Source: a virus | DNA length: 64,000 bases | Virus record (IMG/VR): IMGVR_UViG_3300031992_000044 | Strand: one strand, 5' to 3' | Shown here: piece after piece, positions 1 through 64,000 of the stretch | How positions within the stretch are numbered: the stretch's first letter is position 1 | Layout: each line of letters begins with the position of its first letter | Program-made: the position numbers and the translations under genes | The notes under the pieces: model-generated | Database searches by the model: none | Told to the model about the DNA's origin: nothing | What the model saw: the letters and a program-made list of their open reading frames with translations, nothing else

Positions 1-1
1 A

Positions 2-103
2 TTTGACTTTAAGAAAGTACATAAGACAGAGTATAAGATAGAGAATACGAACGACTTGATTAAGACAACTGATGTAAGAGTAGTACAAAATACAACGAAA
101 TGA
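2..103 (+). CDS. 3' end of an upstream late-module gene (partial, runs off the window)
   Basis: Frame 2 is open from the window edge to TGA 101-103. The stop overlaps the next ATG (ATGA at 100-103). Confidence 0.35.
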   Translation, partial: FDFKKVHKTEYKIENTNDLIKTTDVRVVQNTTK

Positions 104-819
104 ATACAACAAGCCTAAAAGAAATAGTAGACGATATACTTCTTTTGGTCAGGAACAACAACATTAGCGAGAGTGAAGATTTCTCTAGAGCGTAGGTTAG
201 CGCTTGGGTAAATCATTACAGACGTATGTTGTGGAAGAAACGTCTTGATGAACTTAAAGAAAGAGCAAAAATGATGGATCTACTTGATATGGTAGATGAT
301 GAGTTTATCAAGATTAAAGAGATCGGTCCTCTTCCGTTAGAGAAAGTAGAATCTAATGATAAAGATAGAGACAGCTTCACTAAGCGTACAGTAGATGAGA
401 TAGATGGCTTATTCTCAAATACAGCATCTAGTATTATAGCTATACGGGATGAAAGCGGTGAGAATATTCAATATATGAATCCTATACGCCGTCACTATCA
501 GTATTTCCGCAAGTATACTTTTGGGGAGATTACAGGTTACTTCAATGGCGATAAACATGTATATATACAAGGATTGCAAGATCAAGATTAGTTGTAGTAT
601 ATATACTTAGAAGCTATATATGAAGTAGACGATGACACTGATGATACTGACGCAGAAGACGAGGATGATGTACAAATCCCAACCTGGATGATTCCTGATA
701 TAAAGAAGCTTATTTTCCAGAATGAATTGGCAGTAATGCTGAATAGACCTAGCGATGATAGTAACAACGCTACTTTAGCTAGTGTGAAACCACATGGACC
801 ACAAGACAATGAGGAGTAA
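100..819 (+). CDS. late/virion protein of unknown function, TAG-recoded
   Basis: ATG at 100. Frame 1 is continuous to TAA 817-819 if TAG at 193-195, 589-591 and 595-597 is sense. The track ORF 226-591 is an internal fragment. Acidic DDDTDDTDAEDEDD tract near the C-terminus. Confidence 0.6.
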
Positions 820-1252
820 ACAATCCATCACGTTCAGGGACATGTACCGTACAATGCCCGTAGAGGTTGATTACAGCCTCTACAAGCGCATTTTAGATGA
901 AATGTGTAAAGTTATTCTAGAACACATATTCGAAGGCTCAGAAGGCTTTAAAATGCCTTTTGGGCTTGGTTTTATATAGATAGGTAAGTATAAACCTAAG
1001 AGTTTATCCGCACAATCATTATCTGTAGACTATAAAGCCAGCAAAGAATATGATAAACGTATCTATCATTTGAATGAACATTCTGACGGATATAAATATA
1101 GATTATACTGGTCTAAGATCCCGAGGACATTCCCAGATAGATATAAATACTAGCTGAGCCTAGTAAGATAGAATAAACGTAAATTAGCTCAACTAATATT
1201 TAATAAACACGATTATATTGATATAAATGATATACAAATATACAAAGTGTGA
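794..1252 (+). CDS. putative HU/IHF-like DNA-binding protein, TAG-recoded
   Basis: ATG at 794 (alternative 809), frame 2, ends TGA 1250-1252. In-frame TAG at 977-979, 1151-1153 and 1169-1171. The FGLGFIQIGKYKPK segment resembles the HU/IHF arm region. IHF-like genes are known in crAss-like structural modules. Confidence 0.45.
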
Positions 1253-1271
1253 ATCAGTCATTGCAAAGATT

Positions 1272-2180
1272 ATGGCTGATTTAGATTCCACAGAGATAAA
1301 GTAGCGTACTACAGACATAAGAGAGTGGATATTTGAAGCCGTAGACAAGATTGGTGCTCCTATGTAGTATATCACAAAAGAGTCTGGGACTGACGGCGAA
1401 CCTATATTAAAGATACAAGACTATTAGGTTCCCATCCCAGCGGACTTACAAGTACTCGATGGTGTTGCGTATTCCTAGAATCCTGAAGGACCGTGGAAGC
1501 CAATGAGTACTATGACTGGAATATTTAAACGCAAACCACATCCAACACCTCATAGAAACCTTGTCTACCATCACGATCCATATAATATGGCTATACCCGA
1601 ACCTCCTATAACAGAAGAGATTGTAGGTATGCCGGAACATCATCAACCAATGATGCACAAACTCCCAACATCTTAGCATTAGTTGTATACTATCAACACA
1701 ATGAAGTATTGGGATAGAATGTTTAAGCATGGGAAGTTAGACAAACCTGAGTATTTTATTAAACCTGGTTGGATTGTAACAAATCAAAAACACGGTTTTA
1801 TTAAACTTTCATACAAAGCTATTGCAGTAGACGAAAGAGGTTATCCGTTGATACCAGATCTTACTTCTTACTAGGAGGCTATATACTGGTATGTAGTTAT
1901 GAAGCTTACATTCCCTAAGTTTATGTCTGGTAAGCTTACTACAAGCAGTTCTAAATATTCACAAAAATACGCACAATAGACTTACTTCTATACATAGTCT
2001 CAATGGAACTTTTATAGAAATCAAGCTTACGCTGAAGCTATGATGCCTACTGCAGATGATATGCAGAATATAAAGAACGATTGGAATAAACTAGTACCTG
2101 ATTGGGATGGTGATGATACGTTCTTTAAGAATATAGGCAGAGAACAAATAACATACAACGACTACTATTATGGATATTAA
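1272..2180 (+). CDS. tail-associated structural protein (adaptor/ring-like), TAG-recoded
   Basis: ATG at 1272, frame 3, ends TAA 2178-2180. I read 9 in-frame TAGs and no TAA/TGA. Track ORF 1683-1874 is a fragment. The position just upstream of the tail hub gene suggests the role. Confidence 0.55.
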
Positions 2181-5100
2181 TAATGATTTACAACAAATAA
2201 ATACTTTTGTTAAAGGCATGAATACTGACGTATCAGATGCCTTAATGGATAGTAGTCAGTATAGATATGCAGAAAACGTAAGATTAACTACAGATACAGA
2301 AGAGAATACAGGAGAACTTAGACTGGTAGAAGGTACTGCTTAGTACGCATATGTACAACAGTATGGTACAATAAAAGCAATGACAAGTATACGTAACTTG
2401 TTAATTGTTATTACAGAAGATGGCGGTAAAGGTTATATATTAGTAAATGATACAGATAATCCTAGTCATTGGTGGATAACATATGAATCCGAAGATGGTG
2501 ATAGTTGGGGAACATATTTAAGTCTTGTTACAAGATGGGAATCTGATAATAATGTCAAATTATATATAGCTGACGCTAAGCATCCTTTGATGTATGTAAA
2601 TATTACAGAGAAGAACGATAATGGGGATTATGTAACTCATATCGGAAATAAATCCATACAGGGTATAATAAATACTTTTCTTGAACAACCCACGTTTACA
2701 ATACAACAAGGTGGCGGAAACCTAAATGCTCCAAAAATACAATATGCGTACAGACTATATAAACTTGGAGGATCTACTACTACACTATCTCCATTGAGTA
2801 AATTGGCAATTTTGTATGATAAAGATAACAAAGGTTATGATAATCCTGTTGGAGATAGCCTTATATATAATATAAATAATTCGTTTATAGTACATATACC
2901 ATCAAGTAGTCCTGATTCGGATTATCTTCAAATATTCAGGATACAATATATTTCAAACAGTAGTTCCCCGAAAATATCTCTTATATACGATGATGTGTAT
3001 ATTTCATAGTATACTGATACAGGTACAAACGTAGATGAGGATGTTTCGTATAGTACATTTTTGTCATATATAGATTTTAATACCGTTCCTAGAATAATAG
3101 AATCTAAAAATGACTATTTGTTTTAGGCAAATATAAATGATGTATAGAGTAAAATAGATAGTGAATATGATAAAGTGGATGTTTCCGATTGTATAACATA
3201 TTCTTTGGAAACAGATAAGTGCGTATATATAAATAGTAAGAACGAAAAAAAATATTCGTTAAACGAAAATAACACTAGAGACCAATTTAGATCTTTACGT
3301 TTTGGCGAAGTATATAGATACGGAGTTGTATTGTATGACGATAACGGTAGTCATACATCTGTGAAACATATATGCGATATCGATCTGGCGCAAGAAATAC
3401 AAGATTTGTCAGTTTATTCTATAAGTAAATATCAAAACAGCGACTTTTACCAGTTTAAACTGATAGGTATAAATTTTTAGGTTGATTGGGATACATTATT
3501 ACAACGTTGTCCAAATTGTACAGCTGTTGAGTTCGTTAGATGTAAACGTACAATATCCGATAGAAGAACTATTACACAAGGAATAGCAGGATATCCTCTT
3601 TATATATTAGACAAACAGAACGACCAATTTGTATATACACAAACCGTCTGTTCTCCAGGATTAATATCAACGAATAGATTTGCAATAACTGGGCATATGC
3701 ATCATTCTGTAGAGGATACTGGATATCACGATAAAGAGGAATAGTGCCAATCTCAAGTTGGTATTAGCAGCAACCAATATATAATATTCACATCTCCAGA
3801 ATACGTGTATCAAAAAGATGATATATAGGATATATTAAAAAATAGAAATTTCTATGTAACAATAGACGGATACATAGAAACTAAAAATTCTTCGTACAAC
3901 CAAATAGGATAGTATTCTCCAGAAGAGTTAAAACTAAGAAGAGTTAGTAGTTCCAGTACCTACGATTATGGTGTACCGTATAGTGTATATAAAGCTCCAG
4001 AAGACACAGAAACAATGTATCGATGGTTATATGATCATTATGTAGGAGAAGAAGGTAATTCTTAGCCTACATACGGTGATGAAATATATGAAAACGGCAT
4101 TGTTACATATATACATAGTGCGTGGATAGGTGCATATTTTGCAAGAATGATATTTGAACACGGAGATGCAGATTATCCGATGTATATAAATAGATTTCGT
4201 CCAAATGTGCCGAAAGTTTTTACTAGTTATTCTTAGTTTGATACAAATTTCAATACCACTAGTACAAATGAAGGATATATAAATAGTATGATATTTTCTT
4301 CAAAAGGTGTTGAAGACATTCAAAAACCTGGAGATGCATTTGACAGTACCGTTGATCCCGTAGAATTTAAAGCGGGAGATTGTGTTATCTCCAATGGAGA
4401 TTTTAATTATCTACCGTGGATAATACCTATAGCGTACAGAGATGATGATAATGCATCAATACTTAAAAATCCACAACCTTTGGCAAATCCTTCAAAAACA
4501 GATCCTTCTGATTTTCAACCACCCGAGTATCCTATTTATAGTATATTTTAGTCTAGAGCAGGAAGATTTTCTTATCCTATAGGAAGTGCTGGCGAGTGTA
4601 TTATATTAAAAATGCCAAATAATGGAGAGTTTTACAAAAATTCCGAAAACTATATAGGAGCTGAAATAGTATCTATAAAACAGGATGTAGTACCATATGG
4701 TGGAGAAAGTACAACCGATTCATCTACTTATATATCTTATGGTAATATATTTTTAGCTGATTCCGGAAGTAAAAGTTATTCTGTATACGACGGAGACTGT
4801 TTTCCTGGAGTATTTATATATAATGCATGTCATGCGTGGTATGAAGGTGCTCTTGGTGCAGGTGTGGCACAATCAAACATATAGTCTATTCCACTTTATT
4901 CCGATATAGATCTGTCTGCAACATTTGGAGACTTAATTACAAATAAAACACAGATTCCAAACGAATTCTATTGGTTTTAGGATGTTCCTGGTAATTTTGG
5001 AGAATATTTATAGGGCACATACGCATATATGTATAATACGGCGTATAGTTCTGATCCAACAGCCGTTCCGTATACATCTATAAAATATACGAAAATAGAT

Positions 5101-6207
5101 ACAGATACATTTGATTGCAGGGTAAAGCATTCCGATCCAAAAACAAACAACGAGCATATCGATAGTTGGTTAAAGTTTGATGATAATAATTATATAGACG
5201 TAGATTCCAGGTTTGGATAGATAACTAATATGCGTTTATTTAAAGATAAACTTTTATTCTGGCAAGAACATGCTACTGGTATACTTAGTGTGAATGAACG
5301 CACTGTATTAAATGATATTGATAACAATGATATTGTTGTAGGTACAGGCGGAACCCTTTAGAGGTATGATTATATATCTACTGTATATGGAATGAAACCT
5401 AATCAGTATGACGCAGAAATACAATCAAATAGCACACAATACTGGTGGGATGGACATAACAAAGAAATACTTGCATATGGGGGCGGAATGGAACTTGTCC
5501 CACTTACTAAAATAAAAGGCGTCACCAATTATATAAATCAAAGAGATGAATCTGAACGTCCTATACTCGCGTATGATACAAAATATGACGAAGTGCTTGC
5601 ATAGGTTGTTGATGATGAAACAATGGTTTATAATGAACAAATTCAAGCATTCTCTTCTATATATACGTTTATGCCGCAATATAGAGCATCCGTTGGCAAT
5701 AATTTATATTTGGCAAAAGGAAATTTGATATACATACAAAACAAGCAAGATGAAGATGGATATTCTTATCTGTTTGACAAACCTGCGTTCCCTAAAGTGC
5801 GTATAGTTGTAAATAAGAACAACATATACACTAAAACATTTGATAATCTTACATTTGGCGGTAGAATGTATAAAGGTAGTTTACAAACCATAGCAAATTG
5901 GTAGATGGAAAGAGTTCCTGGAGAATATGTCAAAGATGAACATCTAAATTCTCCAATGCACCACCTTACGTTTACATTCGAAACGCCACTTAAATAGAAA
6001 TCTGCTATACGCGGAGATAAGTCTACTAGTGTAGATGAATATGATTATAGACTAGCTATACCAAGAAATGGCTCACAAGATTCAAGTATAGAGTATGGAA
6101 ATAGAATGCGAGGAAAAACAATGCAATGTGAAATGGCTTCGGATTACAACTCCACTGACTTCTCATTGCAGTATATAACAACGAAATTTAGAATGTCATG
6201 GAGTTAA
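2170..6207 (+). CDS. large tail hub / muzzle-type 'tail stabilisation' protein, TAG-recoded
   Basis: ATG at 2170 overlaps the previous stop. Frame 1 is continuous to TAA 6205-6207 with 19 in-frame TAGs. It joins track ORFs 2380-3009, 3175-3480, 4288-4551, 4612-4884, 5029-5220, 5392-5604 and 5623-5904, all in frame 1. The N-terminal FVKGMNTDVSDALMDSSQYRYAENVRL is typical of podovirus tail tubular B / stabilisation proteins. Confidence 0.65.
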
Positions 6208-7982
6208 CAAAGAAAGATTATAAATTTATAAATAATACAGGACAGTTGCCTGGATTTTCTGGCGGATTAACATCTTCGGATGATTATCAGAATAATATTA
6301 TGTAGTGGATGGACAATCTACAACAATATAATTCTGGAAATAAAAATGTAGCTGGGGCAGTAGATACCTCGATTTTACCAACACGTGGAAACTTTGATAC
6401 TGCAGGAATGAGCGCAGCCGGACAACTTGCATCAAGAAAGGATATTCCGTATTAGAGCACAGAAACAAAAAATATAGCAAAAGGTATAAACGTTGGTAAT
6501 ATACAAACAGCAGCGTCTGCTGCACCAGGACTGATTGGAAGTTTACATAACAGTTGGACAAACTACGATAGTGTAAATGATATAGAAGCTCAATATAAAC
6601 CTACATCTGCTACAACTGCGGGTATTGGATGGACAAAAATGGTAAAAGCCAAAGATGGCAAGTTGCCTGGATATAAAGGAGGTGCATTAGGAAATATAGC
6701 TGGTGCAACGGCGTCTGGAGCTGCGATGGGTTCTGTTGCAGGACCATGGGGTGCTGTTGTCGGTGGTGCTGTCGGTTTGATTGGTAGTGGCATAGGTGAA
6801 ATATTTAGTGAAGATACACAAAGGGAGAATGAAAGAATTGCTAGATAGAATATAATACTTCGCAATAATAATGAACGAAGTGGAGCGATTAGTACTTCTA
6901 TGTAGTTAAATAATGCTATAAAATACGGCGATCAATATTCTCAACCATTATTTGGTCATGCTAATGGAAAACTTCCTAAGTTTGATATAGGAAAAGTATC
7001 AACATCGTTTGGTTAGGCTTTAGGAGAAGCTACAGCACGTGTATCTAACGGAGAAGTTATAGCTAACAAATATACAGGTACAATGTATAGAGTTCCCGGC
7101 TTAAAGAACAACAAAGATGGGAAACTTGCTTCTCTTAGTGATAGTGATACTGTTATTACAAACAAACATGGACTTTCTGATTATGCTTGGCGTACTGGAG
7201 ATATAGAAGGTGCTGAGGAAATGATGAAGATGTTTGGCAATCCTGCATATAAAAACGGAAGGCTTCCGAAATGTGCAGAAGGTTGGTTGGGCAATGCGAT
7301 ACCTTCGGCATTAGGAAGTATAGCAAGCCTCGCGCAATATATTGATGCTAAGAACAGTACGCCATATTATCCGCATACATATGTTGCTAATCCGTACGAA
7401 TTACAAGGTCTTACTACACTTGCTGGGCTTAGAATTAATCCTTATCCTATTACACAACAACTACGTAATGCAGAAGCTAGAACCAATAGAGCTATTGATA
7501 TCGCAGGAGGATTGAGTGGTAGTCAACGTACAGCAGCTAGATTAGCCAATCTTAATACTACACAGAACAATATATCTAACCTTTTGTCTAATATACAGCA
7601 GCAGAATAATGCTTATAGAGCTAGCTATGCTCAGGCTGCTATTAATGCAGGACAAGCATCTAGACAGGCTAGAATGGCTGCTAATCAGTGGGATCTCGAT
7701 ATGTACTCTAAAGCACATGCTGCACGTAATAGAGGTATACAAACAGGTATAGCTAACATGCTTAGTCAAATACAGCAATATCAAGCTAATGAGTTCAAGC
7801 GTAGACAGTTCAATGAGACTATGGATTTGTATAGAGACGATATGAACATGCGTAAATAGAATATGCAGTGGTTACAGAGTCAGCCTTCGCGCGGAATTGG
7901 TTTGGATATAGCAGCTTATGATAACACAAGGCCGTTATATTAGTACGATGAAAACGGAAATCTTAAGAGAGTTAGATCATGA
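6198..7982 (+). CDS. virion internal/tail-associated protein with a Gly/Ala-rich hydrophobic segment, TAG-recoded
   Basis: ATG at 6198 overlaps the previous stop. Frame 3 runs to TGA 7980-7982 with 7 in-frame TAGs, joining ORFs 6639-6848 and 7083-7859. Glycine-zipper-like GGALGNIAGATASGAAMGSVAGPWGAVVGGAVGLIGSGIG. Confidence 0.6.
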
Positions 7983-9742
7983 CATACGCATATGATGATT
8001 ATGTACAAATGCCTACTAAGGATTTGTACGATACAGCAGTAATGAAGATGGCCATTGAAGCAGCTAAAGATATGTATGATAAAGGCTAGGCTTAGATGGA
8101 GAACTTCTATAAGACATATGGAGATTTTATGAGTCCTTTTGCAGCAGATATGCAGAAGTATGGCGCAGCTATGGACTATGTGCGTAAGACGGTAAACGAT
8201 GCTTATGCTAGAGGTATTGACCTGTTTAAGAGTCCAGAAGGTCGGGCTATAGTAGCGCAGTTGAGTCATTCTATAGATCCAGGTTGGTATAATAGAGCAA
8301 GAGCCAATGCTAAAGTTGGTTATGCATATCTTGATTCTCTTAAAGAAGCTATGAAGAATGGTACGTACGACAGAGACTTTTAGAACTTTGTATTAAGTAA
8401 AGAGAATGGAGGTCCTGGAACATTCGAAGATTTCTCTAGTGACAACGGTATGTGGAATATATCTGGCGTATCTAAGTTTCAAGATCTTAATCAATGGACA
8501 CACCATTTGTTTGATAACATGCAGCTTACGTATGACCCCGAACTCAGCAAGGCCACTCCTGGATTCTTAGCATATAGTAAGAATAAAGATGTAATGAATC
8601 AAATTGCTGCTAACAATATGGCTACTCTTGCTAATACTGATATGGGCAAATATATGATAGACAGATACGCTCAGCAGTTTAAAGCTAGAGGATACAGTGA
8701 TGACAAAGCATTAGAAGCTGCATTTGATATGTTACAAAGAAATATTGTTAATGCTAATTATGAGCAATCTCAAGTTAAACTTGAACAAGATCCTTATGCA
8801 TACTTACAGCAAAGTAAAGCTGCTGATCTTGAGAACTTCCGTTAGAAGGAACTCATAAAACAACAAATAACAATGGATCTTAATGGCGATGGTGTAGTTA
8901 GTGATGAAGAGCGAGAACTTTACTATGGAGCTTTAAAAAAACAGTTAGAAGGAGATACTAAGGAGCCTGTACCAAATGGTACTTCTGATCAACTTGCAAA
9001 TGAGCAAATTTTAAGAACTCAGAATCGTAGAAACGAGGCTTTAAAAGGTGTAAAGACAAAAGAAGACCTTAAGAAAGCTCAAGAGAAATGGTATAGAGAA
9101 AACTCTACCGGCGGAATGGTTGGAAGAACTCCTACTTCTTCAAAGCCCTCTACTGAAGCTGAGTTGAGAAGAAACTCCGAAGATATCTTTAAAAGAAACA
9201 ATGTTGTTACTTTGTAGCAAGGTCAACAGGAAGATATGAACTCACTGCTTGCTCATAAAACAGATCCTAATACAGGTGAAGTTTACAATTATGTTGATCA
9301 TACAGTAGATTTTAGGCCAAACGTAGTTGCTTCTATGACAGGAAATAGAGTTTATACATATAACAGTGTTGTAAACAAAGTATCTAGAGCAATTAAAGGA
9401 AAGAAATATACAGTTCCTGCAGGAGAGATTAACAGAGAGTACGCAAGCGGAACTCGTAATAAGAAACGAGTAAATGTAATAAACGAAACTGTTATCTTCA
9501 AAGATAAAGATGTTGTTGAAAAGCTTGACAAAATTAATGAAGATACATTAAACAGTTTCGGTATAGAAAAATTGGAAGATGGTTACAAGATACCTATAAG
9601 TCATACTTTCAATGCGAATAGCATTGCAGCAGCTGCTGTCAATAGTGCTACAGATAAACGGGTAGCTGGTCAGTCTGAAGCTGCAAAAAGACAAGCAAAT
9701 AGACAGGCTAGAGCATACACAGGAATGGTAGAAAATAAATAA
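7979..9742 (+). CDS. virion internal (cargo-like) protein, TAG-recoded
   Basis: ATGA overlap with the previous gene at 7979-7982. Frame 2 runs to TAA 9740-9742 with 5 in-frame TAGs, joining ORFs 8096-8383, 8450-8845, 8873-9217 and 9236-9742. Confidence 0.6.
8876..8911 (+). other. EF-hand / dockerin-like Ca-binding loop DLNGDGVVSDEE
   Basis: The 12 residues fit D-x-[DN]-x-[DN]-G-x-[IV]-x-x-x-E exactly. Single copy. Confidence 0.4.
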
Positions 9743-9750
9743 TATCAATC

Positions 9751-12700
9751 ATGCCAAAGAAACGCAAAAATAGTAAAAACACGAAATCGTATTATGATCC
9801 AAATCTTGAAAAAGGATACGCCATAATGCGTGATCCACAAGGATTTTAGGATCTTGGCGACGCACTTACGCTGCACGATCGAGAAATAGAAAAATTGATA
9901 GATTCTGAGGTTGAAAAATACAACCAACAGAATGCCGAAGAGATTGAGTGGGAAAGAAAGAAACAAGAAGAAAATATAGAATCAGAGGATGAATCACAGT
10001 TGATAAAACGCAATCAACGTTCTTTATTAGGACAGCTCGCTGATGCATCTCGCGATCCCTTTGCTGGGGGATCTCCGGAAATGCTATCTTTTTCTGATAG
10101 ATTAGGAAGAGCATACGGTCATGTATAGGCCGGAGATATTCCGGGGCTGCCAGAAAATTATAACCTTGGAGATTTCTTTAAAGACCAATGGAACTCGTTC
10201 TTTGGCGAAATGAACAAACTCTAGGCAGAAGATGCCAGAGGTTACCAAGTGCGAGCAGAAAACGATAAGAATCTCATAAAAGACTACATGGATTCTTTAG
10301 ATAAGCTCGACGAAATAGACTATATTGATAAAGAGCTACAAAATATTAACAGTTTGATTCAGCAGCCAGATATGACTGCTGGTCAGATTGCTAATCTTAA
10401 AGGAGAACGTGCAAAAATGCTCTCTGATATAGAAAGACTTAAAAGAGAGTACGATGCCCTTGCTCCAAGTAGATCAATGTTGGAAGATATGACTGACCAG
10501 TCTAAGCTTGGCGCTTGGGTTGACGGTTCTATGTCAGGCAATGAAATATTTGGAAGCGGAGATTGGTGGAATCTGGCTGGTAGAACTACAGCAGGTCACG
10601 ATTAGATGAATGATGCTCGTCGGTTCTTGTACAATCTCAAAGATGGCAATCTTGATAGAAATTAGAAGAGATAGGCTTTGTCTCGTGCTTACAAAGAGTA
10701 TGGTAAGCTTAATGAAGACTGGAATGCCATCATAGAAGAGAATGAGAATGAAGCTCAGAAGCACAACGATAAGATATCTAAATGGTTCCAAGGTAGAGCT
10801 GAGAAAGCTGGTATAAACTTCACTGATCCAGACACATACTTGTTTAAGATGCCTGGAATCATGGGCGGATCTGCTAGTTCTTATATGAAGCAAGTTCCTG
10901 CTATGCTTGCTGGTATAGTGGGTGGTGCTGTTGGAGCTAGTCTTGTTGGAGCTGGAGCTCTTGGTACTTCTGCAGCACTTGCTGCGACTGCTACTGGTGC
11001 GGGTACATCTTTTGCATTTAATAGAGCTGCTGGTATATCAGAAAATAACGCGGAAGTTGCTCTTGCTACTATTGAGAAAGTAAAAGAGCGTACTGGACTT
11101 GAGGAAGATGATATCAAAAAAATATTGTCTGGCGAAATGACAGATCCAGCCAAGCTTAGAAAGATTACGGAGAATATACACAACGTAGAGAATCTATTCC
11201 AACAAGATATGGCAGCTACCACATGGGATGCTGCTGTAGACGCTATGCTCATGGCTGTTCCTATCGGCTTTATGTCAAGTTTAGGCAAATACCTTAAAGG
11301 TACAAAGGCTGTAGAAAAGCTTATGGAGAAAGCGGGAACTAAAGCTGCTTTAGCTGAGCGTTTCGGTAAAGACTTTGTGCAAGGGTGGGACGCTGGTAGT
11401 CTAGCTAGTCCTCTGGCAGGCGTAGGCGCTGGTTTAGCAAACGCTACGATCGGTAGAGGCGTAAGAGCCGGTGTATCGAAAGTAAAGAATATACTCGTAC
11501 GAAAGCTTGACGACACGTTTGACGGTGCACTTATTCACGATCTTGTTCGTAATACTGAGAAAGTAGCAGAATCAGTAGGTAAACTAAATCCCACTAGAAT
11601 CGCAGCAGAACAAGCTGCTCAGAAAGGCCTTCTTGCTCAGTATATGAAAGGTATTGGTGGAAAAACCATTAAATCTACTATTGCTGAAGGTATTGAAGAA
11701 GGTAAGCAGCACGTAAATGCAGAAGCCTTTAAGAACGATTTATCAGATCCTAAGCTTAAGAGTACCATGGAAGTTGCGTTCGACGATATGATGAACGGAC
11801 TTACTATGGGCGCTTATGTTATGGGTATACCTCTCGATGGTCTTGGGATTATAAACATCAAGGATCAAGATCTTCTTCAAGAGATAAAAGGAGGTATGCT
11901 TGGTGGATGGGGTCAAACTGCTACCGTGTCTGTCGTCCAGTCCACTCTTCCTTACGTTAGACAGAAGAGTGCTCTTTCTGCTGCTGTAGAACAAATATAC
12001 GCAGACAAGTTGTCTTCTACTGCTATGATGAAGCAGTATAAGTATTGGCTTCAGAAAGGTTTGATGAAGCCGACGCAGAACGATATGAATGTAGCGTTCA
12101 ACATGTTGCGCAAAACCAACGACGATTATGAGAAGACAAATGGTGCTACTGCAATTGCTCCAAACTTGATAGATGAAGCGCAAAGGCAATATAATCATGT
12201 TATGTCTGTTGCACAGAATCCTCTTACTAGAAAGATGGCGGAGGATGCTGGAATAAAAGTACGTTCTTGGAATAATCCTTCTTCGTGGAGAAGTAATGAG
12301 GAATACTATAATTTTGTAGCAGCGAAAGTAGCAGCAGAAGATCGAATCGGAGAAGTTGTTCAGAATCTCAATAATGCTGATTATAAGCTTCAACAAGAAA
12401 GAATGCGAGTACAGCAAGAGTTGACACGTGGGGAAAGCGATATACAAAGTCAATTAGGACAGTTACAGCGTGAACGTGCTTCTTTATCTGGATGGCAGAG
12501 TACAGATGAAATGCCGTACAGTAATGAAGAGGATTCTATACGCGAAGATACTGCTACAGAATCACAAAACGACTTTATTTATACTGACGAAATAGCACAA
12601 CTTGCGGCATTATATAAGTATCGCGAGCAGATAGAACGCGGTATAGAAGCATAGAAAGGTAGTAAGTATGTAAAAGTGTCTCGTGGCCTAAAGAGTGAAC

Positions 12701-15700
12701 TGAAGTGGATAAACAAGCAGATTGATAACTTTACAAAAGAACACAGCAATATACAAGAGTTATCAAATACACTTAACAATGGCAAAAGTATAAATACTTT
12801 GCAAGATTTGGAGGACCATCTTGTATACAATCAAGATCAACACGAACGTCTTTCTGAAGCTTATTTGGATGTATTAAAATGGCAAAGCGAGCGTAATACA
12901 GTAGAAGTTGCAAATAGAGAACTTACTGGTACTCTTAAATATGTAGATAATGACGGTAAGATAACAACTCCTCCCGCAGATTGGGATCCTATACATAATG
13001 CAAGCGATTTGAAGCATGTTAAATATGAAGGAAGTAAAGCGCAAGATATGATGCTGCGAATGCATTCTGTATGGGATGAAGATGACGCTTTTGAACAGGC
13101 TGTAGAAACAGTATACCAAGAAGACCTTAAAGCTCAACATCTTAATGATCAAAATGCTATAGAAAACCCGTATGAGATTGATCCAAACAGAGAAAAGATT
13201 CCTGTAAAGGATGCTAACGGTAATCAAATATAGGTTCAGTTTGACGAGCAAGGTAGAATAAACAGAAAACTTGCTGACAATGAAACTATCGACGATCAAG
13301 GAATGCTATGGCAGTACAAAGATCATCGTACAGATAATCCTGTCAATCGTATAAATCATTCTGCTCCTACCACAGAACAGCAGCAAGAGGCCGATAGAAT
13401 AGCCTTTAGAGAAGCTTGGAATAACATCAATGGACAGCCATTACCACTTACTCCAGAAGGCATGGTAGAACGCCGTCAGAGAGCTTTATTTGAGGCAGCT
13501 AGAGCAAGAGGAAGCTGGGACGTAGAAAACCCGCCACAGAGCTCTAAAAAGGCATATACGAAGCCATCTAGTACCGTTTATACAGTAGATAAATTTGGTT
13601 TTGTTGCATATGAACAACCAGAAGAAGATTCTCAAGATACTGTACTCAACGATATTGAGCGTAGATTCTACGAAGATAAGTAGACGGTTTAGAATGATCC
13701 AAATGGTTATCATACTACAAGCCAGGATTACTTTATTCTACAAGATGGTAAAGTTGTAAGAGCGTCTCGTGTGCACAATGTCAAACCAGAAGCATATATA
13801 CACGAAGATCAAGAAAAGGAAGTAGAATCTATATATAAAGATTTGCTGTCTGCTACTTCGTTACAAGAATTTCTTGAAAAGATACCTGAGAACATCGGAT
13901 CTTCTGAAAATATAAGTAAGGTTGATCCGTATGCTATTTATATTACAGAAAACGAAGATATATTCTTTAACAATCCGTCTGCAGAAACAAAGCGCGAATA
14001 CGACAATACGTTACGTCATCTTGCTCAAGCAATCGTTGATGCTAATCGAAATAGTTCCGTATCAATACTGGTAGGTAACATAGTAGATGAGATATCTAGA
14101 AACTTCTTTGGTTCTGACGTTTTGTACAACTCTACATAGACAGAAGAAGGTATAAAAGCTTTATTCAACTCTAAGAATGAAAGCGATTGGCGTACATACA
14201 ACGAATTGTATAGAGGAAATTATGACGCATTTGCTTCGTTGATTCGCTCTTTACGAGGAATGTACGAGTATTATACCAATACGCTTGGTTGGAAGTTGAC
14301 AACTTTGCCATTTACTATTCGTGCACAGTTTAATGATCTTGGATGGGTTGCTGGCCAGCCTGATATGATTGGTATAGATAAAAACGGTCGTGTACATATC
14401 ATAGACTTTAAAACGTCTAAATATACATTTGGATCTGTATTAACACCCAATATCCAACTTACTCAGGATTATCAGAACGACCTCAAGTTACTAAAGAATG
14501 AAGACTTCTACAGTCCTGACGGATTCGAGCGTAAGAGTATTAAAGCTAGGCGTATTCTTAGATCTATAAAGAACGATGGTTATAAGAATATAGATATACA
14601 GTGGGATGGAAATAGAGCCGTTATATCCAATAAGACTAAGCCGTTCCATAGTCTTCCTAATCAGTCATATGGTTAGCAAATATCTGCATATGAAGATTAT
14701 AGCAACCAGCTTACTGCTTATGCAGAAATGTTGAAAGCTAATGGATTCGATGTCGCTTCTATAGAGATTCTTCCTTTTAAAGTATCATACGACTATGAGT
14801 TTACAGAGCCTGGAAAAGGCATTGTTCGTATACAGATGGAAGATCGTACTCCATTGACATTTAGCTCCAGTATGAAGAGTATACTTGATGGAGTAGAGAC
14901 TAGAGAAGATCAAGTTATTAATAAGGCTCAAGAAGACTTACATAACAATATTGGTAATCTTCAATACAGAATAGATAATCTAGTAGAGAAGATCTCTGAC
15001 GAAGTGTTCAATGAGCTTTCTGATCAAGGAAAACTGTTATATTCTGACTTCATCGCAGAGGCTAGAAACGCATTATATGAGGCAGAAAATGTACTGTACG
15101 AGAACAACTCAAGGGATCTAGATGTTCTAAATGCTCAAAACGACGCCATAGAGGACATTTTGAGCCGTTTTGACGCGTTTTTAAAGGATCTACGAGAAGA
15201 TTATAATCAGGCTCGCTCAAAGGCCGCTCAGCAGGCTGAAAATGAGTCTAAACGCGACCAATAGAAGCGTAGAGAATCTCAAGATGATGATCAGCCTGCA
15301 AATGGCATTATTTAGGCTCCAAACAAGCGGGATAGTGCTGGTAATACTACTAGATCTAATCTTGACTATAGACGTGTAAATAGTGATCCTGAGCTTACTA
15401 GAGCTACAATGGCTCCTAACTTTATAGACGACGCCGATATTACTCTGTACGTAGAAGGAGATGATATATATGCAGACATACAATTCCAAGGTCACATTTG
15501 GTAGCGTGTTCCTATTGATACTAAATACAACGATACGTGGATACCAAACAGTAAAAAACTGCACGATGACATAGAAAGAATGCAGCGAGAACATCCAGGA
15601 GCTCGTATAGTACCTGTAAAAGCTACCATGACCCGTACTGCAGGAAGACCTAATCTTCTTGTTAAAGATAGACATCTTGTGTATTAGGATGTTAGAAATA

Positions 15701-18700
15701 CTGATTTGTTTGCTGGTCAAGATATTTATGATATTGAGTTCTCTGCTTCATATCAACGTATAGGATATGTAGACGATAAAGGCGTTGTGCTTACATTTGA
15801 AGATGGAAAGACAACTACACAGCCCTTGTATCAATGGCCCGATGCTAGAATGGCAGCGCACCCTGGTACACTTATATATCTGAAGCCTACACCCAAGAAT
15901 GAATGTCCTTCTAATAAGAAGACAAACAGAGTTGTTGTAGCAATAGACAGGGTTAAGATCAAGCAGAATGATGTAAACTTCATCATAGAAGCTATTAAGA
16001 ACCCGTCTTAGCTCGATAAACCGTACTTTAAGGAGATTAATGGTACTGTATATAACTTGCATGCTACTCCAAGACAGTTGATCAATCTTATTATACCGTT
16101 TGTAGATAGTCCAAATTAGTTATATAATTTTGATAGTATCATACGTGATCCTAACAATCCGACGGTGGTATATATCATGAAGCGTGCTGATTTAGAGAAG
16201 CAGACCACTGGTAGAGGAAGATTTGATTTATCTACTGAAGATGGAATAAGGAACTTTACTTTGGCATTATAGAATATGTCAATAGCTGAGCGTCATGAGG
16301 TTCTTTCTAGCAGACTTGGTACATTCTCTAAGACAGAAGGAGAAGTATTGCCGTTTGGCGGTATCAAACAGTTCTTTATAGAACAAAATGGTGCTATTAC
16401 AGGTCTTGACATCACAGATACTATAAAATTTGATCTTGAGGACTTTAAGACTGTTACATCTAGTACAGGTGTGCGTAGACAAGGTGTTAGTGGATTTGGA
16501 TACTACTTGAAGCACGGTATGCTGCGTACACAATATGCAGGGATGGGTAGCGCTAACGTTGAGATCAAAGATGCTGTTATAGATGCAGGACAACCTGCAG
16601 AAGTCCAATCAAACGGAATTCAGGCTATTCCTAATATGGAAGAAACTCCTAGTACCATTGATTCTAGTGAGATTGACGCATTCTTGATGAAAACTGTTGA
16701 TCATACTAACAAGAATAAATCTCTGTCTGAAGAGAAAGCTCGTAAGCATATTGAGGAAATACTTGGAGATAGTGTTCCGGTAGAATTCCACAATACATTC
16801 TTACGTGTACTGTATAGCAAAGCTCATGTAGTTGGTAACTGTAAAGCCGACGCTATCGTACTTTCTAGTCTTGGTTGGCCTGGTGTAGAATATCATGAAG
16901 CATTCCACAGAGTATTTGAAATGCTGCTCTCTTCATATGAGCGCGATATGATATATCACAAGATAGCTAAGCGTATTGGAGTTGATCTATATGATCAGTA
17001 TGGCAACGAAAACAAAGAAGCGTTTAGATAGGTAGCTGAGTATGCAGCTGATCATTATATGCAGCATATGAATCATCATATGACTGATATAAAGATTCCA
17101 TTTATTACAAAAGTGTATAATAAGATACACGATTGGGTATCTGCATTGTGGCACATTAACGATAGAGACCTCTACAAGATATTCGCAAGAGTAAATCGTG
17201 GAGAATTCAGGAATGCCAAACCTTCTCAACAAGCTATAGATAGGTTTAATAGATTGTTTAGTGAACTTCATTGTGAGATTCACGGTATACCGTTCGATCA
17301 TATAGTCAACAGACCCATGTACGACAAGTTAAGGCAGAGTGTAATGTTCTGTGTACTGCAAGGTCAGAATATAGATCCTTCTGGTAGAAATATTCAGGAG
17401 ATTGGTAGACATATCGATAAAGAAACATTCTTGGCTGGTGTAGAAAAGCTCAAGAAGAAGGGATTAGATATATTTGGCGATTCTACCGACATTCCTACTA
17501 TTGGACAGTTGGCAATGAAGGAGATCTATGATAACTTTGATAACGACTTTTTGAGAGATGATATTGCTAATGATATATCTGTATTATCTACCGACTTTGT
17601 GAAGGAGTTCGAAGACGAATCTATAGAAGATGCTCAAAGCGACGATGTAACAAATGCAAACATTGGAGAGCATACAAGAAGCTCTTATGAATTTAGCAGA
17701 TTTAGTAAGACGTCAAGTAGAGTAAGATTCTTCTTTGCTACTATTCCTGATACAGCATATCAGAGAGTAACAGAAACACTTCCTGATGGCAAAACTACTG
17801 TAAAGATGAAGCAAGTTCTTGCTACGAACGAATTTGGTCTTCCACAATACGTTCCTGTACATGCCGTATTTAACGAATTCTTGAATCTGTTCCACGATGT
17901 AGACACTCTATCAGAGCTTAAAGCTAGACTTGAGTTCTTCGCTAAAGAAGACTCTATGTACAATACGCTGTATAAAGCCTTCGATAAGATATATAAGAGT
18001 GTATACACGATAACTGATGGAACTATAACTAGAAATTCAGACCAAGAAGCACTTCTTGTTCAGTTGATGAACGTTATTAGGTCAAACAAGCATAACTTCG
18101 ATATAGCTCGTTCTATGACCACGAACAATGGTCATGGTATGCATCGCATTGTTATATAGACAACAGATGCTGACTATAATGCTACATTCTATCCTACTCA
18201 ATGGAACCAGATGCTTGTTAATGGCGGTACTCCTCTGATCAAAATTTCTTCTGATGGTAGTCTCCAGTTTAATAGAGCTCACAAAGGAGTAGAGCAAAGT
18301 TTTGCTAATATGGCAAATCTTATGTCCCATGGATCTACTATAAAGACTGCTGAAAACGGAGCTTCTTATAATGATGTCGGCATAAAAGAATGGCTTATAA
18401 ACGCTGTTGTTGGTGGAGAACAAAATCTCTTCTTACGTTTGAAGGTAAACGGAAAATATGCCTATTTCAACAATCCTAAGAATCCAGAACAGCTTGAGGT
18501 TGTAAAAGATAAGATTGTAGAAATGCTCAATATGATTGGTATCCAGTTTAGTGCAGACGAATTTAACTATATGTTGCGCAACAAGTATGGATCTACTGAT
18601 TATGAGGCATTGGCTAAAATGTTTACATCGAACAGCAGAAACGATTCTATGAAGTCGTTCTTGAAGTTCTTGATGGATGTTGCTCCTAATGGCAAACTTC

Positions 18701-21700
18701 AGAAGGAAGTAAGGATAAACAACAAGACAGTTAAGCTTGAGAACGCATATGCTAAGATGGCATTTGTGAGAGATCTTGCAAACTGGAAATATCAATATAG
18801 ACATTCACACGATCAACTTACTGTACTTGCTACCAACAATAATAAGTTCTACGAGATATCTGATAACAACTATGCTTCTGACGTTGCTCGTATGATAAAC
18901 AAGCGCACATCTGAGCTAGACGAGTTACTTGCAGATCCATTTGCTTACTTTGAAGGAGAAGAAGATGTAACTGGTGAGCGTCCTGTATACGGATCGCTTA
19001 TACTTAAAGAGATTACAAGAAATCCTGATGCGTTTATTACACTTAGAAACTTTGTTGGATTTAAGACAGATAAACGTGGAGATACTGGCTCTGACTACTT
19101 CCAAATCAGTAAACGTGAGGACTATGTTGCGAAAGCTACTATTCTTGAACAAGGCGGTATTATAATGCCAACTCTTTCAGATAAAAAAACATGGTTGTAT
19201 ATAGACGGTATCAAACTTCCCGGTCTTGATTACTCCGGTACTGTAGACGAGAATGGAAATGTCGTTGCCATGGCAGCAGAGAGACTCGGTGACCAGTTTG
19301 TTATTGCTGCAGATCCTATGTCACAGCTCGATAATGTACTGTCGCAGAATGAATCTGTTATTGATCAGTTTATATCTTATGCTTATTCTGAGTATGAGTC
19401 TGTAAAGAAAGCAGATCGTGATTTGGATGAAATGGAGAAGAACGGCACGAAGTCTAATAGTGTAGCAAACTACTATACTAAAGAACAAGGTGCCAAATTT
19501 GGCTCTCTTCTTGGTGTTTGGGTTTATACTTATAAGAAAGGCAAAGATGGACAGCCAGTAATATCTGGAGAGAAGTTTGAGTCGTTCAACAATAAGAAGC
19601 TCACAAGAAAGAAGAATATTGAGCGTGCAGAGAAGTTCTTCTTTAATCAGCCGCATGAAGTATAGCAAGCTCTTATTGCGAGATTATTACATAAACAACT
19701 GCTGAAAGAGATAGACACGTGCGTAGAACTCGGTCTTATTCGTAAAGTAGATAACAGCGGTAACATCTTTGGAGACTACGAAAATGTTGGTCTTAATAAC
19801 CAAGCGATCGACGCTATATACAAGTCTATTGTACTCAAGAACGGACAACCTAAAGATGCAATAGCAATGACCAAATATAAGTCATTGGCTACATTGATAT
19901 ACTTAAACGATATATCCAACAAGGCTATAATGTCTGGTCACGAGTTTGAGCGCGTATTCTCAGGTAATCCTGCATTCTATAAATGGGGTTATGATGACGC
20001 TACTGGAGCTCTTGTAGACCGAACAGTCGACGAATTGAAACGTCTTGGTGGTATTGTATCTACAGGTAACAATAACTTTGTAGAGCTACAAGATGTTCCT
20101 TCTAAATACTTAGACGAAGAAGGCAGGTTCAAAGGCACATATGTTGCTGCAGAGGTAGACAATGAATTGATAGAATCTCCGCAGATTGACTTTATTCAGG
20201 AGCGAATGTTGTACGGAGAGGTTCTTACTGCTGCTTACAATAAAGAAGAGCAACGTAGACTCCGTGAATACCGAGCAAAGTATGACATGCTTATACAGGC
20301 CTTAAATAACGGCGAAGAATTATCGCAAGAAGATTATGACTGGATTAATAGTGCCAATCCTCAAAAAGACGAGCAGTAGATACGTGAAGACATATCGCAG
20401 ATGCTTGATTCTGTAGAATTAGAAGACCTTAAGAAGTTGCTCGATAGTACGACATTAGCTATTGCTGAAAGAAAGGCTAAAGAAGCTACAGATAGCTATC
20501 GCTTGAAATATAAAGACGGAAAGATAGATGATGGTATTGATGTCGCTGATGGTGGTGCTTATATTACAGATACGATGGCAGAGATGTTGCTTCGTATGAA
20601 CGGTAACTATAGCACAGATATTCAGAAAGCATTTAAGATTCTTCGTGAAGAAGTGCCTTCCAGTCTTACCCAGAAGTATCAAGCATATCAACAGGTTGTT
20701 ACCAGTGTGATTGGATCACAAAAGTATACAGCATTTGGTAGAAGAAAGCATACTGAAACAGGTACGCAAGTAACGTACTATAACAAGATGGCTTTGTTCC
20801 CATTGTTTAAGTGTATAGCTACGGGTAGAATGCAAAATGTTTACCAGAAGATGCAGCAGCAGGGAATAGATATGCTCATGATTAATTCTGCTGTAAAGGT
20901 TGGTAGTGAAGGATCTAAGCCGATTGATTGGGATCAATATCCTCAGACTGAATCTGACGATAGAACGTTCAATGAAAGCTTTGACTTCAATACATACGAA
21001 CAGAAATTTATGTACTTAAGAAAACAGCTTAACACAGACCCGAAAGAAGAGTCTATGATGAGCATGGGTACACAGATGACTAAGGTTGTTATGTCAAGCT
21101 TGTTTGATGGCCGTACTTATTATATGCAGGACGGTACTGAAATGAATGGTAAAGAACTTCGTGACGATATCATGAATGCTATAAACACTCTGTCTAATAG
21201 AGGACTACATAACATTGTAACCAGATTCTTTAAGACCGATAATAAAGGAAATCTTATAGACAAAGATGGCAACGTTATATCTGACGATTCTGCACACAAA
21301 GTTCTCGATGAGAGCAAGTTTGCTAAAGAAGTCAGAAATATGATGCAGACCAAAGATCCTGATCGCAATATCATAGATGCACTAGAGATAGTAGAACAGA
21401 CTGATGCTGATGGCAAGGTTACAAAACACATGAGGCTTCCTCTTAATGCTATTTCTAATTCCAACTGGCTTGAGAGCGTTCTTATATCTTCTATCAACAA
21501 GAAGGTAGTAGATATAGAAACACCGGGTGCTGCGTTTATTCAGAGATCTGTCTGGGCTATGGAAGGTTCTACGATGTTTGATAGAGTCAATGGATCTGTT
21601 CTTAGTGATGAAGATCTTCCTGCTTCGATAAACGGCGGAAATCGTCTATAGATGGTCAACGAAGAAGGTTCTATGGACTGTGTAGTCAGCTTTGATTTCA

Positions 21701-24700
21701 TTAAGAAGATGTTCAAAGGAGTATTACCAGTAGTGCCCATCAAGGATAACAAGACTCGTAATGTAATATGGGATCTTATACCAGAGACCGACTCTAAGGG
21801 TAATACTATTATGAAAGATGGTAAGCCTGTATACAAGCAGAAGAAGGATAAAGATGGCAATCTTATGTTTGACAAGGATGGTAAACCTATCTACAAGCGT
21901 AAGATTCGTACACGTGAAATGTCGTTTGATGAAGCTCGCAACTGGCTTATTAATCGTGGAATCATAGGTCCTAATGCTACTGCAAATGTGATTGGCTATC
22001 GTATTCCTACTCAGGCACAGTCTTCTATTCACGCTTTGCGTATAGTAGACATTCTTCCTGTTGTGAACGATACTGTTATACTTCCTGCAGAGTTTACTAA
22101 GATTACTGGTTCTGACTTCGATATTGATAAACTGTTCTTGTCTTCTGTTCAGTACACTGTTACCAGAGAAGAGGGAGAGGATGGTAAGTTCCATCAAACA
22201 GTATCTAGCGACTTTAAAGAGACCAATCCTGCTTACTATTAGAATAAACTGTTGAAAGACTATCTTGCAGTTCTTCTTGATTGGACTTCGCATGAAGATA
22301 AGAAACAAAGAACAGTAAATATTCTGCATAGATCTATTGATAATGATACAAAGCTTCTTAAAAATATAATAAAAGACTTAGAAGAAGGTAAAGGTGTTAA
22401 GATGGAGGAGCCATACTCCTTCTATTCTCTTAGCACACAGACCGCTTCCAAGGACGATTATATTACTGGTAAGATTGGTATCGGACCATTTGCTTTGAAC
22501 AACAACAACCACATTCTTACTATGATGTATCATGTCAGATTCAAGCACATAGAGTCTAGTATAATGGCAGCTCTTGATCTTGAAAACCTTGACAGTCGAG
22601 AGGATAAGAATCACGAATCCATAATGTCTTGGATATCTGCACTTATTAATGCTCACGTGGATATTGCTAAGGATCCGTATATTAGTAGATTGAATGTTGG
22701 TCCGTTTACTTATAATCTTGTGAACCTTCTTATTAGAACTGGTCTCGGAAGCAAGACATTCTACTTTACTACTCAGCCTATAATGAAGGAACTTGCAAAA
22801 GCATATGTTAATGCTGGTGCATTGTATATGGCAGATCCTCATAAAGGTAAGTATAAACTACAGCAAGAAGCAATAGAGAATCTTGCCAATGAGTATTTTG
22901 AAGAGCTCGGAGATGATGCTGCTAAGAAAATATAGATCATAAAAGAAGGTGGTGTTAAGAATGCTAAAGCTCGTGCTGAGATAAACTTGGAGATAAAGAA
23001 GTTATTTGAAGGCGATGCTCTTAGACAGGCGGCTAAGTCTAATACTGTGAATAAAGAACAGCAGTTACTTGTATACCTTGCTTGCTTACAATTCGATAAA
23101 TATGCTAATGCTTTATCTAATCTTGTGAAGTATAGTAAGATTGATACAAAGAAACATGGTAAGAGTATTGTTGAACAGATGATATATCAGAAAGGGTATG
23201 CTAAGACGTTTGATATATCTAGACCCGATAACTTGTTTGAAGCCACTGGTCTTTCTGCTATGTAGAATGATTCGTATATTGCTACTAAGACATAGAATGC
23301 AATAGGTAGTACAAGATCCATTCTTTAGAGTCAATTCATACAAAGCACACCTTCATTCCAAGGTAGCGTAGATGAAATACTTACAGCTATTGGTAGAGAA
23401 GAATCGTTGTCTGTAAACCTTGTAACAAAAGTATGTAATGCACTCAGTGCTGCTGTTAAGTCTCAATTCTTTGTTGATACATATATTCCGGCAATAAGTA
23501 GTAATCCTCATTACGCCCACGATCTTGTTAGTGAGAGTCAAGAGTATATGGACTTTGTTGTGAACCAGAACGGCAATACTGTTCAACTGAACGGGACAGC
23601 TGTACACGACCTACAATCTTACTGTAATGGAGGTGTGGCTTGGCTTATATACAAAGGACAAGATGGTAAAGACTATCAAATTCCTTTAAATGTAATTGGA
23701 GCTGATACAAAGAACAATACAATTACAGTAGACAAGTAGATTCCTAAGATGTACGGAAAAGTACTCCTTAAAGGTGGTAAGAATACTATCTATGATAGAC
23801 TTACTAGACTGAAGGTTGCTATAGCTACGGATCCACAGTACGCTCCGTTAAGATCTGAATCTGGAGATATCAACAATAGATTGTTGTAGATGATGGTTCC
23901 GGGTACTACTACTGAATATAAACCATCGTTTATAATCGGAGAACATCCTGATACATACGAAACATCTAAGTTTGTGAAACTGTTTAACTTTGTTGAAGAC
24001 AGCGGTAATACTGCAAACTATATTATTGGCGGATGGGAGGAGCTGTTACAATACACAGATCCACAACATCCAGAAGCTCAAAAGATCGTACGAGATTTTG
24101 CTAGAGATTTGATAGTTTACGCATTTATTACTTCTGGAGATAGAGGAGGTTTTACTAAGATGTTCAAGTATGTTCCTGCTTCTTGGAGAGAGGAGTCTGG
24201 ATACGGTCAGTTTATACACGATAAACTTGCTGAATATTCTATAGGGTTTAAAACAGATATAGATATAGACGATGTGCTTCTTAATAACTGGTATGACAAT
24301 GAGCTTTGTCCCACGTATCAATTACAAGATAAACGTACAAAACAGTCTAACTTTATGAAGTATTATACTTTGAGGGATAACAAGAGACTTGGATTCCCAA
24401 CAATTCTTGCTGCTCTTACTATCAAAGATGGCAAGCTTTAGACTACTATAGATCCAGCAACAGCTCCTAGATTTATTAAGGTTCCTAGACGACAAGATTC
24501 TAACGCTAGTGATAGTCAGCGTAGATATACTGTATATAAGATGCATAAGATTGCTGTCGGTAACAATGGAATAGAATATCCTGTATATATTAAAGTTAAC
24601 TAGAAAGGTAATCAAGTTAGTGGAGGATTTATCATTACAGAGTATGGTAGAAATGATAATATGAATCAACCAGAATATTCTATAAACGAAGATACTCTGC

Positions 24701-25518
24701 GTAAAGTATATCAAGCTTCTACTGTAGCAGACCATATCAATGCTGTCAAACGTACAGAACCTATATATGCTTCTATAATAGAAGGTCTTAATAGAGCTTG
24801 GAATAAAGAGCAAGAGAGTCAAGGTATTACTGATCAGAAAATACAACAAAATATAAAATCAAACGTCATTTCAAAAAATATTTCTAAGTTTAATTATTTG
24901 CTTATAGAAGGAGATCCTATAAACATATGGGCTGGGTCTAACGAAAATTCTGAATTTAGCAATTTGTATAATAGGCCGTTTAAATATAGTGGAATTAACT
25001 TTAATTCTGTAGAACAAGCATTCCAAAGGGCGAAATTTGAAGGTCTTATATGGTGGTTAGATATGTATTCAGAAAATAGAGAAGCTACTAATAGAGTTAT
25101 TAATCAAATAAGGCAAGCGATAGATGATATTATGAATGCTAAAACTGGAGCCGAAGCGAAACAGATAGGTTAGCGTAGATTTACTACACGTAGTCCAAAA
25201 ATAAAAGAAAATATAGATCTATATTTTTCAGATAAAACTTACAATAAAAATTGGAATGATAAGAATGAAAGAATTATGAAAATTTTAATAATGACTTCAT
25301 TCGAACAGAATCCAAAAATGTTAGAAAATCTTTTTGCTACCGGTCATAGGCCATTTACTCATACGCAGGCTACAGATAAATGGAAGACAGAATTCCCAAG
25401 AATACTATAGGAAGTGAGATCTGATTTGTATGAATATAAACAAAAATTAGACAGCGATGGATTCTCTAGCGAAGAGATAGAAAAAGCAAAGTAGATAAGA
25501 AACAAATGTAAAGAATAA
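9751..25518 (+). CDS. giant multidomain virion protein containing an RNA-polymerase-type DxDxD motif (5255 codons), TAG-recoded
   Basis: ATG at 9751. All 21 track ORFs from 9895-10128 to 24661-25173 are in frame 1. Every gap I read contains only TAG interruptions (36 counted) and no TAA/TGA. Ends TAA 25516-25518. Confidence 0.7.
14290..14730 (+). other. RecB/Cas4-like PD-(D/E)XK nuclease motif set inside the giant protein
   Basis: GQPDMIGIDKNGRVHIIDFKTSK (the D, then D-x-K) is followed about 100 codons later by NQLTAYAEML (QxxxY). Confidence 0.5.
16894..16908 (+). other. HExxH (HEAFH) zincin-type metallopeptidase motif inside the giant protein
   Basis: Context is GWPGVEYHEAFHRVFEML. This is a short motif only. 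Confidence 0.35.
22114..22128 (+). other. DFDID (DxDxD) catalytic-type motif of two-barrel RNA polymerases
   Basis: Context is AEFTKITGSDFDIDKLFLSS. crAss-like phages are known to carry a virion RNA polymerase with a DxDxD motif inside giant proteins at this genomic position. Confidence 0.55.
24900..25420 (+). other. C-terminal NADAR (YbiA/DUF1768)-like domain of the giant protein
   Basis: INIWAGSNENSEFSNLYNRPFKYSGINFNSVEQAFQRAKF ... GAEAKQIG ... NWNDKNERIMKILIMTSFEQNPKMLENLFATGHRPFTHTQATDKWK follows the order of NADAR family motifs (LSNF-like, SxEhyfQaxKF, AK-lG, W...KF-QNP-L...L-TG, D-xW). Confidence 0.55.
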
Positions 25519-25520
25519 TT

Positions 25521-28500
25521 ATGAATCCGTTTTGTCCAAATTTAAGTAATAAACAAATAAGTTCTGAGTTTTAGGAACTGGTTAGCATTTTTGGTGAAGA
25601 CAAAGCGTATTTTCTTTGGGATATGAATAACGGGTATAGCTTAGACAAGACTCCAAACGGAGAGGCGTCTAAGCTGTTCTCCGGCTTCTTTAAAGCATCT
25701 GGAGATAGAGTAAAATCTATGAAGAACGTACAAAGAAGTTTGATGTCTGTAAGAAAAGAATACGTTGCTCCAAAGATGGAGTAGTTATCTATTTTGCCAG
25801 AATCCGAAATTTTGTCTTCTGTCTCGGATATAGAAAAAGTAGTAAAATCTGCATTTCAAGGCTACAATTTTTCTATTTATGAATATAATGGTAATTTGAT
25901 ATTACGAACCAAAGCAACAAACGCTCAAAAGTTTAAAATGAACTTGGGGCGTGTACTAAAACCTCTAGGTTATAATATATCCCCTGTATTACAATATGCC
26001 GGAGATAAGGTTAAAATAAAAATAACTAAAGCTAAACAAAAATAGCAACCGATTACACAACAGCCAATTCCTACTGGAGAAAGAGATTTGGCTTACTTCA
26101 GATATGATAGAGCTCTGTATGAGCAAGAACAAAGAGAATTTGCTGATCTGGATGAAGAGTATGTACAGAAGAAGAGAGAGTATCAATCTCCAGAAATGAA
26201 ATTAAAATCATTAAATACGAAAGATGATTTATTAAACTCTGGTGCAACTACAAACAATCAACAAACACAATCTTCCAGCTTTACTATCTCTTTTGCTGAT
26301 TCTATAACTCAACAGATGTATGACATTGGTGTACAAATAGATATAGAGCGTAGACAGTTTATACGCAATGTACTTGATCAGTATAAGCAAAATCATCCAA
26401 ATGCATCTCAACAAGATGAATCTAGAATAATAACAAGTGCTAGACAACAATTTGATACTACTAAATCCAATCAGATTATGTAGCAGCATCAAGTTTAGTT
26501 GGCTTAGATGTTTGGTCTCTAGATGAACACGAACGGCTTCTACGAGAGTCAAGAAACGTCTCAGAAAAAACTGATGTTAGAACATTTTATAAATAGCCTT
26601 CAGGAAGCCACTTTTAAGGCCTACAACCTAGAGAACATCAACAGAGGTAAATATCAATAGGTCGGCGCAATTCAAAGCGCTGCAAGCCTTGGAAATGTGC
26701 TCTACAATGCTATTTACAACGGAGATCTAACTACGCTTGACAAAGCAATGGCTAGAGATTATGTCAGAATGTTTTGGGCATCTCCTTTGATACAAGCTGC
26801 ACTGGAGTCATTTAATACTAGAGATGCTCAAGCTGCAGAAGACGCTCTTGTAAATAAGATTACGCAAGAACCAGTCGAATCTAGAGATACTAGTATAGTC
26901 GATTGGTTTAGGAATTTCTGGAACCAGCTTAATAATCTTGTACAGCAGATATTCGGTGTACACACATTTACTGATCAACAGAAAGAAGATATACTCAAAG
27001 GAGTGGATACTGCATTCATGATCGGTGAAGATCTTGAGCTCGCCAATGAGAACTCTATTATACTTGATAGATACGATGGAGATTTTTCCACTTCAGACTT
27101 ACTATCTGAGAAAGACAAGAGCGTTCTTACTGACATCTACAATGGAACCAAAACTAGGGTTAGATCACAGCAAGCTAGAACAGCGCAGAATCCTAAGTTG
27201 ATAGCAGACCTTAAGAGTAGGCTTGAGATCATAGATGGTAAGAATCAAGACTCTCTTACTGATACGTTTGACATTATAGAAGACTTCTTGATCTTTGCCA
27301 ATAAAGAGATTGGAGAGACTAGACATCTTATTGATCATACGTTCCTAACAGCAGGTTCTATGGATTCTTGGAACCCTCAAGAGATTAACTTTATTTAGCA
27401 AGATCTTATTGGTCATTATGACAATCTGTTAAATAGTATATACGAGCTGTTCTCTGATAAGTCTTCTGCTGTAAATAAATACAACGAGCATAGAGCTGCT
27501 AATGATCCAAATGCTATTGATCTTAAACATTATACATCACAACTTATACGGGCTATAGATTCTATAAAGAAGGACTACAACCAGAATATAGTAAAGCCTT
27601 ATGTTAGAAAAGTTCTTACAGACTATGTCAACGAACAAGATGCTATAACCGACAAAAAGACGTTTGTATATAACATGGAGCGTTGGCTTGAACAAGATAG
27701 CGCATATGGTGATCTTGCAGCAGGTGAAGTTCTTATAGGTATGGCTTCTAGATCTAAGAGTCCTATTGTTCGTATAGTTGAGAAGATGATGTCTGAAGCA
27801 GAGTTTGATACAAATAGACAAGTTCTTAAGAAAGGTAATGAACTTGTACGTCTATATAATAAGATACGTCCAACAGGATCTCAAATAAGTCCGTATAACT
27901 GGCAAAAGCGCTTTATGGAGCTTGATAGAGACGGTCTTCCTACTGGTTACTTTATTCGTGATATCAATGAAGGACAGTTCTACATCGACAAAGATAACTT
28001 CGAAGCGTCACTTAGAGCTAAATACGGTTTAACTGCTGATCAAGATGGCCATACTATCTTCCCAGAAGAAGAGTTTACTAAGAACGATAGCGTTTATAAT
28101 AAGTATAATGATGAGCTTGATGAATGGCTAGACGAACGTTGTAATAGACGTTATACATTGGAATACTATAAAGCTAGACGTAGATATTTGTCTCCAAAGA
28201 CATTACAAGCACAGAATAGAATACAACGCCAGATAGACCTTATTCTCGATAAATGTCGTATGGCTTCTGGATTAGTAGACTTATCAAAACTTACTTTAAA
28301 CGAGCGTAGTTAGCTTAATATGTATCGTAAACAAAAACGTGATCTTGGTAGTCATTACATCTTTACAGAAGGTACTGATGGTATACTCAGGGTTGAAGAG
28401 AAGGTAGGCGATGCATTAAAGATGGCTGACGAAATAAGCGAATGGAATAAATATATAACCGATAAGGTTAAATATAAACCGGACTGGACAGCATTTAATA

Positions 28501-31442
28501 AGGCTATCGCTGATATGCAATCAGAAGGAGCAACATAGGACGAGATAGACGAGTTTAAACGTAATAATACCGTGATGCGTATTACTCCTGAGTTCTATGA
28601 TATACTACATAGAACGGTAGGAACTGCTGCAACTAGTAAAAAGTTAGAGTAGCTTAAACGTAGACATTCTGAAATATTGTAGGCTCTTAAAATGAGAGAA
28701 GGCGCTGGACGTCATAATCTTACAAAACTTGGTTCGGGTCTTACTACGGATCAATCCGGTTGGAGAGAATTATAGAGACTTGAACAAGAAATGGCCAATG
28801 AGAAGCACAGACTTAAGGCCGCTGGTTTAAAAGGATAGCCTGGAGAAATAGAAAGTCTTAATTTTTCTGACATAGCTGTAATGAGGTATGTGCCAGTAAG
28901 TGATGTTGACGACACTTCTTACTTATATAGTCTTATACAACAATGGAAATCTGCTGCGGTATCTAATACGAACTTAAATAATGTATTCAATGAACTATTC
29001 ACGTATAAAGATGAATCTGGCAAAATACGTTATTTGAAAGCATTCCAATATCTTACTCCAATGAAATGGACTCTTACTGTGGAAGATGAAACTATAAGAT
29101 GCATAGAATCTCTTCCTGGTAGTGAGTATTCTGAGCTTGATGAAAGTTCTTCATTTGTAAACGATAAGTTCGTTAAGAATGGCAAATCTATACAAGTTAA
29201 AGATGTCTATAAGAACGAAGCATTTAGTAAGCTTACCGCTGATGAAAAGCAATTCTTAGACGCTCTTACTGCTACTATGGATGAAGCAAATTCTATGATT
29301 CCTAATAAGTCATTATACAGAGACGGCAGGCTTCCTTAGATAAGTGGTAGAACTATGTCTGTTCTTTCTAATACACTTAGAGCTAAAGAATGGAGTACAG
29401 CTTTAAAATATCCATTTAGAAAGTTTGGTGTTAAATATGCTGAGACAGATCAGGATGTTACTACAAATATGGACTTGGCAAGACGTCCAGATGGTTCTGT
29501 TGTAAACAATATACCTATTAGATTTGTAGAAAAATTGCCAAATACTGCAGTATAGACTACAGATGTACTTGGTTCTGTAATAGCTTACTTTGACATGGCT
29601 TGTAACTATGCTAATAAGTCTAAGAATCTTCCTACACTTGAGCTTATTAAGTATGCAGTAGATCCATCATAGGCTATCAACGGTAATAAGATGAATGATC
29701 AGTATTCTAAGATTGAGAATATGCTTGATCAACGTTACTATGGTAAAGAAACATCTTTCGGATTTAGTAGTGATGAAAAGATAACTCCGTCTAAACAAAG
29801 AACTATATAGGCTACGAAGACTATTAGAAATCTTGCTGCTGTAGCTATGCTTGGTGTCAACTTTACTACTATTGAGGTAGGTTATATTGACGCAATGTGT
29901 TCTATGTTATCAGATGCTGTAGGTGGTAAGTATATTACAGGAGCTGATATGCGTAAGGCATTTGCTTACTGTATTGCTCATACTGGTAAGATGTTATCCA
30001 ACTTAGGTAATCCTGTAGTAGAAGACAAGCTTGTTGCAGCTATGCAGTTTAATCAACTTAGTAGAAGCAATTCTGAAATATTCTCTTCAACAGACAAGTT
30101 TAAGTTTGACAGATTTGTACACGATCATCTTCTGATGGGAGGTTATACACTGGCGGATTATATGGTTAATAGTATGATGCTTACAGCTACATACAACCAT
30201 TATAAACTTATGACTAATCCTACTACTGGTAAACAGCAGTTTATGTCTAAGAGTGACGCTATCAACGTATTTACCTCTGTTGGTTATACTGAGAAAGAAG
30301 CTGTTAAACAGTGGAAGAAATCTAAGACTACATTATGGGACGCATATGAGCTAAAAAACGGATTATTTGTTAGAAAAGCTCAATATCAAGATGCCATAAC
30401 CAAGAAGTTAGAAGATCAAATAGCTGGTAGATTAAGAGACCGCACAGCCATCTATAACGGTATTGTTCCAATGACAGAGAAGGCTAAAATGCAGTAGAAT
30501 GTATTCGGTTCATTTGTAACGCTTATGCGTAACTTCTATGTCAATACTTATTGGGATAGATTTAAGACTGGTGGTGACTATATTACAGAAGATGGTGATC
30601 ATCATATAGGATGGACATCTGAATATAAACGTGATGATCTTGGTCTTGTCAATCTTGAAACCGGAGAGTTTGAAGGAGCTGTATTCAAAGACTTTTGCAG
30701 AGGAATGTACAAACTTGCATCAAACGCTAAAGCTTTATTTAGAAGTACAGATGTCAACAAACTTACTAGTGAACAAAAGTATGCTGTAAACAGATGTCTT
30801 ACTGAACTTGGTATAATCACAAGTTTGATGTTCTTGATGTTGTGGAGCGTAGCGTTTGCTCGCAGCAATGACTATGATGACGATAAAGATCCCGTTTGGC
30901 TTGTTAACATAGCTGGTTTAATGCCGTGGACTAAAGAAAAACTACTTACGTTCAACTTTGATAATGCCGATAAGAAGTTCTTTGACTTCTTAAGGTGGAA
31001 ATTAGCATTGTTGTCAACACGTGGATTTACCGAACGTCTTACTTCTTGGTGGGCGCCTACTGTTCTTGAGTTGTTCACATCACCATCAACAGCAAAATCT
31101 TATTTAGACGATATCGGTACGATTTGGGATCTCGCTTTAGACATGTTCAGTCAACATGCGGAAGATGAAATTAAGACTGGCGGATATAAACACATGACTC
31201 GTAGAACTCGAGATGTCCTAAAACTTACTTCTGCATTCGGTGTTGATAATTTGGTTCGTCAATGGCACACAGATGGCATCAAGTCTACGTTTAACTATTA
31301 TAGAAAACTTACACCAACAAGCGCAATAGTTCCATCGCAGCAAGAATGGAATGAGCAGCAAGGTTTAGGAAAGCACGGAGGAAAGAATACAACGAAGAAA
31401 AAGAAAAACAAGAAAATAAACATAAATGGTTTTGCCGAGTGA
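25521..31442 (+). CDS. second giant virion (cargo/ejection-type) protein, 1973 codons, TAG-recoded
   Basis: ATG at 25521, 2 nt after the previous TAA. All track ORFs from 25794-26045 to 30525-31442 are in frame 3. 20 in-frame TAGs counted, ends TGA 31440-31442. Hydrophobic LTELGIITSLMFLMLWSVAFA segment and a basic KKKKNKK tail. Confidence 0.65.
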
Positions 31443-31522
31443 TTTATGTTTTGAATTGAATTTCGACATTTCACTTTGGCTATCTTGTAGATTGTTGTAT
31501 TTAAACAATATAAACGAATAAA

Positions 31523-31550
31523 GGGGAGGCATTCAGTTGAATGCTTCCCC
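31523..31550. terminator. bidirectional intrinsic terminator between the convergent modules
   Basis: GGGGAGGCATTCA / TGAATGCTTCCCC inverted repeat, preceded by AATAAA and followed by TTCTTC. It lies between the ends of the + gene (31442) and the - gene (31533). Confidence 0.6.
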
Positions 31551-32015
31551 TTCTTCGTCTCCATACTCCTCTGGTGCATAATCCTCTTCAGGTAATATAG
31601 AGGGTTCTGGATGTTCGTACATTGTTCCAAGAAGTACGTTATTTGTTATCCACGGATCTTTATGATCCCAAAAATCTAAAATCCGCTTTTTTTGTTCAAG
31701 TGATAACATTATATTACCATCTCTTAATAGTTTTATTACACGATTTATAGTAAAACAATACACTGTATAAGGTTTACCATTAATACGTGCAATACGTGTA
31801 CTATACCTATTAGTAAATTTGTTTAATTTGTAAAAACAAGTAGCAACATCTTTACTTTTTGCGTTGGTATCATACATTAAGAATAAATGGTCCGTCAATG
31901 ACGGTTTGTTTTTATCTTCAAAGAACGCATCAACAAAACCACTGCTACCTTCTATATCCTTAATGGTTATATTAGGATTTAGCAGTGGAATTGCTAATTT
32001 CATCAAATTGCTCAT
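31533..32015 (-). CDS. hypothetical protein
   Basis: 160-aa ORF ending TGA. ATGA-type 4-nt overlap with the upstream gene. Confidence 0.6.
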   Translation of the reverse strand: MSNLMKLAIPLLNPNITIKDIEGSSGFVDAFFEDKNKPSLTDHLFLMYDTNAKSKDVATCFYKLNKFTNRYSTRIARINGKPYTVYCFTINRVIKLLRDGNIMLSLEQKKRILDFWDHKDPWITNNVLLGTMYEHPEPSILPEEDYAPEEYGDEEGEAFN

Positions 32016-33028
32016 AGGTTCAATGACTCGGAGCCGTTGCCTTCATAATATTCTCTACTATGATCCCACTTGTTATGCTCTTGGTGCCAATGTATAGCAT
32101 CTAGAGCATCTACAATCATAGAAAATCTAGATTGCACCATGAATTCTTCTACTTTAAACACTCTTATCTCATAGGAACCTGTTGTATCAATTCCAACAAT
32201 ATAATAATCAAAACTCCATTCATCTGGATTCTGATCGCATTCGTTTCGAAGATACCATCTAACTGCGCGTTTATAATAGCACAACTGTCGTAGGTAATCA
32301 TACTGATCTATACTGTCTTCAAAGTGCCACAATTTTTGTGTAGTTTTTAAATCCATTATAGTTGCTCTTTGATTTTCGAAATCAAGGGCTAGAGAATCTA
32401 ATAACGATTTACATTGTAATCCATTATTCCATTCCCAGTTAATATGAAATTCATGGTAACATTTAACATCATCTTTTTTGTATTCCATAGACTCCATTAA
32501 ATGTGCATTCTTTCCGAATGGCCACAATAAATTCCATGCAAGTTTGTGAGATTCCACATTCTGCTTAATCTTCTCAAGCATTTGGGCATCATAAGGAGTT
32601 ATCATAATCCTTCCATCATTTGCTTTCAGGAAGTCTATGTAATCCTTCAACGTAGAGGCTATTTTAAGGCCTTCTGACAGCATTTTGTCTTCTGACTTTC
32701 CTGCTGTACTATACGCTTCTTTATATGCGCTTAGAATGGCTCTATTTGGCTCTATTTCTAATGTTTGTGCCAGCTCCTGACAGAACTTCTCCTGCTGTGC
32801 AGATAAAGGTCTACTTTTGTCCCAGACTACGTATGTCTTTTGGAACTCTTCGGGCTGGAGTAGGTACATGTGGATCATAGATCCACGTTCAAGGACACTA
32901 TTCTTCTCCTCTGGAGGAGGATTGGTAAGCATCTTATGTAAAAAGGCTGGCCCCTTCTGTAGAAACCAGCCTATATTACTATTCGAGATTCTTGTAAGGT
33001 CCTCGTAGTATGGTGTATCAATTACCAT
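32012..33028 (-). CDS. PD-(D/E)XK recombination exonuclease (PDDEXK_1-like)
   Basis: HEFHINWE ... SLLDSLALD ... IMDLKTTQ ... YDYLRQLCYY gives E, D, D-x-K and QxxxY in order. The start was moved to the internal ATG (MVIDTPYY) that overlaps the upstream stop. Confidence 0.65.
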   Translation of the reverse strand: MVIDTPYYEDLTRISNSNIGWFLQKGPAFLHKMLTNPPPEEKNSVLERGSMIHMYLLQPEEFQKTYVVWDKSRPLSAQQEKFCQELAQTLEIEPNRAILSAYKEAYSTAGKSEDKMLSEGLKIASTLKDYIDFLKANDGRIMITPYDAQMLEKIKQNVESHKLAWNLLWPFGKNAHLMESMEYKKDDVKCYHEFHINWEWNNGLQCKSLLDSLALDFENQRATIMDLKTTQKLWHFEDSIDQYDYLRQLCYYKRAVRWYLRNECDQNPDEWSFDYYIVGIDTTGSYEIRVFKVEEFMVQSRFSMIVDALDAIHWHQEHNKWDHSREYYEGNGSESLNL

Positions 33029-33266
33029 CCTTCTTTGGTTTATGTTTATCAATAAACTTACGTATAGTATCTCCATCTTTAAGCACATTCTCAGTAAAAT
33101 AACGTAAGAACTGCTTAAGTTCTTCTACTGCTTCATCAGCAGTAGGGAACTTATTATATCCAACGATAGTTCCAAACGGTCTACATGTATCGACCGTAAA
33201 GAACCATCCACTAGGACTATAATTGATCTGAAACTTTACGTGATAGTTTGCTTCTTCTAAACTCAT
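33018..33266 (-). CDS. hypothetical protein
   Basis: 82-aa ORF, coupled on both sides. Confidence 0.5.
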   Translation of the reverse strand: MSLEEANYHVKFQINYSPSGWFFTVDTCRPFGTIVGYNKFPTADEAVEELKQFLRYFTENVLKDGDTIRKFIDKHKPKKDGN

Positions 33267-34054
33267 TTTTCAGAAAGATTCATGTCGTTAAACAAGTCTT
33301 CATATGTATCGTTAGGACAAGCATTTACTTCATCTGCAAACGAAGCAATATTATCAAAACTAGCACATGCGAACTTCTCCTGAATAAAGTCAGTCAAAGG
33401 CTTAATTTCAGTCTTATCGTCCAACTTATCTTCAAGTACTGCCTGTATCATAGACGCAGGCATCTCTCCATAATCCCTCCAATAACGAATACGAGAACAA
33501 CGATCCTTCAGATATTCATTTACATCTTCATCGTCGTTACATGTGAAAATCATCAACTTTTTACCAGACGAGTTAATACCGTCAAGTACTTTCAGCAGAT
33601 AATCATCATCATATCGTTCACCCAACTTGTCTACTTCATCCATAAGTATACAAATCTGTGTATCTGCAAGCTTATTGAACAAGCTGATAAGATCTTTAGG
33701 GTAAAAGCTCTTATCTATTAGAAGAATAGGAAGTTTAGATTCCAAAGCTATACGCTTCATCATAATCGTCTTACCACTACCTTTAAGACCAGACAGCATT
33801 ACGCCTACTGTGCCCTCTTTGGTTATGTTATAACGATCTACAACTTTATTGACAAACTTATTATCTTCATCAGTAGTGTAAAGTTTCTCAGGTAATGTAA
33901 TATCGGGTGCCATATTAAACGATATTTCATCTGTATATCGATCAATATCTGCAGTATATACTTTACCTGATTCAAGTGCATAATCAAGACCTTCTGTCTT
34001 TGGCTTAAACACTACTTTTTCTCCTACTTTCAGAAAGTTTTTGTTCTGTTCCAT
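33263..34054 (-). CDS. AAA+ ATPase
   Basis: Walker A GLKGSGKT and Walker B ILMDEVD. Confidence 0.7.
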   Translation of the reverse strand: MEQNKNFLKVGEKVVFKPKTEGLDYALESGKVYTADIDRYTDEISFNMAPDITLPEKLYTTDEDNKFVNKVVDRYNITKEGTVGVMLSGLKGSGKTIMMKRIALESKLPILLIDKSFYPKDLISLFNKLADTQICILMDEVDKLGERYDDDYLLKVLDGINSSGKKLMIFTCNDDEDVNEYLKDRCSRIRYWRDYGEMPASMIQAVLEDKLDDKTEIKPLTDFIQEKFACASFDNIASFADEVNACPNDTYEDLFNDMNLSEK

Positions 34055-34443
34055 TATTTTTGACTCTTTTGGTTCTTAATAATGTCCTCAATCATCTCAT
34101 CGACCTGTTTATGATTCCGTACTAAATAACACTTCATCTTAGATCTATGTTTCTTGAGGTAATATTTGAAGAGTTTAAATCTTAAAGGAAAAGAATCTCC
34201 CATAAGACCTTTACATTCTACCACAAAACCTCGTCCGATAAAATCGGGAAGGTATGTGATAGGACGTATTTTCTCTCCAAGGAATTCGAACTTTGGTAGA
34301 AGGACAAAATGCTTTGGCTCATATTTAACAGGTATACCTGCTTTCATAAAAGCTTCATACGTATAGAGTTCGAGTTTACTACGAAAATGTAGTCCATACG
34401 CATCGACCTTAGTCGCATTTTTAACCCTTCCGGAAGACTTCAT
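34054..34443 (-). CDS. PD-(D/E)XK endonuclease, Holliday-junction-resolvase-like (DUF1064-type layout)
   Basis: FRSKLELYTYEAF ... YLPDF ... VVECKG gives D ... E-x-K with the usual N-terminal helix. Confidence 0.55.
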   Translation of the reverse strand: MKSSGRVKNATKVDAYGLHFRSKLELYTYEAFMKAGIPVKYEPKHFVLLPKFEFLGEKIRPITYLPDFIGRGFVVECKGLMGDSFPLRFKLFKYYLKKHRSKMKCYLVRNHKQVDEMIEDIIKNQKSQK

Positions 34444-34591
34444 TTTTAAGAATAATCTTAAAAGTATTACACTCCTCGATTAGATTTTCAAGTTTCTTGA
34501 TTTCTTTGTCCAGCAAATAGTTACCGTACAATAAAACTCCTCCAATTCCAATCAATGTTCCTATAATGGAACCAATCAAACAATTAATCAT
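34421..34591 (-). CDS. small membrane protein (56 aa, below the track cutoff)
   Basis: ATG overlaps the primase stop (ATGATTAA). MINCLIGSIIGTLIGIGGVLLYGNYLL is one predicted TM helix. Confidence 0.3.
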   Translation of the reverse strand: MINCLIGSIIGTLIGIGGVLLYGNYLLDKEIKKLENLIEECNTFKIILKNEVFRKG

Positions 34592-35558
34592 ATCTTTCTA
34601 CTGTTTTAGTTAACCAATCCTTTACAACGAAGAACCCGTTCAACTTTACAGCATCAGACACGTCCTTCGCTTTAAACTTTTTATGGACGAATATAGCATC
34701 AAATTTATACTGTCTACTATACTTACGAGCATTTTGCATTCCTGCAGCATCTCTATCATATAGTATAACAATATGTTTCCATTTACTTTTTAGAGACTGC
34801 AATATATCTTCTGGAATAAATGTAGTCTCACTAGAAGCAGCTATAGCATTAAATCCCATCTCATGTAAACACATCACATCTTTTAAAGATTTAGTTATGA
34901 TGAGGAGATTACCACCCTCCTGTGGCAACTCGGCTAGCCCCTGAACATACCGATTTGTCAGATTGGTACGCCATTTAGTATACTTGGAGGCTAAAGGTCT
35001 ATAAATCTTAAATCGATCATAAACCTTATAGGCATACATAGGACTATCTTCTTTGTAGGTTCCTCTGACGACTCTATTACAAAGAAAGTATTTAATGCTA
35101 AACACGTTGAATTTCTTCAGTGTATCTATTGATATATGGAATTGCTTCCAATACTTTTTATCTACTTCTGTAAACGGTTGTCTTACTATCCCAATATCCG
35201 TCTCAGACGCATTTTCAGCCATTCTGACGGGGTTTTGGACCCTTTGGTTAGGATTTGTACACCTGAAGATTCTAAGGAGCTCACGCTCGAGTTCTTCGCG
35301 TGTATTCAAGCCTTTTATAAGCTTAACAAACTTGAGAGCATTACCTGCTTCTCCAGTACCATGATCTTTAAACAACAAATCCCCGGTTTTGCTAGGAAAT
35401 ATAGCGAAGCTGGGGATTTTATCATCTGGTCTCAATGGACTGTTCATTAAGACTTTTGGCTTAAAACTACCAAGATAGTAAGAATAGATAGTATAGTCAT
35501 CCAATTTATCCAACAAGTCTCTTAGACTCATTGTAATAGCTGTTTTTGTACTATACAT
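34584..35558 (-). CDS. DNA primase (TOPRIM, DnaG-like)
   Basis: LLIITKSLKDVMCLHEMGFNAIAASSE ... ILYDRDAAG. The start is set at the ATG inside the conserved 20-mer (MYSTKTA). The track ORF starts at 35609. Confidence 0.75.
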   Translation of the reverse strand: MYSTKTAITMSLRDLLDKLDDYTIYSYYLGSFKPKVLMNSPLRPDDKIPSFAIFPSKTGDLLFKDHGTGEAGNALKFVKLIKGLNTREELERELLRIFRCTNPNQRVQNPVRMAENASETDIGIVRQPFTEVDKKYWKQFHISIDTLKKFNVFSIKYFLCNRVVRGTYKEDSPMYAYKVYDRFKIYRPLASKYTKWRTNLTNRYVQGLAELPQEGGNLLIITKSLKDVMCLHEMGFNAIAASSETTFIPEDILQSLKSKWKHIVILYDRDAAGMQNARKYSRQYKFDAIFVHKKFKAKDVSDAVKLNGFFVVKDWLTKTVERYD

Positions 35559-35647
35559 GGCTTTAAGCTCTTTTGTATTGTGGTTATTCTCACGGGCGAA
35601 GTGAGACATACTAAGACGTAGCTAACGGCCACCGCTAATAACCTCCA

Positions 35648-35791
35648 TTAAATTACCTTAGAAGGTACATCTCTTGCTGTCCCATACTTATGTGGGCCAA
35701 GCTCACGCAATCTTACGTGTCTTTTTTCTCTACCTCCACGATTCCAATACCAATCGTGGAACCATTCTTTTCGTTCTTCTTTTGTCATCAT
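35648..35791 (-). CDS. small basic ORF (47 aa), uncertain
   Basis: ATGATG start abutting the tRNA-like element, ends TAA. It contains a perfect 8-bp hairpin CCACGATT/AATCGTGG, so it may be RNA structure rather than coding. Confidence 0.2.
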   Translation of the reverse strand: MMTKEERKEWFHDWYWNRGGREKRHVRLRELGPHKYGTARDVPSKVI

Positions 35792-35792
35792 T

Positions 35793-35873
35793 GCAATCAG
35801 GTGGGGATTCGAACCCCACAATCCGTCAACTACCTTTTAGGGTGACCGTCATAACCTCTAGACTACTGATTTC
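35793..35873 (-). ncRNA. tRNA-like element with non-canonical anticodon arm (loop contains CUA)
   Basis: Minus strand: AAATCAG TA GTCT AGAGGTTA TGAC G GTCA-CCCUAAAAGGUAGU-UGAC ... GTGGGG TTCGAAT CCCCAC CTGATTG. The acceptor, D arm and T arm are recognisable. No register gives a 5-bp stem plus 7-nt anticodon loop. Confidence 0.45.
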
Positions 35874-35963
35874 CAAAATTAACAGCTTCCCGACCTGATA
35901 TTATCTCCCGGTTGGCGGAATGTTCCAATCAGAATTTGCCTGAAGACACTCACACTGCTATTG

Positions 35964-36098
35964 TTAAAATCCCATTTCTTCTTTAGATGGAATCTTTTCA
36001 TTGTTTTTCTGAAGTGATCTTGCTAAAAGCACTATTAACTGCTTATCTTTTTCTTCAGGAAACATTCTTTTTGCTAATCTATAATATTTTTTCTTCAT
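35964..36098 (-). CDS. small Lys-rich ORF (44 aa), uncertain
   Basis: ATG at 36098 to TAA 35964-35966. MKKKYYRLAKRMFPEEKDKQ... Confidence 0.2.
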   Translation of the reverse strand: MKKKYYRLAKRMFPEEKDKQLIVLLARSLQKNNEKIPSKEEMGF

Positions 36099-36128
36099 AA
36101 TCGTTAGGGGCTGGCTGCCGTTAGGCCT

Positions 36129-36729
36129 CCAGTCCTCCACCACTGACCTTTTATAATTCCCTTCCGTTTCACTACAGTTAATCTAAACATACACTAAAGA
36201 AACTAAACGTCTGTAGGTTCGTCCCGTACTCGGCATTTTTGTTTAACGACAGAAAACTAACTGTCCGGGCGGATTATTTGGTTGTCAGCACCACTGACCT
36301 TTTATTAGCTTTCACGTTACCCCTTCTAGGCGAAGCCTAGTTTGTTCGTACGATTTCCACGTACCCGCAGTTTATTAGACTTACGCGGAACGATTATCTA
36401 ATCTATTGGTTGTCATCACCATAATTCCTGATCCGTGTATCGATATAATAATATATCAATCGTTTCCGTTATTAAAACGGTGGCCATCAGCACCACTGAC
36501 CTTTAGCCAAAGACCAAGATATGCCTTCTCGGCCCTAGGATTTGGACTCTACGGTTATCGTTTATTCCGTAGCGAATGGTTGTCAGCACCACTGACCATT
36601 ATACAGACAAATTCTTTGTTATCTTGGTATATAGTTCCGGATGTTCTCTATGTAGCATCTTCAAAACATCTTCTACTTCAAATAGCAAATCTTTTGTCTG
36701 TTCCTTTAAAAAGGCAGGTCGTCAGCACC
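36129..36729. repeat. array of 5-6 copies of a 20-mer GGTTGTCAGCACCACTGACC
   Basis: Identical copies at 36280-36299 and 36578-36597. Variants at 36129-36148, 36408-36420, 36482-36501 and 36717-36729. The motif contains GTCAG-N5-CTGAC. An AT-only inverted repeat GATATAATAATATATC sits at 36442-36457. Confidence 0.8.
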
Positions 36730-37308
36730 TGTAGAGTCTGCAGTCACCGGAGCAGATGCGCCAATATTAGGCGATCCGAGCGGATCGACAGGCTTTTCTA
36801 CATCAGCCTGTACAGGGCGCTCCAAAAGATCGTTCTTCCAAAGCTTAATCTGAGACTCTGCAACATCCATAGACTCAATGAATATACCATTCTTAGAGAC
36901 TGTGGTATAACCCTTCTTATCATAAATCACCTTAAGGCGAACATTCTTACCGTCTCCAGCAAGACATGCTTTAGCCCATGTAATCATTTCAATAAATGAG
37001 GAACCCTCAAAATCTCCATGACTACCTTTAACTGCATCTATAACCTGCAGAATACGTCCGAATTGCTGATTATCACGACGCTGCAAATCCTCGTCGGTCT
37101 TAATCCACATATTCTTAGTATTCTTCCATTCAGTCATAGTTACTGTCTGGCCTTCACTATTCTGGAAGATAATCTCCAGAAAGTCAAGACCCTGAGGTGA
37201 CTTATTAACATTTACTTCTTTAATGGTAATATTTTCGTTGATGCCTACTGGCATATATGAGCTTGTAAACTCAGTATTGCTTGTTGTTGCTGTTTTTGTA
37301 CTATACAT
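36706..37308 (-). CDS. ssb: single-stranded DNA-binding protein
   Basis: 200-aa ORF whose C-terminus ...GADDLPF is the acidic SSB tip (compare the DDDIPF type). It lies in the replication module. Confidence 0.65.
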   Translation of the reverse strand: MYSTKTATTSNTEFTSSYMPVGINENITIKEVNVNKSPQGLDFLEIIFQNSEGQTVTMTEWKNTKNMWIKTDEDLQRRDNQQFGRILQVIDAVKGSHGDFEGSSFIEMITWAKACLAGDGKNVRLKVIYDKKGYTTVSKNGIFIESMDVAESQIKLWKNDLLERPVQADVEKPVDPLGSPNIGASAPVTADSTGADDLPF

Positions 37309-37345
37309 AATTTCTTCCTTTTAATTACTGATTCTAGATTCTGAA

Positions 37346-38092
37346 TTATTCGGGCTTATAAATTCGATTCCAATAGGTTGTTATACTTCCGTCTTCATTC
37401 CCAGTAGCGATGACAACATCTTTACCTGCAATGTGTCTGGCACGAGCCTCCATAATAGTCCCGTCTCCTCCAGACTTGAAACTAATGTGAGTTTCATTGT
37501 CTTTTCGGTAAACGTATCCGACTGCATCAGCCATTCCGCAAACGATTTTTCCAAGTTTTCCGACGAGGTCGATCTCTTTTGCGTTGACCTCTTCGCCATC
37601 TTTATCGGTGATACTATCTTTGACATGACCAACTAGGATAAACTCGTCACAAAGTTCTTTGAACATATCGATAACCTTCTTTACGGCATCTCGAAGATAC
37701 TTATAACCAGCACCCCTTGCGAGAGTAGTTACATCATCTCCTTTCCAGTTCTTACCAAGCTCTGTTTTTCGATATAAAGTACAAGCATAACTCATACATA
37801 TATCTTCCAGACGAGTAGCATTATCTATTGTAATGTGTTTATAGAAATTATGCCCTACTTCAGCATTCTTAGCTCTAATGGCTTGAGCAATCTCTCCCAA
37901 ATCATTGATGGTTCTGGCTTGTATAGCCATAGCATCAATAAACTGAGATCCTCCCTCAAGGTCTATGATGAGGTTGTTATCGAGTTGTGCAAGAGCACTG
38001 GTCTTTCCTGCTTTAGGAAGACCATACAACACCATATATTGAGGGTTAGTAGAGATTGCTGGAATCTTTGATGTAGGTAATGTTAGACTCAT
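37346..38092 (-). CDS. Sak4-like RecA-fold ATPase (AAA_24 type)
   Basis: Walker A GLPKAGKTS near the N-terminus, and size and layout typical of phage Sak4. Confidence 0.6.
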   Translation of the reverse strand: MSLTLPTSKIPAISTNPQYMVLYGLPKAGKTSALAQLDNNLIIDLEGGSQFIDAMAIQARTINDLGEIAQAIRAKNAEVGHNFYKHITIDNATRLEDICMSYACTLYRKTELGKNWKGDDVTTLARGAGYKYLRDAVKKVIDMFKELCDEFILVGHVKDSITDKDGEEVNAKEIDLVGKLGKIVCGMADAVGYVYRKDNETHISFKSGGDGTIMEARARHIAGKDVVIATGNEDGSITTYWNRIYKPE

Positions 38093-38108
38093 AGGTTCTT
38101 AATTTTTA

Positions 38109-38594
38109 TTAAAGGAGATTAATGTTAATGTTAGCTGCACCAGTGGTGTAGATATTAATAATAATCTTCTTCGTGTTATCGGTAATACCGTTCAGGAACG
38201 ACAAATCAGAGAAATCAGAATACTTATAGGTGTCAAAACCAATCTGAATCTCGTCATCGTAGAACACGATCGGAGTACCATCACTAAGCGTATACATCTT
38301 ACCAAGAGTATAAGGAATAGTCTTATAGATCTTCTTGTTCTTCTTATAGTTGGCAAGGAAGTTTGCAGCCTTGATGAATTTGTCATCAGCCTTCAGATAG
38401 CTGCTGCTAAGAGGAATATACGTTGTGCTATCAGAGTTGTCGATATTAAACAGATAACTGTTCTTCTTCTTTATATCAGAAAGAATAATATTATCGATAA
38501 TCTCAGAATAGTTGGGCTCATAACTAATATTGTTAAAAGGAATAAACGTAGTATTATTGTTCTTCTTAGTTGTAAACTTGTAAGTCTTAATCAT
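38109..38594 (-). CDS. hypothetical protein (Asn-rich)
   Basis: 161-aa ORF, tightly packed between neighbours. Confidence 0.55.
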   Translation of the reverse strand: MIKTYKFTTKKNNNTTFIPFNNISYEPNYSEIIDNIILSDIKKKNSYLFNIDNSDSTTYIPLSSSYLKADDKFIKAANFLANYKKNKKIYKTIPYTLGKMYTLSDGTPIVFYDDEIQIGFDTYKYSDFSDLSFLNGITDNTKKIIINIYTTGAANININLL

Positions 38595-38620
38595 ATTCAG
38601 CCTGTATTTTAACGTTAATA

Positions 38621-39556
38621 TTAGCCACCAGCTACTTCCTTTATATTGTTATACATCAAGTCATTCTCGAACTCAAGTATGCAGGGCTTTCCTGCGTCTC
38701 TATTCTTTAGCATGTGCATATAGATCTTATTCTGTGTAGGCAGATGATTCGGTCCATACTCTTGTATATTCAATATTTCAGGTCTGTGCATAACGAGAAC
38801 GTAGTCGCTCGCTTGAAAAATTGCATCTGATGACGATATGTCACTTCTCATAGGATAGTGACTCAACGGATTGTTGATACGTTCTGAAGACTCAATATTT
38901 CTATTCATTTGTGCAATCTGAATGACTGTTGTAAGCGGGAGTTTCTTTGCTTGTATAAACACACGCTCTAATTCACTCGTTGTCTCGATCACTGTTCCTG
39001 TTTGTTTTGTTAATAGTGCGTGATCGTACGTGATTACAAAATGTTTCCCAGTACCTTTTACATACTGGTTATAGAAACTATTTATGATTTGTTCTACCTG
39101 CATAGGAGTACATGGATTGTCTACAAAATAGACTGGATACTCCTTTAGCTTGTTGGAAACACTGATAACTTTTCTGAAGGTTTCGTCATCTAGGTCCGTT
39201 TCCGAACTATACAAAGCAGAAGTAGTCTTTCTCAGCTTATTTGAAAGAGCTCTTCCTACTTGCCTAAATCCAACCATCTCTAACGAGAAGTTTAGAATAA
39301 TCATGTCTTCAGTTGGATTCAAGTCAATTAAATCGAAAGTCAATGAATTTACAAACGATGACTTTCCACTTCCTGATATGCCGGCTATGGTATAAACGGT
39401 ATTTGGTTCAATACCTCCCATACACTGCTTATTGAACTTAACCCATCTTGTCTTTAACGACTGAATATCGTGACTTCTACGTCCTTCAATATAGTTAATA
39501 GCCTCTTGTGCTACAACTCGTATTGGTCGAACGATATTAGATAAGTTCTGTTCCAT
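38621..39556 (-). CDS. DnaB-like replicative helicase (RecA-fold domain)
   Basis: Walker A GISGSGKSSF, Walker B-like FVITYDHALL, and a QMNRN motif region. Confidence 0.7.
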   Translation of the reverse strand: MEQNLSNIVRPIRVVAQEAINYIEGRRSHDIQSLKTRWVKFNKQCMGGIEPNTVYTIAGISGSGKSSFVNSLTFDLIDLNPTEDMIILNFSLEMVGFRQVGRALSNKLRKTTSALYSSETDLDDETFRKVISVSNKLKEYPVYFVDNPCTPMQVEQIINSFYNQYVKGTGKHFVITYDHALLTKQTGTVIETTSELERVFIQAKKLPLTTVIQIAQMNRNIESSERINNPLSHYPMRSDISSSDAIFQASDYVLVMHRPEILNIQEYGPNHLPTQNKIYMHMLKNRDAGKPCILEFENDLMYNNIKEVAGG

Positions 39557-40100
39557 AAGAATTTACAGTTTTTGCTGTATCTTGCATTTCTTCCTCAATT
39601 GCTTCCCATTGTGAACGCGTTAGCCAATTCCACATAGTCATCATATAACTCAGACTTCCTTCGCGCATTCGCTTAGAAATCTCATAATCCAAACACTTAA
39701 TGATATGTTCTGCCATAGCCGAACTTTTACCACATTTAGCGTTAAAGAAATGACGACATTTGTTTACATTAGCTCGTAGATAGCATTTACTGCCATCTGT
39801 TCGCATTACATACACTGGGTACATATCGTAGAATAGATCAAAATAATCTTTCTCATTAGCTACAGCTTGCTTAAGCTTATCTGTAGCTTGATATGTAATT
39901 GACTCACCGCTCTCTATCGCGGTTACTAGTTCTTGAGAAATTAAGTATGATATATCTTCGTCGCTAATAAGGCTGACAACTTTGCGGACGTCTTGATATT
40001 TTGGTTGATTCTTATCCAATATCATACTTAGGAAAATTAACTGACTTGAGTTTAACTCTGGGACTTTATCCAAGAGTTGAGTGTTTACTTCAATAATCAT
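39537..40100 (-). CDS. hypothetical protein (replication-module)
   Basis: 187-aa ORF overlapping the helicase start. Confidence 0.55.
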   Translation of the reverse strand: MIIEVNTQLLDKVPELNSSQLIFLSMILDKNQPKYQDVRKVVSLISDEDISYLISQELVTAIESGESITYQATDKLKQAVANEKDYFDLFYDMYPVYVMRTDGSKCYLRANVNKCRHFFNAKCGKSSAMAEHIIKCLDYEISKRMREGSLSYMMTMWNWLTRSQWEAIEEEMQDTAKTVNSYGTELI

Positions 40101-40133
40101 AGCTTACTGACTCTTTGGTTCTCAAGTTGGTTA

Positions 40134-41999
40134 CTAAAATAACTCTAGTTGCTGTTCAGTGAAGTCGGCAACTATCTTTTTGGCTTCACTGATATAGTAA
40201 CGATAGTTAATCTTTCGATCTTCTATCGGTAGATCATCAAACTTATTCAGGATAGTAACTCCTGATTTTGTTAGCATATTTGCTTTTTCTCTTGTACTTT
40301 CTGGATCATACTTAAATAAATATTTTCCATCTGTACTTGCGTAGAATCTGTTAATCCGTTGTATCTTCTGTTCTCCATGATACACTTCAAACTTCTTATC
40401 AACGGCTTGAGACACGAGGAAATCGCGTATGTCTCTATCGTTCTTAATGAACTCTTCAATAGATTCTCCAGTAGTAAAGTAGTTTATCACAGCCTTTGGA
40501 ATAACCACAGGCGAAAGTCCTTTGCCTAACTTTGTTTCAGTAATAAACATACCTTTTTCTTCTATCTCTCCGCCTTTCAAGACACCAAAGTAGTCATTGA
40601 TTGCGTATTGATAGAATGCTTCGTACTCATCAGTCTCGAATTCTAGACGCGTAAGTTTTTCAACCTCGGCAATAGCGTCTAAAATAGCCTGTTTAAAGCA
40701 CTTTTTAGCCCTGTAGACGACACCATCGGTGTTACACTGAATAATTTCACACCCAAGGTCTAAAAGCCTGTCTACGAGCAAAAGAAGTATTAACTGGCCA
40801 TTAATTCTTATCTTAAAGACATTGAAAGGATCATACATCCAACTTACTTCCTGCTGCATTTTACCAGTAGGAGAATTGAGCACAATCTTCAGAAACTTAT
40901 TCTTTGTAGTCTGACCTGTACGTTTTGCTTCTAGTCTTTCGACTTTCAATCCGGCAAATAGATCGCAAAATAGTTTTCTCAAGTGACGAGGTCCAAATTG
41001 ATATTCTATCAATAAAGACGGGTACATCGACGCCACATCTGCGTGCCCTATAAACTCGTCATCAGCTGGGAGGAATATCTTTGGTGTATGAATAGTATGA
41101 ATACCACCAACACCAATAGAATATACCACATTCGAGAGAACAAACTTCTTCTCGTAGCCTTTTCGCTCCTTAGAGTAAACTACCTGTTTCTTCATTTCCT
41201 CTAAGACGCTCTGTAACTTTGGATTTTTATATGATATAAATGGCAGTATGACATCCTTCAATGGAATATAATCCATCGGGGAACGCATTTCCTTTATTAC
41301 ATTTTTAGGAATACCTGACTTCTCTGAATATTTTTCGAGTAGAAAGGTCTCTGCCATTTTAACAGAATCCATTGATAAACAATCAATTCCGTGTTCTTCT
41401 TGTATGAAGAGTCTGAGTTCTATGTCTTTCTTCAACCGGTTTAATAACTCTGTGGTTGATTCTACATCATTGATATTATAGCCAATCATATTGTCTATTT
41501 GGTCTACTGGTATAGGCTCTTCGAAGTTTCCTTCATATTCATAGACATTACGATAATGCATTGTCACCTGCATGCTTTTAAGACCAACTCGTAGTTTCTG
41601 ACTGAACATCATGGTTAGTAAGTCCATCGATTGAAAGTAATGTGCATACTTCCATCGTTTGAACTTATCTATATTCCCATCTTCTGCATTCACAATAGTT
41701 TGTGAGAGATTAAACAGAGATAAGCATATTCTCCAAAATGGAAGTTGATCCATCTTGTAAAACATATCAATCATATAATTTACTATAACATCATCATAAT
41801 GATGATTATTATATCCACAGAACATTTTGTCTTTGGAGTCATAGTAAAAGAAATCAACCAGTTGTTTTAGCTGGTTGACTCTCTCACTAATTTCGAATTT
41901 ATATAATTGATTAGTCTCTGTATCTTTACACACGCAATGGAAGCAGTTGGGAAATACTTCTATGTCGTATGTTACGACCGTTGCATTGCGTATAATCAT
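40134..41999 (-). CDS. family B DNA polymerase
   Basis: Exo I YDIEV, Exo II YNNHHYDDVIV, Exo III YNINDVEST, motif A DVASMYPSLL (DxxSLYPS), motif B KIVLNSPTGK, motif C CNTDGV. It ends in tandem stops TAG-TAA. Confidence 0.8.
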   Translation of the reverse strand: MIIRNATVVTYDIEVFPNCFHCVCKDTETNQLYKFEISERVNQLKQLVDFFYYDSKDKMFCGYNNHHYDDVIVNYMIDMFYKMDQLPFWRICLSLFNLSQTIVNAEDGNIDKFKRWKYAHYFQSMDLLTMMFSQKLRVGLKSMQVTMHYRNVYEYEGNFEEPIPVDQIDNMIGYNINDVESTTELLNRLKKDIELRLFIQEEHGIDCLSMDSVKMAETFLLEKYSEKSGIPKNVIKEMRSPMDYIPLKDVILPFISYKNPKLQSVLEEMKKQVVYSKERKGYEKKFVLSNVVYSIGVGGIHTIHTPKIFLPADDEFIGHADVASMYPSLLIEYQFGPRHLRKLFCDLFAGLKVERLEAKRTGQTTKNKFLKIVLNSPTGKMQQEVSWMYDPFNVFKIRINGQLILLLLVDRLLDLGCEIIQCNTDGVVYRAKKCFKQAILDAIAEVEKLTRLEFETDEYEAFYQYAINDYFGVLKGGEIEEKGMFITETKLGKGLSPVVIPKAVINYFTTGESIEEFIKNDRDIRDFLVSQAVDKKFEVYHGEQKIQRINRFYASTDGKYLFKYDPESTREKANMLTKSGVTILNKFDDLPIEDRKINYRYYISEAKKIVADFTEQQLELF

Positions 42000-42025
42000 G
42001 ACTCAAAGGTTCTAAAGATTAATTG

Positions 42026-42138
42026 CGTACACCGAGGAATCGAACCTCTCTCCGTTTCTGGTTAACGAAGAACCATCCTAACGTCTATTGTGTTGGATAT
42101 GATAGCTTGCTGTAATGTTATTGACTCTGGTGGTGTAC
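42026..42138 (-). ncRNA. tRNA-like element (irregular; possible degenerate tRNA with UCG-type anticodon arm)
   Basis: Minus strand: GTACACC ... TGGTT CTTCGTT AACCA ... GAGG TTCGATT CCTC GGTGTAC. A perfect 7-bp terminal stem, a T arm and one 5-bp/7-nt arm are present, but about 45 nt replace the D arm. Confidence 0.35.
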
Positions 42139-42145
42139 TAATCAC

Positions 42146-42934
42146 TTATGCTGCTTTACGCATCATCATGAGATTTGTAGGGAGTATAATTCGTCCCTTT
42201 GTTCCTTTATGGTCTTTTAGATTAGTAGACACAAGATTCATATGTTTTGCATGAATTGTGTCTGTGACCATTTGGGCTTTCTTAAGTAGCTTAGACTTCT
42301 TACTGAGGTCATTTACGTTATGCCCTTCTCCGTTGATGTCTTTTATAGTAGCTACTTCTTTTTCTTCGAACTTCCCATCAGCCGTCTTAAAACGACCAAT
42401 GAGATGTAATTTGTCGTATGCAGAGACTACCATATCTCTGAATCGTTCTACAGCCTTATCGTGTTCTTCTTGCCAAGCAACCTGATATTCGACTTTGAAT
42501 AAGTCGTCATCTTGGCACGGCTTCGGGTTCTTCTTCTCCCACTTAGCCGTTTTATGTTCGACAATCTTTTCCCAAAAGGAAACTCTACTCATTGGTATAG
42601 GATCCTTATGGAAGTATTCTGACTCATGCTTTACAAGCTTATGTTCTGTAGCCCAACCTTTCTCCTTAGAGAATGTTGATATATACTCCCACTTCTTACG
42701 CGAATGAAGTAGACGATGTGGCTGTTTTGTTTTCTCCTGTTTCCAGGGTTTTGCATCCTGTACATAGTGCACATCATTCTTACCAAAGATGACCTTCTTT
42801 AACATCTTAATGTCAAAGATCGGTTTATCTTTAGGCATGTTGTTAACGCAATCGTTAACGTTCCTGGATGCAATAATTGCACGCTTTTTGTTGCGCAGTT
42901 TTACCTCGCGCTGTTTGCTCTTTGATAGTACCAT
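42146..42934 (-). CDS. hypothetical basic protein
   Basis: 262-aa ORF, preceded by AAAGGAGGTGAACTATG. Confidence 0.6.
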   Translation of the reverse strand: MVLSKSKQREVKLRNKKRAIIASRNVNDCVNNMPKDKPIFDIKMLKKVIFGKNDVHYVQDAKPWKQEKTKQPHRLLHSRKKWEYISTFSKEKGWATEHKLVKHESEYFHKDPIPMSRVSFWEKIVEHKTAKWEKKNPKPCQDDDLFKVEYQVAWQEEHDKAVERFRDMVVSAYDKLHLIGRFKTADGKFEEKEVATIKDINGEGHNVNDLSKKSKLLKKAQMVTDTIHAKHMNLVSTNLKDHKGTKGRIILPTNLMMMRKAA

Positions 42935-42948
42935 AGTTCACCTCCTTT

Positions 42949-43668
42949 CTATGCAGCTTTTTTGAGGCTCGTAGAGGCCTTTTTAGAGCCCGTAGAGCGC
43001 TTTGTTTTCTGCAGGTGGATAACATTAGCCTTGCGATCTTTCTTGGCCTTAGCGAGGCGTTCTCGCTTTGCTGTAAATGCAGTTTTTTTGCTACGTTTCG
43101 TGCGATTCGTATTACGTGACACATTGGCAAACTTACGACGTTCCTTAGCTGCTTTCTTAGCTTCTGCCGTATTGTTTGAAGGCTTCTTCACCTTAATAGG
43201 CTCTGATTTAGGAAGTACAGATTCGAACTTCTTAGCGTACGGGTGGATACTAGCAAATGTCCCTATTGTTTCACGAACTTTTGCCAATACTGACTGATCA
43301 CCTTCTATCAGTGCCCAGCTGAATGTCTCCTTCTTCTTAGTAAGAATAAGAAGTTTACAGTTAATCTTAGCATTCTTCAGGGCCTGTACTGCCATGTCTT
43401 CCATTCCTGAATGGAATATTACATGTATACTATACTGATTAGGCTCCTTGAGCTGCTTCTTCAGCTTTTCTACGCACTCGTTAATCTGTTCTTCAGACAT
43501 ACCCATTCGCTTTGCACGACGCTTAAGAGCATTTACACGACGGTTCTCGTATTCCTGCTCCTTTGCTTTACGAATCTCTTCCTTAGACTTTATAGTCTTT
43601 ACCTTACCTGTTGGTACTTTTGTGGCCTGACCATTCTTGGTAGTTTCCACAGATGTATTTTTATTCAT
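42949..43668 (-). CDS. hypothetical Lys/Arg-rich protein
   Basis: 239-aa ORF. The start lies in the conserved TTATCAAAATG context. It ends in TAG. Confidence 0.6.
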   Translation of the reverse strand: MNKNTSVETTKNGQATKVPTGKVKTIKSKEEIRKAKEQEYENRRVNALKRRAKRMGMSEEQINECVEKLKKQLKEPNQYSIHVIFHSGMEDMAVQALKNAKINCKLLILTKKKETFSWALIEGDQSVLAKVRETIGTFASIHPYAKKFESVLPKSEPIKVKKPSNNTAEAKKAAKERRKFANVSRNTNRTKRSKKTAFTAKRERLAKAKKDRKANVIHLQKTKRSTGSKKASTSLKKAA

Positions 43669-43693
43669 TTTGATAATGCTTTATTAGTTAATA

Positions 43694-44068
43694 TTATGCT
43701 ACTTTTTTGTAGCGAATCAGACCCGTTGCTTCCGGATCCCATTCATAGCGAACACCTCGCATATAGAACCCTGCTATTTTACGTGCAGGCATAGACGTTA
43801 CTTTTGCATGCACAACAGGTGCTGTCTTCTCCTTCTTTGGTTGGATGACTATATCTATGTGGTTCACATTGAAACGCTGTTTCATTTCTTCACGTGTAAA
43901 TGTAGTACGCTTACGGTATATCTTTATTTTTACGTACTTCTGCTTTTCAGCATCCCATACACGTTTTGTTCTATATTGACACGAGGTTTTAGCTCGACGT
44001 TCTTTTCTTTCTTTTTCACCGCCGAAGAACTGAGTCTTCTTTAAAGTGGATAAATTCTCTTTTGCCAT
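43694..44068 (-). CDS. hypothetical basic protein
   Basis: 124-aa ORF. The start lies in the TTATCAAAATG context. Confidence 0.55.
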   Translation of the reverse strand: MAKENLSTLKKTQFFGGEKERKERRAKTSCQYRTKRVWDAEKQKYVKIKIYRKRTTFTREEMKQRFNVNHIDIVIQPKKEKTAPVVHAKVTSMPARKIAGFYMRGVRYEWDPEATGLIRYKKVA

Positions 44069-44117
44069 TTTGATAACAGTTTAGAGGGTTTGACATATTT
44101 TTGGGAAAATACATTTG

Positions 44118-44188
44118 TTGGGTCACACGGATTCGAACCATGACTAAGGGAACCAAAATCCCTTGTGCCGCCATTACACCATAACCCA
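44118..44188 (-). tRNA. tRNA-Gln (anticodon UUG)
   Basis: Minus strand: TGGGTTA TG GTGT AATGGCG GCAC A AGGGA TTTTGGT TCCCT TAGT CATGG TTCGAAT CCGTG TGACCCA A. All four arms are canonical. Confidence 0.8.
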
Positions 44189-44195
44189 GAGTTGC

Positions 44196-44738
44196 TTATA
44201 TAGCAAGCTCAGCTTTAAACTCATCCGCAACAGAAGTAATCTCAATACTTGTATTAGTATTAAACTCCTCCATAGCAGCATCGAAGTTCACCGCTTTAAG
44301 CTGCAACTCCTTAATGAGAGAAGCAATCTTAGCTGAGGTAAACACCTCATCCTTACCCATCTTAGATGCGCCACCCTTCTTCGACTTAGTAGCCGGATCC
44401 AAAGTAGGAACCATCTTAAGCTGAGCAATAGCCTCCTTCATCTCGGTGGCCATAAAAATATTATAATTATTTGTCTTCTTAAACTTCTCCTTATCGAAAG
44501 TAGTCTCACCCATATTCAGATAGAAGAGCATACCCTTGATAAGCACAAGCTTCTCTGACATCTGCATAATCTCATTATACAGAGCCTTGAGGTCATACTT
44601 ACGGAAACCGTTCTTAACCTCCTTCGTGGACAACAAGTTGGTTGTTCGGATCTGCATCCAATTATCCTTCTTTTTCTTATCGATGTCCTTACGAATATTA
44701 ATGATGTTCTTAGAGTTAAACTTTATTGATTTCGTCAT
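44196..44738 (-). CDS. hypothetical protein
   Basis: 180-aa ORF. Confidence 0.6.
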   Translation of the reverse strand: MTKSIKFNSKNIINIRKDIDKKKKDNWMQIRTTNLLSTKEVKNGFRKYDLKALYNEIMQMSEKLVLIKGMLFYLNMGETTFDKEKFKKTNNYNIFMATEMKEAIAQLKMVPTLDPATKSKKGGASKMGKDEVFTSAKIASLIKELQLKAVNFDAAMEEFNTNTSIEITSVADEFKAELAI

Positions 44739-44988
44739 ACGCGTCTTGATTTAAGTTTATACTATACTTGAGAACATCTGCCTACGTAATCTATGGTGGA
44801 TACGATCCCCCATAAACTAAAAAGTATCCTAGGTAGAGCAGTCCCTCAAGACTACTCTACCAGACTCCCTCGAGAGTCATATAGGATAAGATATTGTTGC
44901 TTTCTTTTATGCTTCTTTTTGTGTATAATACATATTGCGATAGTTTTCAATCAGTGACCCCACGAGGTATGATTTAATCTCTTCGAGA

Positions 44989-45582
44989 TTAGTTTTCTTC
45001 TATTACAGTATGTACACCAACAACGCCAAGTTCGCACTCCAGAAATGCTTTTCCAGTTGCATCAGGAAAACGCACCGTTTTGTGAGTTTTTCCATCTATG
45101 TTGACATTAACATTCACAGGATTGTTGACCGGTACAGCAACACGAGCTACGCTCGGGCCCGACTTCCCCAGGGATCCCTCGAGATCCGCTCCACCCTTGT
45201 TATTACATACATGATCATAACATTCCTGTAGACGCTTTACAACCCAGTTGTACTCTTTCTCACGCTGTGACTTTTCCATCAGTTCGCGTCCAAGCCCTTT
45301 TTGTAGGGCTTCCTTATTACCTCCTGCAGAGAGGTCCACCAATGCATCCCATACAGCCGAAACGAATGCATGGAATGTTAGTGGGAATTGACATTTGATA
45401 AGGCGATTCCACCACCAATACCTGGTTTCACCAAGCACTACGATACCAGAATCATGTACCTTATATGTCACATAGGGTCTACCCTCCTCTCCCGCAGACA
45501 TTACTTTATTACGAATCGTCTCGTTGAGCATCAATCGCTCAATGTTCAACTTCGAATCCGGTGTGAGGAGTTTCTTCTTCAT
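44989..45582 (-). CDS. hypothetical protein
   Basis: 197-aa ORF, adjacent to the upstream gene. Confidence 0.6.
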   Translation of the reverse strand: MKKKLLTPDSKLNIERLMLNETIRNKVMSAGEEGRPYVTYKVHDSGIVVLGETRYWWWNRLIKCQFPLTFHAFVSAVWDALVDLSAGGNKEALQKGLGRELMEKSQREKEYNWVVKRLQECYDHVCNNKGGADLEGSLGKSGPSVARVAVPVNNPVNVNVNIDGKTHKTVRFPDATGKAFLECELGVVGVHTVIEEN

Positions 45583-45584
45583 GG

Positions 45585-46253
45585 TTACTCAGCGCCGCTA
45601 GTAGCCGATACTTCAACCATAGCACTCACGTCACCCTTCAGGATGTCACGGAAGTCTACGGTCTCTATCTTGGTCTCCTGGAGCTCCTTGGCGAACTTCT
45701 GAGCCTTCTTGGTGTTGTCATTGATGGCACCAATCAGATTCTGCTTAATACTATTCAAAGCCTTAATAAGGGCCTCAACAGCGTTGAGCTCTGACTTGTT
45801 GGCATCGTTGATAACAGTAGCTACTGCTACGGGGTTGAGGAAGAAATTCTCGCCTTCACCCTTGAGGGCGTCAGCTATTGCCTCGGGAGTACCCTTCACC
45901 AGGTTGAATATGTCCTTGTTGAGGGGGAAGAACTGATCGAATGTTCCGTCCTGACGGAGGTTGATTGCGATACCCATCTCACCAGTGACAGGACGCTGAT
46001 AATACTGAGCGCCGAAGATATCGACGTCCTTCAGCATATACTTGTTAATCTTGCGGTTGGGGATCAACATGGTGGAGAGACCGTTACGAACTTTCTCGTT
46101 GTCGGCATCCCAGCCCTGATCGCCACCCTGCCAGGTGTTACGAGATTCTACCTTGTGGTAAGCCTGGCCTACCAACGAACCAACCATAGATCCGATGCCG
46201 CGACTTGTAGGAATTGCAGCCTGGATATTAATGTCAATGTTTTTTGTTTCCAT
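45585..46253 (-). CDS. hypothetical protein (GC3-rich)
   Basis: 222-aa ORF with visibly G/C-ending codons, unlike its neighbours. Confidence 0.6.
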   Translation of the reverse strand: METKNIDINIQAAIPTSRGIGSMVGSLVGQAYHKVESRNTWQGGDQGWDADNEKVRNGLSTMLIPNRKINKYMLKDVDIFGAQYYQRPVTGEMGIAINLRQDGTFDQFFPLNKDIFNLVKGTPEAIADALKGEGENFFLNPVAVATVINDANKSELNAVEALIKALNSIKQNLIGAINDNTKKAQKFAKELQETKIETVDFRDILKGDVSAMVEVSATSGAE

Positions 46254-46362
46254 TTTTTTTCTTATCCTTTTTGATATCGTTATTGATTAACTAACGATAA
46301 GAATTAATATTTCCTCCACTTATGGCGGGAGGGTAACCTTTGAGTTTGAAAATGTGGCGTTC

Positions 46363-46376
46363 TGGCTCAAAGGCTC
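46363..46376. repeat. TGGCTCAAAGGCTC motif copy (family shared with 56.3-56.6 kb)
   Basis: Exact 14-mer, enclosed by the 5-bp stem CGTTC/GAACG, about 100 nt upstream (minus sense) of the ATG at 46253. Confidence 0.7.
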
Positions 46377-47022
46377 TACGAACGTTTATCTTTAGATCTT
46401 TTAATGTTAATATCTTTATGCGTGCTCACGAGAGCAATCTTTTTTCATCCAATAGGATCTTCCAGCTAGATAAATTACGTAGCACGAACACTATTTCATT
46501 TATCGGGGACTCAGCGATAGAGTCAGCCATGCCCATCATTAGAAGATTGTTGTATTTTCTGTAAAAGTACAAAAAGTGATATATTGTAACCAAACATAAG
46601 ATCCATTGAGATTATGTTAATAAATAATTTACATGCACTGAATGTTTTCAACACTATTCGTTGGCAGCATTTCACAAGGACTACTGTTCGTAGAATATGC
46701 TTACTAAACCCAGCGGCATTTAACCAACAAAAATTGTGTAATTCTTCCTAGCGTATTTTCCCGTTTTGCTTGGAATCCTTACCATGTTTCTGAATATTTA
46801 ACGAGACTAACAGCAACATTAACGTTCTCGTCCACGCTCAGCATAAGGCATCTCATGCGTAGACATGTTTTATTATCGGAATGGTCTAGAGCTCCAGAAC
46901 TCATTATGGACCTACGGTTTTTTGTTGTACATTCAGCTTTACTGCTGTCTTCTGTTTATAGTGCGCGAATACTGGAGGAATTCCACCTCATACGCTATAA
47001 GATTTATCACCCACCTAAAGAT

Positions 47023-47307
47023 TCACTTTGTCGAACTCTCCTTCAATTTCCTCAAAAGGTATGGATCTCCGGTTTGCTTTACCCCTCCGAGACAGGGAGG
47101 TGATTTCATTTCACGATAGGCTGCCTTACATCGTTTACGTATATTGACTTTATACTTTCTACCCACATAGATTTGCTGTCTATGCTTCGCTTCGTTGCGT
47201 ATTCTGTCTACTTGCTTCTCAGGAACGGTTGGCACTCGATTTCTTGGCGTGAAAGCACCCACAAGCGTTACAAACGGGGTCTTTATCTTCTCCCAGCCAA
47301 GGGACAT
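47023..47307 (-). CDS. small highly basic protein inside the large non-coding region, uncertain
   Basis: 94-aa ORF (RKYKVNIRKRCKAAYREMK). It is the only sizeable ORF in about 2.1 kb. Confidence 0.35.
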   Translation of the reverse strand: MSLGWEKIKTPFVTLVGAFTPRNRVPTVPEKQVDRIRNEAKHRQQIYVGRKYKVNIRKRCKAAYREMKSPPCLGGVKQTGDPYLLRKLKESSTK

Positions 47308-48369
47308 CTATTAGATTTAACAATATATTTAATGTAACGATATTTTCATAAGCCTTATCTTAGAATCAAGTTATGCCGCACATAAGTTTACTACTCTCAC
47401 TGATATAGTATAACAGGTTCAGGTCTTATTATCTTTTGCATTACACGAGCGATCTCCTTCTGTACTGGATGTACAGTTCTCGAATCGACCCTATCTCACT
47501 ATAAAATAACTTGGGTTTGACTGTCAGGTTGTCATCCTTCGACTCCAGCATTTCCTCTGGTACATCTCCAATCTATATTACTTAACTATCGCTTATCATA
47601 GTCTTTCATACCTTTTGAATAGTCTTTCACCCCGGACTTCACTCGGGTAGCATTCAGTCCTCTAGGACTATACTCCGCATTATGTGGCGCATCCACATGT
47701 GGTCATTTACTTTTAGCACGAATCAATTCCACGTGTCTTATACCGCTTGAACGACCAAAGCCTGGCGGTCACCTTCATCATATTTTTCTCAGTACCCCAT
47801 CCCCGGCACCCCTTCAACGGAGTCGTGCTGAATCGAACAGCAAGGACTTCTCCAAGGAACGTAGTTACGGTACGTCGCAGACAGTTAAACCTTCTGCTAG
47901 GCTCATATACTCCAGTAGTTTTCATCCCTTCATACACGCTGTGGAGGCGTGGAACACTAGACTACAGCTTAATTTGTGATACATCCGTATACTCTTTGGA
48001 TTAGTATACGCTGCAACTCGTGTAACGTGATTCTAGGTCTATGTAATCTCTCGAAACCTAGATCTATCGATACGGTTCGTTTTGCGCTTCTTGCGACTTA
48101 TGTGTCTTCTCTTGACTACCCTCACCAGACGGTTCTCAGGGACCAGAATAGGGTTGATACAACGCTCTCCCTAATATCCACAAGCTTTTCACACTTGCGA
48201 TCTTCCATCCTACCTTTTGAGTTTCTCACCCGTTGAGCGGGCTAACATATTCTCGGATCAAGTAAATTTGCGTACACGGCTAATGAGACCGTTGCCTTAG
48301 CTGTACTGACGTGCTGCCAAACTGGCTGGGGGATACAGGCAGTGTCCCATATCCCCCGCACCGGAGTGA

Positions 48370-48828
48370 TTATCGCTTATAGACTTCCTCACCGTCGACA
48401 ATGAGGATAATGGACTCTTTAGGAGATCCAATAGTGTCTGCGGGATTCTCCTCTCGACCCGCACCGAAGTTGTTTACAACAGGTGGATCAGGTAAGATAG
48501 CTGGAATGCTATCGCCTAAACGTTTCTCTGTTGCACGTGCAGGCTTCGGCGCCCGTACGTATTTTATTTTATACACAATACTGTCTCTATAAACAGTATC
48601 GGGTACTGTAGTATTGCCAAGACATTCTTGACAAGTAGTATCTTTCTCCAAATTCAATTGGAGATCAAGAGGCAGCTTTCCGTACTTATTTGGAGCCCAA
48701 TTAAGTACAGGTGCTGCGCTCGCAGACTTATAGTCTGTGCTATCGTCATGCGAGGGCGCGTATATGGCCAATCCAGTTCCGCCAATGGCAAATAGGATGG
48801 CGCATATAATGGTTGTTATATGTCTCAT
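48370..48828 (-). CDS. membrane-anchored or secreted protein
   Basis: N-terminal hydrophobic helix ITTIICAILFAIGGTGLAIYA. Confidence 0.6.
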   Translation of the reverse strand: MRHITTIICAILFAIGGTGLAIYAPSHDDSTDYKSASAAPVLNWAPNKYGKLPLDLQLNLEKDTTCQECLGNTTVPDTVYRDSIVYKIKYVRAPKPARATEKRLGDSIPAILPDPPVVNNFGAGREENPADTIGSPKESIILIVDGEEVYKR

Positions 48829-48925
48829 CTTTGATAGAATTAACTTTACAACTCTGTTTGCAGGAGTTTGTCCAGCAATGACCTTGTTTTACTTCCGAAG
48901 CGCACTAAGTACCCATTGCTGGACT

Positions 48926-50335
48926 TTAGGCGTTTTTTTCTTCTTCAGCTTTCTCCTCAGGCTTTGCAACAATCTTTAGCTCACCGATGTTTGCCTCAGA
49001 ATAGTTGTTGTTCTTAGCAAGAGGACCACGGAACAAGTTCAGGATCACACCACCACGCTGTGCACAATTGTGAAGAAGAGAATCTTCGTCTACAGTTGCT
49101 ACATCAACACCTTTGTGGTATGTGTCCATAATGTTGCGCACAAGGCGACGTGCTGACTTATAACTCTCGCTGTTCTCGTCTTCAGACTTGTAGCCGTCCT
49201 TTAGACTGTCAACAATGTCAAACGACGGATTGTTAACAATGTCGAGAATCTGTTGCTGTTTCACGATCTTGTCTTCACAAGCCTTGATGACAGTTTCAGC
49301 AGCCTTCTTGTGACTTACATCACCTTTACGCTTCTCAATAGCGCGCTTCTGTTCTGCGATTGTCTGGTTTGCACCATTGATCACAGAGTTGCAGGTCCAG
49401 GTAATGATAGTCTTGACGATATCAGCGATAAACTGGTCGTCATGATCCACGACGCCGGTCTTATTGTTGGTAGCGGCTCGGCGATGAAGGCAAAAGGCAG
49501 AGATTGGACTCCCTGTCTGAGCAGTCTGACCACAATAGATCTTACCTATGCCGCTGAAGATAAACGGGGAATCTCCTACAACTTCGGTAATGCTCTTCAG
49601 GATGTCTATCCTTGAAGTATTGTTGATCTTCTCGAGTTCTGCGTTCTTCTCTTCTTCTTTCTCAATCTTGTTAGCCTGAATCTTCAGGTAAGACTGATAG
49701 AAGTTGATTGCACGCTGAATACGCTTGTCTGGAGTATCCAGAACACTCGTCAGAAGAGCAACGAGAGCATCATGAAGCTGCTTCTCATTCTCGATCTTCG
49801 TTGGATCGGTAATGGCTTTCTCCGCGGATTTCAGTTCCTTCTTCTTCTGCTCAACGACCTTTTCGTCGACGTCTTTGGCGTCTACGTTAATCACACGTGT
49901 CTGTGCAGGGAGAAGCTTGATGCCCTGAGCCTCAAGTTCTTCTTCTGACGGCTGTGGCAGAGCATTAAAGTCGGGCAGTGCGATTCCCATATTGGCCAAC
50001 AGGAGACGAGTCTGTGCATACTTCTCCTCATCGGTACCGATGATGCGCGACACAAGACTGTGACCCTGTGCGATGTCAGTGACAATGGCGTCAGCCATAT
50101 ATGCATCACGGAGAGCCATACTGTTCTCCTTGATGTCACCGTTAACATTGTTACCGTGCAGCCATTCGTCGTTAATAAGACGTGCCATGGTAACTTTGCT
50201 ATCAAGAGACATGCGATCTACCTTCTTGTTGGGATCTGCTGTTACTTTTGTCTCTTGAGCGCTGCTGCTGGGAGCAGCATTTTCATTCTTCTTTTCAGCA
50301 GCAATCTCGGCTGCTGTCTTTTGTTTCTTTGACAT
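48926..50335 (-). CDS. hypothetical protein (GC3-rich)
   Basis: Long ORF. The start was moved from 50374 to the ATG at 50335, which sits in the conserved TTATCAAAATG context. Confidence 0.6.
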   Translation of the reverse strand: MSKKQKTAAEIAAEKKNENAAPSSSAQETKVTADPNKKVDRMSLDSKVTMARLINDEWLHGNNVNGDIKENSMALRDAYMADAIVTDIAQGHSLVSRIIGTDEEKYAQTRLLLANMGIALPDFNALPQPSEEELEAQGIKLLPAQTRVINVDAKDVDEKVVEQKKKELKSAEKAITDPTKIENEKQLHDALVALLTSVLDTPDKRIQRAINFYQSYLKIQANKIEKEEEKNAELEKINNTSRIDILKSITEVVGDSPFIFSGIGKIYCGQTAQTGSPISAFCLHRRAATNNKTGVVDHDDQFIADIVKTIITWTCNSVINGANQTIAEQKRAIEKRKGDVSHKKAAETVIKACEDKIVKQQQILDIVNNPSFDIVDSLKDGYKSEDENSESYKSARRLVRNIMDTYHKGVDVATVDEDSLLHNCAQRGGVILNLFRGPLAKNNNYSEANIGELKIVAKPEEKAEEEKNA

Positions 50336-50394
50336 TTTGATAATGTTATTTAAATTAATACTTGTTTTACTCACTCACCAATTCATATATACCT

Positions 50395-50790
50395 TCATGA
50401 TGTATTGAAGGGTGTAGGTGGATTAGCTAAAACGTGAATTGTTGGTTGGTCACGACTTCCGTTCGTGACATTAACAGTAGTGAATCCTTTTGCAATTAGA
50501 GGCATTTGTGCCTGACTCACAGGTTCTGAAGTTGCCTTCTTGGGTGCTTTAGCTGTGTCACCAGGAAGCATATAAAATGTCCCTGGATAACTCGGCAAAG
50601 CCTCCTGTGTGGGCGATACCTGAATGCATTTAGACTCACTCTGCTCGGTAGAACGCACTACCATTGTCGTCACTGCATAACCTAAGGTCCATGCGGTGAA
50701 GAATATCCAGAAGAGTTTGTTACTCTCATTGTACTTAGCTAAACCAAGTATAATGAGAACTCCGAGGATATACAGAGCTAATGTCATCAT
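50395..50790 (-). CDS. two-TM membrane protein translationally coupled to the sigma factor
   Basis: ATGA overlap with the sigma gene stop. LALYILGVLIILGLA and LFWIFFTAWTLGYAVTTMVV helices. Confidence 0.6.
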   Translation of the reverse strand: MMTLALYILGVLIILGLAKYNESNKLFWIFFTAWTLGYAVTTMVVRSTEQSESKCIQVSPTQEALPSYPGTFYMLPGDTAKAPKKATSEPVSQAQMPLIAKGFTTVNVTNGSRDQPTIHVLANPPTPFNTS

Positions 50791-51362
50791 GTTGTTTTAA
50801 TTTTTAAATGTTTTTGAATTCGCTTTCGAGTCCTTGATAACGTCGACTTTATAGTTCCTGTTGGGATATTCAAGGCCTCACTAATCTGTTCTACTGTCAT
50901 ATTATCTTCGTAGAATAACCTAAGAACCTTACGATTGGTCTCAGATAATTTGTCGAATTCCGTCAGTAAAGATTCATAAGTCATACGATTGATTATTTCC
51001 TCTTCAGCTGAAACATTAGTATCATCTGATGGTATTTTACCATCCGACTGCCCTAGTGCTACTTTACGGTTTTCCATTCTACGTAGATAATCGATAGCAG
51101 TTCGATTAGCTATAATTCGCAGCCAACCCCCGAAGGAGTCGTATTCTGTGAATGTCGAGAGTTTATCATACACTTTAAGAAATACTATGTTGGTGAGGTC
51201 TTTAGCCTCGTCCATGTCTTTAATATACTGAAATAGTATATTATCTACAAAGCTTTTATACTTGTAGAAAAGTGTATTAAAAGCAGATTCATCACCTGCT
51301 TGCGCCTTTTTGATTATCCCAACCTCTTCTGAGGTGATTCTAGGATTCTGTGGCATAATCAA
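50787..51362 (-). CDS. ECF-type (sigma-70 family group 4) RNA polymerase sigma factor
   Basis: Region 2: FNTLFYKYKSFVDNILFQYIKDMDEAKDLTNIVFLKVYD ... GWLRIIANRTAIDYLRR. Region 4 HTH: RKVLRLFYEDNMTVEQISEALNIPTGTIKSTLSRTRKRI. Confidence 0.8.
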   Translation of the reverse strand: MIMPQNPRITSEEVGIIKKAQAGDESAFNTLFYKYKSFVDNILFQYIKDMDEAKDLTNIVFLKVYDKLSTFTEYDSFGGWLRIIANRTAIDYLRRMENRKVALGQSDGKIPSDDTNVSAEEEIINRMTYESLLTEFDKLSETNRKVLRLFYEDNMTVEQISEALNIPTGTIKSTLSRTRKRIQKHLKIKTT

Positions 51363-51458
51363 AACAAATTAATCGGTTTATTAAGGTGTCACTCCTGTAT
51401 GCGTAACCGAAACGCTTAGTGGGCTGTTGTCATCGAAGACTACCTCTAAGGGACAGCC

Positions 51459-51887
51459 CTAGAACGGCAAATCCTCGTTTATTACGAGACGATGCTCATT
51501 CCATGTGTTGTTACAAAGATAATAATGAATTTTTGCACCGATTCTGAATGGCAAGTCCATTTTGTCTAGCTTAGTAGTAGCAATTCGTAGCCTAACACCT
51601 AATGTTTGATACGATTCTACTCCTATACACAGAGTTATCTTTCGATTAACCCATTCTAACCATTCTTGGAGTTCTTTATTTCTCCATACTTCTTCGATTA
51701 TATCATAATTATCTTCGTCATCAGAGATTGGGGCGATCATACGCGTAGTGTACATTACACCCACTGAGCCTTGATTGTATGCGATACGCAGCGCTGCGTA
51801 AATCTCACTAGGCTTCGGATCGTCCGGCAAACAGATCAAGCAAGCCTCACGCAGAGGCTCTAAATAATTGGAAAATACACTAATCAT
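51459..51887 (-). CDS. hypothetical protein
   Basis: The start is set at the ATG that forms an ATGA overlap with the upstream stop. It ends in TAG. Confidence 0.55.
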   Translation of the reverse strand: MISVFSNYLEPLREACLICLPDDPKPSEIYAALRIAYNQGSVGVMYTTRMIAPISDDEDNYDIIEEVWRNKELQEWLEWVNRKITLCIGVESYQTLGVRLRIATTKLDKMDLPFRIGAKIHYYLCNNTWNEHRLVINEDLPF

Positions 51888-52393
51888 AGTCTTCCTAAAG
51901 ATTGCTTGACACATTTAAGCAAATAATCGGCAAATTTGTCTACTTCTAACATTTGTTTATCATAGGCATTTCTGTCTTCCATTAAGAGCTTTGCATCAGG
52001 CAAACGCTCACTTAAATGATGTGTTATGATGTCTACTTTACATTCGATATCTTCACATCCTTTTGAGAGTGAAATTTCGCATGTGTTTTTGACATATGCA
52101 AAATTAGTTGTGAACCACTTAACTGTTTTTGAGATTTCATACCAATAATTGGCTTCATCATCAGTTAAATCATCCCAGTTGATACTCTTATCAAAAACAA
52201 AATTTCGATAATATTTCGCAATACCGAGAGTTATACGTGTTGCACGTTTTCTCTCATCTTTTGCTACATATATCTTAATAAAGTTCTTATAAGCATGTTC
52301 AACCCAACGCGTCTTGGCATTACACCATTTCAGCGCAAAATCTACTGTTTCAGGACATCTATCCCTTAACATTTCTTTGTAGCCTGTCTTCAT
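51884..52393 (-). CDS. hypothetical protein
   Basis: The start is set at ATG 52393 (MKTGYKEML). The track's upstream extension overlaps the tRNA. Confidence 0.55.
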   Translation of the reverse strand: MKTGYKEMLRDRCPETVDFALKWCNAKTRWVEHAYKNFIKIYVAKDERKRATRITLGIAKYYRNFVFDKSINWDDLTDDEANYWYEISKTVKWFTTNFAYVKNTCEISLSKGCEDIECKVDIITHHLSERLPDAKLLMEDRNAYDKQMLEVDKFADYLLKCVKQSLGRL

Positions 52394-52407
52394 TTGATAT
52401 GTTTTTG

Positions 52408-52481
52408 TGGTCCTTGTTGGGCTTGAACCAACGACCCCCACCTTATAAGGGTGGTGCTCTAACCAACTGAGCTAAAGGACT
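52408..52481 (-). tRNA. tRNA-Ile (anticodon UAU)
   Basis: Minus strand: AGTCCTT TA GCTC AGTTGGTTA GAGC A CCACC CTTATAA GGTGG GGGTC GTTGG TTCAAGC CCAAC AAGGACC A. The only irregularity is an A1:C72 mismatch. Confidence 0.75.
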
Positions 52482-52542
52482 GTGTGGGGCGTTTGTTTTT
52501 AGAGTGCGGTCAGGCAAGCCCCTGTAAGCCATAGCACTATTG

Positions 52543-52585
52543 TTGCGCAGTGAAGAATCGAACTTCACAAAATACCATATACGCA
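52543..52585 (-). ncRNA. tRNA-like minihelix (T arm plus partial acceptor stem only)
   Basis: Minus strand: TGCGTAT ... TGAAG TTCGATT CTTCA CTGCGCA. No D or anticodon arm. Confidence 0.3.
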
Positions 52586-52608
52586 AAAAGCTCCCTTGTG
52601 AGGAGCTT
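52584..52608 (-). terminator. intrinsic terminator after the phosphoesterase gene
   Basis: Minus strand AAGCTCC TCACAAG GGAGCTT followed by TTTTT. Confidence 0.65.
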
Positions 52609-52619
52609 CTTGTAGAAGG

Positions 52620-54485
52620 TTATTGTATAAGTTTTATGGATTTTTCTTTAAGTAGTGTATTGACATCTTTGTTATCTTTCTTTATCTTATAACCTTTTAT
52701 CTTTACACCTTTTTCATAAATTTCCATAATACTATACTCAGCATCGGCATACCTTCGTTCTGACTGACCGTTGCTATTTATATATCGTGGCTTAGACAAT
52801 GATGGAAGTGCTACTGTATATCCGGATGTAGACTTCTCATTATTATCTGCTCTTGTGTATACATATGCGTTTTGTGCATATGGACTGACTATATTATAGT
52901 CATGATTGACAAAATGTCCATCGTTTTCCCAACTTATATGAGAATGTCCACTGAAGAATATAACATTCTTATATTTGTTGTTGAGTTTATTTAAGAACCA
53001 GAATTCAATACCAGTTAAGGCGTTTGAACCTATACTATAAAGTTTTGATTCTTTTATATCTTTTTCTCCAGCTTTATGTATATCTGCATATTGCCATGCT
53101 CCTTGTTGAGGTATTCCTAAACTATTACCTGCTTTATTCGGCAAGAAATGATGAGTAAATACATAGATCTTCTTATCTGGATTATTTTCAATTATTTCTT
53201 TTAACCAAATAAGACTGTTTGGACTATAATACTGGTAATTATACTACATATCACCGTTACCATAATCGGTATCTTGTACGTATTCAACCATTCTCTTGAT
53301 ATATGGATCGTTTGATTTGGTATCGATAATTGTTCTTGCATGAATCATACGATCATGCCACTTATCATTGATAGGCCAAATATCATTACCATAATCTACA
53401 GAAAGGAATACAAAGATATCATCATCTTTCTTAAGCCAATAGTTAAGTTTAGAATAACCATTTCTTCCGTGACTACCACCGTCATTCCACATAATGAGAT
53501 TATCTTTTACCTCATTCCAGTGGCTATTTACGTAGTTGTTTGCACAACGGATAGCTTCATCTGATATACCTCCTTTATTTGCATCCCATATCGAACTTCC
53601 TGTATATCCTCCTTTTCTTGCATATAAATCAACATGGTCGTTATATGAGAAGAAGTTCATGTCAGCTTGACCAACAGGAGTAGATTTGCCTTTTTCTAAA
53701 TCAAATACTATGCGTCCTCTACCAGGTACAATACCATTGATACCTTGACCAGTAGGCCATAAATTTGCAATTCTCTGGTTTACATTGGCATTATATCCTG
53801 AAATACATTCGGAATTCTTTTTACCAGTTCTTACATCACCTTGTCTAGATTCAAATAGTCCATAGAAATCATGATTACCAAGTGGTGAGAACAACCTAAG
53901 ACCTGCTACTTGCCAATAAGGAACATCATACATTTCTTTTAATTCCTTATAATCAATATCACATACTGCTTCTGGATGTCTTTGATAAGCATTTGTAGCC
54001 GATTCTGAAATATCTCCACAACTCATTACACATTTTATGTTCTGATCTTTAACAAACAGATCCATACAACGTTTGAAGTCTGCTTCATCCCACCAATCAT
54101 CATTGTCTTTTGAGATATGAAGATCTGATATCAGACCTACAGAATATTTATAATTTCCAAGGTCTACATCTTCATCTCCTTTCTCATCATCTTTTATGAT
54201 TGTAACAGGACACCACAATTGAGCAATGTCGTTTGTCATTCCTAAATCAGGTCTTCCATTATCTCCTATGGAGAATATGAAATGTGTAGTATCGTCGTGA
54301 ATAATTGCATTATATGTATATTCTTTACTATTTTGCTAATCGTGTATCCTTGTATATCCGATTTTCTCTCGTCTTTCATGAATACATGAATAACATTCAG
54401 TAGCAAACTAGGCATGCAATGCAACTGTTTCTCCAACTCGACCTTTTATTTCTGGTCCAATTAATTTTATTTCTTCTTTGTTCAT
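52620..54485 (-). CDS. calcineurin-like metallophosphoesterase, TAG-recoded (3 in-frame TAG)
   Basis: Motifs ISDLHIS, SCGDIS and LGNHDF lie upstream of TAG 53244-53246. YVFTHHF and FFSGHSHI lie downstream in the same frame. An N-terminal extension to ATG 54485 passes TAGs at 54408-54410 and 54336-54338. Confidence 0.7.
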
Positions 54486-54486
54486 A

Positions 54487-55737
54487 TCAATTCGATAATA
54501 AATCTGTTTGATTCTCTGCTAATATAATATACCTTGCACCACTCTTATCTGGATCAAGACTTGCATATGGATTTTTCCAATATAGATTCAGATGATATGT
54601 ATAACCTCTCTAAAGTTTTACGTTTTGTGTAGGAGCAGCTGCATACATATTCTGAGACCCACTGATTGCAGTTTTTGATCTTGAATATTCCCTTGTATAA
54701 AGAAATATTGGATAACCATATGCATTATTGATAGAATTCATTAAATACCAAGTGCCATCAGTAAAATCAGTAGTAGGCATATATATACCAGTAATCGTTG
54801 TTATTTCTGGTGAGGTATAAGATCCGCCAACTGGTATAATTATATTATTTTTGTGATAATCCCCATTTTGATCAGGTATACCTATATTGGCATCAACTAT
54901 ATTAGCGTACGCTTGTGTTGAATTTGTCCAATCGTTTTGATTTCTTGATAAATTTAAAGTTACTCTTCCTGAAAGTCTTGCTTCAGAACCAGTATTATTT
55001 GTTATGACAAATTTAATTCCATTGCCTCCTGTATATTCAGCTGTACTGTATACTGTAGTTTCAGGTGCATGATCATCTCCAGATGGTGTAGGAGTTGGAT
55101 CAGGATCTGTGTCATATGTAGGTGTTTGTCCTCCACCCATCCACTCTGTAGTATTATTTGGTATTGTTACAGTAAATGATCCTCCATCTTGAAATATATA
55201 ACTTTCACTTACTCCAGATGTTGTGAAAGTATAATTGCTTCCATTTATTTTATATCCACAATTACATAAATAAGATGTTTCAGAATACTGTTCTCCTGAT
55301 GCAAAATGTAATCCTTCGTATTCTCTTTCAAATATTACAGTACATTGTGCAGATAAACCTTGTTCTATTCTATTATTTGTTGTTACTGTTCCTGTCACAG
55401 ATTGTATTTGCTGATTATCCTCATCCCACAATAATAACTGCAATTGGCGGATGTTTAATCTACCACCAGCATTATTCACAATCATTGCTGTCATAGTTAT
55501 ACCGTCTTCTGGTGTAGGAGTTGGTGTTGGTTCTGGATCGTCAGGAATAATAGGATCTGGTGTAGGTGGTATAAATGAATCTATATTACCTATCTGTATT
55601 ACAAGCCCTTCTTCTGGAATTTCCTCAGTATCAGTACCGCTAGCGTGTATTATCTACACCTAATCGCTGGTTATCTTCAGAATACTTGGCTGATCGATAA
55701 CGTCATCTTTATTTGTAAAATCGTATTTGTTTAACAT
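54487..55737 (-). CDS. fibre/adhesin-like protein with Pro/Thr-rich linkers, TAG-recoded (alternative core 54610-55494)
   Basis: ATG 55737 is in frame with track ORF 54610-55494 through TAGs at 55660-55662 and 55654-55656. It continues through TAG 54610-54612 to TGA 54487-54489. Linkers PPTPDPIIPDDPEPTPTPTPEDG and DTDPDPTPTPSGDD. Confidence 0.5.
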
Positions 55738-55762
55738 GTTAATTTAGATTTGATTGTATTTG

Positions 55763-55833
55763 TAGCGAGTGTGGGACTCGAACCCACCAGTTTACAGATT
55801 TACTGAAACTTACCGACTGCGAACAGACTCGCT
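55763..55833 (-). ncRNA. tRNA-like element with extended anticodon-arm hairpin
   Basis: Minus strand: AGCGAGT ... AGTTT-CAG-TAAAT-CTG-T-AAACT G GTGGG TTCGAGT CCCAC ACTCGCT A. The 7-bp acceptor and T arm are perfect. There is no proper D stem, and the anticodon arm is an 8-bp stem with a 5-nt loop. Confidence 0.45.
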
Positions 55834-55861
55834 CCACCCACTTAGGTAGGGTTCACCGACT

Positions 55862-55973
55862 TCACGCTGCCTCCTTGAGACCCGTGTAGTCAACGATATT
55901 ATAATCGCCGTTTAAATTTATATCAAAGCGTTTAATGTCTTACTTTCCACTGCTGTCAAATCCAGTCAGGCCC
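55862..55973 (-). ncRNA. ssrA-like: tmRNA-like coding piece (5' acceptor strand, D-loop analogue, P2a, candidate tag frame)
   Basis: Minus strand from 55973: GGGCCUG A CUGGAUUUGAC AGCAG ... Then the frame GGC GAU UAU AAU AUC GUU GAC UAC ACG GGU CUC AAG GAG GCA GCG UGA (55909 to 55862) gives GDYNIVDYTGLKEAA. Confidence 0.5.
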
Positions 55974-56061
55974 ATAATGCCCACATACGGCCTACGAGTG
56001 GGCTGCGCAGATAGTCACCCCTTATTCGCTCTATGTGACAGATAAAACTTGGGACTTGCCG

Positions 56062-56096
56062 TGGACCTGGAGGGATTCGAACCCTCGTCCAACAGC
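56062..56096 (-). ncRNA. ssrA-like: tmRNA-like acceptor piece (P2b, T arm, 3' acceptor strand, discriminator A)
   Basis: Minus strand: GCUGU UGGAC GAGGG UUCGAAU CCCUC CAGGUCC A. The 3' strand pairs with GGGCCUG at 55973-55967, giving G3:U70. Confidence 0.55.
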
Positions 56097-56289
56097 TCAT
56101 TCTGGGACACGCTAAGATTCTTGTGTAGAACGTTCTGATGATCGGTCAAAACATTCAATTTAAGGCTATTTTCAGGCTCTCTGAGACGTTTTCTAGGCTT
56201 TTGTGGGTAGCTATTCCACTCAAGCTTTAAAATGGCTTAGAAAGGCTTATTTTAGCCTTAAATAAAGGTTGAATACGTTGGTCTACCAC

Positions 56290-56587
56290 TGGCTCGAAGG
56301 CTCACAATAGGGCGTATTCGCATTCTTGAAACTGTTTTACAGCAAAAGCTGACTCTATGGTTCAGTAAAACTCATAGTTCTTGATCTAATGCCCACATAT
56401 TATTACACCGTGTGGACGGTGGTATCACCCCGTGGCACTGGCTCAAAGGCTCGGACCTAGATTGCGAGTGTCGCTCCCTGTCGGACTGAATATAGTTAAT
56501 ATAAAGGCGAACTTCAGAAACTATATTATTACCGATCTTCTATAACGTATTCTGCTTTCTTTTTATAGAGTATTGGCTCAAAGGCTC
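56290..56587. repeat. three copies of TGGCTC(A/G)AAGGCTC
   Basis: Copies at 56290-56303 (G variant), 56439-56452 and 56574-56587. Copies 1 and 3 are enclosed by different stems (GAATACG/CGTATTC and AGAGT/ACTCT). Confidence 0.75.
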
Positions 56588-56618
56588 GGACTCTACGGAT
56601 GATGGGTGCTCTCAGAGA

Positions 56619-57128
56619 TTACCAATCGTTGAGGTACCAACGATACTCAGCCTCGTAAGAGTTACGGAGTTCTTCCACACCCTTGCGATACTCTTCGTCG
56701 ATTTCGCTCTCCTTCTTGCGCATCTCCTCGTTGAGCTTCTTGAGTTCACGCTTGTGTTCAACAGCCGTGAGGCGCTCCTTCTCGTCGATCTTGGTCTTAG
56801 TGGGCACCAGCTCACCGTCCTTGATCTCACACTTCACACCCAGGTAGCGCTCCAGGAGTGCATGGGTCTGCTCTAGACCATACTTCTCCAGCTTGTCCTC
56901 TGCCTTGCGCTTGCGCTTCATCAGGACCTTCTTGCGATTGTCGTAGGTGGCAACACAGATCTGAATCTTGGCCTCCTGCTTCTTCTTGTCGTCCTTACCC
57001 TTTTCGATGTCCTCCATAGCGGCGACAACAGCTTTGTCGGTCATCATGTTCGCGTTGCGCAGGCCGTCCTGCACTTCTTCCTGCTCAGCAGCAGCTGCAG
57101 CAGCTTTTGTGTCTTTTTTCTCTGCCAT
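56619..57128 (-). CDS. hypothetical coiled-coil, charged protein (GC3-rich)
   Basis: 169-aa ORF. The start lies in the TTATCAAAAATG context. Confidence 0.6.
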   Translation of the reverse strand: MAEKKDTKAAAAAAEQEEVQDGLRNANMMTDKAVVAAMEDIEKGKDDKKKQEAKIQICVATYDNRKKVLMKRKRKAEDKLEKYGLEQTHALLERYLGVKCEIKDGELVPTKTKIDEKERLTAVEHKRELKKLNEEMRKKESEIDEEYRKGVEELRNSYEAEYRWYLNDW

Positions 57129-57270
57129 TTTTGATAAATGTTTAATTGTTAATAACTATTATGCGTACTCACGCCTGTAATCGGCGTTTGTATACTTTTT
57201 TCTTACATAAGGAACAGCATTTTTATGTTGCTCCTTGGCGTAGCGAGGTTTTTCACGCCTTTTGTTACCA

Positions 57271-57777
57271 CTATGATACGAACACATGGTTGTAATACAT
57301 ATAGGTATTGTGAATAACCTCAAGAATGCTCTTTTTCATGCCGTATTCGTTAAGAATTGGGGCATATCTAGATGATATAGTTTTTGTAGCAAGTATTTCT
57401 ACTGCTGCAATAAGAGCTTCATCTGTGGGCTTTCCTGTTGCACGTTTATATTTCTCATCTGACAAGTCAGAAGACAAATGTATAGAAAACGTGCCAGTAT
57501 TACCTAAGCATTCCTTATATTTTGTTCCTATAAAAACAATCGCGTTATAAATAGGATCGAGGTCTCTGTTGTTAAGGATGCTAGAATCCTCAACATGTAT
57601 TGTGTTACCAATACACTTAGCAAGACCATCTGCATCGAACTGCTTTGCGGTTACCAATTCAGGCACCGTAGCCTTACACTGTGCCATCATTGCTACTATT
57701 TCAGCAACAATTTCCTCTGGCACTTCTTTCCCTTGCCATACTATAACAAGGGCCCTGGGTTCGTTACTCTTTGACAT
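57271..57777 (-). CDS. hypothetical protein
   Basis: 168-aa ORF ending TAG-TGG-TAA. Confidence 0.6.
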   Translation of the reverse strand: MSKSNEPRALVIVWQGKEVPEEIVAEIVAMMAQCKATVPELVTAKQFDADGLAKCIGNTIHVEDSSILNNRDLDPIYNAIVFIGTKYKECLGNTGTFSIHLSSDLSDEKYKRATGKPTDEALIAAVEILATKTISSRYAPILNEYGMKKSILEVIHNTYMYYNHVFVS

Positions 57778-58297
57778 ACGACTTCTCTGTCTTTACTTGT
57801 ACTTTAACCGCATTACCGTCGACCGTATCGGTGTAGTAATTATACGAAGTCTCAAATACACCGTCTTTTTTGGTAACGTCCGACCCTCCACTATCGGTTG
57901 CAGCTTTATTATCCTTCGAATCAGCAGGTGTAATCTCTTTTGACATGTTATCATACACAGATATATTCTTTAGGTATTCATTAACAATCTGCTTTTTGTC
58001 AGTTGCACCTGATTTGTTGATACACACATCTGCTACTCGTTTTAACGTGGATACGGGTAAACTTGAGAACGTACTATCGATAGACTTTCCGTCTTCGATA
58101 ATTTCCTGATAGTGAGCAACGTCACCAACATTCTCAAATGTTGGATTCATTAACTCATAGTAGATCACACGAGCAGACTCTTTAGAGATTTCCTCAATCT
58201 CAGTCTGCGTCCAGACTTTAGGCGTTCCGTCGCTGCACGATGAAACACCAAGTGCAAGCATAAACATGCTGCACAGAAAGAAAATAAATTTCCTCAT
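57764..58297 (-). CDS. lipoprotein
   Basis: The start is set at ATG 58297 in the TTATCAAAAATG context. MRKFIFFLCSMFMLALGVSSC is a signal peptide with a lipobox Cys. Confidence 0.65.
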   Translation of the reverse strand: MRKFIFFLCSMFMLALGVSSCSDGTPKVWTQTEIEEISKESARVIYYELMNPTFENVGDVAHYQEIIEDGKSIDSTFSSLPVSTLKRVADVCINKSGATDKKQIVNEYLKNISVYDNMSKEITPADSKDNKAATDSGGSDVTKKDGVFETSYNYYTDTVDGNAVKVQVKTEKSYVKE

Positions 58298-58343
58298 TTT
58301 TGATAAACGATTTAATTTTAAAACTTTGTTTCGAAACCCAGTT

Positions 58344-58577
58344 TTAAAGGGAACTTGGAATAACCTTTCTTGGGATGCACATTGGTGGCATATTTTTATA
58401 GCATTTGCGTAAATCAAACGTTGTCTTTTTAGTTGGATAATCAAATCGTGCAATACACGGTGGTTTTCCATTTACTTGTTGACAAAACATACATGCAGTA
58501 TAGCCTGAACTATAACGACATTTATGTATTCTATAAACACTGCCATTTAATGTGACCAATTGACCATTTTTCCACAT
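58344..58577 (-). CDS. small Cys-rich protein (paralog of 59510-59698)
   Basis: GQLVTLNGSVYRIHKC...C..C aligns with GQLCTINNAVYRAKRRINKCYGC. Confidence 0.45.
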   Translation of the reverse strand: MWKNGQLVTLNGSVYRIHKCRYSSGYTACMFCQQVNGKPPCIARFDYPTKKTTFDLRKCYKNMPPMCIPRKVIPSSL

Positions 58578-58601
58578 AATTGTAAATATTGGTGAGTTTT
58601 G

Positions 58602-58672
58602 TAGTCTCTAGGAGAGTCGAACTCCTCTTCTAACAATGAAAATGTTATGTCCTACCGATAGACGAAGAGACC
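58602..58672 (-). tRNA. tRNA-Glu (anticodon UUC)
   Basis: Minus strand: GGTCTCT TC GTCT ATCGGTA GGAC A TAACA TTTTCAT TGTTA GAAG AGGAG TTCGACT CTCCT AGAGACT A. Confidence 0.75.
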
Positions 58673-58960
58673 AGGTAGGTAGTTACACGGGGAGAGGTAA
58701 AAAAACACGAGCCTTGAGTCCTTTTCAGAGTACGCCCTACATAACCACTGTTATGATTGTAACTACCTAATTGGTGAGACTGTTTATAGGATCTGGCAGG
58801 GTAGGCATTTCCCCTCGATTCTATCCTATGCACGGTACAGTCTCTTAAACCTCTTTAGTAAAACGTCCTATCTAGTTGAGTTAGATATCATACCCCAACT
58901 ATGCACCACCCTCCTGCTAATATCGCCTGTAGCGAATCCCTCGGACGTATTTGTTGCTGT

Positions 58961-58993
58961 GAAAAGTATACCCTGTCTCACGACAGAGTATAC
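58961..58993 (-). terminator. intrinsic terminator
   Basis: Minus strand GTATAC-T-CTGTC GTGA GACAG-G-GTATAC followed by TTTT. Confidence 0.65.
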
Positions 58994-59110
58994 ATGTAAT
59001 GAACACTTTCATTTAAATAACTTAAATAAACATTAAAAGTACTATGAAAATAAACCTTTAACACATTATTAATTTATCAATTAAGAAATGTCACACGCTT
59101 CACAGCGTTG

Positions 59111-59185
59111 TGTGGGAGAATGGATTCCAACCACTACCTACAGATGCAGAATCTGTCGCTCTGATGGTTATTAAGCTACTCCCAC
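59111..59185 (-). tRNA. atypical tRNA-Gln (anticodon CUG)
   Basis: Minus strand: GTGGGAG TA GCTT AATAACCATCA GAGC G ACAGA TTCTGCA TCTGT AGGT AGTGG TTGGAAT CCATT CTCCCAC A. All stems pair. The D loop lacks GG, the T loop is TTGGAAT, and position 37 is C. Confidence 0.6.
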
Positions 59186-59509
59186 TATACTCAGTTTGAC
59201 CCACTGAGTCTTAGAATAACTTCGTGCTGAGTCCGATTAGAAGAGCGTCTTTTCGACTTAGTTATCTAAGTTGGACAGGTATACATATGTCCGCGTTTAA
59301 TGCAATTGCACCCTCTCATCATTCGTACAGTAGAGATTGTCTAGACGTTGTATTCAGTTTCCTCATTTAATTCTGACTAACTGATAAAATCCAGATTCTG
59401 TACTTGCGGGCTTGAGGTTTCCGCTTTAGCTGATTTCTATGCAATATTGTAATGAACTCCCGTGCTTCACAGCAGAGGAGTTCAATAATGAATAAAATTA
59501 AAAGGACAT

Positions 59510-59698
59510 TCATACTCTCACGAGTATTATATCATTTATAGCACACTCAAGTAACGGTGTTCCATTACGCGAGTCCACTACATTTGGGCACATCGTTATG
59601 CTATTTAGTGCACATCCATAGCATTTATTTATTCTACGTTTTGCTCTATAGACAGCATTGTTTATTGTGCACAGCTGTCCTGGCTTTGGCGTCTTCAT
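59510..59698 (-). CDS. small Cys-rich protein (paralog of 58344-58577)
   Basis: 62-aa ORF with an ATGA overlap to the upstream gene. Confidence 0.5.
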   Translation of the reverse strand: MKTPKPGQLCTINNAVYRAKRRINKCYGCALNSITMCPNVVDSRNGTPLLECAINDIILVRV

Positions 59699-60159
59699 AT
59701 TACGTAGATATTATTCCATCTTGCTGCCACTTTTTTTTCTTTTGGGCGTAACGAAGACAGACGATACGGATTCCAAAATATTGGCTCAGTTACTACCACC
59801 GATATTTTTGAGTGTGGATTATAAAATACAGTCACATCATATTTACCACGATGCATTGACGTGAGCTCCTCTGTTTTATCAATTGCATCTTCCCATCTTT
59901 TTGTAGATGGATGCGTAATGACTGATGGACGATTTTTTATCAACCATTCTAAGTCATCCACGGGTAGTTGCAATTTGATGCATTTTAACTTTTTCAATCG
60001 GCTGCGTAATCTTGCGAATGACCCAATAGAGTTTTTAGGTACATGATGTACATATACCTGTGTACCTTCGACATCATCTACCATCAGTAGTCCTCCTATT
60101 AGAACATTACTGTTTTCCATTTTTGTTCGTACGAAATCTCCTTCTTTTAAATATTCCAT
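59695..60159 (-). CDS. hypothetical protein
   Basis: 154-aa ORF. The start lies in the TTATCAAAAATG context. Confidence 0.6.
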   Translation of the reverse strand: MEYLKEGDFVRTKMENSNVLIGGLLMVDDVEGTQVYVHHVPKNSIGSFARLRSRLKKLKCIKLQLPVDDLEWLIKNRPSVITHPSTKRWEDAIDKTEELTSMHRGKYDVTVFYNPHSKISVVVTEPIFWNPYRLSSLRPKEKKVAARWNNIYVI

Positions 60160-60389
60160 TTTTGATAAAATTTAAACGTTTAAACTCGTGCAGACATTAT
60201 AGCCCACTAACACTTGGGTTGCAGTTCCTTAGAACCAGAATAAGGATGATGATTGCCACACCTATCCAAAATCCTGGTTCTAAGTTGTTATTTATTCTCT
60301 GGGCTTCCATAACTTTAGTATTAGTATAGTTAATCCAGAGAATACTACAGAGTACAGTATCATTTTCAAGATACCATATGTGATACCTG

Positions 60390-60623
60390 TCATTTTGTAA
60401 TCAAATATGAGCATTGTTCTTCACCTCCGAGATTTTTAATAACCTTGGAGATATCAATCTGAGCTATTTTTGCCGCATTTTCAGACGGCAATTTAGCTAG
60501 TAAGAGAGTGGCAGTGCCGCTCTTGACGAAGAGACGGCGACTGTCGTTTCCTTTAGAATCTACTCGCTTCTTTTTAGGAAGTGGTGGATTCTGTTGGTTT
60601 ATTTGTCGTACTCTTTCAGCCAT
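60390..60623 (-). CDS. hypothetical basic protein
   Basis: 77-aa ORF. Confidence 0.45.
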   Translation of the reverse strand: MAERVRQINQQNPPLPKKKRVDSKGNDSRRLFVKSGTATLLLAKLPSENAAKIAQIDISKVIKNLGGEEQCSYLITK

Positions 60624-61099
60624 GCTTCGAACATTTGTTTCAATAATGACTCACTAATACGTCTATATAGTACTTCGAATGATAGATCTGAATCCCTTCC
60701 GAGTAGAATTGCACCCGATGTACCCATACGAGTATTAGTCTCATCCCACGTTTCAATTATTTCTCTAACAAACTTCTTATCTTCTTCTAGTTGTTTGTTG
60801 CTGGAATCAGTTGAATCTACTTCGGGAAGATCGTTGACAAATGCAATTAGGTCTCTACATCTTGCTCTTGCTTCACTGATGTTTCTAACCTTACAGCATT
60901 CTGCTAGTTCTTTAACTTCTACGAAGAATCGACCATCTCTTGGTGAAATGTTAATCGCAAAAATATGATTATCTTTACACCAATTTTTTATTGTTTGTTT
61001 ATTGATAATCGCATTAAATTTGTTCTTCCACTCAAGGTTTACTTCTTTTACGCACGTTATTTCTAAGCGCTCGTTTACAGATTTGATAACTGTTTCCAT
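60599..61099 (-). CDS. hypothetical protein
   Basis: 166-aa ORF. Confidence 0.6.
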   Translation of the reverse strand: METVIKSVNERLEITCVKEVNLEWKNKFNAIINKQTIKNWCKDNHIFAINISPRDGRFFVEVKELAECCKVRNISEARARCRDLIAFVNDLPEVDSTDSSNKQLEEDKKFVREIIETWDETNTRMGTSGAILLGRDSDLSFEVLYRRISESLLKQMFEAWLKEYDK

Positions 61100-61102
61100 T
61101 GT

Positions 61103-61285
61103 TCAAATTTTTTGATTGATTTCGTCCACTTGTTCAAGGACAACTTTTTGGATGTTGTCATGACGCTTTTGCTCATTTTTAAGAGCTTTTAATTCAGAGT
61201 TTACTCTATATATGAGCACAAGTGCCCATACTAAGAAGATGAGAGTTAATGCTATATGGAAGCGCTCTAAGATTTCTAATGTCAT
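61103..61285 (-). CDS. small single-TM protein
   Basis: 60 aa with the LTLIFLVWALVLIY helix. The start lies in the TTATCAAAATG context. Confidence 0.5.
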   Translation of the reverse strand: MTLEILERFHIALTLIFLVWALVLIYRVNSELKALKNEQKRHDNIQKVVLEQVDEINQKI

Positions 61286-61409
61286 TTTGATAATGTTTTT
61301 TGATGTTATTCACTTGTAGAAGACCTGTCGCTTCTACTCGACCCACGAAACGCTTCGTAGTAAAATATGCAGATTAATACTACAATGATAAAACCTACAA
61401 ATAATCCAC

Positions 61410-61676
61410 TCATATTTCAGAACGTTTAGCAAGATCTGTCATTATTTGTTGCGGTACAGAGTACTCCGAATGTCCACGTAATACACCATAATGTACTTTG
61501 TCGAGATGTTCAGCAATATTACACATTGCTTTTACTAACGCATCACCGTTCTTGTTGCATACTGCGAGAACGATATTTCCATCACTTGCTTTGAATGTGA
61601 CGTGTGGCACATCACCTAAAGCATTTTCAACTTGTTTGATGATTTTCTCATCTTTTGTTACTAGCTTTTTACTCAT
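61410..61676 (-). CDS. hypothetical protein
   Basis: The start is set at ATG 61676 (MSKKLV, context TTAACAAAATG). A terminator hairpin at 61711-61739 lies inside the longer track ORF. Confidence 0.5.
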   Translation of the reverse strand: MSKKLVTKDEKIIKQVENALGDVPHVTFKASDGNIVLAVCNKNGDALVKAMCNIAEHLDKVHYGVLRGHSEYSVPQQIMTDLAKRSEI

Positions 61677-61710
61677 TTTGTTAATATTTAAGGGTTTAAA
61701 ATTGATTTTC

Positions 61711-61739
61711 AAACAAAAGGCGCACTTAGAGTGTGCGCC
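61711..61739 (-). terminator. intrinsic terminator
   Basis: Minus strand GGCGCAC ACTCTAA GTGCGCC followed by TTTTG. Confidence 0.65.
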
Positions 61740-61915
61740 ATACTCATCTGTGAGGTTTTCGAAGTTCGTTGCCGCCATGCGCTTAATGGTTCGGTTTCAG
61801 CGCAATCCATACCAGAAGGGCTGTCATCCCTTGTATACTGGCCCTACTAACCATAGTTTTGACGTACTATTTTTATCACAGGGGAGTATTGTACTTCTAA
61901 TCCCGACATTTACAT

Positions 61916-61940
61916 GTTTCGTCTTAATTTTCAAAGACTC
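61916..61940 (-). promoter_or_regulatory. 25-nt conserved element, copy 1 (candidate promoter of a short non-coding unit)
   Basis: GTTTCGTCTTAATTTTCAAAGACTC is identical to 62571-62595. Flanking similarity extends to about 40 nt. Confidence 0.4.
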
Positions 61941-62046
61941 TTCAGGGGATTTAATAAAACTCCTCATATCTTCACAGACCTGAGGAGGAATAACTAGATA
62001 ACTAAAAAAACCTAAAACTTATATGGATAATTGTTATAATGGTTCT

Positions 62047-62094
62047 TATAAAAGGGCGGAGAGGGCCCCTTGTCCATGCTTCGGATCTCCGCCC
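62047..62094 (-). terminator. strong intrinsic terminator
   Basis: Minus strand 9-bp GC-rich stem GGGCGGAGA/TCTCCGCCC followed by TTTTAT. Confidence 0.65.
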
Positions 62095-62570
62095 TGCACT
62101 CTACGTTCCTAGCATCTATAGCTGCATCACGATTCTTTACACAGATTAACCAACTGAGCATTCTGCTTTTCTTTCTGTGCGAGTGACCATACATAGATGG
62201 ATTTTTGTTTGTGAGGACTAGTATCATCACCTCACAGTACCCTCTCTTTACGTCAAGCAGGGCTTTGTTTTTGTAAGGACTTGGAACGGTAGTCACCTCA
62301 CTGTACACCTATTGCCTAGTGTCTTTCGACCAATGTGCTTTGTGGAGTCTTAGGTCCGATTACTCCCAGAACGTCTTTTTGAGCGTTTCAGTTTATCTTA
62401 CGCACAACTTGACTACTTTTGTTTTTCAACCTTTTTTCAAACAAAGCGCGAATCAATCCACAAGGTTTTCTCAGTGTTCGTTTAATGTCATGCTGCTGAG
62501 CTACCCACATGACTAACAATACAGCTTACGATTTCCTTGGTCACGTAATACTGCATCAAAAGACATTTCC

Positions 62571-62595
62571 GTTTCGTCTTAATTTTCAAAGACTC
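62571..62595 (-). promoter_or_regulatory. 25-nt conserved element, copy 2
   Basis: Identical to 61916-61940. Confidence 0.4.
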
Positions 62596-62857
62596 ATCGG
62601 GCGCTTTGGTGAGCGCAACGGAAGAGCAGTTTTAACACTTGCTTAGGTGCTGAATAACTCATAGACGAGCTATTCTTTGATACGGTGCAAGCATTGCTGC
62701 TTGCATCGGAGTTACTGCGAGCTTGATGCTCCCACACTTGGCGTATATGGATTTCTCTCTACGCCCTGTTGTGCCAGCTTTGCGGTCATGAGATATCATG
62801 ATGTGGCTACCGTCTGAGCTGGCTACTGCTGATGGATTGAATCTACGTCTATGCATA

Positions 62858-63289
62858 TTAGTATTCTAACATAAATTTCTCTAATGCTATAATCTCATAA
62901 TTGAGTTGTTTCTTGTATGATATATAATCAACTCTTGTACAGTCACCTTTACAGTTTTCAAATATAGTATTTCTGCCATATTTGTATAGAATAATCATTA
63001 TAATTAATCTATTTAATGAATACCTATTTTTTGTATAAAGACGATAATGTTGAGTTATATTTTGAGCTGATTCATATCGTATTGTTGGGAGAAGATGAGC
63101 TCTTATCTTTGTTGGAGAACACATTATACTATTGTGGCTTGTTATGTATTTCTCTAACGCAGATACAATGTTTTGAAATGTATCATAGTCCATATTATTG
63201 GTGATTGATTTCGAAGAAAGAACCGACACAATCTTTTGGATTGTACAATTGGCGACTAGCCCTACCAAGTGGCTCATGTGCCGGTTCAA
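62858..63289 (-). CDS. hypothetical protein
   Basis: 143-aa AT-rich ORF flanked by non-coding sequence on both sides. Confidence 0.5.
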   Translation of the reverse strand: MNRHMSHLVGLVANCTIQKIVSVLSSKSITNNMDYDTFQNIVSALEKYITSHNSIMCSPTKIRAHLLPTIRYESAQNITQHYRLYTKNRYSLNRLIIMIILYKYGRNTIFENCKGDCTRVDYISYKKQLNYEIIALEKFMLEY

Positions 63290-64000
63290 GTGAGGAAATA
63301 GAGTGTGCCCAGCTCTTTAACGTGGCTGGGCTTTACTTTGTTATTTGAATTGATTTCAAATATAAAAGGCTGAGTGTTGACCTTTTGTGTTACCATTTAT
63401 ATCTCTTTCAAGATATTCACACACCTGTTTTTATCAAGTAGGTAACATACGGACACATTTTTATTAGAAATGTGCAAAAACTACTCTCATATTATGTAGA
63501 CTAATTTCTCACTCATGGCGCTTGCGGCTTAACAGAGTGCCCCCTGAGACCAGATAAGTTTGATTTCATCTTTGTGTTTTCCTTGCGGTACTCACACAAT
63601 CTGCGTATTACAGCAGAACAACCGTATTTTCATACGAGAGTGCATAACACTTTTGCTTTTGTTAAATACTTTGGATAAAATAGATAACTAGAGCTCTGCT
63701 TGGAAGATGTGGTTATGCTTGTCACCATACTGGCTTTTGACCAGCTGCAGGTGCAACACCTTCCTATTTTCGCCTGCCAAGGCTACTCATTTCTAATAGT
63801 TTTATTTATCCTACCATTTCTGACTCAAGTAACCAGCTGGAGTTCACCATTGGTTGATGAATAGGATATTACTAATAGATTACACACTCTATTGGACTGG
63901 CAATCCTCTGGAGTATGATTATACTATATATTGTCGGTGTTACCACCCAAGGTAGCTTAGCAAGAGCCACCGTATACCTCTTCAACTCTGCCCGAGTATC

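Follow-up and report, generated by a model that had tools for sequence, protein, structure and literature searches.

A NADAR domain in the giant virion RNA polymerase protein of a TAG-recoded crAss-like phage: a candidate packaged counter-defence

The window analysed here, 64,000 nucleotides from a gut crAss-like phage of the order Crassvirales, carries a giant late gene whose predicted product joins a crAss-type virion RNA polymerase to a NADAR domain. Counter-defence by phage NADARs and polyvalent virion proteins are both known. The NADAR module is accessory, its presence differing among close relatives, and the fusion recurs in dozens of phage lineages. It is moderately probable that the domain is packaged and ejected as an ADP-ribosyl-base hydrolase, most likely directed against DarT1-like DNA ADP-ribosylation. 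No viruses of the human gut are more abundant than crass-phages, and to our knowledge almost nothing is known about how they evade the defences of Bacteroidales.

The giant late gene and its in-frame TAG codons

The gene and the three TAG codons nearest its end are placed as follows.

9751 to 25518, + strand: giant ORF of 5,255 codons, from ATG 9751 to the stop TAA at 25516-25518, with 36 in-frame TAGs
25171 to 25173, + strand: in-frame TAG in the NADAR domain (codon 5141), spanned by the Pfam match
25408 to 25410, + strand: in-frame TAG (codon 5220) within the conserved helix EFPRIL(M/Q)EVR
25492 to 25494, + strand: in-frame TAG (codon 5248)

The giant ORF contains no in-frame TAA or TGA, and it appears as a single stop-to-stop ORF only when TAG is taken as a sense codon. 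Under the standard code, the TAG at 25171-25173 cuts the NADAR domain, so that the ORF list gives just a 170-aa ORF (24661-25173), and the public gene call (P0001, 170 aa) likewise ends at a TAG midway through the domain. Standard-code gene calling conceals domains such as this one. The first-pass annotation was right that a NADAR domain is present, but made no mention that both the domain and its fusion are visible only with TAG as sense.

Reading TAG as sense is well supported by the unbroken ORF, by homology that runs across the TAGs, by the concentration of TAGs in the late module and by the Gln found in homologues. Similarity to known proteins continues through TAG sites of the giant ORF in both Pfam and phmmer comparisons, and Gln predominates in homologues at TAG codons 3305, 3967, 4164, 4663 and 4713. 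Twenty-three of the 36 TAGs lie upstream of the DFDID motif in the essential polymerase core. TAG density is about 7-28 per 1,000 codons in the + strand late ORFs, whereas the main − strand ORFs have few or none, mostly near their ends. Many TAGs restricted to late genes, with Gln at the equivalent positions of homologues, is the pattern of genetic code 15. The late genes of this phage thus read TAG as an amino acid, most likely Gln, a usage that has metaproteomic support in the late genes of crAss-like phages (PMC10136315). The standard-code alternative, in which the 170-aa ORF ends within the domain, was dropped on account of the TAG-as-sense ORF, the Gln in homologues and the late-module TAG pattern. 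No suppressor tRNA(CUA) was found in the 64-kb window, about 40 kb of the genome lying beyond it, or in the related contig L056; only 35-40% of recoded genomes are reported with a suppressor tRNA (PMC10136315). A megablast search of the region against GenBank phages returned no close relative, and the first 58 bases of the window matched nothing exactly.

Outside the NADAR module, the giant protein and its surroundings contain the following features.

20770 to 23013, + strand: core of the crAss-type virion RNA polymerase (about aa 3674-4421), from phmmer comparison with PDB 6VR4
22114 to 22128, + strand: catalytic DFDID motif (aa 4122-4126), aligned with DFDID of gp66
14347 to 14742, + strand: possible PD-(D/E)xK nuclease-like segment (about aa 1533-1664), on weak evidence
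16894 to 16908, + strand: HEAFH (HExxH) zincin-like motif (aa 2382-2386), a motif with no Pfam match
25521 to 31442, + strand: the late gene that follows, 1,973 codons long and containing 20 in-frame TAGs; its start lies 2 nt past the giant ORF stop

The polymerase assignment comes from homology to the phi14:2 gp66 DNA-dependent RNA polymerase (PDB 6VR4; phmmer E 9.9e-18, with ...TGSDFDIDK... aligned) together with the DxDxD motif, the two marks of a crAss-type virion RNA polymerase. The DFDID motif block is kept in 30 related giant ORFs. PHROG and Pfam scans of the rest of the giant protein gave just the weak PD-(D/E)xK match (phrog_298 'exonuclease', E 4.8e-6; Pfam PDDEXK_1, 20 bits, below the 22-bit cut-off). 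The HEAFH region is homologous in relatives as a 'zincin' segment and is possibly a metallopeptidase of the self-processing kind proposed for polyvalent proteins (PMC5512222). Self-cleavage of the giant protein might cut the NADAR domain off, which would not in itself prevent its delivery.

With an RNA polymerase core, a NADAR domain, a PD-(D/E)xK-like segment and an HExxH motif in one late-module ORF, the product is, by domain content, a polyvalent protein containing the virion RNA polymerase. Polyvalent virion proteins described previously are also giant, multidomain and co-delivered with DNA, and combine a polymerase with accessory enzymes and a zincin-like motif (PMC5512222, PMC9503650). 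A precedent is the N4-like virion RNA polymerase fused to a peptidase and an ADP-ribosyltransferase (PMC5512222). However, neither survey mentions crAss-like phages, and the 2017 catalogue contains no NADAR or YbiA. According to the 2022 survey, phage NADARs typically stand alone and cluster in myoviruses, occurring in about 1% of other phages (PMC9503650); the NADAR of this phage is instead joined covalently to a crAss-type (two-barrel) polymerase protein from a podovirus lineage. Literature searches pairing crAss with NADAR, DUF1768, YbiA or ADP-ribose found no description of this fusion.

Among crAss-like phages, the nearest counterparts are phi14:2 gp66 (6VR4) and crAss001 gp47, gp49 and gp50 (PMC10172136), which share the homologous DFDID core and the placement in a giant late structural-module gene. 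The characterised crAss-like polymerases lack a NADAR module, however, and other crass-phages have several split proteins where the window has one 5,255-aa chain. The next late gene encodes a protein that is a conserved partner of the giant one; its identity to the sister-phage versions is 71-78%, and cr131_1 gp47 and cr130_1 gp80 occupy the same position. A partner of about 2,000 aa is thus encoded next to the polymerase protein in the window, cr130_1 and cr131_1. Pfam gave no match for this gene or for the other neighbouring late proteins.

Identity and active site of the NADAR domain

24940 to 25380, + strand: NADAR domain (Pfam envelope, aa 5064-5210), with PF08719, PHROG, YbiA and PnNADAR matches
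24958 to 24963, + strand: Ser5070-Asn5071 of the N-terminal (F/L)SN motif, invariant in the alignment
25012 to 25014, + strand: predicted catalytic Glu5088, equivalent to PnNADAR E43, E. coli C7 NADAR E88 and T4 AdfN E36
25033 to 25035, + strand: predicted phosphate-binding Lys5095, equivalent to PnNADAR K50, C7 K95 and AdfN K43
25360 to 25362, + strand: His5204 in the last strand, aligned with the third catalytic residue, PnNADAR E125

The motifs on which the first-pass annotation had based a NADAR-like domain at 24.9-25.4 kb all lie in frame 1 of the + strand: FSNL at 24955-24966, SVEQAFQRAKF at 25006-25038 and AEAKQIG at 25151-25171, then W..ERIMKILIMTSFEQNPKMLENLFATG and DKW. In the Pfam search that it named as a check, the domain scores 39.0 bits with NADAR PF08719, above the gathering score of 35.1 (E 1.3e-9), and covers positions 8-127 of the 163 in the profile. 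The end of the profile is unmatched because a glycine-rich loop is deleted in this subfamily. The domain also matches PHROG phrog_1017 (E 9e-15) and, from sequence alone, E. coli YbiA (PDB 2B3W; E 5e-4). A profile built from the subfamily retrieves YbiA at E 3e-49 and the Phytophthora NADAR 8BAU (PnNADAR) at E 9e-14, and among the matches listed for the 4,371 proteins that it retrieves, 120 of 120 contain PF08719. For the closest full-length homologue (P0002), used as a proxy for the window's own sequence, AF2 predicts the NADAR fold with a pLDDT of 81.6; this homologue is 42% identical and has the same two insertions. The top three Foldseek PDB matches of the model are 2B3W (YbiA), 8BAU (PnNADAR with ADP-ribose) and 8BAT (G. 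lovleyi NADAR). Sequence and profile comparisons thus confirm that 24940-25380 encodes a genuine NADAR domain. It belongs to a subfamily of its own, marked by a ...TH..(K)W.TEFPRIL(M/Q)EVR ending and by the loss of the YbiA glycine-rich loop.

The active-site residues are intact in the alignments, which answers the question raised earlier of whether the catalytic positions are conserved. E5088, K5095 and H5204 align with residues found necessary by mutagenesis in PnNADAR, C7 NADAR and T4 AdfN, and the roles of the catalytic Glu and Lys come from mutagenesis in NADARs (PMC11543638, PMC11257639). The Glu and Lys, a pair that in PnNADAR (E43/K50) sits on the first long helix, are seven residues apart, as in all characterised NADARs. 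The third catalytic residue is Glu in the YbiA type, Asp in the BC4488/DarG1 type and His in the phage type. In the window, ...LTH... aligns with ...LYE... of PnNADAR, and His5204 aligns with the His of T4 gp30.3, the phage (gp30.3/AdfN) variant. Across 59 distinct crAss-type NADAR modules, which are just about 30-40% identical overall, the residues S, N, E, K, T and H are near-invariant: S is found in 58 and N in all 59, the Glu5088 equivalent is E in 58, the Lys5095 equivalent is K in 59 and the His5204 equivalent is H in 58. The domain is therefore predicted to be an ADP-ribosyl N-glycohydrolase with a phage-type Glu/Lys/His active site.

These comparisons bear on whether the domain might instead be a housekeeping N-glycosidase of the YbiA type, acting on riboflavin intermediates, or a decayed, non-enzymatic spacer. 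YbiA is the best match of solved structure by sequence, and the sole NCBIfam match of the domain is TIGR02464, the riboflavin-intermediate N-glycosidase. However, the TIGR02464 score is 36.2 bits against a cut-off of 73.7, which places the domain outside that equivalog, and the catalytic Glu of the YbiA type is replaced by the phage-type Thr-His. A metabolic damage-control enzyme also lacks an obvious place in capsid cargo. That S, N, E, K, T and H are nearly invariant in 59 diverged modules rules out decay. The TIGR02464 score and the residue invariance largely refute both versions of this explanation, which is scarcely credible as an account of the domain.

The nearest functional counterpart is T4 gp30.3/AdfN. 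The two have in common the NADAR fold, the Glu-x6-Lys pair and the third-position His, and both are phage-encoded with no adjoining DarT toxin, as in an orphan antitoxin. The same chemistry would be expected, namely removal of ADP-ribose from guanine in DNA. In contrast, AdfN stands alone as a protein of about 150 aa, reportedly encoded among the early genes of T4-like phages (PMC9503650), whereas the domain here sits in a late 5,255-aa polymerase protein, is 24% identical to gp30.3 and falls in a separate clade. Pfam PF08010 (Phage_30_3, gp30.3/AdfN) scores 19.2 bits where the cut-off is 36, and its match is confined to the 30 N-terminal residues, so the domain falls outside that family. DarG1, the antitoxin of DarTG1, is from the same superfamily and has the same proposed reaction, reversal of guanine ADP-ribosylation by DarT1 (PMC11543638). 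DarG1-type proteins have Asp at the third position and an extra conserved Lys for toxin rescue, and adjoin DarT1. The window domain differs in having His for Asp, no adjacent ADP-ribosyltransferase (ART) and no match to PADLOC DarG, and is thus not a DarG1 member; T4 AdfN likewise gives no PADLOC DarG match.

Insertion site and distribution of the fusion

24850 to 25446, + strand: accessory module of about 200 aa (about aa 5034-5232), absent from sister phages
25426 to 25515, + strand: conserved tail at the C-terminus, LYEYKQKLDSDGFSSEEIEKAKQIRNKCKE; its Cys is four residues from the end

The fusion of the domain to the virion RNA polymerase giant protein, proposed at the outset, is borne out by a single polypeptide in which the NADAR lies about 40 residues from the C-terminus. 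Three sister phages (L057, L058 and L065) show 74-79% amino acid identity along about 1,130 aa; their proteins can be aligned as far as aa 5022-5033 and then pass directly to the tail ...QKFDDSQFSDEAMKHCK[SD] and the stop. The accessory module is thus an insertion that follows the protein body and precedes the conserved C-terminal tail. Similar tails occur in cr130_1 and cr131_1, and a Cys is found in the last seven residues of 39 of 49 giant ORFs.

ATG 24661, the sole candidate internal start, was considered as the beginning of a separate NADAR gene. This was rejected, as its Met corresponds to Leu in an 84%-identical homologue (P0004) and the tail of the giant protein follows the domain. The same two observations indicate that the fusion is not a read-through artefact, and the NADAR domain is, on this reading of the ORF, covalently part of the polymerase protein.

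The arrangement is widespread among relatives. In IMG/VR, 46 of 49 loci of this NADAR subfamily have the domain within ORFs of about 700 to more than 5,800 aa, and 37 of those 46 ORFs also contain DFDxD. Seventeen of the 80 closest polymerase relatives have the module. Annotations show the same fusion in two TAG-recoded phages, cr131_1 and cr130_1, and in cr126_1, which uses the standard code, and the module is absent from the cr126_1 relatives DAC15, DAC17, Kolpuevirus 'frurule' and cr106_1 (77-88% identical). No cultured crass-phage with the module was found in the phage collection, where DAC15, DAC17, 'frurule' and the PhiCrAssBcn phages lack it. The position of the module varies (N-terminal, middle or C-terminal), yet it nearly always lies inside the polymerase protein and hardly ever occurs as a free late gene. 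This combination suggests that co-delivery has been selected for. Presence and absence at 74-88% identity also provide natural matched pairs for testing.

Delivery and substrate of the domain

The giant RNA-polymerase protein is most likely packed in the capsid. In crAss001, mass spectrometry found the RNA polymerase-associated gp47, gp49 and gp50 in virions, and the published model has them ejected (PMC10172136); crAss-like phages pre-package their polymerase (PMC10136315). Virion-packaged NADARs have already been proposed in general terms from gene neighbourhoods (PMC9503650). In the window, the TAG codons in the NADAR module tie its synthesis to the late, structural module. The giant protein would accordingly be made late in infection, packed into the capsid and ejected into the next host cell either together with the DNA or shortly before it. 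If it survives in the mature virion, the NADAR domain would be on hand before phage gene expression, beside the polymerase transcribing the incoming genome. It could then strip ADP-ribose from bases, most likely the guanine N2 adducts of DarT1-like host ADP-ribosyltransferases, and early transcription and replication would not be blocked. A counter-defence enzyme would in that case arrive as protein rather than by post-entry expression, which would answer the timing problem posed by defences that disable incoming DNA before it is read.

The phage NADARs tested so far all remove guanine-linked ADP-ribose from DNA and restore growth against DarTG1 (PMC11257639). T4 gp30.3 is active in vitro, but in one in vivo assay it did not rescue cells from DarT1 toxicity (PMC11125620), suggesting that in vivo specificity varies. 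Together with the presence and absence of the module in relatives and its TAG-tied late synthesis, the activities of the tested phage NADARs fit the pre-packaged anti-DarT1 role proposed in the first-pass annotation. T4 Alt offers a parallel in timing, as an enzyme of ADP-ribosylation that is packed in the head, co-injected with DNA and active before phage gene expression. However, Alt writes ADP-ribose on host proteins, has an unrelated fold and is not fused to a polymerase, whereas the NADAR would erase. A literature search on DarTG with Bacteroides found nothing on host distribution.

Two points argue against a DNA-repair role. The domain lies outside the DarG1 (Asp-type) antitoxin clade, and phage NADARs have been argued to target mostly soluble ADP-ribose derivatives rather than macromolecular adducts (PMC9503650). 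With the same fusion and delivery, the domain might destroy soluble signals or toxins derived from NAD+ or ADP-ribose in TIR, SLOG or Sir2 defences. Signalling immunity, such as that using cyclic ADP-ribose isomers, would be blunted at entry, with no DNA repair. Domains next to the NADAR in related proteins favour this possibility: one giant protein (L007) has a SGGQTGID SLOG-like segment after the NADAR, and cr130_1 has a 'DprA-like' annotation there, both of a kind typical of nucleotide-signal processing. In Bacillus phage AgentSmith, the same NADAR subfamily is fused to a domain that is DUF4326-like by motif only; DUF4326 is proposed to process ADP-ribose phosphates and is NADAR-fused in DNA viruses (PMC9503650). 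Yet the tested phage NADARs all act on guanine-ADP-ribose in DNA (PMC11125620, PMC11257639). A tether to a DNA-bound polymerase also suits a DNA substrate better than a diffusible one. It counts further against a soluble substrate that we know of no NADAR shown to cleave a cyclic ADP-ribose signal. On balance, a soluble target is rather unlikely.

The domain could instead act late in the producing cell, where it would clean progeny genomes before or during packaging, or be cleaved by the HExxH peptidase and never encapsidated. The three TAG codons that tie its expression to the late module are compatible with such a role, as is the HExxH motif, given the self-processing proposed for polyvalent proteins (PMC5512222). 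However, the module lies upstream of a tail that is conserved across very distant polymerase proteins, and is thus internal to the unit that bears the tail's role. DarT-type defences also block infection early (PMC11543638), and late repair would not rescue the phage. Action confined to the producing cell is improbable.

Another potential target is the polymerase itself or RNA. Here the NADAR would de-ADP-ribosylate the injected polymerase, other phage or host proteins or RNA ends after their modification by host or phage ADP-ribosyltransferases, or might process NAD-derived 5' ends of early transcripts. The association with RNA polymerase is tight and recurrent, NADARs occur beside polymerases in RNA-virus polyproteins and are linked to RNA-repair systems (PMC9503650), and the N4-like fusion (PMC5512222) likewise pairs a virion polymerase with an ADP-ribosyltransferase. 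Nevertheless, characterised NADARs cleave base-ribose N-glycosidic bonds, in G and C adducts and riboflavin intermediates (PMC11543638, PMC11125620), and NADARs are not known to act on protein side-chain adducts. No ADP-ribosyltransferase domain accompanies the NADAR in the giant protein or its neighbours, and searches there for an ART, Macro or SLOG partner found none. A protein or RNA target is accordingly very unlikely.

Within the packaged counter-defence reading, the physical link to the polymerase may have a function of its own. The NADAR would then be a 'transcription-coupled de-ADP-ribosylase', acting in cis with the polymerase that is injected. DarT modifies single-stranded DNA, and the polymerase bubble would be the first phage single-stranded DNA, so the tether would put the eraser where adducts form and stall transcription. 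The site before the Cys-containing tail would be a C-terminal plug-in site that swaps counter-defence modules, including NADAR, helicases, SLOG-like and other domains. This extension is tentative, and we assign it a low probability; the swap site in the polymerase protein could be mined for other candidate anti-defence domains.

Late-gene recoding and the NADAR reading frame

The motifs listed in the first-pass annotation, which placed a NADAR-like domain at 24900-25420, are all present on the + strand in frame 1, at 24.9-25.4 kb. Under the standard bacterial code, a TAG at 25171-25173 interrupts this frame, and the sole ORF is 170 aa long (24661-25173). The in-frame stops in the translated stretch around the domain (24301-25510) are exclusively TAG. 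Reading TAG as sense turns the fragmented + strand region into a few very long ORFs, including the following:

9751-25518, + strand: giant ORF, from ATG at 9751 to TAA at 25516-25518; 5,255 codons, with 36 in-frame TAGs and zero TAA or TGA
starting 2 nt after the giant ORF, + strand: downstream ORF; 1,973 codons with TAG as sense

The seven long + strand ORFs (window 73-31442) contain 101 in-frame TAGs in total, and all are TAG-dense, with 7-28 per 1,000 codons. The main - strand ORFs (window 32000-64000) have few or no TAGs, and those present lie mostly near ORF ends. At least one - strand TAG looks like a true stop; the gene at 40131-42002 (- strand) appears to terminate at a TAG with a TAA immediately after it. 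Within the window, TAG is read as sense only in the + strand late module. At TAG codons 3305, 3967, 4164, 4663, and 4713, the matching homologue positions are mostly Gln. Such late-gene recoding of TAG to Gln is known from crAss-like phages, with metaproteomic confirmation in Suoliviridae (PMC10136315). The related Suoliviridae references cr131_1 and cr130_1 have the same genes annotated through dozens of in-frame TAGs. No tRNA(CUA) was found within the 64-kb window, as in most recoded genomes (PMC10136315); the window's tRNAs include tRNA-Gln(UUG) and tRNA-Gln(CUG). The NADAR domain is hidden in public annotation because gene calling used the standard code. The public JGI call (P0001, 24661-25173) is a 170-aa "hypothetical protein" with an internal Met start, an end at the mid-NADAR TAG, and no Pfam annotation.

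A permuted (two-piece type) tmRNA gene lies at 55862-56110 (- strand; Rfam RF04321, 49.4 bits versus a gathering score of 47). ARAGORN places it at 55771-56151, with a predicted tag peptide, GDYNIVDYTGLKEAA, that ends at a stop. A related IMG/VR contig (L056, 13004-13385) also has a tmRNA, with one tag-peptide change. A phage tmRNA within a stop-codon-recoding genome may merit attention.

Domain identity and active site

The C-terminal 213 residues of the giant protein match Pfam PF08719 across the internal TAG (39.0 bits versus a gathering score of 35.1; E 1.3e-9), in agreement with the first-pass assignment to NADAR. The domain also matches PHROG phrog_1017 (E 9e-15), and a plain sequence search retrieves YbiA (PDB 2B3W) at E 5e-4. 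A profile built from alignment A1 (ten rows: the domain, its closest relatives, T4 gp30.3, and YbiA) matched 4,371 proteins in a large protein collection, with PF08719 in 120/120 of the matches listed; YbiA, as one of the ten rows, contributes part of this signal. Against solved structures, the profile found 2B3W at E 3e-49 and the Phytophthora NADAR (PnNADAR)-ADP-ribose complex 8BAU at E 9e-14. The structure model is that of P0002, the closest full-length homologue (42% identical, with both subfamily insertions), rather than of the window's own sequence. It has a pLDDT of 81.6, and its best three PDB matches are YbiA, PnNADAR with ADP-ribose, and Geobacter lovleyi NADAR.

The domain falls below the cut-offs of two narrower families, TIGR02464 (YbiA-type riboflavin N-glycosidase; 36 bits versus 73.7) and Pfam Phage_30_3 (19 bits versus 36), and a PADLOC search for DarG gave no match. 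It belongs to a distinct NADAR clade, which is marked by the ending TH..(K)W.TEFPRIL(M/Q)EVR and the loss of YbiA's glycine-rich loop. The active-site positions align with reference residues identified by mutagenesis (PMC11543638, PMC11257639) in PnNADAR, E. coli C7 NADAR, and T4 gp30.3 (AdfN):

25012-25014, + strand: E5088, catalytic Glu; aligns with PnNADAR E43, C7 NADAR E88, and AdfN E36
25033-25035, + strand: K5095, phosphate-binding Lys; aligns with PnNADAR K50, C7 NADAR K95, and AdfN K43
25360-25362, + strand: H5204, third catalytic residue; aligns with PnNADAR E125 and C7 NADAR D171

All three positions are conserved in the window domain, the third as the His that phage NADARs have there. 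Among 59 distinct modules of the same subfamily, drawn from phage giant proteins with a mutual identity of only about 30-40%, the active site is nearly invariant (S 58/59, N 59/59, E 58/59, K 59/59, T 58/59, H 58/59). Near-invariance at such low overall identity argues strongly for a working enzyme and excludes a decayed remnant. Together with the sub-threshold TIGR02464 score, it largely excludes a YbiA-like metabolic role or an inactive spacer, which we regard as extremely improbable.

Insertion into the polymerase protein and its recurrence

Residues 3674-4421 (approximately) of the giant protein match phi14:2 gp66 (PDB 6VR4), the solved virion RNA polymerase of a crAss-like phage, at E 9.9e-18. 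The alignment covers the catalytic TGSDFDIDK block (aa 4122 of the window protein). The NADAR domain had been described as fused to the C-terminus of this polymerase protein; it is in the same polypeptide but is not terminal, as a conserved tail comes after it. The three closest IMG/VR relatives (L057, L058, L065) show 74-79% identity across about 1,130 residues. Their alignment reaches aa 5022-5033 and is followed by a short tail ending in QKFDDSQFSDEAMKHCK(S/D), with NADAR absent. A tail of this kind also follows the module in the window protein, ending in KLDSDGFSSEEIEKAKQIRNKCKE; equivalent tails end in KEAKEMKKYCKGGN in cr131_1 and cr130_1 and in GDGEEMNHCK in P0002. NADAR is thus an insertion of ~200 residues (roughly 24850-25446) between the polymerase-protein body and a conserved terminal peptide, and the tail beyond it shows that the fusion is genuine. 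A separate gene starting at ATG 24661, the only candidate internal start codon, was rejected: this Met is Leu in the homologous protein P0004 (84% identical), which continues unbroken from the upstream sequence into NADAR.

Scanning IMG/VR for the subfamily's signature helix yielded at least 49 loci. In 46/49, NADAR is embedded in an ORF whose length ranges from about 700 to over 5,800 aa; most of these ORFs are read in the standard code, and 37 of the 46 also contain DFDxD. Because some giant ORFs extend past the ends of the retrieved loci, some of the domain counts are minimum values. Among the best 80 of at least 498 confirmed polymerase-core matches in IMG/VR, 17 carry NADAR on the same strand at a distance of 2.7-6.8 kb downstream, and in nearly all of these the frame is shared as well. 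The module's position is variable: mostly near the C-terminus, near the N-terminus (aa 59) in the cr126_1 type, and in the middle in others, where it sometimes precedes the polymerase core. In cr126_1 (GenBank, standard code), it occupies aa 52-205 (approximately) of a 2,402-aa polymerase protein. Four relatives, Kolpuevirus 'frurule', cr106_1, DAC15, and DAC17, show 77-88% identity to cr126_1 over aa 211-800, and its first 61 residues are retained in relatives (shown for cr106_1). GenBank matches to the module itself were only cr126_1, cr131_1, cr130_1, and one Bacillus phage. The module resembles an arms-race accessory because its gain and loss recur among near relatives while its active site is tightly conserved.

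Further modules lie between NADAR and the C-terminal tail in cr130_1 (L003), cr131_1 (L001), L007, L013, L020, L037, L038, L044, and L045. Assigned by eye from motifs, they include a domain starting with LY(I/L)FTDN, SF1-helicase motifs (GYAGTGKT...HKSQG), an SGGQTGID SLOG-like segment, a DUF1848-like segment, and extra HExxH motifs. The pre-tail region looks like a hot spot for accessory-domain swapping. The Bacillus phage vB_BspM_AgentSmith (L004) has a NADAR of the same subfamily (35-38% identity to the crass-phage module) at 2698-3411, annotated as a "putative toprim domain-containing protein" and adjoined by tRNA genes. By sequence motif, this protein looks like a DUF4326 N-terminal domain fused to NADAR. 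In cr131_1, a 243-aa ORF between gp50 and gp48 (gp49, 15687-16415) splits the polymerase gene exactly at the DFDID block. It resembles a Salmonella phage PVPSE1 protein, and the ORFs on either side give overlapping alignments to the window's single protein. The arrangement resembles an intron or the insertion of a homing endonuclease at the catalytic site.

Proposed packaging and function

The RNAP-associated crAss001 proteins gp47, gp49, and gp50 were found in purified virions by mass spectrometry and modelled as ejected cargo that then transcribes the incoming genome (PMC10172136). Reviews describe the giant polymerase as pre-packaged in crAss-like phages (PMC10136315). Of the in-frame TAGs, three fall within or downstream of the NADAR module and another 23 precede the polymerase core's DFDID; the module can therefore be made only under the late-phase decoding of the essential polymerase. 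Late synthesis would also suit a module that acts in the producing cell or is cut off before packaging, an unlikely alternative. Each phage NADAR tested strips guanine-linked ADP-ribose from DNA and restores phage growth against DarTG1 (PMC11257639), and T4 gp30.3 is active in vitro (PMC11125620). Taken together, the likeliest role for the window module is that of an ADP-ribosyl-base hydrolase that is packaged and then ejected. It would be there ahead of any phage gene expression, positioned beside the polymerase on incoming DNA, and would clear away DarT1-like adducts, which would otherwise stop early transcription and replication. The sequence evidence establishes the domain with its active site, its fusion to the polymerase protein, its coding within the late module, and the recurrent but patchy occurrence of the fusion among relatives; catalysis, retention of the module in mature virions, ejection, and the substrate are inferred. 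As a whole, this packaged counter-defence reading is moderately probable; guanine adducts in DNA as the specific target is a more tentative proposal. With delivery unchanged, the targets could be soluble ADP-ribose-derived molecules, a position the Aravind group takes on phage NADARs as a whole (PMC9503650). The SLOG-like and, by motif, DUF4326-like neighbours in related proteins are consistent with this somewhat unlikely alternative; the DNA activity of the tested phage NADARs favours adduct removal. The fusion would also fit a module serving the polymerase or RNA rather than DNA, which we consider very unlikely.

Phage NADARs are established as orphan antitoxin-like counter-defence in free-standing proteins (PMC11257639) and are typically standalone (PMC9503650). 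T4 adfN is a small separate gene, whereas the window's NADAR is part of a giant polymerase protein. A second established class is that of polyvalent giant proteins delivered by the virion, among them an N4-like polymerase, peptidase, and ADP-ribosyltransferase fusion (PMC5512222). From the genes around them, a 2022 survey predicted frequent packaging of NADAR, Macro, Nudix, and ART proteins, chiefly in myoviruses (PMC9503650). Crass-phages are unmentioned in both this survey and PMC5512222. Full-text literature searches gave no description of NADAR within a crAss-type polymerase protein, and the only trace of the fusion in the record is the automatic label "DUF1768 domain-containing protein" on cr126_1. 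The chemistry and the delivery strategy are each familiar; the novelty lies in their covalent, recurrent combination in the most abundant order of gut phages, where the insertion site is defined.

No family match was found for the giant protein's first 1,200 residues or for the 1,973-aa downstream protein. Two further features were noted in the giant protein:

14347-14742, + strand: PD-(D/E)xK nuclease-like segment; weak (phrog_298 E 5e-6; Pfam 20 bits, just under the cut-off of 22)
16894-16908, + strand: HEAFH zincin-like sequence motif

The conserved tail of crAss-type giant polymerase proteins carries a Cys very near the C-terminus (endings HCKGGK, KC, and CY; NKCKE in the window, 25426-25515). 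A Cys occurs in the last 7 residues of 39/49 giant ORFs (loci L007-L055), far above chance. This Cys tail could direct packaging or anchoring, or serve for covalent attachment, through a disulfide or otherwise.

What the first reader, a model, noticed from the sequence alone, without database searches (positions are those of the whole stretch)
46254..48369. About 2.1 kb ORF-poor, hairpin-dense region with one small basic ORF: candidate large structured RNA(s)
Between genes 45585-46253 and 48370-48828, neither strand has a consistent reading frame under either code. The listed ORFs overlap each other in different frames, and the minus-strand ones end in TAA or TGA, so TAG read-through does not merge them. 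The sequence is visibly more G+C-rich than the flanks. It contains many local stems, for example GGGGGATA/TATCCCCC at 48328-48357 and GACTC/GAGTC at about 46507-46525. It also has a duplicated GAAAGACTAT at about 47.60-47.63 kb and one copy of the TGGCTCAAAGGCTC element. The only plausible protein is the 94-aa highly basic ORF 47023-47307, which could be an RNA-binding partner. Large ornate RNAs such as GOLLD and ROOL are known to sit in phage genomes near tRNA genes, and self-splicing introns are common in crAss-like phages. I cannot assign this region to any known class by eye.
Basis: partly seen in the sequence, partly recalled or inferred. Interest (0 to 1): 0.6.

Follow-up and report, generated by a model that had tools for sequence, protein, structure and literature searches.

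The report
Giant structured RNA gene, crAss-like phage
The 2.1-kb protein-free stretch of this gut crAss-like phage encodes a very large folded RNA (or a tight string of them) that the whole phage family keeps at the same spot and that matches no catalogued RNA family; what it does is unknown.

Summary
The stretch 46254-48369 has no usable reading frame: all six frames carry all three stop codons. The same 2.0-2.5 kb gap lies between the same two genes in 29 non-redundant relatives from three subfamilies of Suoliviridae (delta crAss-like phages).

The gap is better conserved in nucleotides (54-63% identity) than the genes beside it (42-46%). Read on the window's minus strand, it holds about 55 predicted helices, and 34 of them show compensatory base changes. 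Column shuffles give 0-4 such helices and the flanking coding sequence gives none.

A covariance model of the 5' domain finds exactly one copy in every relative. It finds none in Steigviridae, in Intestiviridae or in unrelated phages. Rfam 15 has no match, and I found no paper describing this RNA.

Three of its side claims are not:
- The 94-aa basic ORF is not conserved.
- The region is not richer in G+C than its immediate flanks.
- The window's own sequence folds no better than shuffled sequence.

Expression could not be tested. This scan has already flagged the same family on other genomes.

The parts
46254..48369 (-). Whole ORF-free conserved element: gene for a giant structured noncoding RNA, or a tight array of RNA domains. 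The sense strand is the window's minus strand.
   Evidence: Stops of all three kinds in all six frames. A syntenic gap of 1974-2504 nt in 29 non-redundant relatives. RNAalifold gives -304 kcal/mol against -26 to -43 in shuffles, and 34 of 55 helices have at least 2 covarying pairs. Each of the five 430-nt chunks holds 3-10 supported helices. G-U cells outnumber A-C cells 218 to 119 in pairs that are mostly Watson-Crick.
48328..48357 (-). First hairpin just after the stop codon of the upstream gene (GGGGGAUAU...AUCCCCC). It may be the terminator of the 152-aa gene or the 5'-terminal stem of the RNA.
   Evidence: Sequence read. Relatives carry a hairpin of different sequence at the same place (alignment A2). 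No U-run follows it.
48094..48274 (-). 5' domain ('domain A', model R1). It holds helix P1 (48261-48255 with 48210-48204), hairpin P2 with loop CUCAA (48242-48228), a hairpin with a GUGAAAA loop (48199-48179), hairpin P4 (AGGG 48172-48169 with CCCU 48153-48150), a pseudoknot and hairpin P5. In the pseudoknot, GCGU in the P4 loop (48165-48162) pairs with ACAC (48105-48102). P5 carries the invariant UGAGAACCGUCUGGUGA (48142-48119).
   Evidence: CM R1 scores 170 bits (E = 4e-41) here and finds one copy in each of 29 relatives. 88% of cells are paired against 71% shuffled, 26 of 35 pairs have double changes, and the slid controls score 0.04-0.10 against 0.438. The pseudoknot pair at columns 232/400 shows CG 14, GC 5, AU 4 and UA 4, and it was not part of the model, so its support is independent of the model fit.
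47770..47970 (-). Central domain with five or more covarying hairpins. One has a CCGUAAC loop (47875-47859). Another is T-arm-like, UGCUG-UUCGAUU-CAGCA (47842-47826).
   Evidence: fold_alignment on 18 sequences: 24 predicted pairs, 19 with compensatory double changes. Helix list.
47224..47237 (-). Near-invariant motif GAGUGCCAACCGUU. It is one of three conserved AACCGU-containing motifs; the others are at 48138-48122 and about 48078-48068.
   Evidence: Conserved anchor blocks of the 29-sequence alignment.
46949..46989 (-). Conserved block GAGGUGGAAUUCCUCCAGUAUUCGCGCACUAUAAACA inside a domain closed by helix gap 1355-1363 with 1402-1410.
   Evidence: Anchor blocks, helices, blastn conservation out to Loutivirinae.
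46270..46575 (-). AT-rich 3' part. It holds a domain of about 190 nt closed by a covarying helix, hairpin 46524-46508, hairpin 46436-46423, the motif hairpin, and a near-invariant terminal hairpin UUAUCGUUAG...AACGAUA (46300-46275) that ends 21 nt before the ATG of the 222-aa gene.
   Evidence: fold_alignment on 16 sequences: 25 pairs, 14 with double changes. Helices. The block 46270-46299 is 91% conserved.
46363..46376 (-). GAGCCUUUGAGCCA: two direct pentamers displayed in the loop of a covarying hairpin. It is one of five copies on this strand of the window. It may be a processing, protein-binding or promoter signal, and it may mark the 3' limit of the RNA proper.
   Evidence: 5 copies against 0.3 expected. 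Sequence contexts. Within each relative all copies carry the same pentamer: GTATC 8 times in cr7_1, and GAGCC/GAGTC/GAACC in the others.
47023..47307 (-). 94-aa basic ORF. Judged a chance ORF, not a gene.
   Evidence: No ORF of 80 aa or more at the homologous place in any of 28 relatives, including L005 at 87% identity. No Pfam or PHROG hit. It overlaps covarying helices.

Best explanation
The stretch is a gene on the window's minus strand for a very large, intricately folded noncoding RNA. It belongs to a previously uncatalogued family specific to the Suoliviridae (delta crAss-like phages).

Shown:
- A 2.0-2.5 kb protein-free locus sits at a fixed place between the ECF-sigma-factor module and the DNA-polymerase module.
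- It is conserved more strongly than the proteins beside it.
- It folds into roughly 50-60 helices grouped in five or more local domains. These include a pseudoknot, GNRA-type loops and a T-arm-like hairpin.
- The helices are maintained by compensatory substitutions, down to the 13% divergence between the window and its nearest relative.
- G-U pairs are tolerated far more often than A-C. That pattern means the selection acts on an RNA of this strand.

Inferred, not shown:
- The RNA is transcribed together with the neighbouring same-strand replication and regulation genes.
- It folds as it is made, and it acts as a stable stand-alone RNA, either a scaffold or part of a ribonucleoprotein, rather than as a leader for one gene. 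The nearest precedents are the abundant early long noncoding RNAs of the crAss-like phage phi14:2 and the GOLLD and ROOL RNAs of other phages.
- Its likely field of action is host or phage RNA metabolism or translation, because it shares the arm with tRNAs, a phage tmRNA and a repeated RNA or DNA signal.

I cannot tell whether it is one 2-kb molecule or is cut into pieces.
For: - No frame.
- Synteny: cr272_1, cr130_1, cr131_1, cr7_1, cr124_1, cr52_1, Bohxovirus and cr10_1 all have an unannotated gap of 2.0-2.4 kb between the same genes. An IMG/VR pattern scan gave more than 100 contigs, which reduce to 29 representatives below 93% identity.
- Conservation: gap identity is 0.54-0.63 against 0.42-0.46 in the flanking coding sequence.
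- Structure in the 18-sequence subfamily: consensus energy -304 against -26 to -43 in shuffles; 34 supported helices against 0-4; 147 covarying pairs against 9-21. 90.3% of cells are paired against 35-44% when partners are slid. The flanking coding controls give 0 supported helices.
- A second subfamily of 8 sequences gives -526 against -262 to -280, and 35 supported helices against 7-10.
- Tool-based checks: domain A with its pseudoknot; central domain; 3' part.
- Strand: sense -304 against antisense -269. G-U 218 against A-C 119.
- Recent evolution: between the window and L005, 46 pairs changed. 27 still pair in both, and 14 of those changed on both sides.
- Copy number and range: one R1 hit per genome. 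Hits in Boorivirinae and Loutivirinae at E = 1e-10 to 1e-26. No hit above noise in 4 Steigviridae, 1 Intestiviridae and 2 unrelated phages.
- No Rfam family in the window or in 6 relatives.
- Precedent for expressed long ncRNAs in a crAss-like phage: bioRxiv 10.1101/2020.03.07.982082.
Against: - No expression data.
- The window's own sequence is not thermodynamically unusual (z = -0.25).
- RNAalifold rewards covariation, so its helix counts are partly circular. I relied on controls rather than on an R-scape-type test.
- No covarying helix ties the 5' and 3' ends together. The longest well-supported closures span about 125 nt (gap 1803-1807 with 1927-1931, three covarying pairs). The longer predicted closures, up to about 365 nt, carry one covarying pair or none.
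- No sigma-70-like promoter or intrinsic terminator stands out on the sense strand.
- The function is entirely inferred from context.
- Between the window and L005, paired positions change no more slowly than unpaired ones (0.141 against 0.119).
Confidence: 0.8

Rival explanations
1. The gap is not one RNA but a head-to-tail array of several independent structured RNAs of roughly 150-400 nt each. They would be made from separate promoters or cut out of one precursor, much as the tRNA-like elements and tmRNA pieces elsewhere on this arm appear to be.
For: All well-supported helices are local. Domains close within about 125 nt where the closing helix covaries, and no covarying helix joins the ends. 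Each 430-nt chunk folds on its own. A repeated signal (GAGCCUUUGAGCCA) that also occurs three times in the tmRNA region lies inside the gap.
Against: The order, number and spacing of the conserved blocks are fixed in all 29 relatives, and total length stays within 1974-2504 nt. No relative has lost, duplicated or moved a module, and domain A occurs once per genome. Only one copy of the candidate processing motif lies in the gap, near its 3' end. No internal promoter- or terminator-like signal recurs on the sense strand.
Confidence: 0.25
2. The region is a cis-acting part of an mRNA: a giant structured 3' UTR of the 152-aa gene or 5' leader of the 222-aa operon. It would control transcription read-through (for example protection from Rho) or translation of the downstream genes, and would have no role of its own in trans.
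For: It lies on the same strand as both neighbours, with no recognisable promoter or terminator of its own. The best-conserved short block is the hairpin 21 nt before the downstream ATG (46300-46275). Synteny with the same two genes never breaks.
Against: As far as I know, no described bacterial or phage leader approaches 2 kb with about 50 conserved helices. The sequence is conserved much better than the genes it would regulate. Conservation is strongest 1.8-2.0 kb away from the downstream start codon.
Confidence: 0.1
3. The conservation serves a DNA-level function, such as a replication origin or a packaging or recombination site, and the hairpins form in single-stranded DNA.
For: The region lies in the replication-gene arm. 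Inverted repeats are present.
Against: There are no iterons or repeat families and no inflection of cumulative GC skew. G-U is tolerated about twice as often as A-C, so the pairing is selected on one strand only. GNRA-type loops, a pseudoknot and a T-loop-like hairpin are RNA motifs. The structure runs the whole 2 kb rather than sitting in a compact core.
Confidence: 0.04
4. It is a decayed or cryptically coded protein gene: a pseudogene, a gene broken by introns, or a gene read under an unusual code or with frameshifts.
For: This phage reads TAG as an amino acid in some genes, and delta crAss-like phages carry group I introns (PMC7886860). Some relatives have annotated ORFs in the gap (cr7_1 gp52, Bohxovirus _00150, cr10_1 gp22).
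Against: All three stop codons occur in every frame, in every relative. The annotated ORFs are antisense. One contains stops under table 11, and the other is absent from a relative whose gap is 88% identical. There are no intron or other Rfam hits. A pseudogene would not be conserved better than the live genes beside it, nor show compensatory pair changes.
Confidence: 0.02

Closest known systems
GOLLD (Rfam RF01998) and ROOL (RF03087), large 'ornate' noncoding RNAs of phages and prophages (structures in PMC12286853)
   Same: Large, multi-domain RNAs with no coding capacity, carried by phages. They are often found near tRNA genes, are conserved by covariation, and have no known function.
   Different: No sequence or structure homology: cmscan against all of Rfam 15 gives no hit in the window or in six relatives. 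By my recollection GOLLD is about 800 nt and ROOL about 580 nt, so this locus is roughly 2.5 to 4 times longer. It is restricted to one crAss-like family. Whether it forms multimeric cages is untested.
Abundant early long noncoding RNAs of the crAss-like Cellulophaga phage phi14:2 (intergenic regions g004-g006; Drobysheva et al., bioRxiv 10.1101/2020.03.07.982082)
   Same: A kilobase-scale ORF-free region among the early, replication-side genes of a Crassvirales phage, on the same strand as its neighbours. In phi14:2 these regions are transcribed above most protein genes from the earliest time point, and the RNA persists. phi14:2 has a 1.7-kb ORF-free stretch at 2905-4601.
   Different: No detectable homology. 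The domain A model finds nothing in the phi14:2 intergenic regions, and its only weak hit (18 bits) lies inside a coding gene. The phage family (Steigviridae) and the neighbouring genes differ. The phi14:2 RNAs have expression data but no published structure. This RNA has structural evidence but no expression data.
OLE RNA (Rfam RF01071) and other large bacterial ncRNAs such as raiA and MISL
   Same: Highly structured RNAs of several hundred nucleotides whose biochemical role is unknown or only partly known.
   Different: Those are chromosomal genes of bacteria. By my recollection OLE has dedicated protein partners encoded next to it, whereas here the neighbouring proteins match no known family. 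There is no Rfam match.
Short candidate structured RNAs predicted in IMG/VR phage contigs (PMC10690425)
   Same: The same data source and the same covariation-based logic. Pieces of this locus may be among those 8,495 candidates.
   Different: Those motifs average 67 nt. The paper does not mention crAss-like phages or a kilobase-scale RNA.

Membership tests
Any Rfam 15 family (including GOLLD, ROOL, OLE, HEARO, group I and II introns, RNase P, 6S, tmRNA, rRNA) | Score at or above the family's gathering threshold against its covariance model | tested here: not met
   cmscan of the whole window finds only 4 tRNAs and a permuted tmRNA, all outside the gap. A permissive scan of 45800-48900 gives one PrrF hit of 20.6 bits against a 90-bit threshold, E = 2.3. 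Six diverse relatives have no hit on the RNA's strand inside their gaps; the only hit there is a chance-level snoU83 match on the antisense strand of L003, 27.9 bits against a 50-bit threshold, E = 2.
Self-splicing intron (group I or II) | Interrupts a host gene whose exons join into one reading frame; catalytic core (P3-P9, or domain V) present | tested here: not met
   Both flanking ORFs are complete, with their own start and stop, in all relatives. There are no intron-model hits even at E up to 10.
New family proposed here: Suoliviridae giant RNA | Syntenic ORF-free gap of 2.0-2.5 kb between the 152-aa-like and 222-aa-like genes, downstream of the ECF sigma factor gene | tested here: met
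   Window and annotated relatives.
New family proposed here: Suoliviridae giant RNA | Domain A with the invariant UGAGAACCGUYUGGWGA hairpin, the GUGAAAA-loop hairpin and the P4-loop pseudoknot (model R1) | tested here: met
   170 bits, E = 4e-41 at 48094-48274 (-). Covariation statistics.
New family proposed here: Suoliviridae giant RNA | Transcribed as a stable RNA | not testable with these tools
No transcriptome of a Suoliviridae phage was found in the literature.
phi14:2-type early long noncoding RNAs of crAss-like phages | Homology to the phi14:2 intergenic RNAs | tested here: not met
   R1 gives no hit in L121, phi14:2 1-14000. The best whole-genome hit is 18 bits inside CDS g112. Only domain A was tested.
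phi14:2-type early long noncoding RNAs of crAss-like phages | High, early and persistent transcription of a long ORF-free region on the early strand | not testable with these tools
   No reads were available.

The most novel reading that the evidence does not exclude
The whole locus is one RNA of about 2.1 kb (2.0-2.5 kb across the family) with a defined three-dimensional architecture. As far as I know that would make it the largest structured noncoding RNA outside ribosomal RNA in any phage or bacterium. It would be made in quantity by one of the commonest phage families of the human gut, and would act as an RNA machine or scaffold (for example a cage, or a hub for host translation or RNA-decay factors) with no known counterpart.
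Probability: 0.4. Interest if true: 0.92.

Novelty: new variant of a known kind. Interest (0 to 1): 0.8.

Why it matters
[quoted passage not shown] Every sampled member spends about 2% of its genome on this RNA and conserves it better than the neighbouring proteins, so the RNA is very likely important to the infection cycle.

It would add a new and unusually large class to the short list of 'ornate' RNAs, whose architectures have recently proved surprising (PMC12286853). About 30 diverse sequences are already in hand, and many more sit in public contigs. That is enough to make the family directly usable for covariation modelling, cryo-EM and chemical probing.

Practically, it also corrects database annotation. 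Several RefSeq and GenBank records carry spurious ORFs over it, and gene callers leave an unexplained hole there.

Tried and rejected
- Metagenome contigs: the scan returned many more contigs that carry the RNA (11 of 28 tested). Sample types are not given, so this says nothing about expression. Short contigs end inside the RNA, not at its borders.
- Flanking-protein route to relatives: single-protein scans found only 1-4 loci. The alignment of 222-aa homologues was too divergent to scan with. The DNA pattern from the RNA itself worked.
- Protein partner: Pfam and PHROGs give nothing for the 94-aa ORF or for the 152-, 222-, 197-, 482-, 180- and 131-aa neighbours. Only the 191-aa ECF sigma factor is recognisable. 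The ESM Atlas look-up of the two flanking proteins gave only unnamed clusters at scores below 0.9. I ran no structure or complex prediction, because adjacency alone did not justify it.
- RNAalifold on MAFFT alignments of all 29 sequences recovers few helices, because the arms of variable hairpins are misaligned. Subfamily alignments and CM realignment were needed.
- Single-sequence folding energy does not discriminate.
- Homology to the phi14:2 lncRNAs, or to other crAss families, through domain A: none found.
- Antisense ORFs annotated in relatives are spurious.
- Literature: searches for a described Suoliviridae or crAss noncoding RNA of this size found nothing.
- Promoter and terminator consensus scan: nothing on the sense strand. 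The two terminator-like hits are on the opposite strand.
Full report
WHAT THE WINDOW IS. The window comes from a complete 104.6-kb phage genome with direct terminal repeats. Its closest named relatives are crAss-like phages of the family Suoliviridae, subfamily Oafivirinae (cr272_1, cr273_1, cr130_1, cr131_1, cr7_1, cr124_1 and Bohxovirus). From about 31.5 kb onward the genes run on the minus strand. The stretch in question lies there, downstream of an ECF-type sigma factor gene (50787-51362). The same arm carries tRNA genes and a permuted tmRNA.

CHECK OF THE OBSERVATION. The stretch 46254-48369 is bounded by ORFs 45585-46253 and 48370-48828, both on the minus strand. Every one of the six frames contains TAA, TAG and TGA, so no single reassignment opens a frame.

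Two descriptive claims do not hold.
- The region is 41.6% GC, and only 34.6% in its last 550 nt. That is below its immediate flanks (47.9% and 45.4%), although above the window mean of 38%.
- Its predicted folding energy is ordinary. The first 1000 nt give -277.6 kcal/mol, against -275.2 +/- 9.5 for dinucleotide shuffles (z = -0.25). Hairpins seen by eye are therefore not evidence in themselves.

THE GAP IS CONSERVED AND SYNTENIC. In every annotated relative the same pair of genes flanks an unannotated 2.0-2.4 kb gap, downstream of the sigma factor gene. This holds for cr272_1, cr130_1, cr131_1, cr7_1, cr124_1 and Bohxovirus (Oafivirinae), cr52_1 (Loutivirinae) and cr10_1 (Boorivirinae).

A 17-nt pattern taken from the most conserved block retrieved more than 100 IMG/VR contigs. 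I removed five chance matches that fell inside coding sequence and dereplicated the rest at 93% identity. That left 29 representatives, with gaps of 1974-2504 nt.

None of them has a sense-strand ORF of 80 aa or more that is shared. The 94-aa basic ORF of the window is missing even from L005, whose gap is 87% identical. The longest sense stop-free runs have a median of 67 codons, the same as shuffled sequence. ORFs annotated in three records lie on the antisense strand. One has internal stops, and another is absent from a relative whose gap is 88% identical.

The gap is more conserved at the nucleotide level (mean pairwise identity 0.54-0.63 along its length) than the flanking protein-coding sequence (0.42-0.46).

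THE CONSERVATION IS STRUCTURAL, AND ON THE MINUS STRAND. Compensatory changes are visible by eye in the alignments. One hairpin reads CCG/CGG, CCU/AGG, CUU/AAG, GCU/AGC and ACU/AGU in different phages. Others carry a constant GUGAAAA loop, or UGAGAACCGUCUGGUGA, on stems that change completely.

Quantitatively, for 18 Oafivirinae-like sequences:
- RNAalifold gives -304 kcal/mol and 55 helices.
- 34 of those helices have at least 2 covarying pairs and at least 80% pairing. In all, 147 of 265 pairs covary.
- Eight column shuffles of the same alignment give -26 to -43 kcal/mol, 0-4 such helices and 9-21 covarying pairs.
- Sliding every 3' partner by 1-3 columns drops pairing from 90.3% to 35-44%.
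- The same pipeline on the flanking coding sequence of the same phages gives -3 kcal/mol and no supported helix. Each of the five 430-nt chunks of the gap gives 3-10.
- An independent subfamily of 8 Loutivirinae-like sequences gives -526 against -262 to -280, and 35 supported helices against 7-10.

The sense strand folds better than the antisense (-304 against -269). In pairs that are mostly Watson-Crick, G-U exceptions outnumber A-C exceptions 218 to 119. This is the asymmetry expected if selection acts on an RNA of this strand.

Even between the window and L005, 46 predicted pairs differ. 27 still pair in both, and 14 of those changed on both sides.

DOMAIN-LEVEL CONFIRMATION WITH THE DEDICATED TOOLS. 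I built a covariance model, R1, with 182 positions and 31 pairs, from the 5' domain.
- It scores 170 bits at 48094-48274 (-) and finds one copy in each of the 29 representatives, at E from 1e-10 to 4e-41. It finds exactly one copy in the whole genome.
- On the resulting alignment, 88% of cells pair against 71% in shuffles. 26 of 35 pairs show double changes. The covariation score is 0.438 against 0.159, reached by 0 of 500 shuffles, and against 0.04-0.10 for slid partners.
- A four-pair pseudoknot joins the loop of hairpin P4 to a segment 60 nt downstream. It was not part of the model, yet one of its pairs shows CG, GC, AU and UA in 14, 5, 4 and 4 sequences. The window's own copy has a C-A mismatch at that pair.
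- fold_alignment on the central 200 nt gives 24 pairs, 19 with double changes, including a T-arm-like hairpin UGCUG-UUCGAUU-CAGCA.
- On the AT-rich last 300 nt it gives 25 pairs, 14 with double changes.

The structure therefore runs the whole length of the gap.

RANGE. R1 also hits two Boorivirinae genomes (E = 2e-10 and 9e-19) and a second Loutivirinae genome (1e-26). In cr10_1, the Boorivirinae genome whose annotation I checked, the hit lies in the syntenic gap. In four Steigviridae (including phi14:2) and one Intestiviridae the best hits are 10-18 bits. That is no better than in an unrelated Providencia phage, and where I checked, the hits lie in or at the edge of coding genes. Metagenome contigs add further carriers.

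COMPARISON WITH WHAT IS KNOWN. Rfam 15 has no match at gathering scores, and nothing beyond single chance-level hits at permissive thresholds, in the window or in six diverse relatives. That excludes GOLLD, ROOL, OLE, HEARO, introns, RNase P, 6S and rRNA as homologues.

The flanking genes are complete, so the region is not an intron. There are no iterons and no skew inflection, and the strand asymmetry argues against a DNA-level element.

In the literature I found no description of a kilobase-scale noncoding RNA in Suoliviridae. The large survey of structured RNAs in IMG/VR reports motifs averaging 67 nt and does not mention crAss-like phages.

The nearest experimental precedent is phi14:2. 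There, two long intergenic regions among the early genes are transcribed above most protein genes, from the earliest time point, and persist. The authors call them long noncoding RNAs of unknown function. phi14:2 does have a 1.7-kb ORF-free stretch, but I detect no homology to domain A.

HOW IT PROBABLY WORKS. What is shown is a conserved, strand-specific, multi-domain RNA fold of 2.0-2.5 kb at a fixed locus. The rest is inference. It is probably transcribed with its same-strand neighbours, since no promoter or terminator of its own is recognisable. It probably acts as a stable RNA in trans, because its conservation exceeds that of the adjacent genes and peaks about 2 kb away from the next start codon.

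Its company suggests a role in RNA metabolism or translation. That company is tRNAs, a phage tmRNA, tRNA-like hairpins and a repeated signal. This last step is a guess.

Whether it is one molecule is open. All well-supported helices are local, and none ties the ends together. On the other hand, the order and spacing of the domains never vary.

A RELATED SIGNAL. It occurs five times on this strand of the window, against 0.3 expected. One copy lies in the gap, three in the tmRNA region, and a variant abuts a start codon. In the gap it sits in the loop of a hairpin whose stem covaries.

In relatives the pentamer differs, but all copies within one genome share it. cr7_1 has GTATC-NNN-GTATC eight times, while cr272_1 and Bohxovirus have GAGCC, GAGTC or GAACC. 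That pattern points to a phage-specific factor that recognises the site, whether for processing, protein binding or promoter use. I did not resolve which.

RELATION TO EARLIER NOTES OF THIS SCAN. The same family has been flagged before on other genomes (e1-3088070, e1-4711993 and e1-3752157). Those are unreviewed AI notes. Everything claimed here rests on the calls cited.

VERDICT. This is a real, conserved, uncatalogued and very large structured RNA locus. Expression, molecular ends and function remain to be shown.

Noticed in passing
window 46363-46376, 56290-56303, 56439-56452, 56574-56587, 41999-42012 (all read on the minus strand): A 14-nt element made of two direct pentamers 3 nt apart (GAGCCTTTGAGCCA). 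It has 5 copies against 0.3 expected, all on the early-gene strand, in ORF-free RNA regions or at a start codon. In relatives all copies within a genome share a different pentamer (cr7_1: GTATC-NNN-GTATC, 8 copies). This suggests a phage-specific trans factor acting in processing, protein binding or promoter use.
   Followed up: partly
L010:5310-5792 (cr7_1 gp52), L003:4407-4913 (Bohxovirus ECCNAKDA_00150), NC_055875.1 20963-21148 (cr10_1 gp22): Public records annotate 'hypothetical protein' ORFs inside the homologous RNA gaps. The two I translated (cr7_1 gp52 and Bohxovirus _00150) are antisense to the RNA; one has internal stops under table 11 and the other is missing from a relative whose gap is 88% identical. 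cr10_1 gp22 is a 61-aa ORF on the gene strand that overlaps the domain A match. All three look like spurious calls.
   Followed up: partly
window 45585-46253 and 48370-48828, and their homologues: The two genes that always flank the RNA evolve faster than the RNA: 18-30% amino-acid identity between genera for the 222-aa protein, and 42-46% nucleotide identity. They match no Pfam, PHROG or named Atlas family.
   Followed up: partly
L029:224-389: A distant relative carries a strong RAGATH-22 RNA match (RF03098, 193 bits against a 120-bit threshold) just upstream of its permuted tmRNA gene. The window itself has no such hit.
   Followed up: no
window 55771-56151 (-), 44117-44188, 52407-52481, 58601-58672, 59110-59185: The same arm carries a permuted tmRNA gene (Rfam RF04321, 49 bits) and four tRNA genes (Gln-UUG, Ile-UAU, Glu-UUC, Gln-CUG).
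   Followed up: no
L121:2905-4601 and L121:1279-1983 (Cellulophaga phage phi14:2): These are the ORF-free stretches that correspond to the published, highly expressed early long noncoding RNAs of phi14:2. RefSeq removed eight small ORFs from the larger stretch in 2020. No structural analysis of them seems to be published, so they would be worth the same covariation treatment.
   Followed up: no
window 47842-47826 (-): A hairpin with a 5-bp stem and the loop UUCGAUU, which by my recollection matches the tRNA T-loop consensus. It lies inside the RNA and its stem covaries. It may be a T-loop tertiary module, and it is similar to tRNA-like pieces noted elsewhere on this arm.
   Followed up: partly

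What the first reader, a model, noticed from the sequence alone, without database searches (positions are those of the whole stretch)
55862..56398. Circularly permuted (two-piece) tmRNA-like gene in a phage that reassigns a stop codon
On the minus strand, 56096 to 56062 reads GCUGU UGGAC GAGGG UUCGAAU CCCUC CAGGUCC A. This is the layout of the 3' end of bacterial tmRNA (GGAC, T arm, 7-nt acceptor strand, A discriminator), with no encoded CCA. 88 nt further downstream, 55973 to 55947 reads GGGCCUG A CUGGAUUUGAC AGCAGUGG. That segment pairs perfectly with the acceptor strand and gives the G3:U70 wobble, the alanine identity element. It also matches the conserved tmRNA 5' block (GGGGCUGAxUGGxUUCGAC), and its ACAGC can pair with the GCUGU next to the T arm (helix P2). 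64 nt after the 5' end lies a short frame, GGC GAU UAU AAU AUC GUU GAC UAC ACG GGU CUC AAG GAG GCA GCG UGA (GDYNIVDYTGLKEAA). It ends in Ala-Ala as tmRNA tags do. Because the acceptor half precedes the 5' half, the gene order is the permuted one known from two-piece tmRNAs of alpha-proteobacteria, some beta-proteobacteria and cyanobacteria. I know of no such arrangement in Bacteroidetes or their phages. The 12-mer ATGTGGGCATTA sits immediately upstream of the 5' half (55986-55975) and again at 56398-56387, so it may mark the starts of the two pieces. A tRNA-like element (55833-55763) follows the candidate tag frame and could define the 3' end. A trans-translation RNA is a plausible accessory when TAG termination is being suppressed and ribosomes stall or read through host stops.
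Basis: partly seen in the sequence, partly recalled or inferred. Interest (0 to 1): 0.85.

Follow-up and report, generated by a model that had tools for sequence, protein, structure and literature searches.

The report
Two-piece tmRNA gene in crAss-like phage
This gut phage carries a real, rearranged and shrunken copy of its Bacteroidales host's ribosome-rescue RNA (tmRNA) that encodes its own peptide tag. Related phages already have the same gene annotated in public databases, so it is a sound but not new find whose biology is unstudied.

Summary
ARAGORN calls a permuted tmRNA at 55771-56151 (-) with tag GDYNIVDYTGLKEAA, and Rfam's tmRNA_permuted model passes its gathering score. In 26 related phage sequences the proposed helices are 94.6% paired, against 38-45% in slid controls. 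G3:U70, G1-C72 and G2-C71 are invariant, and acceptor positions 4-7 covary.

The window is a crAss-like phage (Crassvirales, near Suoliviridae/Oafivirinae) whose late genes need TAG read-through. The tRNA-like domain matches standard ~397-nt tmRNAs of Bacteroidales: 28 nt are exact in 41 genomes. The phage gene, however, is permuted and has one pseudoknot at most. It encodes a different conserved tag and is always followed by a tRNA or tRNA-like element, which probably sets the 3' end of the coding piece. The attP-remnant idea is rejected.

The arrangement is not unknown: RefSeq annotates tmRNA in cr273_1, cr272_1, cr131_1 and cr124_1, and a 2022 supplementary table lists crAssphage genomes as "Permuted". 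The repeated 12-mer does not mark the piece starts.

The link to TAG recoding is consistent (4 of 4 genomes; the tag never ends in TAG) but has no negative controls. This is a new member of a known kind, of moderate interest.

The parts
56128..56188 (-). Conserved upstream block CGTCTCAGAGAGCCTGAAAATAGCCTTAAATTGAATG, followed by a hairpin (GAATGTTTTGA / loop CCGATCA / TCAGAACGTTC, 56156-56128). Candidate promoter or leader; probably not part of the mature RNA.
   Evidence: Aligned with cr273_1, cr131_1 and Bohxovirus. The hairpin stem covaries and the loop C[TC]GATC[AC] is conserved in many relatives, but some lack the hairpin. Function is inferred.
56062..56120 (-). Acceptor piece (5' end approximate). 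P2c strand 56118-56110, P2b strand 56109-56106, P2a strand 56096-56091, GGAC 56090-56087, T arm 56086-56070 (GAGGG TTCGAAT CCCTC), acceptor 3' strand 56069-56063 (CAGGTCC), discriminator A73 at 56062.
   Evidence: T arm and acceptor stem 100% paired in 26 sequences. 28 nt (56089-56062) are exact in 41 Bacteroidales genomes. Sequence conservation starts near 56120.
55974..56061 (-). Intervening sequence of 88 nt, removed on processing. Its first base C (56061) is the encoded C74.
   Evidence: Length in relatives ranges from 16 to 169 nt with unrelated sequences. It always starts with C, and CCA is encoded in only about 5 of 30. The same 88-nt type occurs in L032 and L077.
55834..55973 (-). Coding piece. 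Acceptor 5' strand GGGCCTG 55973-55967; D-loop-like ACTGGATTT 55966-55958; P2a strand 55957-55952; P2b 55939-55936; P2c 55930-55927 and 55924-55922; A/U-rich single strand 55921-55910.
   Evidence: The 5' 22-24 nt are near-identical to Bacteroidales tmRNA, and the AAATTAACT|GGC resume context seen in relatives is shared with the hosts (the window reads AAATTTAAAC|GGC).
55862..55909 (-). Tag reading frame: resume codon GGC, 15 codons GDYNIVDYTGLKEAA, stop TGA (55864-55862). It contains two hairpins: GCGAT/ATCGT (55908-55904 / 55897-55893) and GTCTC/GAGGC (55881-55877 / 55873-55869).
   Evidence: 30 relatives: stop is TGA in 20, TAA in 10, TAG in 0; the DYT codons vary only at third positions.
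55836..55857 (-). H-type pseudoknot after the stop codon. GGT 55857-55855 pairs with ACC 55847-55845, which lies in the loop TACCTAAGT of the hairpin ACCC/GGGT (55852-55849 / 55839-55836).
   Evidence: helices 7-9. Compensatory changes: GGU/ACC becomes CGU/ACG in L125 and AGU/ACU in L002/L121.
55763..55833 (-). tRNA-like element. Acceptor stem AGCGAGT/ACTCGCT, T arm GTGGG TTCGAGT CCCAC, discriminator A, but no usable anticodon loop. Probable RNase P punctuation that creates the 3' end of the coding piece.
   Evidence: An equivalent element is seen in all 30 relatives (by eye in L136, where the automated pick failed). In five of them it is a standard-threshold ARAGORN tRNA (Met-CAU x3, Gln-UUG, Ile-UAU); L124 is tRNA-like with an undetermined anticodon. 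Rfam tRNA-Sec scores only 21 bits here. The processing role is inferred.

Best explanation
This is a genuine phage-encoded, circularly permuted (two-piece) tmRNA gene. It belongs to a family carried by TAG-recoding crAss-like phages of the Suoliviridae/Oafivirinae type.

Inferred mechanism:
1. The locus is transcribed on the minus strand as one precursor.
2. 56069-56063 pairs with 55973-55967 to form a tRNA-like acceptor/T-arm module that is sequence-identical or near-identical to the Bacteroidales host tmRNA.
3. Host RNase P cuts 5' of G55973. The 88-nt intervening sequence is trimmed back and CCA is completed on the encoded C74.
4. RNase P also cuts 5' of the downstream tRNA-like element (55833), which creates the 3' end of the coding piece.
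5. An acceptor piece of about 60 nt and a coding piece of about 140 nt stay together through the acceptor stem and a long three-part P2 helix.
6. Host AlaRS charges the RNA (G3:U70, A73), and host SmpB and EF-Tu deliver it to stalled ribosomes.
7. Translation resumes at GGC 55909, adds (A)GDYNIVDYTGLKEAA, and stops at UGA, a codon the phage does not reassign.

Shown here: the sequence and structure anatomy, covariation, coding-type conservation, identity to the host tRNA-like domain, and the recoding context. Inferred: transcription, processing sites, charging, SmpB use, tagging, and the fate of tagged proteins. The tag ends in EAA, whereas the Bacteroidales tags recovered here end in LAA or IAA.
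For: - Two detectors agree: ARAGORN calls a permuted tmRNA with a tag, and Rfam RF04321 scores 49.4 against a gathering score of 47.
- Thirty-three loci (30 unique) in viral contigs, mostly about 100 kb long, share the layout.
- Covariation was counted on 26 sequences. 94.6% of cells are paired, against 38-45% when partners are slid. 23 pairs change on both sides. In 500 shuffles, none reached the observed value on any of the five measures. The T arm and acceptor stem are 100% paired. G3:U70, G1-C72 and G2-C71 hold in 26 of 26. There are nine different acceptor-stem versions.
- The tag frame keeps its length and stop position. The DYT codons vary only at third positions, using all four Thr codons. 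Tags end in AA or VA. The stop is never TAG (TGA 20, TAA 10).
- The tRNA-like domain is host-matched. The 28-nt T arm + acceptor 3' strand + A73 is exact in 41 genomes, all Bacteroidia (most named Bacteroidales). In the 38 with an ARAGORN call it forms the 3' end of a standard 394-403-nt tmRNA. The 5' 22-24 nt and the resume context are also shared.
- Some relatives carry a group I intron in the T loop of this gene, bounded by intact exon halves.
- Synteny with the RefSeq-annotated tmRNA genes is conserved, upstream of an ECF sigma factor.
- The window, cr273_1, cr131_1 and cr124_1 all recode TAG. The three RefSeq genomes also carry tRNA(CUA); none lies inside this window.
Against: - There are no expression, processing, charging or tagging data.
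- The Rfam score is only 2.4 bits above threshold. The lineage-specific models fail: beta_tmRNA scores 39 against a gathering score of 84, and the alpha and cyano models give no hit.
- Three of the four canonical pseudoknots are absent and no PK1 could be supported.
- A single-sequence fold of the precursor is not more stable than shuffles (z = -0.77).
- Much of the tag frame lies in covarying hairpins. Part of the apparent peptide conservation is therefore RNA-structure conservation.
- The family was partly collected with a tag-based pattern, which biases tag conservation.
- No SmpB gene was found in the window, so function depends on the host protein.
Confidence: 0.8

Rival explanations
1. 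The RNA is a decoy or inhibitor. Its host-identical tRNA-like domain would titrate host SmpB (and perhaps AlaRS) to shut down or redirect host trans-translation, and the 'tag' region would be a structured tail that is not translated.
For: The tRNA-like domain is an exact or near-exact host mimic. Most of the tag region sits in covarying hairpins and a pseudoknot. There is precedent: the tRNA-like-domain-only tmRNA of mycobacteriophage DS6A, and a similar molecule that inhibits tmRNA (PMC4131195 and PMC11915505).
Against: Frame length and stop position are conserved. The DYT codons vary only at third positions. Tags end in Ala-Ala. The host-like sequence upstream of the resume codon is kept. 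TAG stops are avoided. A pure decoy has no need for any of these.
Confidence: 0.1
2. The locus is an attP-type remnant: a fragment of the host ssrA 3' end left by, or used for, site-specific integration, with the rest resembling tmRNA by chance.
For: 28 nt of the T arm + acceptor 3' strand + A73 are an exact copy of the ssrA 3' end in 41 Bacteroidia genomes, most named Bacteroidales. This is the kind of identity block that att sites show.
Against: A complementary 5' half follows on the same strand in all 33 loci and covaries with the 3' half, even where the latter differs from the host sequence (CACGTCC/GGGCGTG, ATGGTCC/GGGCCAT, ACGCTCC/GGGGCGT). The P2 helices, the tag frame and the pseudoknot are conserved. 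No integrase was found among 20 ORFs examined, including all neighbours within 6 kb and the large ORFs of that strand.
Confidence: 0.02
3. The family is real, but this particular copy is a decaying pseudogene, or the detector calls are false positives.
For: The Rfam score is borderline. The downstream tRNA-like element is degenerate.
Against: The window copy keeps every conserved feature: 7/7 acceptor pairing with G3:U70, an intact T arm, all P2 segments, a full-length frame with a stop, the pseudoknot and the tRNA-like element. The Rfam E-value is 1e-6, and ARAGORN agrees independently.
Confidence: 0.05

Closest known systems
Permuted tmRNA genes annotated in crAss-like phages cr273_1, cr272_1, cr131_1 and cr124_1 (RefSeq NC_055904, NC_055903, NC_055902, NC_055899; marked 'Permuted' in Table S1 of Buchholz et al. 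2022, PMC9004378)
   Same: Homologous gene at 70-75% nucleotide identity. Same permuted layout, the same tag core N[IV][VA]DYT, the same position upstream of an ECF sigma factor, and the same TAG-recoding genome type.
   Different: The sequence, the type of intervening sequence and the tag variant differ (GDYNIVDYTGLKEAA here, against GNINVVDYTGLQEAA, GNYNVVDYTHVA and GNVNNIVDYTNVA). Those records carry only an automatic annotation. I found no published description of the anatomy.
Standard one-piece tmRNA (SsrA) of Bacteroidales (Prevotella, Bacteroides, Petrimonas and others), 394-403 nt, tags such as GENNYALAA
   Same: The T arm, acceptor 3' strand, A73 and C74 are identical. The 5' 22-24 nt are near-identical (GGGC[CT]TGACTGGATTTGACAGC). 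The context upstream of the resume codon is similar, the resume codon is GGC, and the tag starts G-[EDN]-x-N.
   Different: The host gene is collinear and about twice as long as the two inferred phage pieces combined, and by established knowledge of tmRNA it has PK1-PK4. Its tag is 9-10 residues ending in ALAA (AIAA in two). In 4 of the 38 host-type genes the tag stop is TAG. The phage gene is permuted, has one pseudoknot at most, and encodes a 15-residue tag ending in EAA, never followed by TAG.
Two-piece tmRNAs of Alphaproteobacteria, some Betaproteobacteria and Cyanobacteria (Rfam RF01849, RF01850, RF01851; the merged model is RF04321)
   Same: The acceptor half lies upstream of the coding half on one strand. 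tRNA-processing enzymes are expected to cut the precursor into two base-paired RNAs. The merged model's gathering score is passed.
   Different: None of the three lineage models is satisfied. The tRNA-like domain is of Bacteroidales type. This argues for a separate permutation event or a host-adapted lineage.
Other phage-encoded tmRNAs: one-piece in cluster C mycobacteriophages (Bxz1) and Bacillus phage G; two-piece in the marine myophage Melnitz and pelagimyophages; tRNA-like-domain-only in DS6A
   Same: A virus carries its own trans-translation RNA and depends on host SmpB (PMC4131195, PMC9004378).
   Different: Melnitz-type genes are alphaproteobacterial in type and carry a glutamine riboswitch. 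Here the domain is Bacteroidales-type, the RNA is much reduced, and it ends in a tRNA-like punctuation element.

Membership tests
tmRNA (SsrA) | 7-bp acceptor stem with G3:U70 and discriminator A73 (alanine identity) | tested here: met
   GGGCCTG (55973-55967) pairs with CAGGTCC (56069-56063), and A73 is at 56062. In 26 relatives the stem is 100% paired, G:U at position 3 holds in 26 of 26, and positions 4-7 covary.
tmRNA (SsrA) | T arm with a GGUUCGAAUCC-type T loop, plus GGAC and the D-loop substitute (UGGAUUUGAC) | tested here: met
   56090-56070 and 55966-55955. These are identical to Bacteroidales tmRNA. The T stem is 100% paired, and 4 of its 5 pairs covary.
tmRNA (SsrA) | Helix P2 joining the tRNA-like and mRNA-like parts | tested here: met
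   Three segments were counted: P2a (84.6% paired despite alignment slippage), P2b (99%) and P2c (97.8%). All three show changes on both sides.
tmRNA (SsrA) | Short internal reading frame with a resume codon, ending in Ala-Ala and a stop codon | tested here: met
   55909-55862 encodes GDYNIVDYTGLKEAA*. The frame is conserved in 30 relatives, with third-position-only variation in the DYT codons.
tmRNA (SsrA) | Four pseudoknots, PK1-PK4 (typical of the family, not universal) | tested here: not met
   Only one pseudoknot, after the stop codon, is supported (helices 7-9). The candidate CCA/UGG helix and a PK1-like pairing got no support. Reduced tmRNAs are known, so this lowers typicality rather than membership.
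tmRNA (SsrA) | 3' CCA end | tested here: inconclusive
   Only C74 is encoded in the window, and CCA is encoded in about 5 of 30 relatives. Most of the Bacteroidales host genes recovered here also show only C74 within the ARAGORN-called gene. Post-transcriptional addition is therefore assumed.
tmRNA (SsrA) | Works with SmpB; is alanylated; performs trans-translation | not testable with these tools
The biochemistry cannot be tested here.
Two-piece (permuted) tmRNA | The acceptor half precedes the coding half on the same strand, and the merged covariance model is satisfied | tested here: met
   ARAGORN flags the gene as permuted (tmRNA*). RF04321 scores 49.4 bits against a gathering score of 47.
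Two-piece (permuted) tmRNA | Membership of the alpha, beta or cyano lineage | tested here: not met
   beta_tmRNA gives a partial match of 39.3 bits against a gathering score of 84. The alpha and cyano models give no hit at E <= 10.
Two-piece (permuted) tmRNA | The precursor is processed into two stable RNAs | not testable with these tools
   This is inferred from the tRNA-like module and from the tRNA or tRNA-like element that always follows the gene.
crAss-like phage (Oafivirinae-type) permuted tmRNA | Sequence homology, conserved tag core, and synteny with the ECF sigma factor | tested here: met
attP / ssrA 3' fragment of an integrative element | Identity block with the host ssrA 3' end | tested here: met
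   The exact 28-mer occurs in 41 Bacteroidia genomes, most named Bacteroidales.
attP / ssrA 3' fragment of an integrative element | Only a fragment of the gene is present, next to an integrase | tested here: not met
   The 5' half, P2, the tag frame and the pseudoknot are all present and covary. No integrase domain was found in 20 ORFs scanned.

The most novel reading that the evidence does not exclude
crAss-like phages hold a separate lineage of two-piece tmRNA, distinct from the alpha, beta, cyano and mitochondrial ones. On this reading it arose from the one-piece Bacteroidales tmRNA by permutation and loss of three of the four pseudoknots, and its 3' end is set by a decayed tRNA. It would be kept because TAG-recoding infection needs a rescue system that TAG suppression cannot break. 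The stop of its tag frame is never TAG, whereas 4 of 38 host-type tmRNAs end their tag frame in TAG. Its conserved ...DYTGL[KQ]EAA tag would give rescued proteins a fate different from the host ALAA degron.
Probability: 0.3. Interest if true: 0.75.

Novelty: new member of a known kind. Interest (0 to 1): 0.5.

Why it matters
Phage-borne tmRNAs are known, but what they do is not. This family has three useful properties:
- it sits in abundant gut phages (Crassvirales);
- its tRNA-like domain copies the host's exactly, while its tag differs from the host's;
- it occurs in genomes that switch the meaning of TAG late in infection.

If it is functional, it gives a direct test of whether code-switching phages must bring their own ribosome-rescue system, and whether they re-route rescued proteins away from host proteolysis.

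The RNA is also a compact natural tmRNA of about 200 nt in two pieces with one pseudoknot, which could serve structural and engineering work. For annotation, the practical lesson is that the gene ends at a tRNA-like punctuation element, and that relatives can carry T-loop introns or ORFs inside the gene.

Tried and rejected
- **Default RNAalifold on the family alignment.** It recovered only the T arm, the acceptor stem and part of P2c, so the other helices were set by hand and then counted.
- **Extra P2 helix CCA/UGG (56105-56103 with 55949-55947).** It showed many non-pairs and was dropped. A PK1-like pairing of GGAAAG with CUUU, judged by eye on the alignment, showed no compensatory change.
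- **Single-sequence folding of the 287-nt precursor.** It gave the core helices but no significant stability (z = -0.77).
- **The 12-mer as a boundary signal.** Rejected.
- **SmpB in the window.** Nothing found.
- **Testing the TAG-recoding link across all family loci.** This failed because the fetched loci (1-15 kb) cover early genes with few TAGs. Only three RefSeq genomes could be checked, in 48-50 kb stretches.
- **Megablast of 24 kb of the window against phage records.** It matched mainly the DNA polymerase region, at about 75% identity, so no close sequenced relative is available.
- **Automated picking of the 5' strand of the downstream tRNA-like element.** It is unreliable at 6/7 pairing, which is roughly what chance gives. 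No formal covariation count is therefore reported for that element, only its presence in all 30 relatives and the real tRNAs in five loci.
- **Literature searches.** No paper was found on Crassvirales with trans-translation, or on tmRNA with stop-codon recoding.
Full report
**1. The observation**

Reading the minus strand confirms each stated segment.
- The T arm and acceptor 3' strand lie at 56096-56062, ending in A73. Only C74 follows; CCA is not encoded.
- An 88-nt spacer follows.
- The 5' half GGGCCTGACTGGATTTGACAGC starts at 55973. Its first seven bases pair 7/7 with 56069-56063 and place G3 opposite U70.
- A 15-codon frame runs from GGC at 55909 to TGA at 55864-55862.

ARAGORN independently reports a permuted tmRNA at 55771-56151 (-) with the tag GDYNIVDYTGLKEAA. 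Rfam's merged model for permuted tmRNA (RF04321) matches 55862-56110 at 49.4 bits, against a gathering score of 47, with E = 1.1e-6 over the whole window. The older lineage models do not reach threshold: beta_tmRNA scores 39 against 84, and the alpha and cyano models give nothing.

**2. What the window is**

If TAG is read as sense, the + strand block 73-31442 becomes a run of long ORFs. One has 5260 codons and 36 in-frame TAGs. Most ORFs of the minus-strand block (31.5-63 kb) carry none.

The minus-strand block encodes a PDDEXK nuclease, an AAA ATPase, a Toprim primase, an AAA_24 protein, a DnaB-like helicase and an ECF sigma factor. No integrase domain was found in the 20 ORFs scanned. Its DNA polymerase region is about 75% identical to crAss-like phages cr273_1 and cr272_1 (Crassvirales, Suoliviridae, Oafivirinae). 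The tmRNA gene sits in an 870-nt non-coding stretch, in a minus-strand block that also holds four tRNA genes.

**3. It is already annotated in relatives**

A sensitive blastn of the locus hits the feature 'transfer-messenger RNA, SsrA' in RefSeq records of cr273_1, cr272_1 and cr131_1. A second query adds cr124_1.

Buchholz et al. 2022 (PMC9004378) ran ARAGORN on 18,146 phage genomes. Their Table S1 lists 14 CrAssphage genomes, most marked 'Permuted', including these four. The 2025 tmRNA database paper (PMC11915505) scanned RefSeq viruses and found 79 phage sequences. It also counts 48 permuted instances in Bacteroidota assemblies.

I found no paper that discusses these genes.

**4. The family and its structure**

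Two pattern scans of viral contigs gave 33 loci (30 unique sequences) with the same layout. One scan used a T-arm pattern and the other a tag pattern. Most of the contigs are about 100 kb long.

The acceptor stem appears in nine versions, for example GGGCGTG/CACGTCC, GGGCCAT/ATGGTCC, GGGGCGT/ACGCTCC and GGGCCTA/TAGGTCC. All are fully complementary, and all keep G1-C72, G2-C71, G3:U70 and A73.

On a 26-sequence alignment (A2) I wrote a structure and had it counted:
- 94.6% of cells form standard pairs, against 38-45% when partners are slid by 1-3 columns.
- 23 of 43 pairs change on both sides.
- None of 500 shuffles reaches the observed value on any measure.

The supported helices are:
- the acceptor stem and the T arm (100% paired);
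- a three-part P2 between the 5' region of the acceptor piece and the coding piece: P2a 56096-56091 with 55957-55952; P2b 56109-56106 with 55939-55936; P2c 56118-56110 with 55930-55922;
- a hairpin at the end of the frame (55881-55869);
- an H-type pseudoknot after the stop codon, where GGU 55857-55855 pairs with ACC in the loop of the hairpin 55852-55836. Compensatory CGU/ACG and AGU/ACU versions occur in relatives.

A further hairpin at the start of the frame (55908-55904 with 55897-55893) covaries. This explains the linked D/N, I/V and V/A changes in the tag. No PK1, PK3 or PK4 equivalent could be supported.

Sequence conservation begins near 56120. The mature RNA is therefore probably about 60 nt + CCA plus about 140 nt, roughly half the size of the host's ~397-nt tmRNA.

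**5. Is the frame read?**

Frame length and stop position are conserved. Tags end in AA or VA. The three codons between the two hairpins (DYT) vary only at third positions: both Asp codons, both Tyr codons and all four Thr codons are used. This also holds in the 12 sequences collected by the T-arm pattern, although family membership was later defined by a DYT-coding motif.

The stop is TGA in 20 sequences, TAA in 10 and TAG in none. One caveat applies: half of the frame lies in covarying RNA helices, and part of the set was fished with a tag pattern, so peptide-level conservation is overstated by the raw alignment.

**6. Relation to the host**

The exact 28-mer (T arm + acceptor 3' strand + A73) was searched in one genome per bacterial species. 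It was found in 41 genomes, all Bacteroidia and most named Bacteroidales (Prevotella, Bacteroides, Petrimonas, Paludibacteraceae, Dysgonomonadaceae and others). In the 38 with an ARAGORN call it is the 3' end of a standard one-piece tmRNA of 394-403 nt, with tags such as GENNYALAA.

Those genes begin GGGCTTGACTGGATTTGACAGCGGG, and Prevotella sp. CAG:617 begins GGGCCTG. They resume at ...AATTAACT|GGC. Both features match the phage family. The phage RNA therefore carries a host-type tRNA-like domain and resume context on a permuted, stripped-down body with a different, longer tag ending in EAA. Four of the 38 host-type genes end their tag frame with TAG.

**7. The attP alternative**

The first half of that test is met. 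The explanation still fails, for three reasons:
- the complementary 5' half follows in every locus and covaries with the 3' half, even where the latter departs from the host sequence;
- P2, the frame and the pseudoknot are conserved;
- no integrase was found.

**8. The ends of the pieces**

Downstream of the pseudoknot, every one of the 30 unique loci has a second acceptor-stem-plus-T-arm module (by eye in L136, where the automated pick failed). In five loci it is a real tRNA by ARAGORN at standard threshold: Met-CAU in three, Gln-UUG in one and Ile-UAU in one. A sixth (L124) is tRNA-like with an undetermined anticodon.

In the others, including the window (55833-55763), the acceptor stem and the TTCGAAT-type T arm are kept. 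The middle is either short (14-23 nt) or lacks a usable anticodon loop.

The simplest reading is tRNA punctuation. RNase P cutting 5' of this module would release the 3' end of the coding piece, just as RNase P cutting 5' of G55973 would release its 5' end. This step is inferred, not shown.

The spacer between the halves varies from 16 to 169 nt, with unrelated sequences. It always starts with C74 and rarely encodes CCA.

The 12-mer ATGTGGGCATTA is found only in the window's spacer type, and only partly in L032 and L077. In both window copies it forms the 3' arm of a hairpin. The second copy lies far upstream of the conserved region. It does not mark piece starts.

**9. Link to recoding**

Late genes of the window, cr273_1, cr131_1 and cr124_1 all contain many in-frame TAGs, while TGA and TAA never occur in frame. 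The three RefSeq genomes carry tRNA(CUA); none lies inside this window.

That makes four of four, but all belong to one subfamily and there is no negative control. The other fetched loci were too short to test. The link is plausible on three grounds:
- TAG read-through should raise ribosome arrivals at mRNA 3' ends;
- the phage tag never ends in TAG;
- some host-type tags do end in TAG.

It remains unproven.

**10. Verdict**

This is a real, conserved, structured RNA gene: a two-piece tmRNA of Bacteroidales type carried by TAG-recoding crAss-like phages. It is a new member of an already annotated group.

As far as the searchable literature shows, the following anatomy has not been described:
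- a tRNA-like domain identical to the host's;
- a single pseudoknot;
- tRNA-like 3' punctuation;
- a phage-specific tag;
- intron-bearing relatives.

Confidence that this is a functional tmRNA gene is about 0.8. The main rival is an SmpB decoy, at about 0.1.

Noticed in passing
L127 3440-4450; L131 5260-6100; L137 7072-7900; L126 (minus strand) 7024-7270: In several relatives the permuted tmRNA gene is interrupted in the T loop by a group I intron (Rfam RF00028, 66-87 bits). The 5' exon ends ...GGACGAGGGT and the 3' exon resumes TCGAATCCCTCCAGGTCCA. Between them lies a small opposite-strand ORF (MEEQKKYMQNRRLVTFICDNCG...) that looks like a homing endonuclease. The tmRNA database paper tallies intron and permuted as separate gene forms, so a gene that is both may be unreported.
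   Followed up: partly
L130 and L140; L127, L130 and L060 intervening or flanking sequence: Two relatives have a non-canonical T loop (AGACATA or AGGCATA in place of TTCGAAT). In L127 and L130 the spacer between the two tmRNA halves holds an ORF of about 55 codons (MKGYIVLYKVNDKD...GGDDYESNA..FFHEL). In L140 and L060 the same ORF lies outside the gene.
   Followed up: no
window 56150-56620 (-): The 470 nt upstream of the tmRNA gene are non-coding and repeat-rich. There are three copies of GAGCCTTYGAGCCA (near 56590, 56455 and 56305) and a series of AAGCC(T)/AGCCT units spaced about 10-12 nt apart (56270-56160). The block CAGAGAGCCTGNAAATAGCCTTAAATYGAATG is conserved even in a Bohxovirus genome that showed no tmRNA gene in the 6.1-kb stretch fetched (L003). 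This may be a promoter or regulator-binding region.
   Followed up: partly
window 54487-55743 (-) and 52620-54587 (-); cr273_1 gp58 (L190 36241-37365): The genes directly downstream of the tmRNA/tRNA cluster, on the otherwise TAG-poor strand, need TAG read-through (3 and 4 in-frame TAGs; 2 in the cr273_1 homologue). Recoded genes are therefore not confined to the late-gene strand.
   Followed up: partly
window 50787-51362 (-): An ECF-type sigma factor (Sigma70_r2 and r4, E about 1e-12) lies a few genes downstream of the tmRNA. The same order is kept in cr273_1, cr131_1 and cr124_1.
   Followed up: partly
window 44117-44188, 52407-52481, 58601-58672, 59110-59185 (-): The window has four tRNA genes (Gln-UUG, Ile-UAU, Glu-UUC, Gln-CUG) but no tRNA(CUA). 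In relatives the amber suppressor sits next to the dUTPase gene, so in this phage it probably lies outside the window.
   Followed up: partly
L102/L111 and L081 (viral contigs): Other permuted tmRNA genes have the same T arm and a GGGCC(C/T)G acceptor stem but different tags (GNENYAYAVAA; GENNANDCKVIKMIPYGQEEMRKAA). Permuted tmRNAs with Bacteroidales-like tags in viruses are therefore more diverse than the DYT family studied here.
   Followed up: no
L149-L189 (Bacteroidales genomes): Four of the 38 host-type standard tmRNAs (for example Prevotella sp. KH2C16) end their tag frame with TAG. An amber-suppressing phage would make ribosomes read through that host tag.
   Followed up: no
window 55893-55908 (-): The first six codons of the tag frame form a covarying hairpin (GCGAT/ATCGT; GCAAT/ATTGC and GCAAC/GTTGT in relatives). 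The amino-acid changes at tag positions 2, 5 and 6 are therefore driven by RNA pairing, and the resume codon is partly base-paired.
   Followed up: yes
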